NCBI GenBank assembly: GCA_030704615.1
Contig: CM060734.1
Span: forward strand, 38,378,001 to 38,442,000
Source of the DNA: Takakia lepidozioides
Taxonomy: Eukaryota; Plantae; Bryophyta
Direction of reading: 5' to 3'
Length of the DNA stretch: 64,000 nucleotides
Shown here: piece by piece, positions 1 to 64,000 of the stretch
Layout of the letters: each line of letters starts with the position of its first letter
Position numbering within the stretch: the stretch's first letter is position 1
The notes under the pieces: generated by a model
What the model saw: only the letters and a program-made list of their open reading frames with translations
What the model was told of the DNA's origin: nothing
Databases searched by the model: none
Translations under genes and position numbers: made by a program

Positions 1-2012
1 CCACCAGTGGTGAGATCTCTGTGGATGTTTGCTTTGAATCTTAACTGACAACAAGTCTACGGTAGAGTTTCTTCTTTCAAGGAAAAGAAAAAAACAAGAA
101 AAAACCTTTGAAAGGTCCTTCTTGAAATCTGATGTCCAGCATCTTGGTCAACATGCATGCCAAGTACAGGAGTGTGGTGGATACACGCTTGACAACACAC
201 CTGAGTGAGATGTGTTTATCGACACCCATCTGTTTGGCTAATGCCACTCCAAGGCATAAGAAATCTGCAGTATAGCATTCAGCTCTCTTTGCTAGACTTC
301 TTGCTTTCAGATGGTATGAAGTACGGGCACTGATACTCTCATTGAAGGCGATAGTGACTGTGGTACTACATAAATGACGATGGGACTAGGCAAGTGAAAG
401 CAAAGAATTGATTGCAATGTCCATTCCCTGCAGGGAGCCTGGACAGCCCACTGCCCAGGGAGATGTCTAAAGACTGCCCTTTCTAAGGATCTCCATAACC
501 ATTCCTGTCAGATGAAACCAGACCCAGATGAAACAGCCCTCGTCTCTAGAAGGGCCTTAAACTGGTGTAGGCTCTTGCTCCAATTGTTTATCCTACACAC
601 TTCATCCTTAACAACTTATGTAGGTGGACACTTTATAACAACGGAAGTGGACTTGGCAACGCGGTTGCCCAACCCCCCAATTGAGGTACTTTGCCCAACC
701 AGTGGGCTACTTGCGGCTCAGCTATCAACCTTGCCATGAGGTACTGAGCCTAGGGCTCATGATCATGGGATACTGCCCAAGGGAAATGATCCCACATCTA
801 ACAATGTAACATGATTTGAACCAGAATCATGTACTTTAGGGCACTTCCAGACTAGTGACCGGACAAATGACTAAGCTCTATGATTGGTTGAAAATTGGGT
901 CTTGTCATCTACATGCTTTCAAGCTTTGTCCAGCGCCCAACATGCCCTGTCATTGCTCTATATTTGGAGAAGATTGAGGCGCTTGCCACTACCATGGTCC
1001 CAAATTTGTTGTGCTTTGTCCAATGAGGTCTCTGGACGGCTCTCTTCACCCCGTGTTTGGGCTCCATCTCCTCCCACCTTGCTCCGCAGCTCTTCTGTAG
1101 TGTGAAGGCATGAATCGTGAAGACTTGTCTCGAGGTGCATATAATGACAAGTTTGTAAGTCAGTTTTCCCAAAGCCTACATGACCTTCAAGACAGTCAGT
1201 GGAAAGCAAGTGTTGCAAGGAAAGCGCTTTCTGAAGGCTCCGTGACTGTGTGGAGTACATTCAACATGAAACCCTAAACAAAGAAGGGGAAAAAAAAGGT
1301 GTGAGATGCGTTCCAAAGGAAGCTTAATAATGTGTGCTCTCGATTCTTAAGGGTCTCTGCTTCCGCCTGGAAGTGTTGGTATCATGCCAGTGAGCACAAG
1401 CACGATCCACGGTTATAGGGGTAGTACGCTTGCAATGGATAGCACTCAGATATATCAAGTTTATGAGGGTATTGTTGGCGAAAAACTGAGAAAAAAAGAA
1501 AAATAAAAAGAAATGTTAGTTTCGCTAGAGAAACTCATTGAGCTCACCTAAGCATACACTTGAACTATTTTCACAATTTTGGTTGTGTGAGCATATTTTT
1601 GTTTCGCTGTAGAAAAATTTGGGAAACAAAAATATGCTCATGCAACCAAAATTGTGAAAAACAAATCAAAGTTGGAAACAAAAACCAAAAAAAAAAAATT
1701 GGGCTGGGCTGGGGTCAGGGCATGTCCAGCCCCAAGGGCCCGCCACTATTTTTCATTTTTTAGCACATGTCCGTTCGGCAACGCCCACTGGGCATTGACA
1801 ACCTCGACAAATTAGTGCTAATATAAAGTAATGTCGGTAGGGCATTGTGAACTTGGCATTCACAACCTCGACAAGTTAGTGTTAATTTTAAGTAATGGGC
1901 CGGATGACGTGCGGATGGATTGCAAGGTGGTTGAGTAAGGGATCAAGGATTTTCTTTTGTCGAAAGACAATACAATTGATGAAGAGGCATTGTAGATGCT
2001 GGCATATATACA

Positions 2013-2195
2013 AATATATATATATATATAACGCCTTCCGAAGGGAGCGTAACTTGTGGTGTCACTTCACCACAAGGGTTACTGCCTTCCAGTTGAAAGG
2101 TGGACACCTTCATGACAGACCAGACCGTGGTTTGAACCCACAACCACATCCAACGTGGTATGTGCCCATTACCACTGGGCTACATGCTGGTTGTC
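2013..2195 (-). mobile_element. tRNA-derived SINE
   Basis: Minus strand has A-box TAGCCCAGTGGTAA and B-box GGTTCAAACC, with a (TA)n tail. Flanking direct repeat GGCATATATACA at 2001-2012 and 2196-2207. Confidence 0.55.
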
Positions 2196-2655
2196 GGCAT
2201 ATATACATAGATACTAGGCTGTTCGCGTTGCTCTGCACTACTAGCAACGAATTCTGAGAACTACGTTCAATTTTCACAAAAAAGGGGTGAGTCATCCCCA
2301 CTGTGTTACATGCAGAGATCCCGTGTTTTATTCAATGTTCAATTTTCACAAGCTGCATCAATCAATGACAACATACCCCAATACCCTTACATTCACTATA
2401 TGAACTTTTCAAGCATCCACCGTGGGATTGGATCTTGGTGGGTTAAGGCTAGCTTTTGACAATATTCATGCAAGTTCGTCAAGGGCTCCATCCAAAGCTA
2501 CACCACGAGACACAACAAACATGTCCAAATTTAAGATGCTGAACAAACTTGTGCACAAGCCTGCCCCTCTCATCAAGCTCATTAAATTCGTATTCACTTC
2601 CATCTTGAAGCTTTGGAGAAGCTCCACCACCCAAACCCAGAATTAGGACATCACT

Positions 2656-4348
2656 CTATTTACCAAGCACGGGTGTGGTAGGAATGCTTTGGAGACCTAT
2701 AAGCAAATGCTGCACGAAAGGGTGAAGCCCAACCACATCACATTTGTTTGTGTTTACAATGCGTGTGCAAGCCGGGGAGCTCTGGAAAAGGGGAAAGAGG
2801 TTCATGGTGACATCGTCAAAGCTAGAATTGTACCAGATGTCATTCTGCAAATTGCTCTGGTGGACATGTATGCCAAATGTGGGTGCATTAAGGATGTGAA
2901 GGGAGTTTTCAACACTATGGCTGAACAAGATGTGGTGCCATTGGACGCGATGCTTCCAGGGTATGCACAGCAAGAACGTGGTATGGAGGCTTTGAAGACT
3001 TATGAACAAATGATAGGAGAAGGGGTGAAGCCCGACCACATCACATTTGGGTGGGTTTGCAATGCTTGTGCAAGACTGTCAGCTCTGGAAAGGGGCAAAG
3101 AAGTCCATGGCGACATCTTCAGAGCTGGAATTGTACCAACTGTCATTCTGAACAATACCCTGGTGGACATGGGGTCATTGCAAGGTATGCACAGCAGGGA
3201 CGTGCTTTGGAGACCTATGAGCAAATGATGTGCAACGGGGTGAAGCCCGACCACATCACGTTTGTGTGCGTTTGCAGTGCGTGTGCAAGCCTGACAGCCC
3301 TGGAAAAGGGCGAAGAGGTGCATGGCGACATCGTCAGAGCTGGAATTGTACCAGATGTGATCCGAACTCTTCCCCTGGGGACATGTTGCCAAATGGGGTG
3401 CATGGAGGATGCAAAGGGAGTGTTCGACAATATGGCTGAATGAGATGTGGCGTCGTGGAATGCAATGATCGCAAGATATGCACAACATGGTTGTCATAGG
3501 GAGGTCCTGCAACTATTTGAAGGAATGCAAAAGAACGGCTTGAAGCAGTATGTGTTCTCTCTGCATGCATCCACACTGGCCTTTTGAATGAAGGTAGACG
3601 CTACTTCGATTCCCTGATTTAAGATCATGGTGTCACTCCGATAGTATAACACTTTGGCTGCATGGTGGACCTTCTTGGACGTGCGGGACAATTGGATGAG
3701 GCAGTGGACCTGATTAATAAAATGCCAATCAATCCAGATGTTGTGGTGTGGAAGGCCTTGTTTAGTGCCGTAGAATCCATGACAATGTAAGATGGCTCAA
3801 CGTGCGGCAACATCTATCCTCAAGTGGGATGAACAGGATGTCACGACTTTGTTGCTATCAAACATCTATGCTGCAGCTGGCATGTGGGTTTGATACTGTA
3901 AAGGTGAAAGAATGATGAAGGTCAGAGGGTTGAAAAAGAGCCGGCTCGCTCCTGCGTTGAGGTTTGCAACAGGGTGCACACCTTCGTTGTAGATGACAAG
4001 TTGCATCTAGAATAGGAAATCCAATGCTGAGCTGAGAAGATTGGTCTGGGAAGATGAAGGAAGCGGGTATGTGCCTGACAACGCTTTTTGTATTGCATGA
4101 TGTGGGGAGGAGGAAAAGAAATTTTCTCTTTGCCACCACAGTGAGAAGCTAGCCATTGGTTTTGGGCTGATCAGCATGACCCCTAGACGGCCTCTCCGTC
4201 TCATCAAGAATCTTCGAGTGTTGTTGTTGACTGCCACACCTCCACCAAATTCATCTCAAAGATTGTTGGCCGAGCACTTGTTATACGGGACGCTAACCGC
4301 TTTCACCACTTTGAAGATGGGATTTGTTCTTGTGGTGATTACTGGTGA
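2656..4348 (+). pseudogene. PLS-class PPR-E-DYW (C-to-U RNA editing factor) pseudogene, 5' truncated
   Basis: Repeated P-L-S motifs (VKPDHITF..CA...ALEKGKEVH, ALVDMYAKCG, DVVSWNAMI). E domain ([13 protein letters not shown]), PG-box-like KKEP..S.VEV..RVHTF, HSEKLA, KNLRV..DCH, and [16 protein letters not shown] ending 4348. Many frameshifts and stops. Confidence 0.93.
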
Positions 4349-4597
4349 GATGGTCTTCTTGGGAAATAGATGTGAGTGTCTTGCTTCATTCATTGATCTG
4401 TGACATAGCTACTCACACCATCCACCATTTCCCAAAAGTATTGACCATGATGTACAGTTGAGGCATTTCCTGTGCCATAAATCCATTGGAAATGATAGTG
4501 GGGTCTACCCGGCATAGGTGGGAAGTCGGCCCATGATTGCACTTGACTGAAGGGGTGATTTTTTACTGATTCTGGTGACAGTGGATGGAAAACATGA

Positions 4598-5010
4598 TCA
4601 AACATCGTTGAGGCATTCTGTTAACACTTGGTGAGCATCCATGATGCTCCCACACTTAACATACATGTTGACAAAGGAGTTGAGTAGAAAAAAAAATTGA
4701 CGTGAATCCACTTTGGATAATGTGAGTGTGCACCTGCTTTCCAGCTTCCAGACCTCCCATCTGGATGCACTTAAGCAAGAGATAAGCATACGTATTTGAA
4801 TCTGCTGAAATGCCTCCTTGGTTTGTAGTCTGTAGAGCCTCTGCCAGTCTGCCTATCGCACGAAGTATTTTCACATGCCCAGAAGTGCCAGAAGAGGTAT
4901 TGTGGACTCCCTCTTGATCCTCTTTCAGAAGCTGTGGCCCCATGAGGTGCCTGATGTCATCAACTGTGCCGCTGCAACAACTATTGCATTCAGTTGACCA
5001 TCTACCATAT
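4598..5010 (-). pseudogene. PPR gene N-terminal fragment preceded by a PDF-motif tail (VDGQL)
   Basis: GRLAEALQ..NQGGISADSNTYAYLLLKC..GKQVHTHIIQSG, NSFVNMYVKCGSIMDAHQV. Paralogous to 58860-59140. Confidence 0.8.
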
Positions 5011-5450
5011 AAAGGTGATATTGTCCGGCTTCAAGCCGTTCTTTTACATTCCTTCAAATAGTTGCAGGACCTCCCTATGACAACCATGTTGGGCATATCC
5101 TGCGATCATTGAATTCCACGACACCACATTTCGTTCAGTCATCCTGTCGAACACTCCCTTTGCATCCTCGATGTACTCATATTTGACATACAGGTCCAGC
5201 AGGGCAGTGTTCAGGATGACATCTGGTACAAATCCAGCTTTGACGATGTCACCATGGACCTCATTGCACCTTTCCAAGGCTGCTAGGCTTGCACAAGTAT
5301 TGCAAACGCAAACAAATGTGATGTGGTTGGGCTTCACCCTTTCGCACATCAATTGCTCATAGGTCTCTAAAGCCTCCATCCCGCCCCTTGTTGTGCATAT
5401 CTTGCAATCATCGCACTCCACGACACCACATTTCTTTCAGCCATACTGTC
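5011..5450 (-). pseudogene. PLS PPR fragment, cut at 5450 by a Ty3 insertion
   Basis: ORF 5044-5421 has PLS motifs. The fragment begins GACA-GTATGGCTGAA (D-S-M-A-E). Confidence 0.88.
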
Positions 5451-5815
5451 TGTCATGGTTTTAGTCATGGTTATCTAGAATTACCTACTTCTAGTTAACT
5501 AGGACATTTTAGATATTTATATTTATATTTTGTGTGTTGGGACTTCATTTGGTCTCACATGCCAAGTGAGATGTCGAGCCTCACTTGGGACATGAGGATA
5601 GGTTTTCCACTTGTGAGGATGGAGGAAGCTCATCTTCTTGTAGTTGAGCCTCCATGAGTCTTTCTCACCTCCATAGCTCTAGGTATTGAGAGGGAGTGTG
5701 GTGAGGGCTTTGTAGGGTGGATTCCCTTAGCAAGGGTGCCCTTGGCTTGACTTAGTTTATGTGATTGAGTGGATTCATGAGTGGAGGGTTTCCATTATGT
5801 TCACTTCCATTATCA
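5451..5815 (+). repeat. 5' terminal repeat segment Y of family A
   Basis: TGTC...CATTATCA. Not preceded or followed by segment X, and no canonical TGG tRNA PBS follows. Confidence 0.85.
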
Positions 5816-6078
5816 CTACAAGAAGATCACCTTATGCTTGTGAGTGTGGAGTGTAAGGATAGTTTTGCACTTGTGTTGGTGTACACCAAGGAGTGAGCAA
5901 GCTAGGGAAAGCTCAGATATCTCACAAGGCTTGCAAAGTGTTGCAAGGGACATTGTGTTTGCATTGCATCAAAGAGGTGGAGAGCTCAAGGAGAGAGCTC
6001 TTGAGTTACAAGACTTTATTGCAGGGAGAAAGCTTGTGTGTGTGGAAGCAAAAGGTTTGAAAGTTTGAGAAGAATGAG

Positions 6079-6763
6079 AAGGACGGATCATTACGCATGT
6101 GTGTCGACTATCGCGGTCTCAACAAAGTCACAATCAAGAATCGTTATCCGTTGCCGCTGATTTCTGGGCTTCTCAACCAGCTGGGACGAGCAAAGATTTT
6201 CAGCAAAATCAACTTGAGATGAGCTTATAACCTTGTACAGATAAAAGAAGGAGACGAATGGAAAATAGCTTTTCGAGCAAGGTATGGACATTTTGAATAC
6301 AGTGTTATGCCTTTCGGTCTTACAAATGCTCCAGCAATTTTCCAACATATGATGAATGACATCTTTCGAGAATTTTTAGATGACTTTGTAGTCATCTATT
6401 TGGACGACATTTTGATATTTTCACAGAATGAAGAAAAACATGGCCGCCATGTACGCCTTGTCCTTGATAAATTAAGAGAAAAATGACTATATGCCAAGTT
6501 GGAGAAATGTCTTTTCCATCAATCTAAGGTCGAATTTCTGGGCTACATTATTTCCGACAAATGCGTCTTTATGGATCAGAAGAAAATACAGACCATCATC
6601 GAGTGGATTAAACCAACTTCGGTCCGAGATGTACAATGTTTTCTGGGCTTTGCAAATTTCTATAGAATCTTCATCAATAATTACTCCAAAATTGTTGCAC
6701 CATTGACACGACTCACAGGGAAGAGAAGGCTGAACAGGCATTTACAACGGCTCCTATACTGGT
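6079..6763 (+). pseudogene. Chromovirus reverse transcriptase (partial)
   Basis: [56 protein letters not shown], ending FTTAPILV. Confidence 0.93.
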
Positions 6764-7182
6764 CAGCGTAGCTACGGCGTGAGCCCAGCCCCGTGAGCCT
6801 GGGAGCTGAGCTCACGTTCAAGCTTTGAAGCGTGAGCTGAGCTCACGCTTCAGGGAAGCGTGAGCGGCATGAATCTGCTGGAGAAGCAGGTCCTATAGGC
6901 GAGGATTGCAGGAAGAGGGCCTATTACCGTGGACAAAACAAAGGAGGCCACCATGCACCATGTCTGCAATGCGTGCCAAAAAAGAGGAATATGTAAACAT
7001 GTCAGATTTGAGCTCAGAATGATTGACACAGTTTATTTCAATTCACAGAGAGACGCTTACAATGAATCGCAAGTGCATTTGCCCTCACAAGTGAACGAAA
7101 TGTATATGTTTGTCATAAAATGAAAAGTCTTCACACGGCAACCTGGAAACCAGCATGGGAAGCGGGCATGGCTCGTATGTGT

Positions 7183-10100
7183 TCAAAGAGAAGTTGGCGG
7201 AGCTCTACGCGAGGTGTCCCGCTGCAGAAGGGTGATGACTTCTCCGTAGCCTAGTGTGGCTTGGTGAATGAATTGGTCTCTCTTACCGTCGCAACACATA
7301 ATTACAAGGTATATGTAATATTGATGCTTGCAGGGGACCCACTTCCCTCTCATGCGAGAGCGCCCTCACGCATCGTTACAAAATCCGGACAAGTGCACGA
7401 TGGGAAATTCCCAATGGTAACTTGATATTCTTTGGCATGAAGAACTGAGCCAATTGACAGCACTGTGTAAATCCGTCCATACCCCGGGGAAGGGACTTCG
7501 GTGATACGAGCCACCGTAGCCTGCAAAATTCTAGCCGATTCCATCTTGCATTCGTGATCTGCACCCGAAGCAACACGGCGCACTGTTTTTCCATCTCTTT
7601 TTGTTGGGTGGGAGTTGGCACCGGGTGGAGGCATTGTCGGAGCATGTGGCACATCTGTGCCGACAGTGCATAAGGGCACCACCCGGGACCGTGCAAGACA
7701 AAACCCTCCCTCCTCCAGCATGCTTATCTCGGTTGAGGACAGCGATGTCCCAATTTGCACAGGCCAAATTGCGGGGGAGGGGGCTTCATTATCACGGAAG
7801 GACGAACTGTTCCCTTCACGCATCGTGCCATATCGTCTGGGCAGAACCAAAACTTGTGCTCTTTTGACTCCCCACTATGATAAGGTCGGAACAACCCTGT
7901 GAATGTTGGAGCTGGAGTCCCCCTGGAGCCTTTGCATATTTTTGATTTGCATTTCTTGAAAAGAGGGGTCCGAATTGCCATGCAAGCCACTCTAGATCCT
8001 GGTGGGGTGCGTTCTATATGCCAGTCACTATCAATGCAATCAGATTCCTGCACCATGGCCACCACCTCCTCCAATGGGATTTCCGCTGCTATGCTTGCAT
8101 GTTCCGCACCTGCTCCACAGGAGGAGGACCCACCTGGGAAGGGGCCGGCACAGGACTTAGTCTGCACTGGAGACACCTTTGGCACAGAGAAATTGACCCT
8201 GTCTGGCCTATGGGAATCTCCATCTGACCCTGGAAGAGTGTTTAATTTCCTTTTGCATGATCCAAATCTTTCCTCGCCTTCCAAATGGGGGAGCCTGGAT
8301 TGCAGAGGGGAACCTTCAGTGCACCTGTTTAGAGCTCTGGCCATCTTTGACGGGTCTCCGGACCTACTCGCAGCCCTTAGCATCAACAAAGTCGAATCGG
8401 GGCCCTTCCCTCCACCCCGTCCCATCAGAAAAAACCCGGTACCTGGTTTGTTGTGTAAGTGCCCGCACCATGTCATCAGCAGTGGCCACATACAAGTCAC
8501 GACCTGCTTTGGTAGACTGTTGCATCCAGGCGTTGTGAACAGTCTCTGCCAAATTACACGATGGCATGTCGGCCAAGTCCTCCAAGGACATGTCCTGCAG
8601 GAGGCATTGCATGGAAATGTGAGGAAGGAAAAGAAATGGTAGAGGTTATTCAAGTGACAATCGAACAACCCCAAATGAACAGGCACGATGCAAAGTGCAA
8701 TTTGTGTTTAAGGAAAACTTGTGAGGCTTACCGTCGTCATGAAAGCTCCCCACTGTCTGTACCTGAAGTGCCAGAAAACCAACCAGTCCTCCAACTCCTT
8801 CAGGTGGATACCTGTAGCAGCACCAGCGGAGAACCACCAAGCCCGGATTGCCTGGTAAGTGCTCTCTGCTTCTCCCATTGAGGTGGCATTCTTGTACTTC
8901 AGACAGAGCCTTCTATGCTCCAACTGAAGGTCAGGGCGAATGCAGCGCTTTGTATGACGTGCCAGAGATTGACTCCAATGGAAGAGGCATGTGCGCTCCC
9001 TATTTTCCATGGGGACCTTAGGATCCCCAGAACCAAACACGCGCCGCACTGCATTGAAATTTGCCTGTGCACTATCAGCCATGAAGCCCGCAAAGTTTGT
9101 GTTCTGTATTCCATTGCGCTGCATGACGGTCAGGAGGGATTCCACATGAGCATCTGGGATTCAGTGTCCTCCGACTGCATATCACAAATTGCTATGGAGA
9201 GCACACGCTGGTACGCTGGATCATACACATGGCACGCCATGGTTGTCCAACCCTTCACCCGTTTGCAGTGATCAAACATTAACCAACATTTAGCCAAATC
9301 TCCTCCAGGTTGCATTCGGCGGACAATGCTCACACCCTGCCTTGGCCCACAGCGGACATCTTGAACAAATACACTTTGGACGAGCCCTGGCCAGGGAACA
9401 TACTGTTTTGAATGAATTCATAGCGACTCCTCCGTTTGAGGTCCATAATGTTGTCCATGAATCCAGCAGTGCCTGTGCCCATTCTGAGTGCATTCACCTG
9501 GTTTCGAATATTGGGAGAGCTCAACACGGAGAAATGGTCCATGACTGCCTCAAGGGAATCTGCATCCAGCATTGGCTGTGTCGAATCCCCTTCACCCAGT
9601 ATGTGTTTTTCCAGGAATGCCTTGCTAGCTGCAAGCGCTATAGCAGAAGGTGTTGCAGAAGGGGCATTATGGAACTCTTGCTTCAGTAGATTTCTAGCGA
9701 TGTCCACGCTATCCCTGCAACTCCCTTTGGACACAGGATGCTCGTGTGCACCCATATGAATGCAGGCACGAGTCATTGTCTTGCATCGATGTGCCACCTG
9801 ATACATACGAGCGTGGCAAACAGAAACACAGGACGGGGAAAGTTTGCAGAACCTGCACACAAAAGTATTGGTATTGGGAGGTGCAAGCCCTGGGGTGAAA
9901 GGATTCAGGGGCACACCTTCCCACTCACTTTCGTTTGGCTGAGCGCTGTTTCTCAGCCGAGGGCAAGAAATATTCAGGCACTTGCAATGCCCAACGCAAA
10001 CCGACCTCCGAAATTTCAAGCCAATGTCGTTATGGATGTTCGAAGTTTTTGTCCTGCACCAAGGATGTCCGTCATGTTTCTTGTCCATGCCCTGCAGAAG

Positions 10101-10749
10101 CCCAGCCAGTCCACTGGAAGACGTGGGAGGGTTGAGCTCAAACAAGATGTCCCCATCAAACTGAGCTGGCACGTATTGAACACGTTGCACTGGAAGGGAC
10201 TCCCAATCAACAAAACGTAGCTCGCTTGCACCCAGGCACACCTGCGAGGGCTTTCAATTTTGGAATGACACTTGTTATCTCGCGCAATTCGTCATCATCC
10301 AATAAGGGAGTTTGCACTGGCGGAGGAATCTCAGAAACATCCTCCGAGGACGAGTCCGAAAGAGTAACGAAGGTAGTGGATGTGCTCACCTCTTGTTTCA
10401 CAGGAACTGTGCCCTTCTGTTGCACGACCGATGCTGCAGTGCCAGGGGTAACGACTGATCCTGCTGATTGTCTTCTCTCTTTTCCAAGGACACGGTATGT
10501 TCCTGGAAGGACTCTCCACTTCCTTCCACACTCGCCAACCAAGGGTTTCTCCAAGTGCCCAGAATCCAAATTCCCATCCTCGTCATACACCTCTTTCTGA
10601 ACAAGCAGAGAACCCAACTCCAGCGGGAACACTGTAACCAGCTCATCCTCATGAACAACTGCATACCCATCGTCGTCTGCAGTGGCAGTCAGTGGAAGAG
10701 TACCTGCATTGGAATGGAATCGAGCGAGTGCATCTCGCTCCCTCGACAT
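7183..10749 (-). pseudogene. MULE transposase: GCM/WRKY-like DNA-binding domain + DDE core + Cys-rich segment + SWIM; one intron (~8615-8730)
   Basis: DGHPWCRTK..C.GH.KC...HMGAHEHP; LMFDHCKR, FMADSAQANFNAV, CLFHW, NLAETVH; CTCPDF..PCKH. A few frameshifts and stops. Confidence 0.88.
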
Positions 10750-11551
10750 GTTTTCCAGCACTGAACGAAACTGCCGATGCAGAACGGAATCCCCGAACTG
10801 AGAGCCCGTAATTATCGAAAGTGGAAATACCACCAGCAAACTGAGGTCAACAAGGGTAGCACCAAACCCAAGGCTGCCGGCGATGCATGCCAAGGATGTA
10901 GGGATGACGTGCACATTCACCTCCCACCAACCAGAAAAACGGTTTTGAAAGACCAGAGCCACAAGAAGCCGTACTGTTTTTGGATGGAAAACAAACCCTG
11001 AAATTGACATGAAACCATCCATTATGAAATGACGGCAACAACCCTGGAGAGCAGTAAAACAGGAAGATCCGATTGTAATGAGATTGTGTTGCGCCAGAAT
11101 AGCACAGAACAAACACCGACACTTCAAGAGATACCTCGCACGAATGTGTGCAACACATGGTCATATCCGACACAATCCTTTATACCGAATGACCCCGGGG
11201 TCACGGTCACGGCATAAAAAAAAACCACAGGGCATGCAGCACAACACACGTGGATGCATATGTGAAGCATAACAATTATTGCGAATCTGGAAGAACTGCT
11301 CGGAATTGAAAAAGCACTACATTTCTACGGCGCATTCGAATTTGAAAGAAGGCAAGGAGGCCGCCATGTATTGGCAGGCGGCGAAGCACATCTGACATAT
11401 ATCGCAAATGCATGCAACGGATATTCTTTTTCTTCGGCGCTTTATTAGCTGGGTAATACAAAGACGACAAAATGGATGAATTCCGTTCGCACACAATATC
11501 AACACCCGCATCCAAATACGGTTGACAACGTCATTTTTATTTTTGTTACTC

Positions 11552-14500
11552 ATGGTAAAACTTGTTGCAAACGTCAAACTGGAGAGCTCCAGGGGCATCG
11601 TGGGGAGCCCTTGTTTCCAGCGGAGGAGAAAGAGAAGGAAGTCATTATACTTCACGAGTTCTAGAAACAGGAATAGAGCTAGATATAGAATGAGGATGGA
11701 AAGAGTGGAGGAAGAGGAAAAGGAGGAAGAAGAGGAATACAGGAAAGTGTGGCGATGGAGGAGCAGGAATCTGGAGAAGAACAACAACCCACCATAGTTC
11801 CAGGAACAGGCGAGGAGGACACTGCGTCTGAGGGAGAGACAGACGACATGGAGGAAGATGTTGACACTGGCCTCACGAACGATCTGACCACGGGAAAGAG
11901 GAAGGGGGAGAGGCTCACCTACATAGTCGGCGAAGAGAGCAGCCCCAAGCGGAAAGCGTCCCCGGCAACTGGGGAGTCTTCTCGAGTAGCTACGAAAAAG
12001 GTAAAATCCACACGACCCATATTTGTGAAGAATTCGGCTTTGAATGGCAGGTATTTTGTGAAAGAAAGAACCATTGGTCTTGCAAAATTTGGTCTTGATG
12101 TCTGTTATGTGAGGGTGAAAACGAACCCTTCACTGCCAGCCCAGACAGTGTGCGGCAACGCACACTGTTTGAGCTGAGCATTTCAATGTTTCTGGGTGCA
12201 AAATTTGGACTTCAGGGGCACCTGTGTGAGTGTGAAAAGAACCCTTCACTGCCAGCCCAGACAGTGTGCGGCAACGCACACTGTTTGAGCTGAGCATTTC
12301 AATGTTTATGGGTGCAAAATTTGGACTTCAGGGGGCACCTGTCTGTGAGTGTGAAATGAACCCTTCACTGCCAGCTCAGAAGTGTGCGGCAACGCACACT
12401 GTTTGAGCTGGGCATTTCGGTGTTTTCTGGGTGCAAAAATTTGGTCTTTGCTGTCTGTTATCTGAGGTTGAAATGAACCCTTCAAACCAGCTCAAACAGC
12501 GTGCGGCAACGCACAATGTTTGAGCAGACCTTTTCAATGTTTTAGGGTTCAAAATTTTGGTCTTGATGTCTGTTAGTGTGAAATGAACCCTTCACTGCCA
12601 GCCAGACAGTGTGCGGCAACGCACACTTTTGAGCTGAGCATTTCAATGTTTCTGGATGCAAAATTTGGACTTCAGGGGCACCTGTGTGTGAGTGTGAAAA
12701 GAACCCTTCACTGCCAGCTCATACAGTGTGCGGCAACGCACACTGTTTGAGCTGAGCATTTCAATGTTTCTGGGTGAAATATTTGGACTTCAGGGGCACC
12801 TGTGTGATGTGAAAAGAACCCTTCACTGCCAGCTCAGACAGTGTGCGGCAACGCACACTGTTTGAGCTGAGCATTTCAATGTTTCTGGGTGAAATATTTG
12901 GACTTCAGGGGCACCTGGGTGAGTGTGAAAAGAAACCCTTCACTGCCAGCCAACAGTGTGCGGCAACGCACACTGTTTGAGCTGGAGCATTTCAATGTTT
13001 CTGGTGAAAATTTGGACTTCAGGGGCACCTGTGTGAGTGAAAAGAACCCTTCACTGCAGCTCAGACAGTGTGCGGCAACGCACACTGTTTGAGCTGAGCA
13101 TTAAAAATTTGGACTTCAGGGGCACCTGTGTGAGTGTGAAAAGAACCCTTCACTGCCAGCCCAGACAGTGTGCGGCAACGCACACTGTTTGAGCTGAGCA
13201 TTTCAATGTTTCTGGGTGCAAAATTTGGACTTCAGGGCACCTGTGTGAGTGTGAAATGAACCCTTCACTGCCAGCTCAGACAGTGTGCGGCAACGCACAC
13301 TGTTTGAGCTGAGCATTTCAATGTTTCTGGTGAAAAATTTGGACTTCAGGGGCACCTGTGTGAGTGTGAAATGAACCCTTCACTGCCAGCTCAGACAGTG
13401 TGCGGCAACGCACACTGTTTGAGCTGAGCATTTCAATGTTTCTGGGTGAAATTTGGACTTCAGGGCACCTGTGTGAGTGTGAAAGAACCCTTCACTGCCA
13501 GCCCAGACAGTGTGCGGCAACGCACACTGTTTGAGCTGAGCATTTCAATGTTTCTGGGTGCAAATTTGGACTTCAGGGCACCTGTGTGAGTGTGAAATGA
13601 ACCCTTCACTGCAGCTCAGACAGTGTGCGGCAACGCACACTGTTTGAGCTGAGGGTGAAAATTTGGACTTCAGGGGCACCTGTGTGAGTGTGAAAAGAAC
13701 CCTTCACTGCCAGCTCAGACAGTGTGCGGCAACGCACTGTTTGAGCTGAGCATTTCAATGTTTGGGTGAAAATTTGGACTTCAGGGGCACCTGTGTGAGT
13801 GTGAAAAGAACCTTCACTGCCAGCCCAGACAGTGTGCGGCAACGCACACTGTTTGAGCTGAGCATTTCAATGTTTCTGGATGCAAAATTGGACTTCAGGG
13901 GCACCTGTGTGAGTGTGAAATGAACCCTTCACTGCCAGCTGCACACTGTTTGAGCTGAGCATTTCAATGTTTCTGGGTGCAAAATTTGGACTTCAGGGCA
14001 CCTGTGTGAGTGTGAAATGAACCCTTCACTGCCAGCTCAGACAGTGTGCGGCAACGCACACTGTTTGAGCTGAGCATTTCAATGTTTCTGGGTGAAATTT
14101 TGGACTTCAGGGGCACCTGTGTGAGTGTGAAAAGAACCCTTCACTGCCAGAGACAGTGTGCGGCAACGCACACTGTTTGAGCTGAGCATTTCAATGTTTC
14201 TGGGTGCAAAATTTGGACTGGGGCACCTGTGTGAGTGTGAAATGAACCCTTCACTGCCAGCTCAGACAGTGTGCGGCAACGCACACTGTTTGAGCTGAGC
14301 ATTTCAAATGTTTCTGGTGCAAATTTGGACTTCAGGGGCACCTGTGTGAGTGTGAAATGAACCCTTCACTGCCAGCTGTGTGCGCAACGCACACTGTTTG
14401 AGCTGAGCATTTCAATGTTTCTGGGTGAAAATTTGGACTTCAGGGGCTGAAAAGAACGCCAGCTCAGGACAGTGTGCGGCAACGCACACTGTTTGAGCTG

Positions 14501-17500
14501 AGCATTTCAATGTTTCTGGGTGCAAATTTGGACTTCATGGGCACCCGTGTGAGGGTGAAATGAACCCTTCACTGCCAGCCCAACAGTGTGCGGCAACGCA
14601 CACTGTTTGAGCTGAGCATTTCAATTGGGTGCAAAATTTGGACTTCATGGGCACATTTTTGAGTATAAAATGAACCCTTCACTGTCAGCTCAAACAGTCT
14701 GCGGAACCGCACACTGTGTAGGCAGAACATATGAATATGGAAGGGCGCAACTTTCGGCCCTCATGGGCAGATATTTGAGCAGAACTTTTCAATGTTCTTT
14801 CCCTGTGTAAATCGGGAACATAGTGCATGTCCGTGAGGATCAATGAACACTTATCTGGCAGCTCAAAGAACACTTATCCCCCACTTTTTCATGCATCGGT
14901 CGACGTTTCATTCCTCTCTCTTATAAGAATTTGAGTGAACAACCTTGCAGGGGAAAATGCAAAGTGTGGCGGATGAGGTCCCTCAGGGTCAGGGGAAGGA
15001 GACCAAAGATGATGTTGACGATGAGTTTTGAAAGCAAAGCCGCTGAGATGCTGGGGGTCAAAAGGTGAACTCTCAGCTTGTGGTTCAAAGTATGCTTGCT
15101 CCTGGTGGGAGGTTGAAGATTCCCCTGTGTAGGTTGGTTTCCATGCCCGTCGTTCGTCCACCCCTTGTCAAAGACATTCTCAAGCTGGAGGCCGAGTTTG
15201 TTCATGGGTATTTGGATGATCCGCGGTCTTTTACGTTTCTACTAGGGATTCAAGAGGTAACGAGCTCCTTGTTGATGAGTCAATCGTCGACTCCTGGGAC
15301 CCCATTTGGAGACAGGTGAACGAATCCTTCGAACTTCTTCTCTCCAGAAAACCTTCCACCCAGGTATTCTCGGGGAAGATGTTTCACGTTTGGGATGGCA
15401 ACCACCGGTTGCTTGCATGGATGGCTGTCATTGGGAGGCTGCACTCACAGGAGGAAGAGTGGCATTACTCTGTTCGATCGATGGTGCTTGATTGTGACGA
15501 CAACATGATGGGTCTTCTGACGGCAATGAATGATGTGAACAGGTTGGTTTCTCATTGTACACGTTGCACTTCTGGTTCCGTTCTTCCTTGATTGAAGTCC
15601 TTGAATTACATTCTGAAATTCAGATATCATTCTGCAGAGGGACGGAGACATCGCATGTCAAAACGAGTCTGGTTCACACACTGTATAGGATACAAAGGAT
15701 CGGGCAGATGCCCTTGACCAACTTCAAGACCATCCTTTCGGCAGAGATGTATAAGAAATGCGAAAGCTCCAAGACTTCGGAAACATGGTACTCGTTGACC
15801 CGTGAGGCTTTCATGGAGTACATGTACACGGTGAGATACATCTTCCTTCATCTGGCCTTTCCATATTCCTGCTTCCACATGTTTGTTTCTCTCTGTCTCC
15901 CTTGACCTTGGATTGATGCAACTCTCTTGCATTCCCTTGCAGCAAGACATTGCAGATGCAGGGGAGCGTGGCAAACTGGAATACTACAGCTCTACCCCTG
16001 AGGAGAGAAGGACAGCAAAGGGGTTGAAAGTCACATCCAGAAGGAGATGAACGCTACAAGAAGGACAATAATGAGTGCTTTTTGAAGCAGTTGAGAATGG
16101 CCGACCCATCATTCGGGCCGCAGTTTCTGGGAGAAAAAAACCATTATAACAAGCCAGGCAAGCCGGAGATGGCCCAGGAGAAGTTGCACAGGTTGTCTAC
16201 CGCCGTCGTGTCTTCTGAACAGAAGGTGAAGTGGCTGCAGATATGGAACTCCGATCCCACAGTTAGGGATACCCCACATGTTCCAAGGCCAGAGAAGGAG
16301 AGAAAGACCCAGCGTGTCGTTCCTGTCAGTGACAATGTGCTGGACAACTGGCTTCACAAGGCCACTTACTGGAGCCAGGTGTGATGTCCTCTCGTATCTC
16401 ACTTTCTTTTCTCTTTTCCTGTCCTTCTCTTCCCATTGCCTCTTACATTCGCTGTGACTGTTTTTGGGTTCATTCTTCCATTTCAATTTTTTTGCAGTTG
16501 GAAGAAAGGGCCCGATCGGTTCTGCATACTCAGCTGGCTGACTATGGCATCACTATGACAGCTCCGAAGGTCTCCTTCGAAGCATACATGAGGAAATGGA
16601 GAGCCACAGTGTGGCACTCTGGTTTCTTTAGAGAGTTCAGCAAGGAGGGTGGCATCAGTCGAACAAATGAGCTTGACCAGCAGGAAAAAGGAGAGGAAGC
16701 CTGGAAACGATGCCTTTACAGGTGCACACCCTTGCACTCTTTGCTTGTGTTGTGGTTGCAATGTGTGTGTGTGGCATACTGTTTAAGGGGGTCTTCCTGG
16801 TGTGTTGAAAAAGCTGGGACACAATATGTGCATTGGATAATGAGGCTGTGTCTGTTCTGCAGGTACATTAAGTTTGTTCTCCTGGAAGAGAATTGCTTGG
16901 ACAAACATCCAGATTTCGTGGACCTTTGGCTTGTCCCTGCTGGCAACCAGACCATGTTCACTGCTGGGATCTTGCATGACTGGGGTCCGGACCATCTTTC
17001 TTCTTGTGGTTGGTATTTGGATTGCCCTCCTTCAGAGACCCCAGCTGTAGAGTTGTCTTTGAGGAGAGAGAATGACCGTATTGCAGCCACTGCCGCAGCA
17101 GCGGACCTCGACATTCATGAGCGTAATCTGAGGACTCTTGCAGAGAAGGAGCCTCCGCTCAGGATACCCGGGTAGAGGAAGAAAGGCAAAGGGAAAAGAT
17201 GTTGCTGGTGGTGTTGTGGGGACGGGAAGGGGTAGGGAAGGTGGCACAAGGGCAGGGAAGTGTTGCAGCTATTGGCCCTGTGGAGCATGTCCAGCAGACT
17301 CCACCGCATGGTAGGGGATCCGGGAGAAAAAACAAGGGGTGGTTGATCCCAAGGACCCGTACCATGCAGTGGAACATCCCACGAGGGTCATTCGTCCAAC
17401 CAGGTTGGAGATTGCCAACGTCGGGTTCCTTGCCATGATGGAGTCGAAGAAATCTGATTACAAGGGCGAGCCATCACCAGTGTGGGAGAGGATTGTCGAG

Positions 17501-18652
17501 TTCCTCAGCACGGTGCGTGTTCTCTTTGGGTTCTGTGGCTTCTGCTCTCTTTGTCTGCTGTGGGCATGGATCGTTTATAAACTTGTCAGAATTCCATTGT
17601 ATTTTTGTTTGCAGGCTAAAATGACCAAATCGTGGTGAACGGGAAGGAGAAGCCATATGCAGCGGAACTCATCATCTTGGACATCCCTGATGGGTTGGCA
17701 GTCCCGGATATCCCACCATCGGGTGCTTGTCCGGGTTGGAATGCATTTGATGAGCGCTACTGGCGGTGGGTTTTTTCCTTTTGCAACTTCTTCCTTTCCG
17801 ATGCAGGTGTTTTGGTTCTCATCCAGTCCATCGATGTTCGGTGTCGCCGTGCCCTTGCCAGCTATTTGAAAGCCTCGGGCATGAGAGTCGTGAAGACATG
17901 GAATTGTGTGAACAGCATGTACCTTACGAAGGGGGATCGTCCGGGAGAGATGGTGAGTTTCCCTTCTTTTTCCTCTTCTTTTTTGTTCTGGGATTGTGTT
18001 GTGTAGGTCGCTCAAACTCATATGTAGGGGCCCGATTTTTTTTGGTTCTTAGTTCCTTGTGGATGTCATGTTCGCAGACTCGTCTGTTTGAAGCTGTTTG
18101 TCTCGTCCGGGTGCATCCACCAACGACTCCGGCCGGCATTACGGAGTTTGCCATCACTCACGGGGCAAGTTCATAGATGACAGGACAGATCCTCCCACGG
18201 ATGACATGCATCACAACTACGTCGACAGCAACGTGTGCTTGCGAAGGGGGAATGGGGTTCCTTGGAGAGGGGCGAGGGAGGAGCCCCGGCTTTCATTCAA
18301 ACGATTGTGGAGTGCTGCACCTACACAGACGCCAGAGTTCTGGATTTGTCGATGGGCACAGGTTCGTCCCTTCAACATTCACATTTCATGAGGATTGAGC
18401 TTGCACTTTGCAACTTTTTGTTCGAATGTGTGTCTGCTTACTTCATTCTATTCCGCAGGTGCTTCGTACCACGCTTGCAAGGCCAGTGCGACATGTCTTT
18501 GGGATTGAAGGGGATGCTGAGATTTACAAGAAACCTCCTGATGGGTTTGGGTGGACACACTTCTCAGGTCCTTCCGAAGCCCCCGTCCCGCTGATACTGG
18601 TACAGAGGAGACTTCTGACAAGGAGCTGGACTCCGACTTTGCCTGTGAGTAA
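11552..18652 (+). pseudogene. Multi-exon ParB/Srx-like + beta-class amino (N4C/N6A) DNA methyltransferase fusion gene
   Basis: Exon 1 is basic then acidic (11552-12000, donor AAG|GTAAAA; acceptor TTGCAG at 14950). VWDGNHRLLAW at ~15388-15420, IILDIPDG at 17671-17694, then WRGAREx..FIQTIVECCT..ARVLDLSMGTG|ASYHACKASARHVFGIEGD. GT-AG introns are shared with the paralogs. The 3' end DFACE* is tentative. Confidence 0.78.
12080..14730. repeat. Tandem array of ~24 x ~116-bp units, each with an ~18-bp-stem palindrome, in intron 1 of the ParB-MTase gene
   Basis: Each unit contains CAGCTCAGACAGTGTGCG-GCAA-CGCACACTGTTTGAGCTG. Copies counted by eye. Confidence 0.95.
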
Positions 18653-19442
18653 GTTGAACCTGTGCATGCTTGCATTGTTGTTTTTCATTATCGAGAATCG
18701 CTGTTCTTGAGGCAAAGTGCAAATGGGAGACATCCTCTTCGTTGGACTTGTGCATTGCATCATTGTGTTAAAAATGGAATTTTGTGGACATGTGTAGGAG
18801 TCCGCGTGCTTCCACTTGCCCTCCTGGGCTATCACACCTATTTGGACTTGTTTTCAGTCCTCCTCGGTCTTGTGTGCTACCTGTCTATGCGGGGCACTCG
18901 CAGCAAGCATGTCCGTTCATGGCACTCAGAGTCCACCTTGCGATGGCCTTCGTAGAACACGTGGTGTTGGGGCCAGAATCTTTGTAGATGACATAGCACA
19001 GGAGGTGGACATTGATTGTGATGACTGCGACACTTGATATGAAGTATTCTTTTGGTTTAATTCTGGGACAAATTTGAAATGGGATGGTTGTGTGTCCTTA
19101 TTGTCCTCTTTGCAATGTGTGCATGGAATTCACATTCATGGTTCCAAACTATTGTTGGAGATGGGGTTGCATGGACTGCCCGGATTGTTCCTTCAATATA
19201 TTTTTGTTGTTTTGTGGACCTCACAGACTTGAGTACATTGCAAAAACAAACAAACCACTTTGTTCTTCAATTCTCAATTCTCCCCACATCAACCCGCGGA
19301 AATAGGTGACCCCACTCGGAAATAGGTGACATCCGCGGAAATAGGCACTGTTTGCATGCTGACGTGGCGTGAGCCTGTGCTGGGCTCACGCTTTCCTGGG
19401 CTCACAGGCTCACGCCTCCAGGCTCACGGAATAGCACCCCCC

Positions 19443-21231
19443 CTATACTGGTACATGCAGACCCATCTAAACCATTCTTCTTAGAAGCAGATGCATCGGA
19501 CTTTGCACTTGGCGCGGTACTCTCTCTCAATACGGTACAGATGGCCGACTCCACCTTGTTGGTTTTCGTTCTCGCAAATTTTTTCCGCTGCAGGATCAAT
19601 TATGAAATCCATGACAAAGAAACTTTCTAGCGATTTATCGATGCTTTTGAGGAGTGGCGACATCTATTGAGGGAGCTAAACATCAAGTCATGTCTATACC
19701 GATCACAAAACCTCGAATATTTTTTATGAGTGCTCGTGTTTTGAATCGACGTCAAGTGAGATGAGTATGTCACTAGCAAGGTTTGATTTTGTTATTACCT
19801 ACGTCCCGGACATCTTCAAGGAAAAACCAGATGCTTTTTCTCGAACGATCGTATTTGTGCCCCAAAAGAAAGGGGATGCAGCTTTTGACCAACAAAAATC
19901 CATCATCCTGAAACCAGCAAATCTCCAATTGAATATGCTATCCATGTCCACCTATGACGATGCAGAGATCATAAAGGAGATTCATGAAGCACTGAAGAGC
20001 GACCATTTTGCTACTATCCAGGGACTATTGGTGGCCGCAGATGTGGAAACTCGTGAAAGAATTTATAAAATCTTCTTGCGACACGTTGGCTAGAGTGAAG
20101 GGACCACGACATCGACCTTACGGCCTTCTTCAACCATTACCCATTCCCAAGGGTCCATGATCGTTCGTGTCTATGGACTTTATTATGAACCTTCCAATTT
20201 CCAAGACTACCGATTCAATCCTTGTTATTGTAGATCGTTTTACGAAGATGACACATTTCATTCCATGTAATAAAACGGTTACCGGTGAGGAAACTGCAAG
20301 ACTCTTCCTCAATAATATCTACCGCATTCATGGACTCCCGAAGGACATCGTATCTTATCGAGGACCACAGTTCATATCAAATTTCTAGAGGGGATTATTT
20401 CACATATTGGATATTAATATCAACCTCTCTACAGCTAATCATCCACAGACTGATGGCCAAACCGAACGTGTAAACCAGATTTTGGAGCAGTATCTTCGCT
20501 TTACGATAAATTATCACAAAGATGATTGGACGGACCTTCTGTCATTGGCTGAGTTTGCCTACAACAACACTATACATTCTTCGATCAAGCAAACTTCATT
20601 TTTCTCCAATTATGGTCATCATCCTCGAACAAACCCTTTCCACATGAAAACTGTTGGAAGCCCTGCTGGAGAAAACCTTGCTACTTATCTTGCTACGATT
20701 CACAAAGAGCTTACATCCCACCTCGCAGAAGCTCAAAAACAATACAAGGAGTATGCAGATCAACGTCGCCAACTCCAACCCCAATTCAAGGTCGGAGATC
20801 ATGTGTGGCTTCTTCGATGGGACATACAAACCTCGCGACCATCAAAGAAGTTGGATTATCAACGCCTGGGACCATTCAAAATTATTCGACAAATAAATCC
20901 GGTCAGTTTTCGGCTTGAACTCCCACGAAGTATGCGCATCCATCCAGTCTTTCATGTTTCATTATTGGAGTTGTATCATCCATCGAATATTCCAGGGAGA
21001 GTTTTCGTACCACCTCCACCAATCGAAGTCAATCAAGAAATTGAGTATGAAGTCGACGAAGTCTTAGACTCTCGCATCAAGTATAAACGTCTTGAGTATT
21101 TCGTACATTGGAAAGGCTACGACATCAGCGAACGAACGTGGGAACCTTCATCCAACCTCGTCAATGTCTCTGACAAAGTCCAAGAGTTTCATCAACGTTA
21201 TCCAGCTAAGCCCCGAGCTACACGTCAATGA
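19443..21231 (+). pseudogene. Chromovirus RNase H - integrase - chromodomain
   Basis: LEADASDFALGAVL, SMDFI..LP, VIVDRFTKM, HPQTDGQTERVNQ, GPFKII, HPVFHVSLL, EYEVDEVLDSR..YFVHWKGY...TWEP. Confidence 0.93.
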
Positions 21232-21378
21232 GACGTCACAACGATGATGTCAGCCAAGTTAGCTTCAAGGAGAAGACTCCACATTCAATGTACCTGATAC
21301 ACGTTAAAGAGGGAGGAACACCACACATCAGTATATATAGCTACACTTCCAGCACTCTTGCATCTTGTATTGGCATCA

Positions 21379-21779
21379 TGGAGTCACAAGAACCAGATAC
21401 ATTAGAGTTGTTGCTTACCCAACTACCAGATCAGCCGTTCCGACTCTCACGACCTTCAACATCACGCCGACGCTCTCGAGACGATGGGCCACCAATGCGA
21501 CGCGTACTTCCTCGTCTGGACCCCATACGACGGCAAGTGGAGCCTACTCGAAGTCTGATAATTATGTTGGAGGTTGAGGCTTCGGACCCAGAGGGCAACG
21601 AAATCATATTTGAAGACAGCTTCGAAAATCAGAATGCTCAAATTACTGCGTGGTCCCAAGTTCAAGGTGTTGGACACTATCGATGGTTACAGGGACCTAT
21701 AAATCATTTGAGCCAAGAACGAAGAGCCAAATACTTGGCAAGTACCATTTGTCGGATTTTGGATTTTCTCCAACTCTAA
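21379..21779 (+). CDS. Extra ORF (~133 aa) between integrase and PPT, unknown function
   Basis: Open frame MESQEPD...LDFLQL*, with TATATATA ~45 bp upstream. Confidence 0.4.
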
Positions 21780-21834
21780 GCAAGTCCAAGATTTTACCGC
21801 TCCTCGAGGAACTCGGCGCTAGAAGAGGGGGTGA

Positions 21835-22464
21835 TGTAACGGACATAGCCTAGAGGAACTTACCAGGAATAAATACCAGAAGTTATCAAGTTACCATGTT
21901 ATCGAAAGTTACCATGATTTACCGTGATTTATGATGATCTACCATGATTTATCATTACTTACCAAGTTACCGGGAGTTTACCAAATTATCAAGAGTAACT
22001 TGGGAAACTACTCATGAAGCTTCCTTTGGAGGAAACTTCTCCATCAAGGTACCTCCTTTGTTTGAGGAAGCTTCTCCATCAAGAAATCTTTGTTTAATCT
22101 TGAAAACTTCTCCAGCAAGAAACCTCCATAGGGAAAGCTTCTTGGGGAAGCTTCTTAGTAGCCAGTATATATAGGAGGCGAGACTGGACACTCTTCATTC
22201 TCGCCAACATAAGTTCAAGCTACTCTTGTTCCAAGTCCAGTACTCCAGTCCAGTTTCCAATATCTGGTATTCCAGTCCAGTTTCTAGCATTCCCGTATCC
22301 GAGTCGAGTTCCAGTATTTTGTACTCTTGTCCATTGTTATAAAGATCATCTTGATTCATGTTCACCTACCATGCATTCGGCCACGCCGACCTTGACTTCT
22401 TGTCTAGTCTTGTACCTCTAGTCTGATCTCTTGTTTGTGTTCTGTCATGTTCTCGTCCTTGACA
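21835..22464 (+). repeat. Chromovirus 3' LTR
   Basis: TGTAAC...TTGACA immediately after the PPT. TATA-like box at ~22167. Confidence 0.85.
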
Positions 22465-22919
22465 GCAAGAGTCAATCCGGGTTTGGGCTGGGGTGTTTTG
22501 CAGGAGCGACACTGTGGAGTTTTTTTGGTGTGGGGGGGTTACTATTTTGATTTTCTTGTGCTTGGATCCCCTCCACACCTGCATGCTTGATTGTGCGTCA
22601 TGTTAGTTTTGTGTGGGCGCTTGTTTTCATATGAGGTTGGTCCGGATTTGATCACTAGTCAATCATAGAGCGTGTTGTCGGTGGTGAGGCTGGGGTGATG
22701 ACCAGTCATACCATCATTGTTCTCTTACAATGAGGCTGGGTTGATGACCAGCAGACCATAGGAGTGCTTGCGGTGGATGCAGGTGCAGATGCAGGTTTAT
22801 GTTATGAACCTAGTAGTGTAAGCCATAAGCTGCAACATGTTCTCTACCCGGTTACCTTGTGGAAAAGGGGATTAGAGACAGATTTACAACAGGTGTGGTT
22901 GTGAGTTTTCATCACGGAG

Positions 22920-24007
22920 GTGCCACCAGTTGCTGAGAAGAGTGTCGGTACGAGCACCAGCGATGCTAGTGGGTATACAAGACGAGGTGTGCGGTTTAAG
23001 CCACCTTCACCTTCAGTGTCTTCTGAGGAAGGTTTGGACTCAGAGTTGGGAGGATTCTCGATGAGGGTGCAAGCCATTTCCGTGCCATTGTTGTGAGATA
23101 CGATGGAGGAAAAGTATGGAGCTACCAAGGGGCCACGTTGGTACTCTGGAGCTATGGACACCATCGAGCTTGATGATTTCATACAGGAGTTTGATAGTTG
23201 GTGTGATTTGCAGCAAATGCGCAATCCACAACTGTTTATGCGCGTGGAAGGGGCTATTCCAACACCTTGAGGGGCCGCCCATAGATGATTACCATGAATT
23301 TAGGCGGGGACATGCGGTGGAGATTGAGGAATGGCGAGAGTATTGGTCACCTAATTATGTCTCCATCACTAGAGGCATAAGGACAACAGCGACACCAGCA
23401 GCTGCACAATCATCTCCAACTGCAAGCACTAGTAGTGGGACAAATGGTACAAGAGCTGGGAAATCCACTCAAGCTCCTGCTGCAGCACCAGCACTCGTGC
23501 CTGTCTTTAACCCAGTTGTGGAATTCTTCGAGGAGTTTAGGAGAAACTACCAAGGGATAAGGACAAAGAAGTTGCGGAGCTTGCAAGAGTTCCAACGAAG
23601 GTCTACTGAGAGTTTGAGGGAGGCTTACACCCACATGAGGCGCTTGATAAACGTAACCCAAGGGGTTACAGAGGCTCAGGCAGTCCAGTTTTGGTATGGG
23701 ATCCTGGACAAGGAGCTGAGGAGAAGGGTGCGGGATGCAACTCTCCTACAAGTGGACCAACCCACCTTAGCAAATGTGTTTTTGCTGGCGGAGTGGATAG
23801 AGCTTAATATGATGGAGGAGCGAGTGGTTATGGTGGGGTTTGGCAAGGAGACACGACAAAGTGGGGCTCAGAGCCAACAACAACCACTATCCCAACGTGT
23901 TCAAGGCAACAAAGGGGCTCAGGTGAAGCCCAGGGAAGGACAAAGAGGATCTCAGATGCAAAGGTCTCTTCCTTCATTCTTAGGCCAACAACAGTCGGGT
24001 GTGACTT
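22920..24007 (+). pseudogene. Family A gag (partial)
   Basis: IELDDFIQEFDSWCDLQQMRNP, LQEFQR..ESLREAY.HMRRL, FWYGILDKELRRRVR. Paralogs at 33900-35640(-) and 54390-55900(+). Confidence 0.8.
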
Positions 24008-24576
24008 CACTAGAAGAAAAACGTGGAATAACCATTGGCCCTTTAACCACCACTGTCTTTTTCCACTCTATAAACCACTAGTAACCACTTGCCAGTGGTT
24101 AATCCCAATGAAATGCCACGGTGGCATCACAGACAGTGGTTGGAAGTGGTTTCAACCACTCAATAGTCCACGTGTAATAATTTGTTTTTATTTATTATTA
24201 TTTATTTGCTAATACATTTTAATTAATAAATATAATATTCCACGTGGACGAGTGCAGTGGTACGTTGTGAGTGGTTATAGATACCTCAGTGATGGGAAGT
24301 GGTTGAAACCGCTTGCTACTCCACGTGTAATAATTCAAATTTTTGTGATTTATTATTTGGAAATATATTTTAATTCATAAATATAATATTCCATGTGAAT
24401 GGGGACAATGCACGTTGATCTTGAGTGGTTAAAGACACCTCATTGATTTGTACCACTTTGACAGTGGTGGAGAGTGGGTGGTGAAAGATACTGCAGTAAT
24501 TGGAACCACTATGCTAGTGGTTGCTCATGAGTGGTTTGCCTACACAACAGTGATTGGTACCACTTTTTGGGTGATA

Positions 24577-25438
24577 CATGAGGCGTTTCTGGAGTACATG
24601 TATGCGGTAAGCCCGAGTCTGTACTCAGTTTACTTTTCGAATACATGTTTGTAGTCCCTTAGGTGCTAATCACTATTTGAATCAATGCAGCAAGAACTGG
24701 CAGAGGCAGCTGAGAAGGGAAAATCCGAATATTACCGCACTACACCAGAGGAACTAAGGACATCAAAGGGTGTGGAAACAGCAATAAAAAAGGAGTTTGA
24801 AATGCAAAGAACCAAATTGATGTCCGCCTTCGGAAAGCAGCTTAGAATAGTAGATCCTGGACTTGGTTCTAAGTTCCTTCAGATCAAATCTCACTATGAC
24901 AAGCATGTGCATCCGGAGATGCAGCAGGAGAAATTGCACCGACTGGCCATATCCATGGTCGACCCACAAACAAAAATAAGGTGGCTGGAGATATGGAACT
25001 CAGATCAGACAGTAAAGGACTTGAATCAGTTCCCAAAGAGCACCATACAGCCTGGCACAAAGGTGGAAGGAATCAGTGATTTGGTGTTTGATAATTGGCT
25101 CCACAAGGCTACATTTTGGAGTCAGGTGTGTATTCAAATAAGTCGTTTTTTTTTCTTCAATTATGTGATGAGTATCTTATTTGCAATACTGACAAATATA
25201 CAATTTGCAGCTCGAAAAGCGCGCCGTCATTGTGCTGGATCAGACTTTGAAGGACTTGAACATTTCAATTGTTTCCCCTCCCCAAATGTCATTGGAGGCA
25301 TACATAAGGAAGTGGAGAGGTCTCACCTGGAGATACTGTTTTTTCCTGGAGTTCTCCAAAGATGGTAACATTTTGCGGTCCAACGACTTTGACAGTCAGG
25401 TTGGAGGAGAGTGGGCCATGATGCGAGTTGTGTACAGG
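24577..25438 (+). pseudogene. Captured middle exons of a ParB-MTase gene
   Basis: EAFLEYMYA|, QELAEAAEKGKSEYY, EKLHRLA, NWLHKATFWSQ|, LEKRA..EAYIRKWR..VVYR|. Colinear with 15800-16722 and with the same intron positions. Confidence 0.88.
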
Positions 25439-25744
25439 TGCAATATCATACTGGAAACTTTACTGCACTTTTTGGGAAATAATTTGGCTTCATAAGGATT
25501 GTAATCATAGATCCAAATTGAATGTTGTTGACGACATTCACTTCTTTGTCTGAGTCATTCGTGGTTTGTGCAGCTGTGACAGACTTTGAAAAACAAGAAA
25601 GTGGTCAGACCATTGTGGGATGATGCTATTGAACAAATGGTTCCAACAATAAACTTTATTCTGAATCTGAAACATATTCGTCACCCTCTGAATCACTTTG
25701 CTCAACTGGAATAGCGGTTGGTTACACAAATGCCGCTTGAATGG

Positions 25745-26478
25745 TAGCCAACATAGCCAGGTCTTCTTTATTTAGAGCCGTGGGACCATCTAATGACCTA
25801 GGTATTGATCTGATAAGGTAGACGTCGATTGGCACGCCACTCATCACCACATGCCTCTCTGTCTGCTATGAACTGTGCCTTCTCTGTTGCATACTTTTTG
25901 TCACAAAATGGCAACAAGAATGACACATGTTAGCAATGAAGTATTGCATTACTTAGCAAAAAATACCTAGCATGAATGATACTTTGAAAACCACTATTTC
26001 AAACCACTGGAGGAGTGAGCAGAATGACTTGTAAATAAACATGCTCTTCCAACAAGTCACTCACTCAGACATTCCGAAACTGCAACACTGGTTATAATCA
26101 GGATGAACCACTGACATTTGTGACTTTGTGGGTGGTTTGATTACACTGGTGACAGTCAGAATTGAAATTGAACTTGATATGAATAAGGCGCAATGAAAGA
26201 AGTACTCACTGCGCCCAATGAGCCATGACATTGGTATTGTTTAGTACATACAAAATTTGTGCTGCATCTCTCCCAGTTCCAGTCACGTCCCGCTTTTTGC
26301 CGACACCTTCGAAGACCTCGTCCTAACCCCTTCCTCCGCATTTGCATCCCAAGTCCGCTGTTGAGTTGCATATACTCAGTCATGAACCCCATGGCCTCAT
26401 CCAGAACATACCCTGCAGCCGTACTCCCTTCTGGCGTTGCGTAATTCCTAATGTATCCCTTAAGATCTTTCATGTAAC
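25745..26478 (-). pseudogene. CACTA Tnp2/TnpD transposase C-terminal fragment
   Basis: YMKDLKGYIRNYATPEGSTAAGYVLDEAMGFMTEY is DUF4218-like. Confidence 0.8.
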
Positions 26479-26980
26479 TGTCGTGCAACTTAGCATTGTG
26501 CCACAACATACATCGTTGTCCACCACACAATCTAAGCACACAATCCTAGAAATCTATACCACAATAGATAATGGAAGTGAACATAATGGAAACCCTCCAC
26601 TCAGGAATCCACGCAATTACATAAACTAAGTCAAGCCAAGGGCACCCTTGCTAAGGGAATCCACCCTACAAAGCCCTCACAACACTCCCTCTCAATACCT
26701 AGAGCTATGGAGGTGAGAGAGGCTCATGGAGGCTCAACTACAAGAAGATGAGCCTCCTCCATCCTCACAAGGGGAAAACCTATCCCCATGTCCCAAGTGA
26801 GGCTCGACACCTCACTTGGCATGTGAGACCAATGAAGTCCCAACAGACAAATATAAATATAATTATCTAAAATGTCCCAGTTAACTAGAAGTAGGTAATT
26901 CTAGATAACCATGACTAAAACCATGACAGCTGTCGTGCACCTTAGCATCGTGTCACAACATACATCGCTGTCCACCACAC

Positions 26981-27457
26981 TTCTTCACTAGGAACCTCCT
27001 CAAGTGGCGGCGTCAAGCAGCCCATGTGCCACCCCCTTGAGCATTTGTCACACACCAACATGATCGCGGCACCACCACCATGCCCACATAGCATGCAACG
27101 CAACCCTGCAAGTACCACTACAAGGTTGGGATCTATCCTCCCATCCACATGTGGAAGGTGACATGGCGCACAATTGCGCACATGGTCCTTCCATACCATG
27201 CCATCTCGACCCTCCAGAATCAACACTCCTGAAGGCAACACCTCCCGGACCCTTAGAATCACACGACCTACTGTGGCATCTAAGGTCGTAGGCGCTGTCT
27301 GCTGCAGATACACATAGTCCCCAGGATGGAAACGCCGAACACCTGGCCGATATCCTCATCCACGTATAGTGGCGTACCTCAATCTGTCTCGTTGTTGGGC
27401 AATAGCAAGGTTCTCAAAAGCCATAGGCATGACTCTCTTGAACAACTCTGTCCGTTG
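26981..27457 (-). pseudogene. Integrase C-terminus + PHD finger
   Basis: CMLCG....IMLVCDKCSRGWHMGCLTPPLEEVPSE. Confidence 0.88.
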
Positions 27458-28129
27458 CACTACAACAAATTGCGGCTTTTACATCTCTGTGTTATGACTG
27501 CAAATGCAGTCATGGAAGCCATTTACGACTTCCTGACTCTGCAGACGTAAAGACCTAGTCAGTTGTGACATGGCAGATATGACTCTCCAGGCTGGCTGTC
27601 ACGTGGCGCCAGAGCAGCTATGGGGGTAGTCATACACGCTGACATTACTGAATAACTGAACGGGTCCATGTCAGCCGCTGTGTAATAGAGACACGTGCTC
27701 TCTACAGAACACGCCACGTGTCAGACTGCGACGCCATCCGACTGCAGAGGAGGGAATCAGACGTCAACATGTGTCGCATCGTGATTTTGACACGTGATTC
27801 CTCATGTCAATTGACACGCGTCGCTGTTGGGGGTTGTAGATTTACTTTATTGTTATTATAATTACTAAAATAATTATTATAATTATTTGTTATTATTATT
27901 ATTATTACTGACCAACATGGGACAGTGGCACATTATTAAATAACGAATTTTTGAAATTATATTCTTAGATAAAATATTTATTCGCTCAGATACCAAAACA
28001 CACCCTTACGGGGAAGGAGAGTTTGCCTTAGTGTCTGTGCTGAATTGCATCTGCTACTGTTACCTGTTTATGGATACTTTTTTATTGTCACTTCGGCAGT
28101 ATCATATCAAAGTCACTCCAAACTATCTA

Positions 28130-29050
28130 CCATCTACCCATGACCATCTACCCATGCAGGTTTCTTGTAGCTATCCTTCCACAGGGAATCATAGGTAATC
28201 TGGAGCTTGAAATCCGGCTTTCTTGGATGATCTGGACCCACACTCTATCCCTGCTCCTTCAGCTATCCATGCCTCTGCATAGATCATGCATATATCCTTG
28301 CATTGCTGTTAGCAGCTGACAATGACAGCCTACATTTGTTCCAGCAAACACCCAACTCAACTTACCACACTAGTTCCTATTCTCAATTGCATTTGTTACT
28401 CTCTGTAATCCAACAGGCATTTACCTTTTTGCCTCGGTTGTCCCACCATTGACTGGGGTCAGAAAAGTATTCATTCCACAGCTTCCCCTCATCTCCGTTA
28501 ACTGTTTTTCGATACTTTCCTGTTGTCACATTGGCAATATCATGTCAAAGTCACTCCAAACTAGATTCACTCAACCAGCTAACTTGCAGACATTGAAATT
28601 TAGGGCCGGTTCTGATAAGAGGGAAAAACAAGGTGAAATGTGTTGAAGAAGGTGCCTTTATTAGCAGTGCTTGATTTTATCAATTGTGCCGCTACTCCTG
28701 CGGGTTCCAGTTCACCATCTACCCATGCAGGTTTCTTATAGCTAAATCCACAGGTAATCATAGGTAATCATGTGCTTGAAATCTGGCCCTCTTGGATGAA
28801 TCTGGACCCATACTCTATCCCTGTTCTTTCATCTATCACTGCTTCTGCACAAATCATGCATACTTCCTTGCCTTGCAGCTGATAATGACAGCCTACATTT
28901 GTTCTAGGAAACACCCAACTCAGCTTATCACACTAGTTCCTATGCTGAATTGCGTCTGCCCTCTATAATCTAACAGACATTAACCTTTTTCCCTCGGTTG
29001 TCCCACCATTCCACAACTTCTCCTCGTCTCTGTGACCTGTTTCTGGATAC
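28130..29050 (-). pseudogene. Tandem OSB-type PDF-motif exons
   Basis: KLWNEYFSDPSQ-WWDNRGKK | intron | IHPRGPDFKHMIT...LW...KPAWVDGEL, present twice. Confidence 0.75.
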
Positions 29051-29059
29051 TTTCCTGTT

Positions 29060-30090
29060 GTCACATTGGCATCATGTCAAAGTTCAGATCGACATCTAGT
29101 ACAATTCCACCACGAACCTCTTTGCTATTTTGCAAGGCTGCCAGGCTTGCACACATGTTGCAAATGTAACAAACGCGATGTGGTTGCGCTGCAGTATCCC
29201 TTCCCACACCACTTGCTCATAGACCTCTCCAAAGGGCCTCCATCCCGTGCCGCTGTTGTGCATATCCTGGGATCATCATCCTCCATGCACCCCAATTTGG
29301 CATACAAGTCCACAAGGGCATAGTTCAGAACAACATTTGTTTAATTCCAGCTTGGACGATCAACATCACAAACCCCGTCTTCACTCATTGCCTACTCTAG
29401 GTAAGTGCAATTATGGGCTAGGCTAGTACCACATCTCATTCAGCCATATTATCAAAACAACCATGTATCCTTGTAGTTGCACCCTGCAACCTTGGCATAC
29501 ATGTCCACTACGGCAACGTTTAGAATCACATCAAATACAATACGAGCTTTGACAATATCACCGTGGACCTCTGTACCCTTTTTCAGGGCTGCCAGGTGTG
29601 CATTTGACATACATATCCACCAAGGCAGTGTTTAGAGTGACATCTAGTGGTACAATTCCAGATTTGATAATGGACCTTTGCGTCCTTTCCAGGGCTACCA
29701 GGCTCGCATTTGACATACATGTACACCAGGGGAATGTTCAGAATGACATCAGGTACAATTCCAGCTTTGATGATGTCACCATGAACCTCTTGGCCCCTTC
29801 CCAGGGCTGCTAGGCTCGCATATGCATATTAACAAACACAAATGAACATGACCTGGTTTGGCTTCATCCTTTCCCACATCATTTGTTCTTAGGTTTCCAA
29901 AGCCTTACTCCCACACCTATGCTACACACACCTTACAATCATGGCAGTCCACAACACCACATCTCATTTAGCCATGTTGTCGAACTCTCCCTTTGCATCA
30001 GGCTTGCTGCACCCACATTTGGCATACATGTCCACTAGGGCAGTGGTCAGAATGACAACTAGTACAGTTTCAGCTTTGACGATGGCACAT
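29060..30090 (-). pseudogene. Degraded PLS PPR fragments
   Basis: ALVDLYAKLG, VKPNQVMF, KGQEVHGDIIKAGIVPDVIL-type motifs. Confidence 0.8.
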
Positions 30091-30539
30091 GGCCAAGAGA
30101 TATCCCAATATCCCGCTACCAATGGGTTCAATGCATACTCTTGTCACATTGGCAGTATCATGTCAAAGTCACTCCAACTAGATTCACTCAACCAGCTAAC
30201 TTGCAGAATTGAACATGAAAATTTAGGGCCGATTCTGATAAGAGGGGAAAATAGGGTGAAATGTGTTTCAGAAGGTGCCTTCATTAGCAGTGCTTGATTG
30301 TATCAATTGTGCTGCTACTGCTGCGGCTTCCAATTGACCATCTACCCATGCAGTTTTCTTGTATCTATCCTTCCACATGGAATCATAGATAATCTGGAGC
30401 TTGAAATCTGGCCCTCTTCCACACTCTATCCCTGCTCCTTCAGCTATCTATGCCTCTGCACAAAATCATGCATACAACAATCATTCCAGCAAACACCCCC
30501 CAACCCTACTTATCAATGAGCAACGAGCTAACTTACATA

Positions 30540-31460
30540 ATTCAATATGCATCTCAAGGCCGAGTCTGATGAGAGGGCAAAACAGGCTGAAATAGGTCGA
30601 AGAAGAACCCATAGAGGATTTGACCGACCATCAACCCAAAATGACCTCTTGTGTGTGCTGCTTGTGTCTTGTAGTCAGGTAATGTCGGATTGGTCTGTGA
30701 GAACCAGCACGGTGCAGATGAGCAGGCAGAGATTGAAACACGGCCTGCTAAGACCAAGCTGACTCTCCCAAGAACCTTGAAACATCAGGAAGAATACCAA
30801 ATCATGGTACTAACAGGAGCCAACAGCCCACATTTGCAGGATGGACAAACTTCTTCACATTGTACATTAAGGAAAAGCCACACCTTGCCATTGTGGTTGT
30901 CGCACCATCTTGAAGGATCTTTAAAAATCTCATGCCAACTCTGCTCCGTGCTGCAAATGAAGGGCCGAGTCTGATGAGAGGGCAAAACAGGCTGAAATAG
31001 GTCGAAGAAGAAGGTGCCCTCACCACATTGTCCTCGACCTTGTGTCATGGCCCATGGAGGATTTGACTGACCATGAACCCAAGAGGACCTCTTCAGTGTG
31101 CTGCTTGTTTCTGTAGTCAGGTAATGTCGGATTGGTCAGTGAGAACCACCACGGTGCAGCTGAGTGGGCAGAGATTGAAACACGGCCTGCTAAGACCAAG
31201 CTAACTCTCCCAAGAACCTTGTAAACATCAGGAAGAATACCAAATCATGGTACTAACAGGAGCCAACAACCCACATTTGCAGGATGGACAAACTTCTTCA
31301 CATCGTACATTAAGAAAAAGCCACACCTTGCGATTGCGGTTGTCCCACCATCGTGAAGGATCTTTTAGAAACTCATGCCAGCTCTGCTCCGTGCTGTAAA
31401 ATCAGGGCCGAGCGGGTAGAGATTGAAACACGGCCTGCTAAGACGAAGCTGACTCTCCCA
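30540..31460 (-). repeat. ~420-bp tandem repeats with a PDF-like exon (WHEIFKDPSRWCDNHNGK)
   Basis: Direct repeats. An inverted paralog lies at ~39090-39935. Confidence 0.75.
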
Positions 31461-32644
31461 AGAACGGTGGGCTCCCAACCGAAACCTCCTCGCACACATA
31501 CCATAGCGTTTCTAGGGTTGCTTGCTCCAAATGCGAAGGTTGATCCAACTGCGGGCCTCCCATGCATGTTTGCCCTCTCTCCGCTCGCTCGCTCTAAGTC
31601 CCAACTCTCTCTCTCTCTCCCTCCCGCTCGCTCTAAGTCTGATCACGCTACCGTGATGGGCAACTTTTTAAGTTTTTTAACCTTTTTGTAAACCCTAAAA
31701 ACCCCTCTTTGATTTTTTTTTCTTTTTTTCTTTTCTTAAAGGAAACCACAGGTCCTTGAGGAGGGGGGAAAATTCACCCGCCTTCATTTATGGGCCATAA
31801 GACGTACAGGACGATCAACGCCCAGACATACTGTCACGAACAATCCCACACACGGGATAAGGCAGCGGGTTTGAACCCCAAACCACCAGGGCGACACACT
31901 GTGCACTTACCAACCGATGTGTTTTTTTTTTTTTTTAATTGCATTTTGTTTTTTTAAAAATTGATTCTAGTGGTCAGAGTCTCCGTTTTTTCAAAATATA
32001 AATACTCATATATTATATATATAACCAGAAAAGCATGTGTTGCCATGTGCAGTCATGTAGTGATTCATCCATGTGATGATCTGGCAAAATGCATTAGAGT
32101 GAGAGTCATGAAGTCATATGTCTTTCTAGCAATATACACACGTCATTCTAGTGTAGCCATGACCGTGACTGGTAGTCATATCTGCCATGCCAATATTCGT
32201 GGTCAAACATGTTTGACCTGTGTTCCGCAGAGTCCGGAGCCATGCAGTCGCATATACGCCTTCCCTAGACCTGCATTATGACTTCAAGAGCATTTTACGA
32301 CTGCAAATGGCATTTCTGCCACAAATCTGTCATGACTGCGCACCCAAGGGAGTCGTAAAAGCCGCAATCTGTTGTAGTGTTGGGCACATGTTTGAGTCCA
32401 CACATCTGGATTATCAAGGTTGAGGACTACTGCAGTCTCCCTGTGAATAGATGCAGGCAAATCTGGCTCTCGGCCAAAGAGAAGGAAATAAGGCGAGAAC
32501 GAGGCAAATCATGCTTGCTTGCTAAACCTATAGCCCATAGCCAACCAAGGTAGCTGAAAGTCCCAATCTCCCAAGTGTCTTGGCATCGCCATGGTACCAG
32601 TGGTAAAACCCATCGCCCACCCGCGTGGGCGATGAGCCCGTGAC

Positions 32645-32930
32645 CCCAAGTGAATAGGGTCAATCTGCTCCAAATCATGCGCCCCCATCAAAGAGATGTC
32701 TGCTGGCAAGGCTTGTTGGTATCCCGACTGCAGACACTGCAACAAATCAGGGTACTGCTGCACCAACTGATCAACATGGCGCAGTGAGATGCGTCAGGCA
32801 GTCTCATCCCCCTCCACATACAGATAACGTCGAACTCGTACACATGCCTGCAGCACTGCAGCCAATCTAGTGTTGATCCCGCCAAACAAGTCCAGAAGGC
32901 ATATGCCTTCATCCGGGCACTGCCACACAA
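32645..32930 (-). pseudogene. C5-cytosine DNA methyltransferase N-terminus within the family A polyprotein
   Basis: GICLLDLFGGINTRLAAVLQACVRVRRYLYVE (motifs I-II), then LPADISL...EQIDPIHL (motif III, approaching motif IV). Truncated by a deletion. Confidence 0.72.
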
Positions 32931-32999
32931 GAGGTGTGGTGTCCAATGGCGACAACTGAGGTGGTCTGGTTGCAATCACGCACTCTCCTCATCTCCTGA

Positions 33000-35640
33000 T
33001 GGTACGAAGGCCTCTACCCAGGCTTGTTGCACCCGTCTATCAGCAGCTGCTGCAAATCCTTACTCATACCCCACAATGGAGTGTGAGCAACCATGGCAGA
33101 CAACTTCCGCCGTACCATGCATGCATCCTGCTCTGCTGGAGGTGGCCACATCCTCTGCATGGGCATTGCCCTTCAGCAACTCTCCAGGCCAACTAACTGT
33201 AGCTGTGAAGGATGCTAATGTTGGCATCTTGCCCCGCTGGGCAGCAGCAACACACCCAATGAATGTCATAGGGAGCTGTACATGACGACCATCCCCTAAC
33301 TGCCATCCAGGCCTGTAGGATGCTAACTCTGCCCAAAAATCTAGGATGAAGCCCAGGGATATAACACTGCCCCATCACCGAGGACATCATAAGAGATCGC
33401 AATATCAAAGGCCTTGGCTCGACATCACTGAGCCATCTATAGGATGATCCGGCTTGTATGTTAGTATAATGGCGAACTCACGTCAGTCATGCCCCGAGCC
33501 TGCTTGATCCTCCCAGAGATGTCTGTATTTGGAAGGACAAGGCTCCATACGCCTCCATGAGGCCCAAATTGCAATAGCAATCTCCCCAACATCAATGGTT
33601 GTGCTCCTGAGTCCAACAAGACCCCCGAGTGAGTGACATACCTACTCCCGGTTGGCCACCCAATTGAAACAATCCATCCTGATTGTCCACCAGGACTACC
33701 CCAGAGGAGTACCATGCTGCGCTCAATGGCTGGCCTAGCTGACAACTCTTGTTGGCTGCACCTTGCTTTGCAGCACCACCCAATGGCATTTCCCGAGCCA
33801 CACCAACTCTCCCAAATGAAACTCGTGGCTCTTACCTCTGAAACACTTTTGGGCAGAGGTGGTTGGGGGGGGGGGTGGCCCATCGATGGCATAGGTGGCA
33901 ACTGTCTCAGCCAATGGTAAAGGACTGTGGAAGCCTTGTCTGACGACTTGCTTCCCCCTTTGGTGGATCAAAATCCACATCCGCTCCTCTTGGCTCAGGA
34001 GCACGCGTTGCTGCTCGAAGTAACAGCAGCAAGCAGAGTCCAATACATGCAAATGGCCCTGCAAGTGCGGCTCCGCACATGAAGCCTTATACCAATCTGG
34101 TCTTCCCTAGGCATAGGAGAGTGTTTGTAGGTGGGGGCTTGAACCTCAAGCCTTGGAGGGCTGGCGCAACATGAGGTAAGTGGCCATGGCAACAAGACGT
34201 TGCTCTAGCTGGGCAAGTCTATCCACCATGCCTTGGTCATGACCTTGACCCTGATCCTATGCTCCTTGATTTTGGTTACAAACCTCCACCCCGACCTCTG
34301 CCTCCTCTACCTCTCTGGACTACATTGCCTCGTTCCTCGGCCACCATGTTCCCTTGGAACTGGTCTGGCCGTAAGCTCAGGGATGCAAGCCATAACAAAG
34401 GGCCTCCTCATGCCCATACTTTCCCACAATGCCCACACTGTAGTTGTATAGGCTGTGCCTGTGCCGGCCCTTTGCCTCTCTCCGGGCAATCCTTCTTGAC
34501 ATGGGGTCTCCACAATCCCAACAAAGTCACACCCGACTGTTGTTGGCCTGAGAATGAAGGAGAGACCTCTGCATCTGAGATCCTCTCTATCCTTCCCTGG
34601 GCTTCACCTGAGCCCCCTTTTGTGCTTGAACACGTTGGGGTAGTGGTTGTTGTTGGCTAGGAGCCCCACTTTGTTGTGTCTCCTTGCCAAACCCCACCAT
34701 AACCACTCTCTCCTCCACCATATTGAGCTCTATCCGCTTTGCCAACAAAAACACATTTGCTAAGGTGGGGTTGGTCCACTTGTAGGGAGATGCATCCCGC
34801 ACCCTTCTCCTCAGCTCCTTATCCAATATCTTCATACCAAAATTGAAGGGCCTGAGCTTCCGTAAACCCTTGGGTTACATTTATCAAGCGCCTCATGCGG
34901 GTTGTAAGCCTCCCTCAAACTCTCAGTAGGACCTTCGTTGGAACTCTTGCAAGCTTCCGCAACTTCTCTGTCCTTATCCCTTGGTAGTTTTCCTCAACTC
35001 CTCAAAGAACTCTAACAACTGGGTTTAAAGGGGCAGGCACGGGTGCTAGTGCGTGCTGCAGCAGGAGCTTGAGTGGATTCCCAGCTCCTGTGTACCACTT
35101 GTCCCACTACTAGTGCTTGCAATTAGAGATGTTTGTGTAGCTGTTGGTGTCGCCGCTGCCCTTGTGCCTCTAGTGGTGAAAACATAGTTAGGTGACCAAT
35201 ACTCTCGCCACTCCTCAATCTCACCACATGTCCCCGGCCTAAATTCATGGTAATCATCCATGGGCGGCCCCTCAAGGTGCTGGATAGCCCCTTCCACGCC
35301 ATAAAGGCATTATAAACAGTTGTGGATTGCGGCATTTGCTGCAAATCACACCAACAGTCAAACTCTTGTATGAAGTCATCAAGCTCGATAGTGCCCACAG
35401 CTCTAGAGTACCTACGTGGCCTCTTGGTAGCTCCATACATCTCCTCCATCGTATCCCACAACAATGGCACGGAAATGCTTGCAACCATCGGCGGCGAGAA
35501 TCTTCCTGACTCCGAGTCTGACCTTCCTCAGAAGACACTGAAGGTGAAGGTGGCCTAAACCGTACACCTCGTCTTGTGTACCCACTAGTATCGCTGGTGC
35601 TCATACCGGCATTCCCCTCAGCAACTGGTGGCACCTCCGT
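33000..35640 (-). pseudogene. Family A gag, zinc knuckles and aspartic protease
   Basis: CGDPHVKKDC and CGHCGK.GHEEA.C knuckles; VLLDSGAQPLMLG. Confidence 0.82.
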
Positions 35641-37804
35641 GATGAAAACTCACAACCCAACCAGTTGTCAACCTGTCTCTAATCCCCACTTTCTACATGG
35701 TAACCGAATAGAGAACCTGTTGCAGCTTATGCCTTAGACTACTAGGTTCATAACATAAACGTGCACCTGCACCTACATCCACCGCAAGCACTCCTATGGT
35801 CTGCCGGTCAACAACCCAGCCTCACCATAAGAGACACTATGGATCTGACTGATCATCACCCAGCCTCACCACCGACAGCACGCTCTAGGATTGACCGGTG
35901 ATCAAATCCGGGACCAACCTCCTATGAAAACAAGCGCCCACCAAAAACTAACGTGGCGCACAGTCAAGCATGCAGGTGTGGAGGGGATCCAAGCACAAGA
36001 AAATCAAAATAGTAACTCCCCCACACCAAAAACACTCCACAGTGTCACTCCTGCAAAACACCCCAGCCCAAACCCGGACTGACTCTTGCCTCCACCTACG
36101 GAAAGGTTTTGGCCTACAAAGAGGTGGAAAGACTACAAGGAAGAGAGACTAAAGCAATTTTTATCATAGCATGCTCTCATCCCACTACCCTATCTCCACA
36201 CTCTCTTGCTTAAGCAATAGACAAGACCTTTCAAAAATCTCTCAAATAACTCTCTAAGAGCCCTCAAGATGTCTCTCAAACAATCTCACTAAGACTCCCA
36301 AAGCTTGGACAATGGTACTCCAAACAGTACACCAAGGCCCCAAGAGCCTACCAAATCTTGGCCCTCAAGGACCCCAAACAGCCCTCCAAACAGCCTTCCA
36401 AAGGCTCCAAAAACTTGCCAAATATTGGCTTTCAAAGACCCCAAATGGTCCTCCACATAGCCTTCCAAAGGCTCCAAAAACTTGCCAAAACTTGGCCTTC
36501 AAAGACCGCAAATAGACCTCCAAATAGTCATCCAAATACCTCTTCAAGAGCTCTTCAAAGTGCCTTACAAAAGCTCTAGAGTGTCTTCCAAAAGCTCCCT
36601 AAAAGGACCCAAAGATCGGCCCTTGAAAATCCTCCAAAAGCCCTATATTGTCTTTATATGTCACTATGTTCCCAACCTATAGTGACCATTCCTACACCTT
36701 GGTGACGGTTCCCAGACTACGATGACCGTTCCCACACTTTTGTGACTGTTCCCATGCACCTAGGGTTTCATGTGCATCTCATGCTAGGGTTTGTGCATTC
36801 CAAGCTAGGGTTTGGGCTTCCTTGAGCTTCATGCTTGCCTCCTCAAGCATCCATGACTTCTATGAGATACCAAGGCAAACTAACCTTGATCTTCTCACCT
36901 CAAGCCACAACCAAGCTTGATTCCATCTCACCTAGCAATGCATTTGCCACACAACAAGCTTCACTTCTCTTTGGAGCTCAAGAATCAAGCTTTTTACCTC
37001 ATTTAACAAGCAACCAAGTCTTGCACTCATTCATGTGTTCTCCTTTGGCCATCCACACACATGCTCCATTCTTGGCTTCTATTTGTTCTTCTCCAAGCAT
37101 CAATACATCTCCATCTCATGCAAAGAGGAAGATTCAAGTCCCTTCACTTGCTAGCTCAAGAGTCGTGCTCTCTCAAGCTTAAGTTGTTGTTGAAACCCCA
37201 ACTCAAACATGTGCTCTACAAGTGCTTTTCCTTTACCTAAGAGGAAACCGGCCCTTTTCATTTCTTCTTGCTCTCCAAGGCTTGAAAATAGAAGCCTCAA
37301 TGGGCTGAAAACATGCTCCACATAAGCATCACCTCATACACAAAGGAATAAACTTGTTCGCTTCACCTTCTAGCTCTCCTCAAGCTTGAAGTTGGAAGCC
37401 GCACTTGGAAAGCATGCTCCACACATGCGCCACTTGCTTTGTCAACCACTTGCTTCATCAAGAGAAATCCAAGAACTCATAGACTAGCAAAAGCACTCCC
37501 TTCTAACGCCTTAGCTTGCTTGTTTGTCAACCAAATGAAACCCCACTTGGCTTCATTTCACCATGGATAATAAAACCAACCATTCTTAGCTTCTCTTGAG
37601 CTACTCAATGCTCCTCAAGCTATCCTTGTTGTACTCCTTCTATGGTGTTTCTAACCCAAGCATGTGCCACTCTTTGGCTTCTCTTTCACACCATGAACAA
37701 CTAGAGCTTGCTCTTGTGTGTCTATCTTCTCCACACACAGGACGCTTCTCTTGTGATGCAAGAGCTCTTTTCCAAGCTCTCAAACCCTTGGGTGTACAAT
37801 AATG

Positions 37805-38474
37805 CTTCTACAAACCTCAATGCATTCTTTTCACCATAGAGAAGCCACTTCTTTGGCAAATGGTTGTGTCACAACATTTGAGATACAAGAGATAACGCTC
37901 ATTCTTCTCAAACTTTCAAACCTTTGCTTCCACACACACAAGACTTTCTCCTTGCAGTACTTGCAAAGTCTTGTAACTCAAGAGCTCTCTCCTTGAGCTC
38001 TCCACATGTCCCAAGTGAGGCTCGACACCTCACTTGGCATGTGAGACCAATGAAGTCCCAACACACAAATATAAATATAAATATCTAAAATGTCCTAGTT
38101 AACTAGAAGTAGGTAATTCTAGATAACCATGACTAAATCTACAAACCCTCAATGCATTCTTTTCACCATAGAAGCCACTTCTTTGGCAAATGGTTGTCAC
38201 AACATTTGAGATACAAGAGATAACGCTCATTCTTCTCAAACTTTCAAACCTTTGCTTCCATACACACAAGACTTTCTCCTTGCAGTACTTGCAAAGTCTT
38301 GTAACTCAAGAGCTCTCTCCTTGAGCTCTCCACATGTCCCAAGTGAGGCTCGACACCTCACTTGGCATGTGAGACCAATGAAGTCCCAACACACAAATAT
38401 AAATATAAATATCTAAAATGTCCTAGTTAACTAGAAGTAGGTAATTCTAGATAACCATGACTAAAACCATGACA
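37805..38474. repeat. ~330-bp tandem duplication at the family A 5' end
   Basis: 37805-38137 is near-identical to 38138-38466. Confidence 0.85.
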
Positions 38475-38549
38475 TAACGCTCCATGGGATACATCCACCG
38501 TGAAGACACCGGATGAACAATTTTGTTTATCTCCATGGAATACATCTAT

Positions 38550-40830
38550 GTGCTCACTTGTAGCCACTAAAATGATTTTTTTTTAAAAAAAAAAAATCAA
38601 AGTGCAAAAGATTTAAAAAAAACACATCAGCTGGTAAGTGTAGAGTGTGTCGCCGTGGTGGTTCAGGGTTCAAACCCGCTACATTACTCCATGTGTGGAA
38701 TTGTTTGTGACGACGGTATGTCTGGGCGTTGATCCTCCTGTAGGTCTCATGGCTCATAAATGAAAGGGGGTTAATTTTTCCCCCTCCTCAAGGGCCTGAG
38801 GTTTCCTTTAAATTTTATTTAAAAACAAAAAAAAACAAAAAGTTGCTTATAAGGTTTGTGAAAAGGTTAAAAAACTTAAAAAGTTGCCCATCACGTATGT
38901 ACAATATATACATGCTTTTGGGGGGGAAATTTCAAATATGTGCATGTAGCGTACTGGTAAGGGCTCTTTGTGCGTGACGCGGGGTCGCGGGTTCAAAGTC
39001 CTCGCGTTGTTTTTTTCCCCCTCATGCACTAAGCCCCACTAAGCCCCACTAAGCCCTATCGTTGTTGTGCACACTAAGTCCTCGTGCAGGTTGGTCTTAG
39101 TAGGTCGCGTTTCAATCTCTGCTCGCTCAGCTGCACCGTGGTGGTTCTCATGGACAATCCGACATTACCTGACTATAGACACAAGCAGCACACACAAGAG
39201 GTCCGTTTGGGTTCATGGTTTGTCAAATCCTCCATGGGTCATGACACAAGGTCGACGACAATGTGGTTAGGGCACCTTCTTCTTCGACCTATTTCAGCCT
39301 GTCTTGCGCTCTCATCAGACTCAGCCCTGAAGTTGCAGCACGGAGCAAAGTTGGCATGAGTTTTTTAAAGATCCTTCACGATGGTGGGACAACCGCAATC
39401 GCAAGGTGTGGCTTTTTCTTAATGTATGATGTCAAGAAGTTTGTCCATCCTGCAAATGTGGGCTCTCGGTTCCTGTTAGTACCATGATTTGGTATTCTTC
39501 CCGATGTTTACAAGGTTCTTGGGAGAGTCAGCTTGGTCTTAGCAGGCCGTGTTTCAATCTCTGCCTGCTCAACTGCACCGTGGTGGGTTCTCACATACCA
39601 AGGTCGACGACAATGTAGTTCGACCTATTTCAGCCTGTTTTGCCCTCTCATCAGACTCGGCCCTAAATTTGCAGCATGGAGCAAAGCTTGCATGAGTTTT
39701 TTTGCGATCCTTCATGATGGTGGGACAATCACAATCGCAAGGTGTGGCTTTTTCTTAATGTAGGATGTGAAGAAGTTTGTCCATCCTGCAAATGTGGGCT
39801 TTTGGCTCCTGTTAGTACCATGATTTGGTATTCTTCCTGATGTTTACAAGGTTCTTGGGAGAGTCAGCTTGGTCTTAGCAGGTCCTGTTTCAATCTCTGC
39901 TCGCTTAGCTGCACCATGGTGGTTCTCATGGACCAATGTGATGTTTTTTTTTTCCCCCTCAAGCACCAAGCCCCACTAAGCCCTATCGCTACTGCGCACT
40001 TAAGTCATCGCTGATGTTTATAAGGTTCTTGGGAGAGTCGGCTTGGTCCAGGGTATGCACGGCAGGGACGTGGGATGGAGGCTTTGGAGACCTATGAGCA
40101 AATGATGGGGGAAGCACATCGTGTTTGTGTGCATTTGCAATGCTTGTGCAAAGCCTGGCAGCCCTGGAGAAGGGCAAGAGGTGCATGGGGATATCATCAA
40201 AGCTGGAATTGTGCCAAATGTCAATCTGAACACTGCCCTGGCAGCTTAGGGGAAAGAGGTCCATGGCGACATCTTCAGAGTTGGAATTGTACCAGATGTC
40301 ATCCTGAACAAAACCTTGGTGAACATGTTTGCAAAATGTGGGTGCATCTAGGATGCAAAGGGAGTGTTCGACACTATGGCTGAACGAGATGTGGTGTCGT
40401 GGAGTGCGATGCTTGCATGGTATGCACGGCAGGGACGTGGGATGGAGGCTTTGGAGAGCTATGAGCACATGATGGGGGAAGGGGGGGCACCTTCTTCAAT
40501 AGCACAATGGCTACAAGTGGGTAGATGGTCAACTGGAAACAGCAATGGCAGCAACGCAATTGATAGATTAAGGCCCACTGCTAATGAAGGTACCTTCTTC
40601 AACATATTTCACCCTGAATTCCCCTACTATTAGAGTCATCCCTAAGTATCCAAAAATAGGTAACAGATATGAGAAGAAGCTATGGGATGAATACTTTTCT
40701 GACCCCAGTAACTGGTGGAGCAACCGAGGCAAAAAGGTGAATGCCTGTCAAATTACAGAGTATAGCAGATGCAATTGACCGTAGGTACTAGTGTGATAAG
40801 TTGAGTTGGGTGCAATTGCACTCTCCCTTT
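38550..40830 (+). repeat. Inverted paralog of the Pack-CACTA cargo (tRNA-like repeat, PDF exons, PPR fragments)
   Basis: Matches the reverse complement of parts of 28000-32020. LWDEYFSDPSNWWSNRGKK at ~40680-40737; PPR motifs at 40050-40480. Confidence 0.75.
38942..39016 (+). other. tRNA-like / SINE head relic
   Basis: TAGCGTACTGGTAA A-box, GGTTCAAA B-box, T-run terminator. No convincing cloverleaf. Confidence 0.35.
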
Positions 40831-41239
40831 CCTCTCTGCTTCTATTCAAAGGTAGGGTTCATGCCCTTAGTTTAAATTTCATGTTGTGCGCATACATATC
40901 GCTACACAACTACATCGCTGTCCAAAACCACACAACACATGTGCACGCCACACACTAGTATATCACTAGTCCAACCACTAGGCTACAACTAGTCAGTCAC
41001 TAGGCTGCCACTATGCTGCCCACTATGGCAGTCAGGGATGCCTCGGCGTGAGCCTGGTCACGTGAGCGCAACTGCGCTCACGCCACGTCACCTTGCGCCA
41101 ATGCCACATCACGGGGCTCACTCCACGTCATCACACTTGAAGACCGCGTCACCACGCGCCCAAGAAGAAGTGGAGTGTATTCCCGCGGATTGGCACCCTT
41201 TACCGCGGAAACAAGCTGGACGACATAATAAAAGGCATT

Positions 41240-41600
41240 GAATAAAGGATGGATGAATGTACAGTTGGATGATAAACATATGGATGAGTGTGAAAAATAA
41301 ATGTAGATGGATGAATGAGGGATGGATAAGAGTCAAATGGATGAATATATAATGGATGTTGAACAATGGAAAACATTCATGACAGGAAGATGCATGACTA
41401 AAACTTTAGACGAATGCACAACGTATATGACATGAGTGTGGTAGGTTTGTGGGGTGGATTAAAGAGTACAGAGGATGAATGTACAATGGATGTTGAACAA
41501 AGGAAAACATTCATGAATGGAGCACGCATGAATACATTGTAGATGAAAGCACAATGGATATGACAAGAGTGAGGGAGGTTTGTGAGATGGATTCATACAT
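41240..41600. repeat. Degenerate GGATGAAT-rich repeats
   Basis: Recurrent TGGATG/GATGAAT motifs plus a ~130-bp duplication. Confidence 0.55.
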
Positions 41601-42052
41601 ATTGCAATTTAAATGGTAGTTGATTCTTTGATTATTTTTCTTTCCAAAGGAACAACTACGGTGGAGGAAGGGGATTCAACGTTTTCCAAAGAGGATGAAA
41701 CAGAATATTAAAAGAACATAGTTCAGTCTGACTCAGAGTCAGTACAATGTATCCCCACTTCCTCTGCATCTAAGTCTAAGTATTTAAGAACTCCGGATCT
41801 ACGCTGGCTACACCTACGGCCGGGCAGTAAAAATTCAGGGGATAGGGACTCGGCCGCGTGAAGTGCCATTGCTTCGGCATAATCAGGAAGCAGAAAATTG
41901 GAAAGGGGGCTATCAAAAACAGACTCGCCACAAATGACTGTATCTCCTGAAGATCCACCACTGCCTTTCCTGAAAGACAGCCTGAAAAAGTTATTACTGT
42001 AACTTTGATGTTATTGAGAAATTGAGTATGACTCCCAAAGTGGGTTTAGCAC

Positions 42053-45000
42053 TTACTCACATGAAAAGTCGTTGTCAACCTGCTTATCTTCGGGATCGTC
42101 ATCATTTCGAATTTGAATCCGATCAGTCTGTGTGCCTGAAGTGGAGCCAGACAAAAGGGGGAGGAGCACTGTGTTGTAGAGGTCAGAATCACCCTCCATG
42201 CCAAAAAGGCTTCTTCCGTCTGCCTTGCATGCATGGTAAGTTGCTCCTGCACCAGACAGGAGGACATGAACAGTTTGGTGGGGGGGATTTAAGTGGATGG
42301 AACTGGTGAAAGAAAATCAATTTGGAAGGGAGAGAACGAACCTGTGGACACAAAAAGATCGACCACCCGTGCAGAGTGGTGGCTGCATGACTCCAACAGT
42401 ATTTGCATGAACGCTGGGATTTTTCCTTTGCACCTCTCCAGGGAGTGCCATCTGGTCTCTTCAAAGTCTGACTGGACTGCATGAAGTTGTACAAAATGTC
42501 TTCGACATGCGGCTCATAGGGGGGGTTGATGAAACAACCCTGGTCAGAAATCTCAAAGCTGTGGATGGAGGATGGTGTCTTTGAGGTGCGAATCCTCCGC
42601 AGGCAGATCGATTCAGAACTCAGGCACAAAACAATCATTTTTATCACGAATCGGTGATGATCGGTGTCGATCATGACAGATTTTTCTAGAGTGGAGCTGC
42701 AGAGAACATTGAAACTCATCATGAAAGCACAAGCAGAAGGGAGACGGCATACCAGCTGACCAAGGAAACCCCCTTTCACAAGGTAGAGGTTGTTCACACA
42801 ATTCCATGTGCGCAAAATTTCAAACCCTGAAGACTTCAGGTATGATGCCAATGCCCGACAACTATCTTTGTCACATGACTGAAAAAGCAGAAGTGTCCCT
42901 GCATCAGAGAGGAAACTATTACAGAACCCGAACACCCAACTCCAGTAGTTGTCCTCGAATTTGTTCCAGCCTGGCGTCTTGCCCTTTGGAAGAACTTCTG
43001 GCACAGCCTGGCCATCCGAGATGTCGAGAATGACAATGTCAGCCGCATATGTTTTTTGCACACCGCACACGAAGGTGGGACCTGTGCTCACCTGCAACAG
43101 ACATGTTTTTTTTAAGAACGATGGCAAGAATGTTTTCAAAGAACCAGACTGAAATACTGCCAATGAAACTTTCAGAGAAAAGGAAAGAAACTGGAATTCT
43201 CACCAGATTGAGGAATGAGATTATGTTGTCCCAGGTAGGCGAAGGCACCCCAGTGTATCCTCTCTTTCGACTCTGCATCATCGACATCCAACCCTCATTG
43301 ACAATTTTAATCTCTCCTGCCGAATCAGAACGGGAAGGGTGTGGCTTGGCATCGAACACGCACTGAACTGTGCGGGTATATCTTCCAGCAGTGAAGTCCT
43401 GCCCACTCTCCATCTCCTTTTCTTTCTCCTTCCCCTTGTCCTTTTCCTTCTCTTTGGACTTGTCTTTGTCCTTTGGCTTTGCTGGTGAGATGGCTATGAC
43501 ATCAAGAGCCTTGTCTTTTGGTTTGCGGCCCGCATTCTTTCCCTTCTGCGGCGTTCCCTGAGCATCAGGCTCCTTGGCAGCCAATGTTGCTATGTTTCTT
43601 TGGTACTCTTCATCAGTCAGAGGCGCCAGCATCTCAGCATTATTGTTCAAATATTTCATATGCTGTTCTTGAAAGGTCGTGTGCTCCGGTGGGCAGTCAA
43701 GGTACCAGCCACAGTCTCTGAAGTGAGAAGGACTCCAGTCCTTCAATATCCCTGCAGTATACATGGTTGGATCGTTTGAAGGGTCCGACCACATGTCAAG
43801 ATAGTCTGGAATACCGCTCAGGTGATTTCCTTCCATAAGCACATATTTCGTGTACCTGTTAAACAGGAGATAAATCCCAACCCACCAAAGCGCAAAGTGA
43901 GTAAGATGCAAGTAGCACATAATGAAAAAAACATGGAATGAAATGGCTCTGAGAACTGCTCCAAGGACCTTTCAGGACCACACGACAGCTCCGGATGTGA
44001 ATGTCGTCAACGCCATTCAAAACATTCCATTCAATGATACTGTAAATACACCCTAATCCACGTGAATGCAAACTCTCGCTTTGGAATGACACAGACATAG
44101 AAGTGAATGTCGTCAACGACATTCACTTTGGATTTGTGAATACACTGCTAATCAAGCCTAATGATTTATCAAAAGAGGCAAAATCATTAGATGGACATCA
44201 GAAACTCGACTAAGGAACCCTCCCCAAAAACTCAATGGACATTCATAACGAACATAACATTGAGGACCTCATAATAACACTGGATGTGAATGGCGTCAAC
44301 GCCATTCACAAAATTACGAACAAAGAACCAATTAATTAGCTCCCAATCCATGTAAATTCAAATTGTCGCTGGTGAATGACACAGACATAAAAGTGAATGT
44401 CGTCAACGACATTCACTTTGGATCTCTGATAACACAACTAATCAAGCCTCAAGATTTCTCGCAAGAGGCAAAAGCAATGCAGAACAACTGAATGTCTACA
44501 TTGACATTCAGCAAACTGAAGTGAGGAACCCTCACTGTAAACTCTATGGACATTACAAAAACTTGCAGCTCTTCCTGTTTCGCACTTCTTGATTATATTG
44601 GGGGGGAGTACTGTCCGAAAATCATCCAGCTTCATCAGACCAATCCTCTGAATTCGGAATAGTGTGTGGACCAAGCTTGTTGTCGCATGCGATTTCTCTG
44701 TCGATCTGCAAAAACATTGGAAACATTGCATTCTTTAACACTGTTTTTTTTGGATTAACAAGACACTACAGAGGGAATGAAATCTCTAGGATGACTTACT
44801 TGTTCACGTCGTGCATAGTTGTAAGAAGCCTAGCGATGTCGTTTCCTGGATCCAAAACCATTGCCTCCACAACAACATGCTTGTCTTTGTCTTTCGCATG
44901 GTGTTTCTGGATGTATCACATCCATGCCAGCAATCGGTGGTTGCCGTCCCAGACGTAGAACATGTGGTTGTAGAATTGCTGGGTGTTCTTTCCCATCATG

Positions 45001-46642
45001 AGGCCCAGCTCGAACTCCTCATTGGCATCTTTCCAGCACTCATCCCAGTTATCACTGATCTCTGGAGACACTAATGTGCTTTTCCCATTTATATCCGTCA
45101 GTGACACATAAAAAACTTGTGCACCAAGTCTGTATCCATGCACAAAATCACTCTCCAATTTTGTTATGTCATGGGAAAGAGGTGGACGCACAACAGGCAT
45201 AGATATCATCCGGCACAGAGGGATGTCCAGACGCCCTCCAGATATGAGCATGTCCGTTATAACCTCCTGAGAGTTTACCTTCTGGAATGACATGAGTTCT
45301 TTCACCTTGTCAAGGTAGTGCACTTCAGATTCATCTGCTTCATCTGTATTCTCTGATCTTTTTCCAGACTCGTCCCCATCTCCAGATCCTTTCCCCTCTG
45401 ATCCTGTAGGCTTGGACCTCACAGTTTTCTGCACGATTCCATAACGACCATCACTCCGTCTCGAAGAAACTCACAATGAATGGTGTGAAACAAATTCAGA
45501 ACCATCTACACAAGCAAAGCTGATCCTGCCGAATTCAAAACAAATGCGAGAGCGATGGCGAATGGCGTTAACGACAATCACAAAAGATAAGGACCTGCCG
45601 GATCGGTGTTGTGTAATGACATATATGTGTAAGTGATTGGCGGCAACGACATTCAGTATAGTTTAGGGCGGACAGTAAGTGCAGATTATTCAGATTGACT
45701 CCATTGTGATTACCGTCGCAAGCATTCACGGTTTCCTGTCTATGTCGAGAGTACTTTCCAATCGATACTCTACCTGAATCTACAGTATGGTCTTCAAATC
45801 TTTGATTGGCGGTACCGCCTTTCCACTTCTATATCTGTTCAACCTCATACAAAGAAAATGCATTGCAATACATTATGACTGAATATGCCGACCCTCACTC
45901 TCTCTTCAAACACATAGGAAAATAAATCTCATGAGGAGAATCAAATGGCGTTAACGACGCTCGCAATTCAGTAGACTTCAATCACATGTTCCTGCTAAAG
46001 AAGGGAAGAGGAAGGACTGCTTGAAAGGCAATCAGACAGACTGTATGATCTGAACAACGGTGAATGACGGTACCGTCAGTCATCCACTCATTGTGCAGTA
46101 AACCCTTAACAGAGGAGGAGAAAACAAATCACCGTTGTTTCGTGGTGATGGTCGGTAGCGACAATCCCTTTCTGGGACATTCCACTCAATCTCTACGCAG
46201 ATCTTCAACAATGAAATGTAAGTTAGAGAAAACTTACTGGCGCCTTCTTAGGTTTTGAAATTGGATCCCCTTCTGCAGCTTTCCTCTTCCCTCTCACATC
46301 TGCTGGAATTTCTGTCTGCTCTAGGGTTTCTGGACCTTCTCCCGGTTCAGCGTTCCTCGTACTTCCACCTCCTTCAGTTTCCCTGCGAGTCATCTCTGCA
46401 TCCACAGGCTGGTTTCCAACGCGCACTGTTATCGCCGACTGTGTCACAACCGCTGCCTCAGTCTCAGTCTGCTCTTGTGAATCAGTCTCCGCGTTCACCT
46501 GCTGCCTTGGCCCTGTGTTCTCCAACAAACGACGCCTCGTCATTTGCTCTCTTGCTCTGCGTCTCTCTCTAAGGGAAATAAAATAAAGAGACTTTTTTTT
46601 CTTTCGTATTGTAGAAGGAACCCTCTCCAGCTTGACTACCAC
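42053..46642 (-). pseudogene. ParB/Srx-like + beta-class MTase fusion gene of MULE-2 (middle exons deleted)
   Basis: Exon 1 VKLE..KKKSLYF; YVWDGNHRLLAWM; VILDISDG; PWRGAKEK..ARVVDLFVSTG|ATYHACKADGRSLFGMEGD; ends DFSCE*. Confidence 0.8.
43997..44511. repeat. Intronic ~290-bp duplication with perfect palindromes
   Basis: AAGTGAATGTCGT-CA-ACGACATTCACTT (44101-44128 and 44391-44418); TGTGAATGGCGT-CA-ACGCCATTCACA (44285-44310). Confidence 0.85.
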
Positions 46643-47400
46643 TCTCCCTCTAAGCGCGAAAAGTAGAAAAACGAAGTGACTCCCGATATCTTGCGGGATT
46701 GCGTGCGTTGTTGCTTGTCTCTAGAAGCATCGGATTCCCTCTCGCGTGACCGTTACACATAGTCGTTCCCTTATTAGTGCACATGCCAGCAATTAGTGTA
46801 CAGCTGTTCGTATTCAGTTATCAATGTTTGACGTGTGTCGCCCAAAATAAATGGCGTGTTCTTTATTAGAACGGTTTCAATATTTAAAAATAACAGCGAA
46901 TCCAAGAAATCTTGGCGCACAGTCTTAGACAAATATATGTAAATGAACGAGAGTTTGATGACAAATTTTGGGATATCATACACGGTCATCCTTGTTAGCC
47001 AACCCCACGTTCCGTTTCACATTTTGAACTTTCCAGGTGCGCATGATCATTGGTAGTAGTATAAAGATACATTTACTTAATCTGCAATCCCACCCTCAGA
47101 TCCTGTGGCAAGCTTCCAGGAAGTCGGCTTGTTATTGTGTTTATTGATGAGGTTCTGATTAACGGTTTAACAGCTGCCGACATTGCTCCTAGGGATACTC
47201 TGACCACTGGGCCCACAAGAAAAGTAATTAAAATGGACGGCTGCATATCTGGAAAGAATAACAGAATATGCACAGTCGTCGTCTGAGCTTCCTCCGCCAT
47301 ATTCTCTGCTCATTCTTCAACTGTGTTATGGAGACATCAGTAAACCGATTTACACTGAAGGTCTGCGATAGCAAGGTATCAACGTACGCGAGGAAGGAAG

Positions 47401-50400
47401 ATGGCTTCCTCTGAAGCAGAGTTCTTCTCTGACGACAAACCAGTGCCGTTCTCCCAGGAAGTCCTTGACAATGGATTTGCAATTGTTCTGGAACATGTCT
47501 TGGCTACCCGTTTTCAACTTCAGAATGGCTCCATCTTTTTGGAGAAAGAGGTGTACGATTTGAAAGGGAAGTTGTTGAAATACTCTTTCCAAAACTGTGA
47601 TAAGACGGCTCATATCAGCCAGTGGAGAGTGCGCCCTGGTCGATACAGAGTACTTGGAGAGCCTCGGCGAAAGTCCCTTGGGTCATATGTGACGCCCGAG
47701 ACTGCTGCTTCGGTCGTTGAAGACAAGAGGGAGGTGGTGGTGAAAAAAGAATAGACGTCCTCCACTCCAATCGTTGAGCTTTCGGATTTGTCCGATGATG
47801 ACACAAGTGAAATTCCAAATCCAGTCCTTCCTACTGTGGTTGGAGAAGCTGATGAAGAAGAGATTTGTAGTGTCATTCCAAAATTACGGGCGATGGGAGG
47901 AATGGCTGGATTCAAAAGTGCGAGGAATTGATTGGGAATCTTTGAAGCAGGTGCCTGTGAAGTTCTTGCCAGAGACTTTTGATGGCGATATCCTATTCGA
48001 GTTGCCTCCTCCTCCGCGAGTTGGAGGTGTAACAATCATGATGCATGGAATGGACAAGAAACACGACGGGCACCCGTGGTGCAGAACAAAAACATCCAAT
48101 ATTCAGAATGATGACAAGTTTGTTTTCAGGAGAACAGTTTGCAATGGACACCTTAGGTGTGATAATTTGAATTGCAGACACTTTCTTCAGTCTGGGGTTC
48201 ATAATCAAAGCGAATGGGAGGGTCTGGCGGAAAATCCATTTCAGCTTGGGACTGCCCCACCACCGGCAAACACTTTCGTCTGCAAATTCTGCAAACTTGT
48301 GTCATCCTGTTTGGCGCTCTGCGGAGCAAGAATGTACTATGTTCCACCGTTTGAAAACAATGACAAGAGCTTGTGTGCATTTCGGATTCCATAACCATCC
48401 TGTCTCGAAGAGGGATTACAGGGAGAGTGTTGAGACAGTATCGAGGTTGATTAAATAGGAGTTCGGGAGAAACCCATCCGCAACAACATCTGCAATTGCT
48501 CTTGGCGCAAGCAAGTCCTTCTTGGAAAGCCATATTTTGAGTGAAGGGGATTCTGTGGGGACTAAACTTGACGGTGCAGCATTGGACCTGGTCATGGATC
48601 ATTTCTCCACTTTGAGTTCACCTAATATTCGGCATCAGATCAATGCATTAAGAATGGGCTCTGGTATCAGAGGCTACATAGACAACATTTTGGAGTTGAA
48701 ACGAGTGAGCAAGTACGATTACATCCAGGACAATGTATTCCCAGGTCAAGGTGCCATCAAAGTTTTTCTTTTCAAAATGTCGACTGTTGGGGAGGGCAGT
48801 GGGGTTAGCCTCGTGAAGCGGATGCAGAAGACTGGGGACTTGCAGAACTGTTTTCTTATGTTTGATCATGTGAAACGAGTGAAGGATTGGACGACAATGG
48901 CTTGTCATGACTACGATCCAATGTACCAACGAGTTATGACAATTGCAGTTTGTGACATGCAATCCGAGGATACAGAATCCCAGAAGCTCATGTGGAATTC
49001 CTTGATACGTGTCATGGGCTGCCATGGGCTGCCATCTCCAAATTTTGCAGGTTTCATGGTGGATAGTGCTCAAGCAAATTTCAATGCTGTTCGTATTGTC
49101 TTCGGATCGGGTGACCCAAAAGTGCCAATGCGAGGAAGAGAGCGTACATGTCTATTCCATTGGACACAATCTCTGGAAAAACATACAAAGTCGGACATCA
49201 AACCAGAGATGCAGACTCAGCACCGTAAATTGTGCAAAGAGTACAAAGATGCTAGAACAATGAATGAGGCAGACACTTTGTTCCAGACAATTCGTGCCTG
49301 GTGGTTCTCTTCTGGAGCTGCATCACTTGAGAGTATGAGAGCATTAGAAGATTGGCTGGCGTTTTGGCACTTCCGGTATAGACAGTGGGGAGCAGCCATG
49401 CCAGTGGTACGAGGCTTATATTTATTGCTTTATTCATACATTTACTTTCTATTTTATTGTGTCCTCGCTTTCTTTATGTTGTTTTCTGTTCACTGTTTTG
49501 AAGTATGGTTCTGCACTTTGCAGAACATGTCCATTGAGGAAATGGCGAACATGCCATCTTGCAATTTGGCAGAAACTGTGCACAACGCATGGTTGCAGCA
49601 GTCTGGGAAACGAGGTCGGGATTTGTATGTGGCAACGACAGATGATTTGATACGTGCCTTGCAACAACAAACCCGATACCGTGATTTCTTATGAGGTGGG
49701 GTTGGTGGCAAGGGTCCGGACAAATGGGAGTTGATGTTGCGTGCTACAAACAGATCTGGGGATCCAATCAAGATAGCACGGGCGGTGAGCATGTATGCCC
49801 AGGGAACGCCACTTGTTTCTAGAGTTCCACATCTTGAAGGGGAGGAGAGATTCGGCTCCTGTAAGAGGAAATTGAACACTCCACCTGGTTCGGATTCCGA
49901 TTCGCACAGGGCAGACCGTGATAACTTCTCAAAGCCTCGTGTTTCCCTGCATGACAGCTCCATGTCCGGAACCTCCATTGTGGAGGAACCTCCAACACGA
50001 CGGCAAGCTGCAACATCAAACAGTGCCACTGAAATGGTGCAGGAGAGAAACAACCCCCTTGATGTGCTTGAGTCCGCATGCCCCGACCACGTTTGGCACA
50101 TAGAACGCACAAGTGTAGGGTCTCGTGTGAAATGTACAGCGATCAGGGCAACTAATTTCGAGAAGTGCACTTCATCTATATCCAGAGGTGGTGCCCGAAC
50201 TCCTGCTCCAACTTTCACGGGTTTGATGCATCCATACGGTCAACCAGAAGCCAAGAAAACCACAAGTTCTGGTTCTGCGCAGATGATTGTGCCAGATGTG
50301 TGCATGGAACTGTGCGCCCTTCCGTAGTGATGAAGCCATCTCCTCCAACCGTTTGGCTCGTGAAGGTGGGAACACATCTCAGCTTTCAGGAGATTGAAAT

Positions 50401-50911
50401 GCTGGAGGAGGCAGGTTTTTCCCTTGCGAGACAACCCCAACTCCATGCATGTGCTACTACTTCTGCGTCCTCCCGGGTCCCCCCGGCAAATCTTGACTTG
50501 TGGCCAACCAAACGAGATGGAAAGCTCGTTCGGCGTTTCCCTCCAACCGCTGAACACTTTGGCAAAGTGGAGTCCGCAAGAATGCTCCAAGCTCGTGTTG
50601 GAAGCACCACGGAAGTACCCGATCCAGGATATGGTCGGGTATTCACAATCATCACTTCCACATCTGCTGTTCATGACAGGACCTACGACATCACGGTTTC
50701 CAATTTCCCCAATTGCACATGTCCTGATTTTGTGAATATGCTATAAACCAGTTTGGGCAAGAGAGGTAAATTCATACCCTGCAAACATTTGTATTTCATA
50801 TTTTTGAAGAGGATGGTTTGCGATCCCAAACGTGACAACTTCATTCACCAGGCCACTATGAGTTTCAATGAGGTCGATACTCTATTGCAGCGCGATACAA
50901 CACATGGGTAG
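47401..50911 (+). pseudogene. MULE transposase (GCM/WRKY-like + DDE + SWIM), one intron (~49406-49523)
   Basis: DGHPWCRTK, LMFDHVKR, FMVDSAQANF, CLFHW, NLAETVH, CTCPDF..PCKH. Colinear with 7183-10749. Confidence 0.9.
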
Positions 50912-52297
50912 CATCAACTATGCAATGTGGTATGTGGACGACCATGATTTGAAATGTGTAATTCACATCAATTCGTCGGCGGTGCAATGATATGGCCTCC
51001 AACTATACGGAGTGAGCTCTGAGTGGCAACTTTTAAAAGCACATTTGTCATTGCACCGTTCGAAGTCTACATATCTTGCTGTCGCTATGCACTACAATCA
51101 TCTTTTGAAGATGATCCTAACTCTCATTGTTATTTGAGGAGGGAGGAAGGTCTTCCCGTGGCAGCCTTTATGGTGCACACTTTGTGAGGATATTTTCTCG
51201 TCCTTGTAATTGTAAAAGTGAAACAAACATTTGAAATTGCACAATGTTGGATGCTACAATTGTAGGCCTCATGGTAGTCTTGATTCTATTTAGGCAAGAT
51301 TCCCTGCATTAATTCCACGGTCATAGGACCATCCTCGGTTATAGGCGGCGCATGTTAATGTTGACGTGGCAGATGACGGACAGTGCCACTTCATCATTTG
51401 CCGCCACATCAGCATGCTGACATGACGCTCACGCCACGTCAGCGTGGATGCAGGCTCACACCACGTCAGCTGGCGTGAGCATACGCTTGCGCGCTCACGC
51501 CATTGCGTCGTTGCTATGGCAGTCACTAGTCCACACAATGATAAAGAAGAAGAATACAAGCACAAGCTCATGCGAGCTCACAAAGCTGAAGCATAAACTC
51601 ATGCATATATAAACTCATCACTAAAGTCAAGCCAAGTGCACCCCACGCCATGGGGAATCCACACTACGGCGCCATAGCTAGGCACGGTGAGGCTCAACTC
51701 GAGAAAGATGAGCCTCCCACGCTTGCCGTGAAGATAACCACTCCAGGGCCTAAATCTGCCTTGACCCCTGGATTGACACTTGGGCCAATCTCAAATGTCA
51801 ATATGTAAAAGCTAGCTATTTCCTAGCTAGTTTCATACTAGTGGTAAAATAACTTGACAGCTGTCGTGCGCATACATATCGCTACACAACTACATCGCTG
51901 TCCAAAACCACACAACACATGTGCACGCCGCACACTAGTATATCACTAGTCCACCACTAGTCCAACCACTAGGCTACAACTAGTCAGTCACTAGGCTGCC
52001 ACTATGCTGCCCACTATGGCAGTCACTAGTCCACACAATCGCCCCCCTAGCTGGTGCTTAGGTCCCTCTAAGTCTAGGTAGCCACAAGATGTGATAGTGA
52101 CCATAGCCTCACTAAGTCCTCCACCACTATCCCTATTACACTCAAACTCGATAGATCAAGAGGCCGGGTGCAAGAGTTGCCCCATCGTTAGTCGTCGTCT
52201 TGCAACCTGTGAACTTGAGCTTGGGATCTCATGTATTGACTCCTATGAGCTTGGCCTCCCATGTCTTGTTAGCTGCCTTCAGTCATGTCCACTGCCA

Positions 52298-53900
52298 CTA
52301 TCCCAAGCAGTGTGGACACAACCAATCTCCGTCAGAAACCTTCTCAAGAGGTGGTGTCAAGCATCCCATATGCCAACCCCTTGAGCATCGATCACACACC
52401 AGCATGGTGGCTGCCCCTTTGGCAGACCCACAGAGCATGCACCTCAAACCTGCAAGTACCACTGCCAAGTTTGGGTCAACTCTGCCATCGACATTGGGAA
52501 GGTGACATGGCGCACAATTACGCACATGGTCCTTCCAAGTCATGCCATCCCGACCCTCCAAGATCAGGACCCTTGAGGGCAACACCTCTCCAACCCTCAG
52601 AATAACACGCCCTGCAGTAACATCCAGAGTCGTAGGAGCAGTCTGCTGCAAATAAACATAGTCATCAGGGCTAAACCTCCGAACCCCAGGACGATATCCT
52701 CCACCACGTATAGTGGCATACCTCAACGTATCACAGTGTTGTGCAATGGCAAGGTTCTCAAAAGCCATGGGCATGACTTTCTTGAACAACTCTGCACGCT
52801 GATCACATGCACGTACCCACACGTCTTGATCGTCAAGGTTAAGGACTTGAACAGTGTCCCTACGAATGGCTGTAGGCAAATCCGGCTCTTGGCCACAGAG
52901 AAGGAAATATGGTGAGAAGGAGGCAAGTGATGCTTGTTTGCTGAACCTGTAGCCCATGGCTAACCAATGAACCTGAAGATCCCAATCTCCTAGGTGTCCC
53001 TTCTGCAAGCCATACTTGCGCAAATCCCTCTTCACCGTCTGAACAACTCTCTCTGCCAAGCCATCGGCCTCATGATGATCCCGAGAAGTGGTGCGGTGGT
53101 CTATCAAGGCTTTATCACACAAAGCCTGAAACTCCCCCAAGAACTCTCTCCCTTGGTCCGTGAGTATCTCAGTTGGAGCACCAAATCGGCTAAGCACACG
53201 ATCCAAGAATGCATACGCAGCCCCCTCACTAGCCTTGTCAGACAATGGAACCAACTCAATCCACTTGGAGAAGTGCTCCACCATAACCAACACATATCTG
53301 TGGTGACGCATCGTCAGTGGAAAAGGCCCTGCGAAGTCAAGACTCCACCTGTAGCCCAATCCCATGATGGGTAAAGGATGCAACTGTGGTGTAGGGGCGT
53401 TGAATGAAGCATGCATCCTGTCACACACCATGCACCTAGCCACGAACTGTTGCACCTCTGTGTGCATACCACGCCACCAATACTGCCCCTGCAGTAAACA
53501 CCAAAATGCCCCAACTCCTCATGGGCATGCCGCACTAACCGTGCACTGTGTGTTGGGTGAGGCACGATCCTCACCCGACTATCCTCCTACACTCGAAGCA
53601 GGTGTATCCCCTCCCACTTGAATGCTCGTTGTAGGATCCGATCCCTCTCCTTGGCAGTCACACTAGCTGCCGTGTCTCCAGTGTGGAGGTAGTCCAACAC
53701 AATTGAATCCTCATGTATATCTCTGGCACCACCTGACTCATCACTAGCCTCAAGGTCCTCAGATACTCCGTCTACAGTCATCCCTGTTGTAGGTCCAACC
53801 TGACCTCCCGATGCCAAGATACACAAAAAGACAGATGCATGCCATCCCGGCACCATCTCCTCGTCCGTTTCACCATGCCACCGAGCTCCAGAGTCATCCT
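52298..53900 (-). pseudogene. Family B integrase (HHCC, DDE) + PHD finger
   Basis: HAHEELGHFG, C..C, SLDFAGP, TDQGREF, DGLAER, CMLCG..CDRCSRGWHMGCL..WLCPHC. Confidence 0.92.
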
Positions 53901-53915
53901 GTTGGCTCGTGCATG

Positions 53916-56900
53916 GACCTTTCCGTAGGTGGAGGCAAGAGTCAATCCGTGTTTGGGCTGGGGTGTCCTTGCAGGAGCAACACCGTGGAGTTGTTTTTGG
54001 TGTGGGGGAGTTGTCGTTCTGATTTCTTATGTTTGGATCCCCTCCATACCTGGGATGCTTAACTGTGCGCCATGCTAGTTTTGTGTGGGCGCTTGTTTTT
54101 ATAGGTGATTGGTCCGGATTTGATCACCGGCCAGTCCTAGAGCATGCTGTCGATGGTGAGGCTGGGGTGATGACCAGCCAGACCATCATTGTTTCTCCTG
54201 TGGTGAGGTTGGAGGTGATGACCAGCCAACCATAGGAGTGCTTGCGGTGGATGCAGGTACATGTGTAGGCTATGTTAGGAACCTAGTATTCCACACCATA
54301 AGCTGCAACAAGTTCTCTACCCGGTTACCTTGTAGAGAGGGGGTTAGGGACATGTTCATGACCGGTTGAATGACAGTTTGTCAACACGGAGGTGCCACTA
54401 GTTGCTGGGGACAGTGCCGGTTCGAGTACTAGCAATACTAGTGGGTACACGAGACGAGGTGTGCGGTTTAGGCCACCTTCACCTCCTGTGTCTTCTACGT
54501 AAGATTCTGATTCGGATTGGAAATCAGGAGGACTCATACCGGCGGTGCAAGTTGTTTCCTGGCCATTGTTGTGGGACACAATGGAGGAGATGTATGGAGC
54601 TACGAAGGGGCCACGAAGGTACTCTGGGGCGGTGGGCACCATCGAGTTGGATGATTTTATCCAAGAGTTTGATAGTTGGTGTGATTTGCAGCAAATGCGC
54701 AATCCACAACTATTTACGCCTTTCATGGCATGGAAGGGGCTGTTTCAACACCTTGAGGGGCCCCGCCTATGGATGATTACCATGAGTCAGGCCGGGCATG
54801 AGGTTGAGATCGAGGAGTGGATGATGTACAAGTCACCCGACTATGTCTCCATCACTAGGGGCACTAGAGCCACGAGGGTAGTGGCTACATCTGCCGCTGC
54901 ACCGGCAGCTTCAGCAAGCAGCAGTGGGACTAGTGGACTGGTGTACAGTAGCTACGACGTCCACCCAAGCCACTACCAGCCCAAGCACTAGTACCGTGCC
55001 TTGCCTTCAACCTGTTGTGGAGTTCTTTGAAGAGTTGAGAGGGAACTACCAAGGGTGAGGACAGAGAAGTTGCGGAGCTTGCAAGAGTTCCAACGGAAGC
55101 CGACCGAGAGCTTGAGGGAGGCTTCACTTGCATGAGGCGCTGATAAATGTAACCCAAGGGGTTACGGAAGGCTCAGCAGTCCAATTCTAGTATGGGATAT
55201 TGACAAGGAGCTGAGGAGCGAGGAGGAGAAGGGTGCGGGATGCAACTCTCTAAAAGCGCCCAACCCACCTTAGCAAATGTGTTTTTGCTGGCAGAGCGGA
55301 TAGAGCTCAACATGGTGGAGGAGGAACGAGGGTCATGGTGGGGTTTGCTAAGGAGACACCATGTGGGTAGTGGTGCTCCTAGCCAACCACTACCTCAATG
55401 TGCTCAAGGCAACAAGAGGGCTCAGGTGAAGCTCAGGGGAAGGGCAGAGAGGGACCTCAGATGAGGGGTCTCTCCTTCAATTGCTGGCCAACAACGGGCG
55501 GATGTGGGTGTGCTAGACATGTGGAGGACCCCATGTCAGAAGGATTGCCCAGAGGGAGGCAAAGGGCGGCACATGCACAGCCTGCACAATTGCAGTGGGG
55601 GTGCATTGGCAAGCACGGGCATGGAGAGGCCAGTGTTTATGGTTTGCATCCTGAGTTGCGCCCAGGCCAGTTCCAAGGGAACAATGGTGGCGGGGGCAAG
55701 GTGGAGCAGGCCAGAGAGGACGAGGTGGCCAGGCACAAGGTGCAGGCCAAGGGCAAGCTCAACATGGCCAAGGACGCGGAGGTCAGGGTGTTGACCAAGG
55801 CATGGCCAACCGGCTTCAGCAGCTAGAGCAGAGGCTCGCTGCCATGGCTACAGCTCAGGTGATACCGGCTCCAAGGCCAGATAATCCACCTCCTGCTCCT
55901 GAGGGAGGAGATATGGGAGCATGGGATTAATGTGCGGAGCAGCACTACCACTAGTGCAGGTGGAGTCGGCCTGCAGCCGTGACTCAGGAGCAGCACGAGT
56001 TCCTAAGCCACGAGGTGCAGAGGTGGAGTTGGATCCACAGCGTGGGTAGGCAAGCCATCAGGCTAGGCTTTCTCAGTATTCACATTGGTGGAGACAGTGT
56101 CGACGCCATCCATGGCACCTAGTCTGCCCGACTGTTACCGAGGCGGAGGGTACTACTATGGGCGGGGAAGCTACACGGGTAGCACCACTACCTAGTGTAA
56201 CCAAGGCTATGGCAGCTAGTGTGCTGAGGAGCGGCCACATGGTGTGCCAGGCTCCATTGTTCTCGGCTACCATGATTGCGACGCCGGGATAAGACCAGCT
56301 GAGGTGTTGAGGCTGGCAGGCAGCTACACTCTGTGAGAGTGGGGAGGTTACTTCATCTTCTGCGGAGTAGTGGAGGTGTAGTGCCGGAGAGATCCTCGGA
56401 TGAGGGTCAAGACTGCCACGGCGGCGCCATGACAAGCTGCAGCTGCTAGGTTGATGGTTAGTTATCAGCTAGGCCAGCATTGAGCGCGCATGGTGATACT
56501 GGAGTTGTCATGTTAGACAACCAGGATGGCATTTTCTGTTTGAGTGGATCGGCAGGCAAGAGGTACCGGCCACTGCGGGGGTGTATGTTGGACTCAGGAG
56601 CTCAGCCATTGATGCTGGGCAGAGCTACTATTGAAGCTTGGGCCTCACGGAGGTGGATATGGAGTCTTGTCCTTTCAGACAGACGTCTCTAGGAGGATCG
56701 GAGCAGGCTCGGGGATGACACGGCGTGAGTTGGCTATCAGACTACGGCCGGATCACCCTACAGATGGCTCAGTGATGGCGAGCAAGGCCATTGTGACAGA
56801 CGCGGTCTCGTACGATGTCCTGGTTGGTGGGGCAATGTTGTACCCCATGGGCTTCACCCTGGATTTTTGGGAGGAGTCAGCTTCCTATAGGCTTGGATGG

Positions 56901-57240
56901 CAGTCAGGGGAGGGCCGGCGTGTACAGCTCCATGTGACGTTTATAGGAGGAGTTGCGGTTGCCCAGCGAGCCAAGATGCCGACACTAGCAGCATTCACAA
57001 CTGTAGTGTTTTGGCCTGGAGAGTTGCTTGAGGGAAACGCTCATTCAGAGGATGACATACCTCCAGGAGAGCAGGATGACATGTATGATATGGCGGAGTT
57101 GCCTGCCATGGTTGCTCAGACTCCATTGTGGGGCACAAGCAAGGATTTGCAGCGGGTTGCTGATCGACGGGTGCAACAAGCCTGGGTGGAGGCTTTTGTA
57201 CCATCAGGAGAGGAGGAGAGTGCGAGGAGGCCTGCTATTT
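53916..57240 (+). mobile_element. Family A-like copy (UTR, gag, protease), truncated on both sides
   Basis: Colinear with the reverse complement of 32960-36110; CMLDSGAQPLMLG. Cut just before the MTase domain. Confidence 0.85.
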
Positions 57241-57412
57241 CCTGTAGCATGTGTCATTTTCATCTTGTCCTTCGTGTGTCTTTTATGATGTGACACGGCT
57301 GAAAGACCTACTCAGCAGGTCACTTTATGACCTGCTCCATCCTTAGCGACACTGACATTACCCTGTAGCGCAGTGGAGCGCAACCTCTACGGGCAGTAGC
57401 AGGTCGCTATGA

Positions 57413-57952
57413 ATGCCTACCCTACAGTACAAACTTCCACACAGCGCCTTGTGGAACGTCCCTTCGGACCGTGAAGAAATAGCAATCTTCGTAGGTATTG
57501 CAAAATTCCCCTACCTTGGCAAAATCGGGAGGAATTATAGATTTCGCCAAAGAACTAAAAGACGCAAAATTCACAATATTGATAGAAGACAGCCATTTCT
57601 TGTTCGACTACACAAATACAATACAAAATGGTTTGATAATTGAAGGAGGAGAAGCGAGGACATGACGTGGATGGGTGGAAACATAAGCTTCACGAAAAAA
57701 CTCCTAAAAACTAACGCAAACAACTCTGGCTCGACGTCCGGTAACAACAAACGTCAAAAAACAAACAACGACGAGATGTACAATACAATAGAAGTCCTTA
57801 ACGAAAATGGCCAAAAAATGGATGGAGAATCCGTACGTTCAAGGGATCTCGTTGCAGTCAAGTGTAACATCCGATATTGGATGAATTTCCGTCACAAGAA
57901 ACACGGGCTTTCATTCCAACTAAAAGGGGTCAAACTGTTAGCCAAAGCATGA
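57413..57952 (+). pseudogene. Possible OB-fold ssDNA-binding protein relic in an unassigned insertion
   Basis: C-terminal pattern ENGQKMDGESVRSRDLVAVKCNIRYW...HGLSFQLKGVKLL resembles gp2.5-type SSBs, by eye only. Confidence 0.35.
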
Positions 57953-58859
57953 GAGGAGACAGAGTCGAGTGACGACAACTAGAGCAAAAGCATAGCTTGG
58001 TAGAGCTTAAATTAGACACATCTAAACGTTCCATGTAAGGGCCACCATATTTTATAAAGACCATCCTCCTTCTCCTCTTCAAAAAGTCTATATTTTGTCC
58101 CAATGCATGCTCACAACGGATAATAAAAAAATACTGATTTATCATAGTCCAAATCTAGTTGTTGTACCAAGACGACCCATGGAAAACCCCTCCAACTTCT
58201 CTTTCCCCCCCCCCCCCCCTCCCCCACCAATCGGAACTGCGTGACCGACATTTTGGCAGGCTGCATGATCCGTACTCTCTCTCATGATCCTCGAGTATGG
58301 CCCGTCCGTCCGGACGTCCTTCTCAGAAGTCGTCGCTAGTAGTGCGGAGCAACGCGAAGCCCTAGTTCTAGCGACGACCGAAGGTCGGAAGCTAGTTTAG
58401 CGTAGAGCAGGAATAGGGTGCCAAAGTGCCACGTCATCATCGCCACATCATCGTTGCCATGTTTCATTGTCAAATTTCGTCAATCTGCCTGGACTGCCTG
58501 CCCAAAATACGCCAATAGAAATTGCCGCACCAATGTTTTCGGAACTGCTCGAAATGCCCGAACTTGTCACTCACGCGCGCACGCTGCTACTTCTTTCTCG
58601 CTCGCTGTCTTCGTTTGTGTTTGGGTGTCTCTGTGCGCGTATGCCTTTGTGCGCTAGGTGTGGTGGCTGGAATCATGGCTAGTGTGGAGGGATAGCACCA
58701 ACAATACAGAAGAAATTCAAAACGAGGATGAGAAGAAGCCTTTGGAGGGGGGGAGGTCACATTAATCTGAAAGTGAAGGGTCAGGTAATGAAAGCCCGTG
58801 GCATTTTTGTAGGGTTTGTTTCCATGTTGGGCTTGAAGTCGTTAGGATCGTAGAGAATG

Positions 58860-59493
58860 GTACTTCTGGGTATGTGAAGATGCTTTTGTGCGGCAGGCAG
58901 TCTGACAGAGCCTCTACAGACTTTAAACCAAGGAGGCATTTCAGCAGATTCAGATACATATGTCTGTCTCTTGCTTAAGTGCATCAAGATGGAAGGTCTG
59001 GAAGCTGGAAAGCAAATGCACACTCACATTATCCAAAGTGGATTCGCGCCAAAAGTTTTTCTATTCGACACCCTTGTCAACATGTATGTTGAGTGCAGGA
59101 GCATCATGGATGCTCACCAAGTGTTCAACAGAATGCTTCAACGATCTTTGATCACGTGGAATATAATGTTGGCAGGATTCACCAAGCATGGGTGTGGTAG
59201 GAATGCTTTGGAGACCTATGCGATGATTGCAGAATATGCACAGCAAGGGCGTGGGATGGAGGCGTTGGAGACCTATGAGCAATTGATGTGCAAAGGGGTG
59301 AAGCCCAACCGCACAACGTTTGTTTGCATTTGCAATGCGTGTGCAAGCCTGGCAGCTTTGGAAAGGTGCAATGAGGTCCATGCAGGTGACATCGTCAAAG
59401 CTGGATTTGTACCAGATGTCATTCTGAACACTGCCCTGCTGGACATGTATGTCAAATGTGAGTGCATCGAGGATGCAAAGGGAGTGTTTGACA
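58860..59493 (+). pseudogene. PLS PPR gene 5' part, cut by a family A insertion
   Basis: ORF 58971-59507 has PLS motifs and ends GVFD at GACA. Confidence 0.9.
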
Positions 59494-60421
59494 TGTCGTG
59501 CACCTAAGCATCGTGCCACAACATACATCGCTGTCAACCACACAATCTAAGCACACAATCCTAGAAAGCTATACCACAATCGAGATAATGGAAGTGAACT
59601 TAATGGAAACCCTCCACTCTTGAATCCACTCAATCACATAAACTAAGTCAAGCCAATGGCACCCTTGCTAAGGGAATCCACCCTACAAAGCTCTCACCAC
59701 ACTCCCTCTCAATACCTAGAGCTATGGAGGTGAGAGAGGCTCATGGAGGCTCAACTACAAGAAGATGAGCCTCCTCCATCCTCACAAGGGGAAAACCTAT
59801 CCCCATGTCTCAAGTGAGGCTCGACACCTCACTTGGCATGTGAGACCAAATGAAGTCCCAACACACAAAATATAAATATAAATATCTAAAATGTCCTAGT
59901 TAACTAGAAGTAGGTAATTCTAGATAACCATGACTAAAACCATGACAGTGCACATAAGCATCATGCCACAACATACATCGCTTTCCACCACACAATCTAA
60001 GCACACAATCCTAGAAAGCTATACCACAATCACCCCCTAGCTGGTGATTAGGTCCCTCTAACACTGGATAGCTGACAAGTATCCATCCCAATAAGATCAT
60101 CGCTTGGTCATCAATTGCCCAAGTCCCAGTATCTGAAGGCAATAGATCAAGAGGCCGGGTGCAAAAGTAGCCCCATCGTTACTCGCCTTCCTGCAATCCA
60201 TGGCTCCAATTGGGTGTCCATGGCATTGAACTCCCGTTAGCTAGACCTTGGATCACTTGTCAACCTCACCACTATCATGCCCCACTACCTCTATCCAAGG
60301 CATCGTGGACACAACCATTCTCCACTAAGAACCTCCTCAAGTGGCGGTGTCAAGCATCCCATGTGCCACCCCCTTGAGCATTTGTCACACGCCAACATGG
60401 TCGCGGCACCACCAGCATGCC

Positions 60422-61146
60422 TGTCGCGCACCTCACTTCGGTAAGCTCCCCTTCAAGTCATAGTTACTCGCTTGATGCGCGCGCCTAACTCCCAAACTGG
60501 CCGCCGGGCCAACTCGGAGCTTCCGCTGCTCACCGGGGCATAACGGTCCCCCTTTACTCCTCCACTAGACCCTCTCCCAATTTGGGCCTAGTGGAAATTC
60601 CCTTTGGTCGATGGCAGTCCGGAATAGCTCCCCACACCTTGGTCGCTTTCCGGCTCGCACGCTTACTCACTAGTTTTTGGACACCAACGGGCTTGCACCG
60701 TTCTCGGGGTTACTACTCCATATATATACTTCTGTGACTGTCCGCGGGGGTTTCACAAACAACACCACCATTTTATGGCGAACCACCACGAAAACCCTCG
60801 ATTCCCGGTGATGAGTCGCGGTGAGTCTTGGCCCACCCACCACGGTCCCCTTGGACCGTGATGAGTCCCAAGACTCCCCACGACTCCCACCACAAGGTCT
60901 CCGCCCCCATGGTGAGTCCTATGCCACCCCCACTAAGTCCCACTAAGCTACCACCACCCCTTGTGGAGCCACCCCCACCGCAACCCGGTGTGCGGGGCTC
61001 CACCTAGTGAGTGCCTCCGCCTCCTTGAGTGCTTTGGGCACTCAAGGGTGCTTCAGCCCCCGCAACTAATGTTGCCACTGCCCCCACCACAGGGGCAGCC
61101 CCTCACATGTCCCGACCCCTTGCCCTCAAGGCAAAGGGGCGCGACA
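60422..61146. mobile_element. Solo LTR of an unrelated family, inserted in the PHD coding region
   Basis: TGTCGCGC...GCGCGACA ends with a 5-bp TSD ATGCC. Confidence 0.88.
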
Positions 61147-64000
61147 ATGCCCACATAGCATGCAACGCAACCCTGCAGGTACTGCTGCAAGGTTGGGATC
61201 TATCCTCCCATCCATATGTGAAAGGTGACATGGCGCACAATTGCGCACATGGTCCTTCCATACCATGCCATCTCGACCCTCCAGAATCAACACTCTTGAA
61301 GGCAACATTTTCCGGACCCTTGGAATCACACGACCTGCTGTGACATCCAAGCTCGTAGGCACTATCTGCTACAGTTACACATAGTCCCCAGGATGGAAAC
61401 GCCGAACACCTGGCCGATATCCCCCTCCACGTATAGTGGCGTACCTCAATGTGTCTCGGTGTTGGGCAATAGCAAGGTTCTCAAAAGCCATAGGTATGAC
61501 TCTCTTGAACAACTCTGCCCGCGGCAGATGCTTGTGTCCACACATCCAGATCATCAAGGTTGAGGACTGCTGAAGTCTCCCTGTGAATAGATGCAGGCAA
61601 ATCGCAGGCCAAAGAGAAGGAAATAAGGCGAGAACAAGGCAAGTGATGTTTGCTTGCTAAACCTATAGCCCATGGCCAACCAAGGTAGCTGAAGGTCCCA
61701 ATCTCCCAAGTGTCCCTTCTGCAAGCCATACTTGCACAAGCCTCGTTTGACTATTTGCACAACCCTCTCAACCAAGCCATCAGCCTCGGGATGATCCCGA
61801 GAAGTAGTGCGGTGATCTATCAAAGCTTGCTCACACAAAGCCTGAAACTCCCCCAAAAACTCTCTCCCCTGGTCCGTGAGTACCTCGGCTGGAGCACCAA
61901 ATTGGCTAAGCACTCGATCTAAGAATGCATACGCAGCCCCCTCACTTGCCTTGTCAGGCAATGCCACCAGTTCAATCCATTTGGAGAAATGTTCCACCAT
62001 CACCAGCACATACTTGTTATGGCAAATCGTCAGTGGCAATGGCCTGCGAAGTCAAGACTCCAACGATAGCCTAAACCTATAATGGGTAAAGGATGCAATT
62101 GTGGAGTAGGTGCATTGAAAGAAGCCCACACTCTATCACACACCATGCACCTTGTCACTAACTGTTGCACATCCATGTGCATGCCCCGCCACCAGTACTG
62201 TCCTTGCAGCAAACTATGAGTGCGCCGCACCCCAAAATGTCTCAACTCCTCATGGGCATGACGTACCAATCGTGCTCGTTGTGATGGATGAGGCACAATT
62301 CTCACTCGTCCACCTCCCATATTCGGAGTAGGTGAGTCCCCTCCAACTTGAACCTCTTGGCTCGTTGTAGGATCCGATCTCTCTCCTTAACAGTCACAGT
62401 GGCTGCTGTCTCTCCAGTACGAAGGTAGGCCAACACTGCTGCATCTTCATGTACATCCTTAGCACCACCAAGCTCTTCACTGATCTCTGGATCGTCATGC
62501 ACACTATCTCTATGACCAATCACATGGGATGGACCACCTTGAGCTCCCATTGCTAGAATGCATAAAAAGGCAGATGCGTGTCATCCTGGTACCATCTTCT
62601 TGTCCGTCTCACCATGCCAACGAGCTTCTGTATCATTAAGCTCACTTGTGCATGGATTGCGACTCAATCCATCCGCATCCCGGTTGACTATTCCGGCTCG
62701 ATGCACCACTTAGAAGTCATATTCTTGAAGCATAAGTGCCCACCGTGCAAGCTTCCCTGTAAGCTTGTCTGACTCCATCAACCACTTCAATGGTTGGTGA
62801 TCCGTAATAAGGGTGAAGAGATTGCCATAGAGGAGCATCTAAAATGTGTCACTGCCCATACTGCAGCTAGACACTCCCCTTCATAGGAACTATACTTTGC
62901 CTCGACATCATTGTTCGAGCGGCTAGCATATGCCACTACAAACTCTCTTCCCTCATCATCCACCTGTGTGAGCACTGCCCCAATCCCCAGCATACTCCAA
63001 TCCGTATGTAGCTGGAAAGACCGCCCCCGAATAGACCGCCTTAGAATAGGCGCAGAAGTCAATTGAGCCTTGAGTTCCTCAAAGGCTTCATCCTGCTCCT
63101 CTTCCCACTGCCACTCTTGACCCACCTTGGTCAGCTTGGTAAGAGCCTTTGCAATGCTGCTAAATCCCTTGACAAACCGTCGATAGTAGTTTGCCCACCC
63201 CATGAAAGCACGAACTCTGCTAACATCGATGGGGCGTGGAATGCGTGGAATGGCCTCCACCTTCGTCTTTTGAACATCTAATCCTCCAGGGTATATCATG
63301 TGGCCCAAATACTCAATCTGGTTGTGGAAGAACTTGCACTTCCCAGGGTGCAATTTCAACCCATGCGCTCTCAAGCGCTCAAACACCATCTGAAGGTGTC
63401 TCTCGTGCTCCTCAATCGTAGCACTAAAGATGATGATGTCATCAATGTAGCACCGGGCGAAGTCTAGCCCCGCAAGAATCCTATCCATGACCCTCTGAAA
63501 CTCTGTAGGAACATTCTTCAACCCAAACGGTAGGAACCGCCATTGGTACAAGCAATCCTTCCCATGTTGGTCAATCCCCCAGAATGTCGTCTTTTGCTTG
63601 TCAGCCTCTTTGATTGGCAACTGGTGGTAACCGGATCGCAAGTCAATGTGCTAAACACCTTTGCATGCCCAATGGCATCAAAGATCTCCTCTGGAGTTGG
63701 CATGGCATATCTATCGGACTTAGTCTGACGGTTCATAGGATGGTAGTCCCCACACATCCTCCTTTCTGTCCAATTGCCATAGATATCCTTCTGGCATCAC
63801 CATTGCCGAGGCATACTCCCCGCCTGACAACTCCACCAATCCAGCTTCGAACAACTCCATAGTCCGTGACTGGATCAAAGACCTTTCCATATCACTATAC
63901 CTGTAGGGCCTTCGAAAAATTGGCGTGTCACTTGCCAAATCAATACGAATCTCCTGGCCCTTCAAACTCCCCAAATCCTTCAAACCAAAGGCAAAGCAAT
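61147..64000 (-). pseudogene. Family A pol (RT, RNase H, integrase)
   Basis: ORFs 62787-63641, 62030-62320 and 61554-62039 carry the canonical motifs. Confidence 0.92.

What the first reader, a model, noticed from the sequence alone, without database searches (positions are those of the whole stretch)
12080..14730. Intronic array of ~24 long palindromes: candidate parS-like self-recognition sites
Seen: intron 1 (12001-14950) of the ParB-MTase gene is filled by ~116-bp units, each with an ~18-bp stem around a GCAA loop and one G-T mismatch. Established: ParB proteins load on palindromic parS sites, and the anti-silencing protein VANC of Arabidopsis VANDAL MULEs targets motifs amplified as tandem repeats in non-coding parts of the element. 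Inference: this is the cis-acting half of a protein/site self-recognition module. Alternatively, the GNRA loop and G-U pair would suit RNA hairpins from the excised intron.
Basis: partly seen in the sequence, partly recalled or inferred. Interest (0 to 1): 0.85.

Follow-up and report, generated by a model that had tools for sequence, protein, structure and literature searches.

The report
Palindrome array in ParB-carrying plant transposon
A plant jumping gene carries 24 tandem copies of a 40-letter DNA palindrome inside an intron of its own ParB-like gene; related elements put palindromes with the same central CG-N4-CG spacing in the same place, so these are likely docking sites for the element's own protein, a design already proposed for algal transposons but untested.

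Summary
24 units (~115 bp) fill a GT-AG intron (12001-14950) of a ParB-fold/amino-methyltransferase-like gene in a 12.7-kb Mutator-like transposon (11-bp target duplication); 22 of 24 keep the CG-N4-CG centre.

The array is a local amplification; the palindrome is the conserved part. A second element in the window has no array but about 10 scattered intronic palindromes with the same geometry. In 53 non-redundant relatives, 43 such sites lie within 1.5 kb upstream of the ParB exon (shuffles: mean 1.1; other spacings: 0-7); 18 of 31 relatives with enough upstream sequence have one. Arms change with protein clade, the centre does not.

RNA is unlikely: mismatches show no strand bias (G-T 21, A-C 21) and loops differ. 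Best reading: double-stranded docking sites for the element's own ParB-like protein (0.6). Binding is untested, no helix-turn-helix match was found, and the methyltransferase motif is degenerate.

The idea is in print for red-algal Plavaka (ParB gene beside inverted-repeat arrays) and Ectocarpus Sola (ParB-methyltransferase), and this scan found the design in other plant genomes. Added here: the conserved central geometry and DNA-level evidence.

The parts
6753..6763 (+). Left target-site duplication CCTATACTGGT (insertion into a gypsy pol region)
   Evidence: same 11-mer at 6753 and 19442
6764..19441 (.). Element 1: 12.7-kb Mutator-like (MULE) DNA transposon with imperfect ends rich in CGTGAGC repeats
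   Evidence: (contigs joining 6805-6816 to 19358 are end-only derivatives)
7210..11160 (-). MULE-type transposase gene with C-terminal SWIM finger; frameshifts and stops in this copy
   Evidence: Transposase_mut E 0.13, SWIM E 0.03, both weak; element-2 homolog: ESM Atlas MULE clusters, score 0.94; 44-66% aa to element 2
11689..12000 (+). Predicted exon 1 of the ParB-MTase-like gene (acidic stretch, basic KRK motifs); start uncertain
   Evidence: element 2 has a similar exon ending before its first intron
12001..14950 (+). Predicted intron 1 (GT...AG)
   Evidence: no RNA evidence
12074..14761 (+). Tandem array of 24 units of about 115 bp, each with a 40-bp palindrome centred on CG-GCAA-CG
13272..13311 (+). 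Representative palindrome: 18-bp arms, centre CG-GCAA-CG, one G-T mismatch
14951..15543 (+). ParB/Srx-fold exon (IPLCR...VVRP, WDGNHR, NDVN); frameshifted in this copy
   Evidence: (close homolog P0001: VIA Z 6.9 to PadC, 6.3 to KorB)
15639..17172 (+). Exons of the all-helical middle domain (candidate DNA-reading part; no fold match)
17315..18560 (+). Exons of a beta-class N4/N6 methyltransferase-like domain (motif IV DIPD before motif I LSMGTG)
   Evidence: Riccia homologs hit PF01555 at E 5e-5 to 9e-6, just under the gathering score
19442..19452 (+). Right target-site duplication
41035..51513 (.). Element 2: related MULE of the same layout in opposite orientation; 12 identical bases flank it (41023, 51514)
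45430..46237 (-). Element 2 intron 1: no tandem array; five scattered CG-N4-CG palindromes (about 45566, 45641, 45949, 46068, 46153)
43998..44419 (-). Element 2 later intron: four palindromes GTGAATG(T/G)CG-TTGA-CG(A/C)CATTCAC, one with a change on both arms; one more CG-N4-CG site at 42662
24570..25560 (+). Fragment of a third ParB-MTase-like gene with one element-2-type palindrome at 25519-25540

Best explanation
The palindromes are a conserved feature of the introns of this transposon family's ParB-like gene and are likely double-stranded DNA docking sites for that gene's own protein, amplified to 24 tandem copies in this element. Shown: palindromes with a CG-N4-CG centre cluster in intron 1 and one later intron across many bryophyte-type relatives, with arms that follow the protein tree and no strand preference. 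Inferred: a dimer of the ParB-fold protein reads the two arms through its helical middle domain and, like ParB, KorB or VirB, would use its nucleotide-binding domain to load and spread along the element. The methyltransferase-fold tail has a degenerate catalytic motif and would more likely bind or flip bases than write a mark. The likely result is family-specific control of the element's own chromatin and expression: anti-silencing in the manner of VANC is my first guess, autorepression the second. Copy number is a by-product of tandem duplication and varies between copies.
For: Position: 43 sites in 53 kb upstream of the ParB exon in 53 non-redundant loci; 50 dinucleotide shuffles gave mean 1.14, max 5; the other ten spacer lengths gave 0-7 hits; other regions 2-9 hits. 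Peaks at -1500..0 and +2500..3000, near zero in the exon-rich part. Arms-only test: 39 of 102 palindromes in the intron-1 window against 4 of 121 in distant DNA have CG/TG/CA at both ends of the central eight bases; such dinucleotides sit at positions 1, 4, 7 (0.48, 0.53, 0.49) and not at 2, 3, 5, 6 (0.11 or less). In the 64-kb window all 6 strong sites outside the array lie in the two other elements of this kind. About eight arm types share the centre and group by ParB clade. Within the array the stem differs less than the spacer: 6 of 648 against 44 of 1210 positions in inner units, 14 of 158 against 60 of 297 in edge units (units are not independent). DNA not RNA: G-T 21 against A-C 21, central TG 16 against CA 17 in 52 sites. 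ParB/Srx fold: the eight matches with Z above 4 are all of that superfamily; GNHR and the upstream Arg are kept in 40-45 of 45 sequences. Precedent: inverted-repeat arrays beside a ParB accessory gene in a different transposon superfamily (bioRxiv 2025.02.11.637652, passages).
Against: No binding or expression data. 13 of 31 loci with at least 1 kb upstream show no site at the strict threshold (many are CpG-decayed old copies). The 40-bp palindrome is much longer than the 16-bp parS (PMC8494293). ParB-fold Z scores are under 8 and Foldseek found nothing at E<=0.001. All loci were fetched with the ParB gene, so co-occurrence is built in, and arms following the tree is expected from descent alone. 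The motif definition was refined after looking at these loci (the arms-only test was added for that reason). The array's CpG o/e (0.32) is lower than the rest of the element (0.54-0.69 at ends and genes, 1.08 between the genes), and core CpGs are decayed in most loci L024-L080, so there is no sequence sign of lasting protection from methylation. Motif IV lacks the second proline in 20 of 20 named homologs and the aromatic residue in 19 of 20, which weakens the 'writes its own mark' version.
Confidence: 0.6

Rival explanations
1. The sites are bound by the MULE transposase (or a host factor), not by the ParB-like protein, and serve transposase-driven activation or autoregulation.
For: Every element complete enough to check also has a MULE-like transposase. 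A 2026 preprint states that transposases can activate cognate copies in a sequence-specific way (10.64898/2026.08.24.746577, start of abstract only). One terminal repeat of element 2 also fits CG-N4-CG (51426).
Against: The sites sit in introns of the ParB-like gene, kilobases from the ends, which have their own CGTGAGC repeats. Inverted-repeat arrays accompany a ParB gene in an EnSpm/Plavaka element with an unrelated transposase.
Confidence: 0.12
2. The palindromes act through DNA structure (cruciform or hairpin extrusion) that the element's protein or the host recognises by shape, with the CG-closed four-base loop as the read-out.
For: Arms of 10-18 bp are longer than one helix-turn-helix half-site; arm sequences turn over while pairing and the four-base spacer persist; both strands fold well as DNA; element 2 shows a change on both arms.
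Against: Arm sequences are family-specific and repeated within an element, as expected of sequence-read sites; the third and sixth central bases often pair (26 of 52), so there is no fixed loop size; parS works as B-form DNA (PMC8494293).
Confidence: 0.12
3. No function: an old palindrome (for example a small transposon relic) inherited in this intron and expanded by slippage or unequal exchange.
For: Copy number is labile: 24 here, none in tandem in element 2, and roughly 7-9 hairpins per element from summed contig depth (a poor measure). Inner units are 92-100% alike, a recent expansion. Hairpins can keep their own symmetry through repair.
Against: Neutral decay does not explain a fixed CG-N4-CG centre under about eight different arm sequences in proteins only 35-60% identical, in two separate introns.
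Confidence: 0.1
4. The units work as RNA hairpins of the pre-mRNA or excised intron (GNRA loop, G-U pair; small-RNA source or splicing control).
For: The sense strand folds more strongly than the antisense in this copy (-38.4 against -31.4 kcal/mol); all 24 units face one way; the loop is GCAA.
Against: No strand bias in 52 sites of relatives. Element 2 reads TTGA on its sense strand; other relatives read GTGC, GCAC, TTGG or CCAA in either orientation. The G is a variant of this copy and 6 of 22 units have a sense-strand C-A mismatch. No Rfam match near a gathering score. Small RNAs from such hairpins could still arise as a side effect.
Confidence: 0.05

Closest known systems
Plavaka (EnSpm) elements of the red alga Bostrychia moritziana, accessory gene PAG3 (bioRxiv 10.1101/2025.02.11.637652; passages read; figures and supplements not seen)
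   Same: DNA transposon with a ParB-like accessory gene and tandem arrays of inverted repeats beside it; the authors propose that the protein binds and modifies its own element. They note homologous accessory genes in Chondrus Mutator elements.
   Different: There ParB is joined to a putative 2OG oxygenase and the methylase is a separate gene (PAG2); arrays are described as adjacent to the gene. Here ParB and a methyltransferase fold are one protein, the carrier is a land-plant MULE, the sites are intronic, and a conserved central geometry is shown.
Sola1-1_Ec32 of Ectocarpus (PMC12477816; passages read; figures and supplements not seen)
   Same: A 1104-aa ParB-like plus N4C/N6A methyltransferase accessory protein on the strand opposite the transposase, proposed to bind and modify its own transposon.
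   Different: Sola-1 transposase in a brown alga; 'palindrom' does not occur in its main text; homology to the plant proteins was not tested here.
VANDAL/VANC of Arabidopsis (PMC5735166; passages read)
   Same: Mutator-type element, accessory protein, target motifs in introns and other non-coding parts, amplified as tandem repeats that differ between families.
   Different: VANC motifs are 8-9-base non-palindromic words ('palindrom' 0 hits); binding and demethylation are shown there, not here; no VANC family hit appeared in the Pfam scans.
Bacterial ParB/parS, KorB and VirB/virS (PMC8494293 passages; bioRxiv 2023.06.01.543266 abstract and outline)
   Same: ParB/Srx-fold N domain followed by a helical domain; palindromic cis sites; VirB is a ParB-type anti-silencer that loads at virS.
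   Different: No ParA; sites up to 40 bp rather than 16 bp; the box reads GNHR rather than GxRR (canonical motif recalled); helix-turn-helix not detected; C-terminal methyltransferase fold.
Chlorophyte-type Dam with N-terminal ParB-type HTH (PMC4738411; passages read)
   Same: Eukaryotic ParB-type plus amino-methyltransferase fusion.
   Different: That clade is placed in the M.EcoKI/M.TaqI-like group and in chlorophytes and chytrids; the protein here has beta-class motif order (PF01555-like). Homology not tested.

Membership tests
MuDR/Mutator (MULE) transposon | MULE-type DDE transposase, often with SWIM finger | tested here: met
   ESM Atlas MULE clusters at 0.94, ten of ten best family hits in one family or clan (element-2 homolog); weak Pfam Transposase_mut and SWIM
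MuDR/Mutator (MULE) transposon | 8-11-bp target-site duplication (range recalled) | tested here: met
   11 bp at element 1; 12 shared bases at element 2, so 11-12
MuDR/Mutator (MULE) transposon | Long terminal inverted repeats | tested here: inconclusive
   The ends share CGTGAGC repeats but are not clean mirror images; one search listed only the 25 longest of 466 pairs, all in the array
Algal ParB-accessory transposons (Plavaka PAG3, Sola1-1_Ec32) | ParB-like accessory gene on the element, opposite to the transposase | tested here: met
   (11 of 80 loci show the divergent transposase, 8 after merging near-identical ones)
Algal ParB-accessory transposons (Plavaka PAG3, Sola1-1_Ec32) | Arrays of inverted repeats at the ParB gene | tested here: met
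Algal ParB-accessory transposons (Plavaka PAG3, Sola1-1_Ec32) | Sequence homology to the algal proteins | not tested
   The algal sequences were not fetched; named homologs found were from Riccia and Adiantum
ParB/parS | ParB/Srx nucleotide-binding fold | tested here: met
   VIA Z 6.9, rmsd 3.5, 92 aligned (PadC); Z 6.3, rmsd 3.1, 90 aligned (KorB); model pLDDT 83 of homolog P0001; moderate scores
ParB/parS | Helix-turn-helix middle domain that reads parS | tested here: inconclusive
   Riccia homolog model (pLDDT 77.5) is all-helical, with three short helices right after the ParB domain; fold searches gave only generic helical hairpins
ParB/parS | 16-bp palindromic site | tested here: not met
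   Palindromic, but 40 bp here and about 26-40 bp in relatives
ParB/parS | CTP-dependent loading and sliding; ParA partner | not testable with these tools
   Needs biochemistry; no ParA-like gene was seen in either element
VANDAL/VANC | VANC-type protein | tested here: inconclusive
   No such Pfam hit among exon pieces or full-length homologs; no direct comparison with VANC was run
VANDAL/VANC | Family-specific motifs in non-coding parts, amplified in tandem | tested here: met
VANDAL/VANC | Protein-induced loss of DNA methylation | not testable with these tools
   No methylome; CpG o/e gives no support
Active beta-class N4C/N6A DNA methyltransferase | Catalytic motif (D/N/S)PP(Y/F/W) (recalled) | tested here: not met
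   DIPD in element 1; DLPT, DMPT, DMPS and similar in 20 named homologs, none with PP, one with an aromatic fourth residue
Structured RNA (GNRA hairpin or miRNA precursor) | Strand-specific pairing and conserved loop | tested here: not met

The most novel reading that the evidence does not exclude
Mutator elements of mosses, liverworts and ferns run a eukaryotic ParB/parS-type system: a nucleotide-gated clamp loads at family-specific intronic palindromes with a fixed CG-N4-CG centre, slides along the element and keeps host cytosine methylation off it (or writes N4C/N6A through an atypical active site), so that each family un-silences only itself and tunes this by amplifying sites.
Probability: 0.25. 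Interest if true: 0.85.

Novelty: new variant of a known kind. Interest (0 to 1): 0.52.

Why it matters
ParB-like accessory genes on algal transposons have been proposed to bind their own element, but in the passages I read no site was defined or tested. This family gives a concrete, testable site: a fixed CG-N4-CG centre with arms that differ by clade, and two protein/site pairs in one genome that serve as each other's specificity control. If binding holds, it would be a prokaryote-type clamp used for transposon self-regulation in land plants, convergent with VANC, and a possible source of orthogonal sequence-specific chromatin tools.

Tried and rejected
No whole genome is held for this window, so other copies were seen only as Logan contigs. 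Rfam: two weak miRNA-precursor matches far below gathering. Pfam on single exon pieces of the ParB-MTase gene: nothing. No relatives in viral or prokaryotic genome collections with the one peptide pattern used; a weak test, so the origin is open. Homolog search with the methyltransferase exon among longer proteins found none. No RNA holder listed; expression and splicing untested. Laying contigs on one unit to measure covariation was inconclusive: the table omitted a difference that must be common (12516), so missing rows at the CpGs were not used. Alignment A3 misplaced exon fragments and was not folded. Middle domain: no ESM Atlas hit, no PDB sequence hit, only generic helical matches. A search for a non-MULE transposase upstream of 18 loci (124 ORFs) found none, so the transposase rival stays open. 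Sola, named in earlier scan notes for other genomes, is rejected for this element (11-bp duplication, MULE-like protein). Rows dropped: 80 loci were reduced to 53 by keeping one per cluster at 95% identity over 800 bp; only the best 80 of 278 confirmed stretches were returned. Print searches that found no land-plant description or site geometry; the library lacks most subscription papers, including the 2011 review cited by the Ectocarpus paper, and bioRxiv supplements (Bostrychia Supplemental Fig. 13, Table 6) could not be seen and may describe the repeats.


Full report
Observation. The array is real. Splitting 12050-14900 at the unit start gives 24 units from 12074 to 14761, majority unit 116 bp. 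The palindrome has 18-bp arms around GCAA and folds far better than shuffles as RNA or DNA. 22 of 24 units keep a CG-N4-CG centre. The left-arm G that makes the G-T pair is in 17 of those 22; 4 have A (perfect pair), 1 has T, and 6 have an extra C-A mismatch. Inner units are 92-100% like the majority unit; units 1, 4 and 24 are 78-86%, the pattern of a recent expansion from older edge units. The intron ends GT (12001) and AG (14950) are present; no RNA run holds the stretch, so splicing is predicted. Single-base indels in the exons are absent from other contigs, so this copy is decayed or the assembly has errors.

Context. The array lies in a 12.7-kb element (6764-19441) inserted in a gypsy pol region with an 11-bp duplication. 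Contigs that join 6805-6816 to 19358 confirm the ends and show end-only derivatives; the family is very abundant in the host's runs. The minus strand encodes a MULE-type transposase (weak Pfam hits; ESM Atlas MULE clusters at 0.94 for the homolog in element 2). The plus strand encodes a spliced protein with three parts: a ParB/Srx-fold domain (model of a 62% identical homolog; all eight matches above Z 4 are ParB/Srx proteins, best Z 6.9; Foldseek ranked Noc, sulfiredoxin and ParB first but none at E<=0.001), an all-helical middle domain with no fold match, and a beta-class methyltransferase-like tail (PF01555 in Riccia homologs, just under threshold) with a degenerate motif IV. Named homologs come from Riccia sorocarpa (about 70 proteins) and Adiantum, annotated as hypothetical or by automatic names. 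That the host is a moss comes from earlier scan notes and was not tested.

Test inside the window. A second element of the same layout lies at 41035-51513 and a fragment at 24570-25560. Element 2 has no tandem array in intron 1 but five scattered palindromes there, four in a later intron and one more further on, all centred on CG-N4-CG with different arms. All 6 strong sites outside the array in the 64 kb fall in these two elements.

Test in relatives. The best 80 of 278 confirmed metagenome stretches were returned and reduced to 53. My first, narrow motif failed. Palindromes with arms matching at 8 of 10 positions or more and CG, TG or CA on both sides of a 4-base spacer number 43 in the 53 kb just upstream of the ParB exon; shuffles give 1.14 on average, at most 5; the other ten spacer lengths give 0-7; other regions give 2-9. 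18 of 31 loci with at least 1 kb upstream have one, 13 have two or more, 13 have none. Because the motif was refined on these data I also found palindromes by arms alone: 39 of 102 in the intron-1 window against 4 of 121 in distant DNA have the CpG-type ends (p about 1e-11, inflated by relatedness), and CpG-type dinucleotides are at central positions 1, 4 and 7 only. Sites peak at -1500..0 and +2500..3000. Several relatives have them in short tandem repeats of 51-136 bp (output partly cut). On a ParB tree of 55 sequences the arms group by clade, and element 1 falls with loci whose sites also read TGTG-CG-N4-CG-CA; this is expected from descent and does not prove co-evolution.

DNA or RNA. In 52 sites, arm mismatches that are wobble pairs on the sense strand (21) equal those that are wobble pairs only on the antisense strand (21), and the centre reads TG 16 times and CA 17 times. 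The loop is not GNRA in relatives. The RNA reading is therefore unlikely as the primary role.

Mechanism. Shown: a conserved, two-fold symmetric, intronic DNA site tied to this gene. Inferred: the gene's own protein binds it as a dimer; by analogy with ParB (16-bp parS, HTH read-out, CTP clamp; PMC8494293 passages) and the anti-silencer VirB (abstract) it would load and spread, and by analogy with VANC (PMC5735166 passages) the outcome would be family-specific anti-silencing, with autorepression as the alternative. Against or open: no HTH match, sites longer than parS, catalytic motif degenerate, array CpG o/e 0.32 against 0.48 and 0.94 in flanking gypsy DNA, core CpGs decayed in old copies. 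In favour of local protection only weakly: element 2's intron 1 has o/e 0.94 against 0.47-0.67 elsewhere in that element. Summed contig depth on the hairpin is about 7-8 times that on the spacer of one unit type, and about 7-9 times the element body in run X3, a rough hint that 24 copies is above the family mean; the tool warns that this is no copy number.

What is known. The Bostrychia preprint reports tandem arrays of inverted repeats beside ParB-like PAG3 genes of Plavaka elements and proposes self-binding (passages). The Ectocarpus paper reports a ParB plus N4C/N6A methyltransferase gene opposite the transposase in Sola1-1_Ec32 with the same proposal (passages). A 2026 preprint on adenine methyltransferases in retrotransposons does not mention ParB or Mutator (term search); the Marchantia DN4MT1 preprint describes TSPPY enzymes and does not mention ParB (passages). 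I found no land-plant description or site geometry. This scan has reported the same design in other plant genomes (AI notes, unchecked), which led me to the Ectocarpus paper; a word search for the CG-N4-CG centre found nothing.

Verdict. Observation confirmed; cis-site reading partly supported and now backed by comparative statistics; RNA reading not supported; new variant of a known, still untested kind. Interest 0.52.

Noticed in passing
window 41035-51513: Second ParB-MTase MULE (transposase about 66% nt to element 1), inserted in an LTR-like repeat; it lacks the exons equivalent to about 15940-16720 of element 1 and has in-frame stops. With element 1 it gives two protein/site pairs in one genome.
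   Followed up: yes
window 24570-25560: Isolated fragment of a third ParB-MTase-like gene holding the exons that element 2 lacks, next to a gag-like region; one element-2-type palindrome.
   Followed up: partly
window 6805-6816 joined to 19358 (Logan contigs): Short end-only (MITE-like) derivatives of element 1 exist in the host.
   Followed up: no
window 24080-24525: Several AACCAC/GTGGTT inverted repeats just upstream of the third fragment, possibly the end of another element.
   Followed up: no
window 19292-19345: Three copies of a 20-bp repeat (CCGCGGAAATAGG core) just inside the right end of element 1; element 2 has CCGCGG motifs at the equivalent end (about 41170-41205).
   Followed up: no
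window 12490-12525 (loose ends): Other family copies have the same hairpin next to different flanks, one resembling the region near 18835, so the site also occurs elsewhere in the element.
   Followed up: partly
L034 (2068 bp upstream and 2722 bp downstream of the ParB exon), also L059, L060, L065, L070: A different, odd-centred palindrome GGGAGTCAAACTG-N-CAGTTTGACTCCC recurs in these loci, probably from another abundant repeat.
   Followed up: no
P0158, P0160, P0161, P0168 (Riccia sorocarpa): UniRef names these ParB-methyltransferase-like proteins 'Trimethylguanosine synthase', likely an automatic misnomer; about 70 paralogs appeared in one search.
   Followed up: partly
window 37807-38465 and 39283-39928: Two-copy tandem duplications of 328 and 336 bp.
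   Followed up: no
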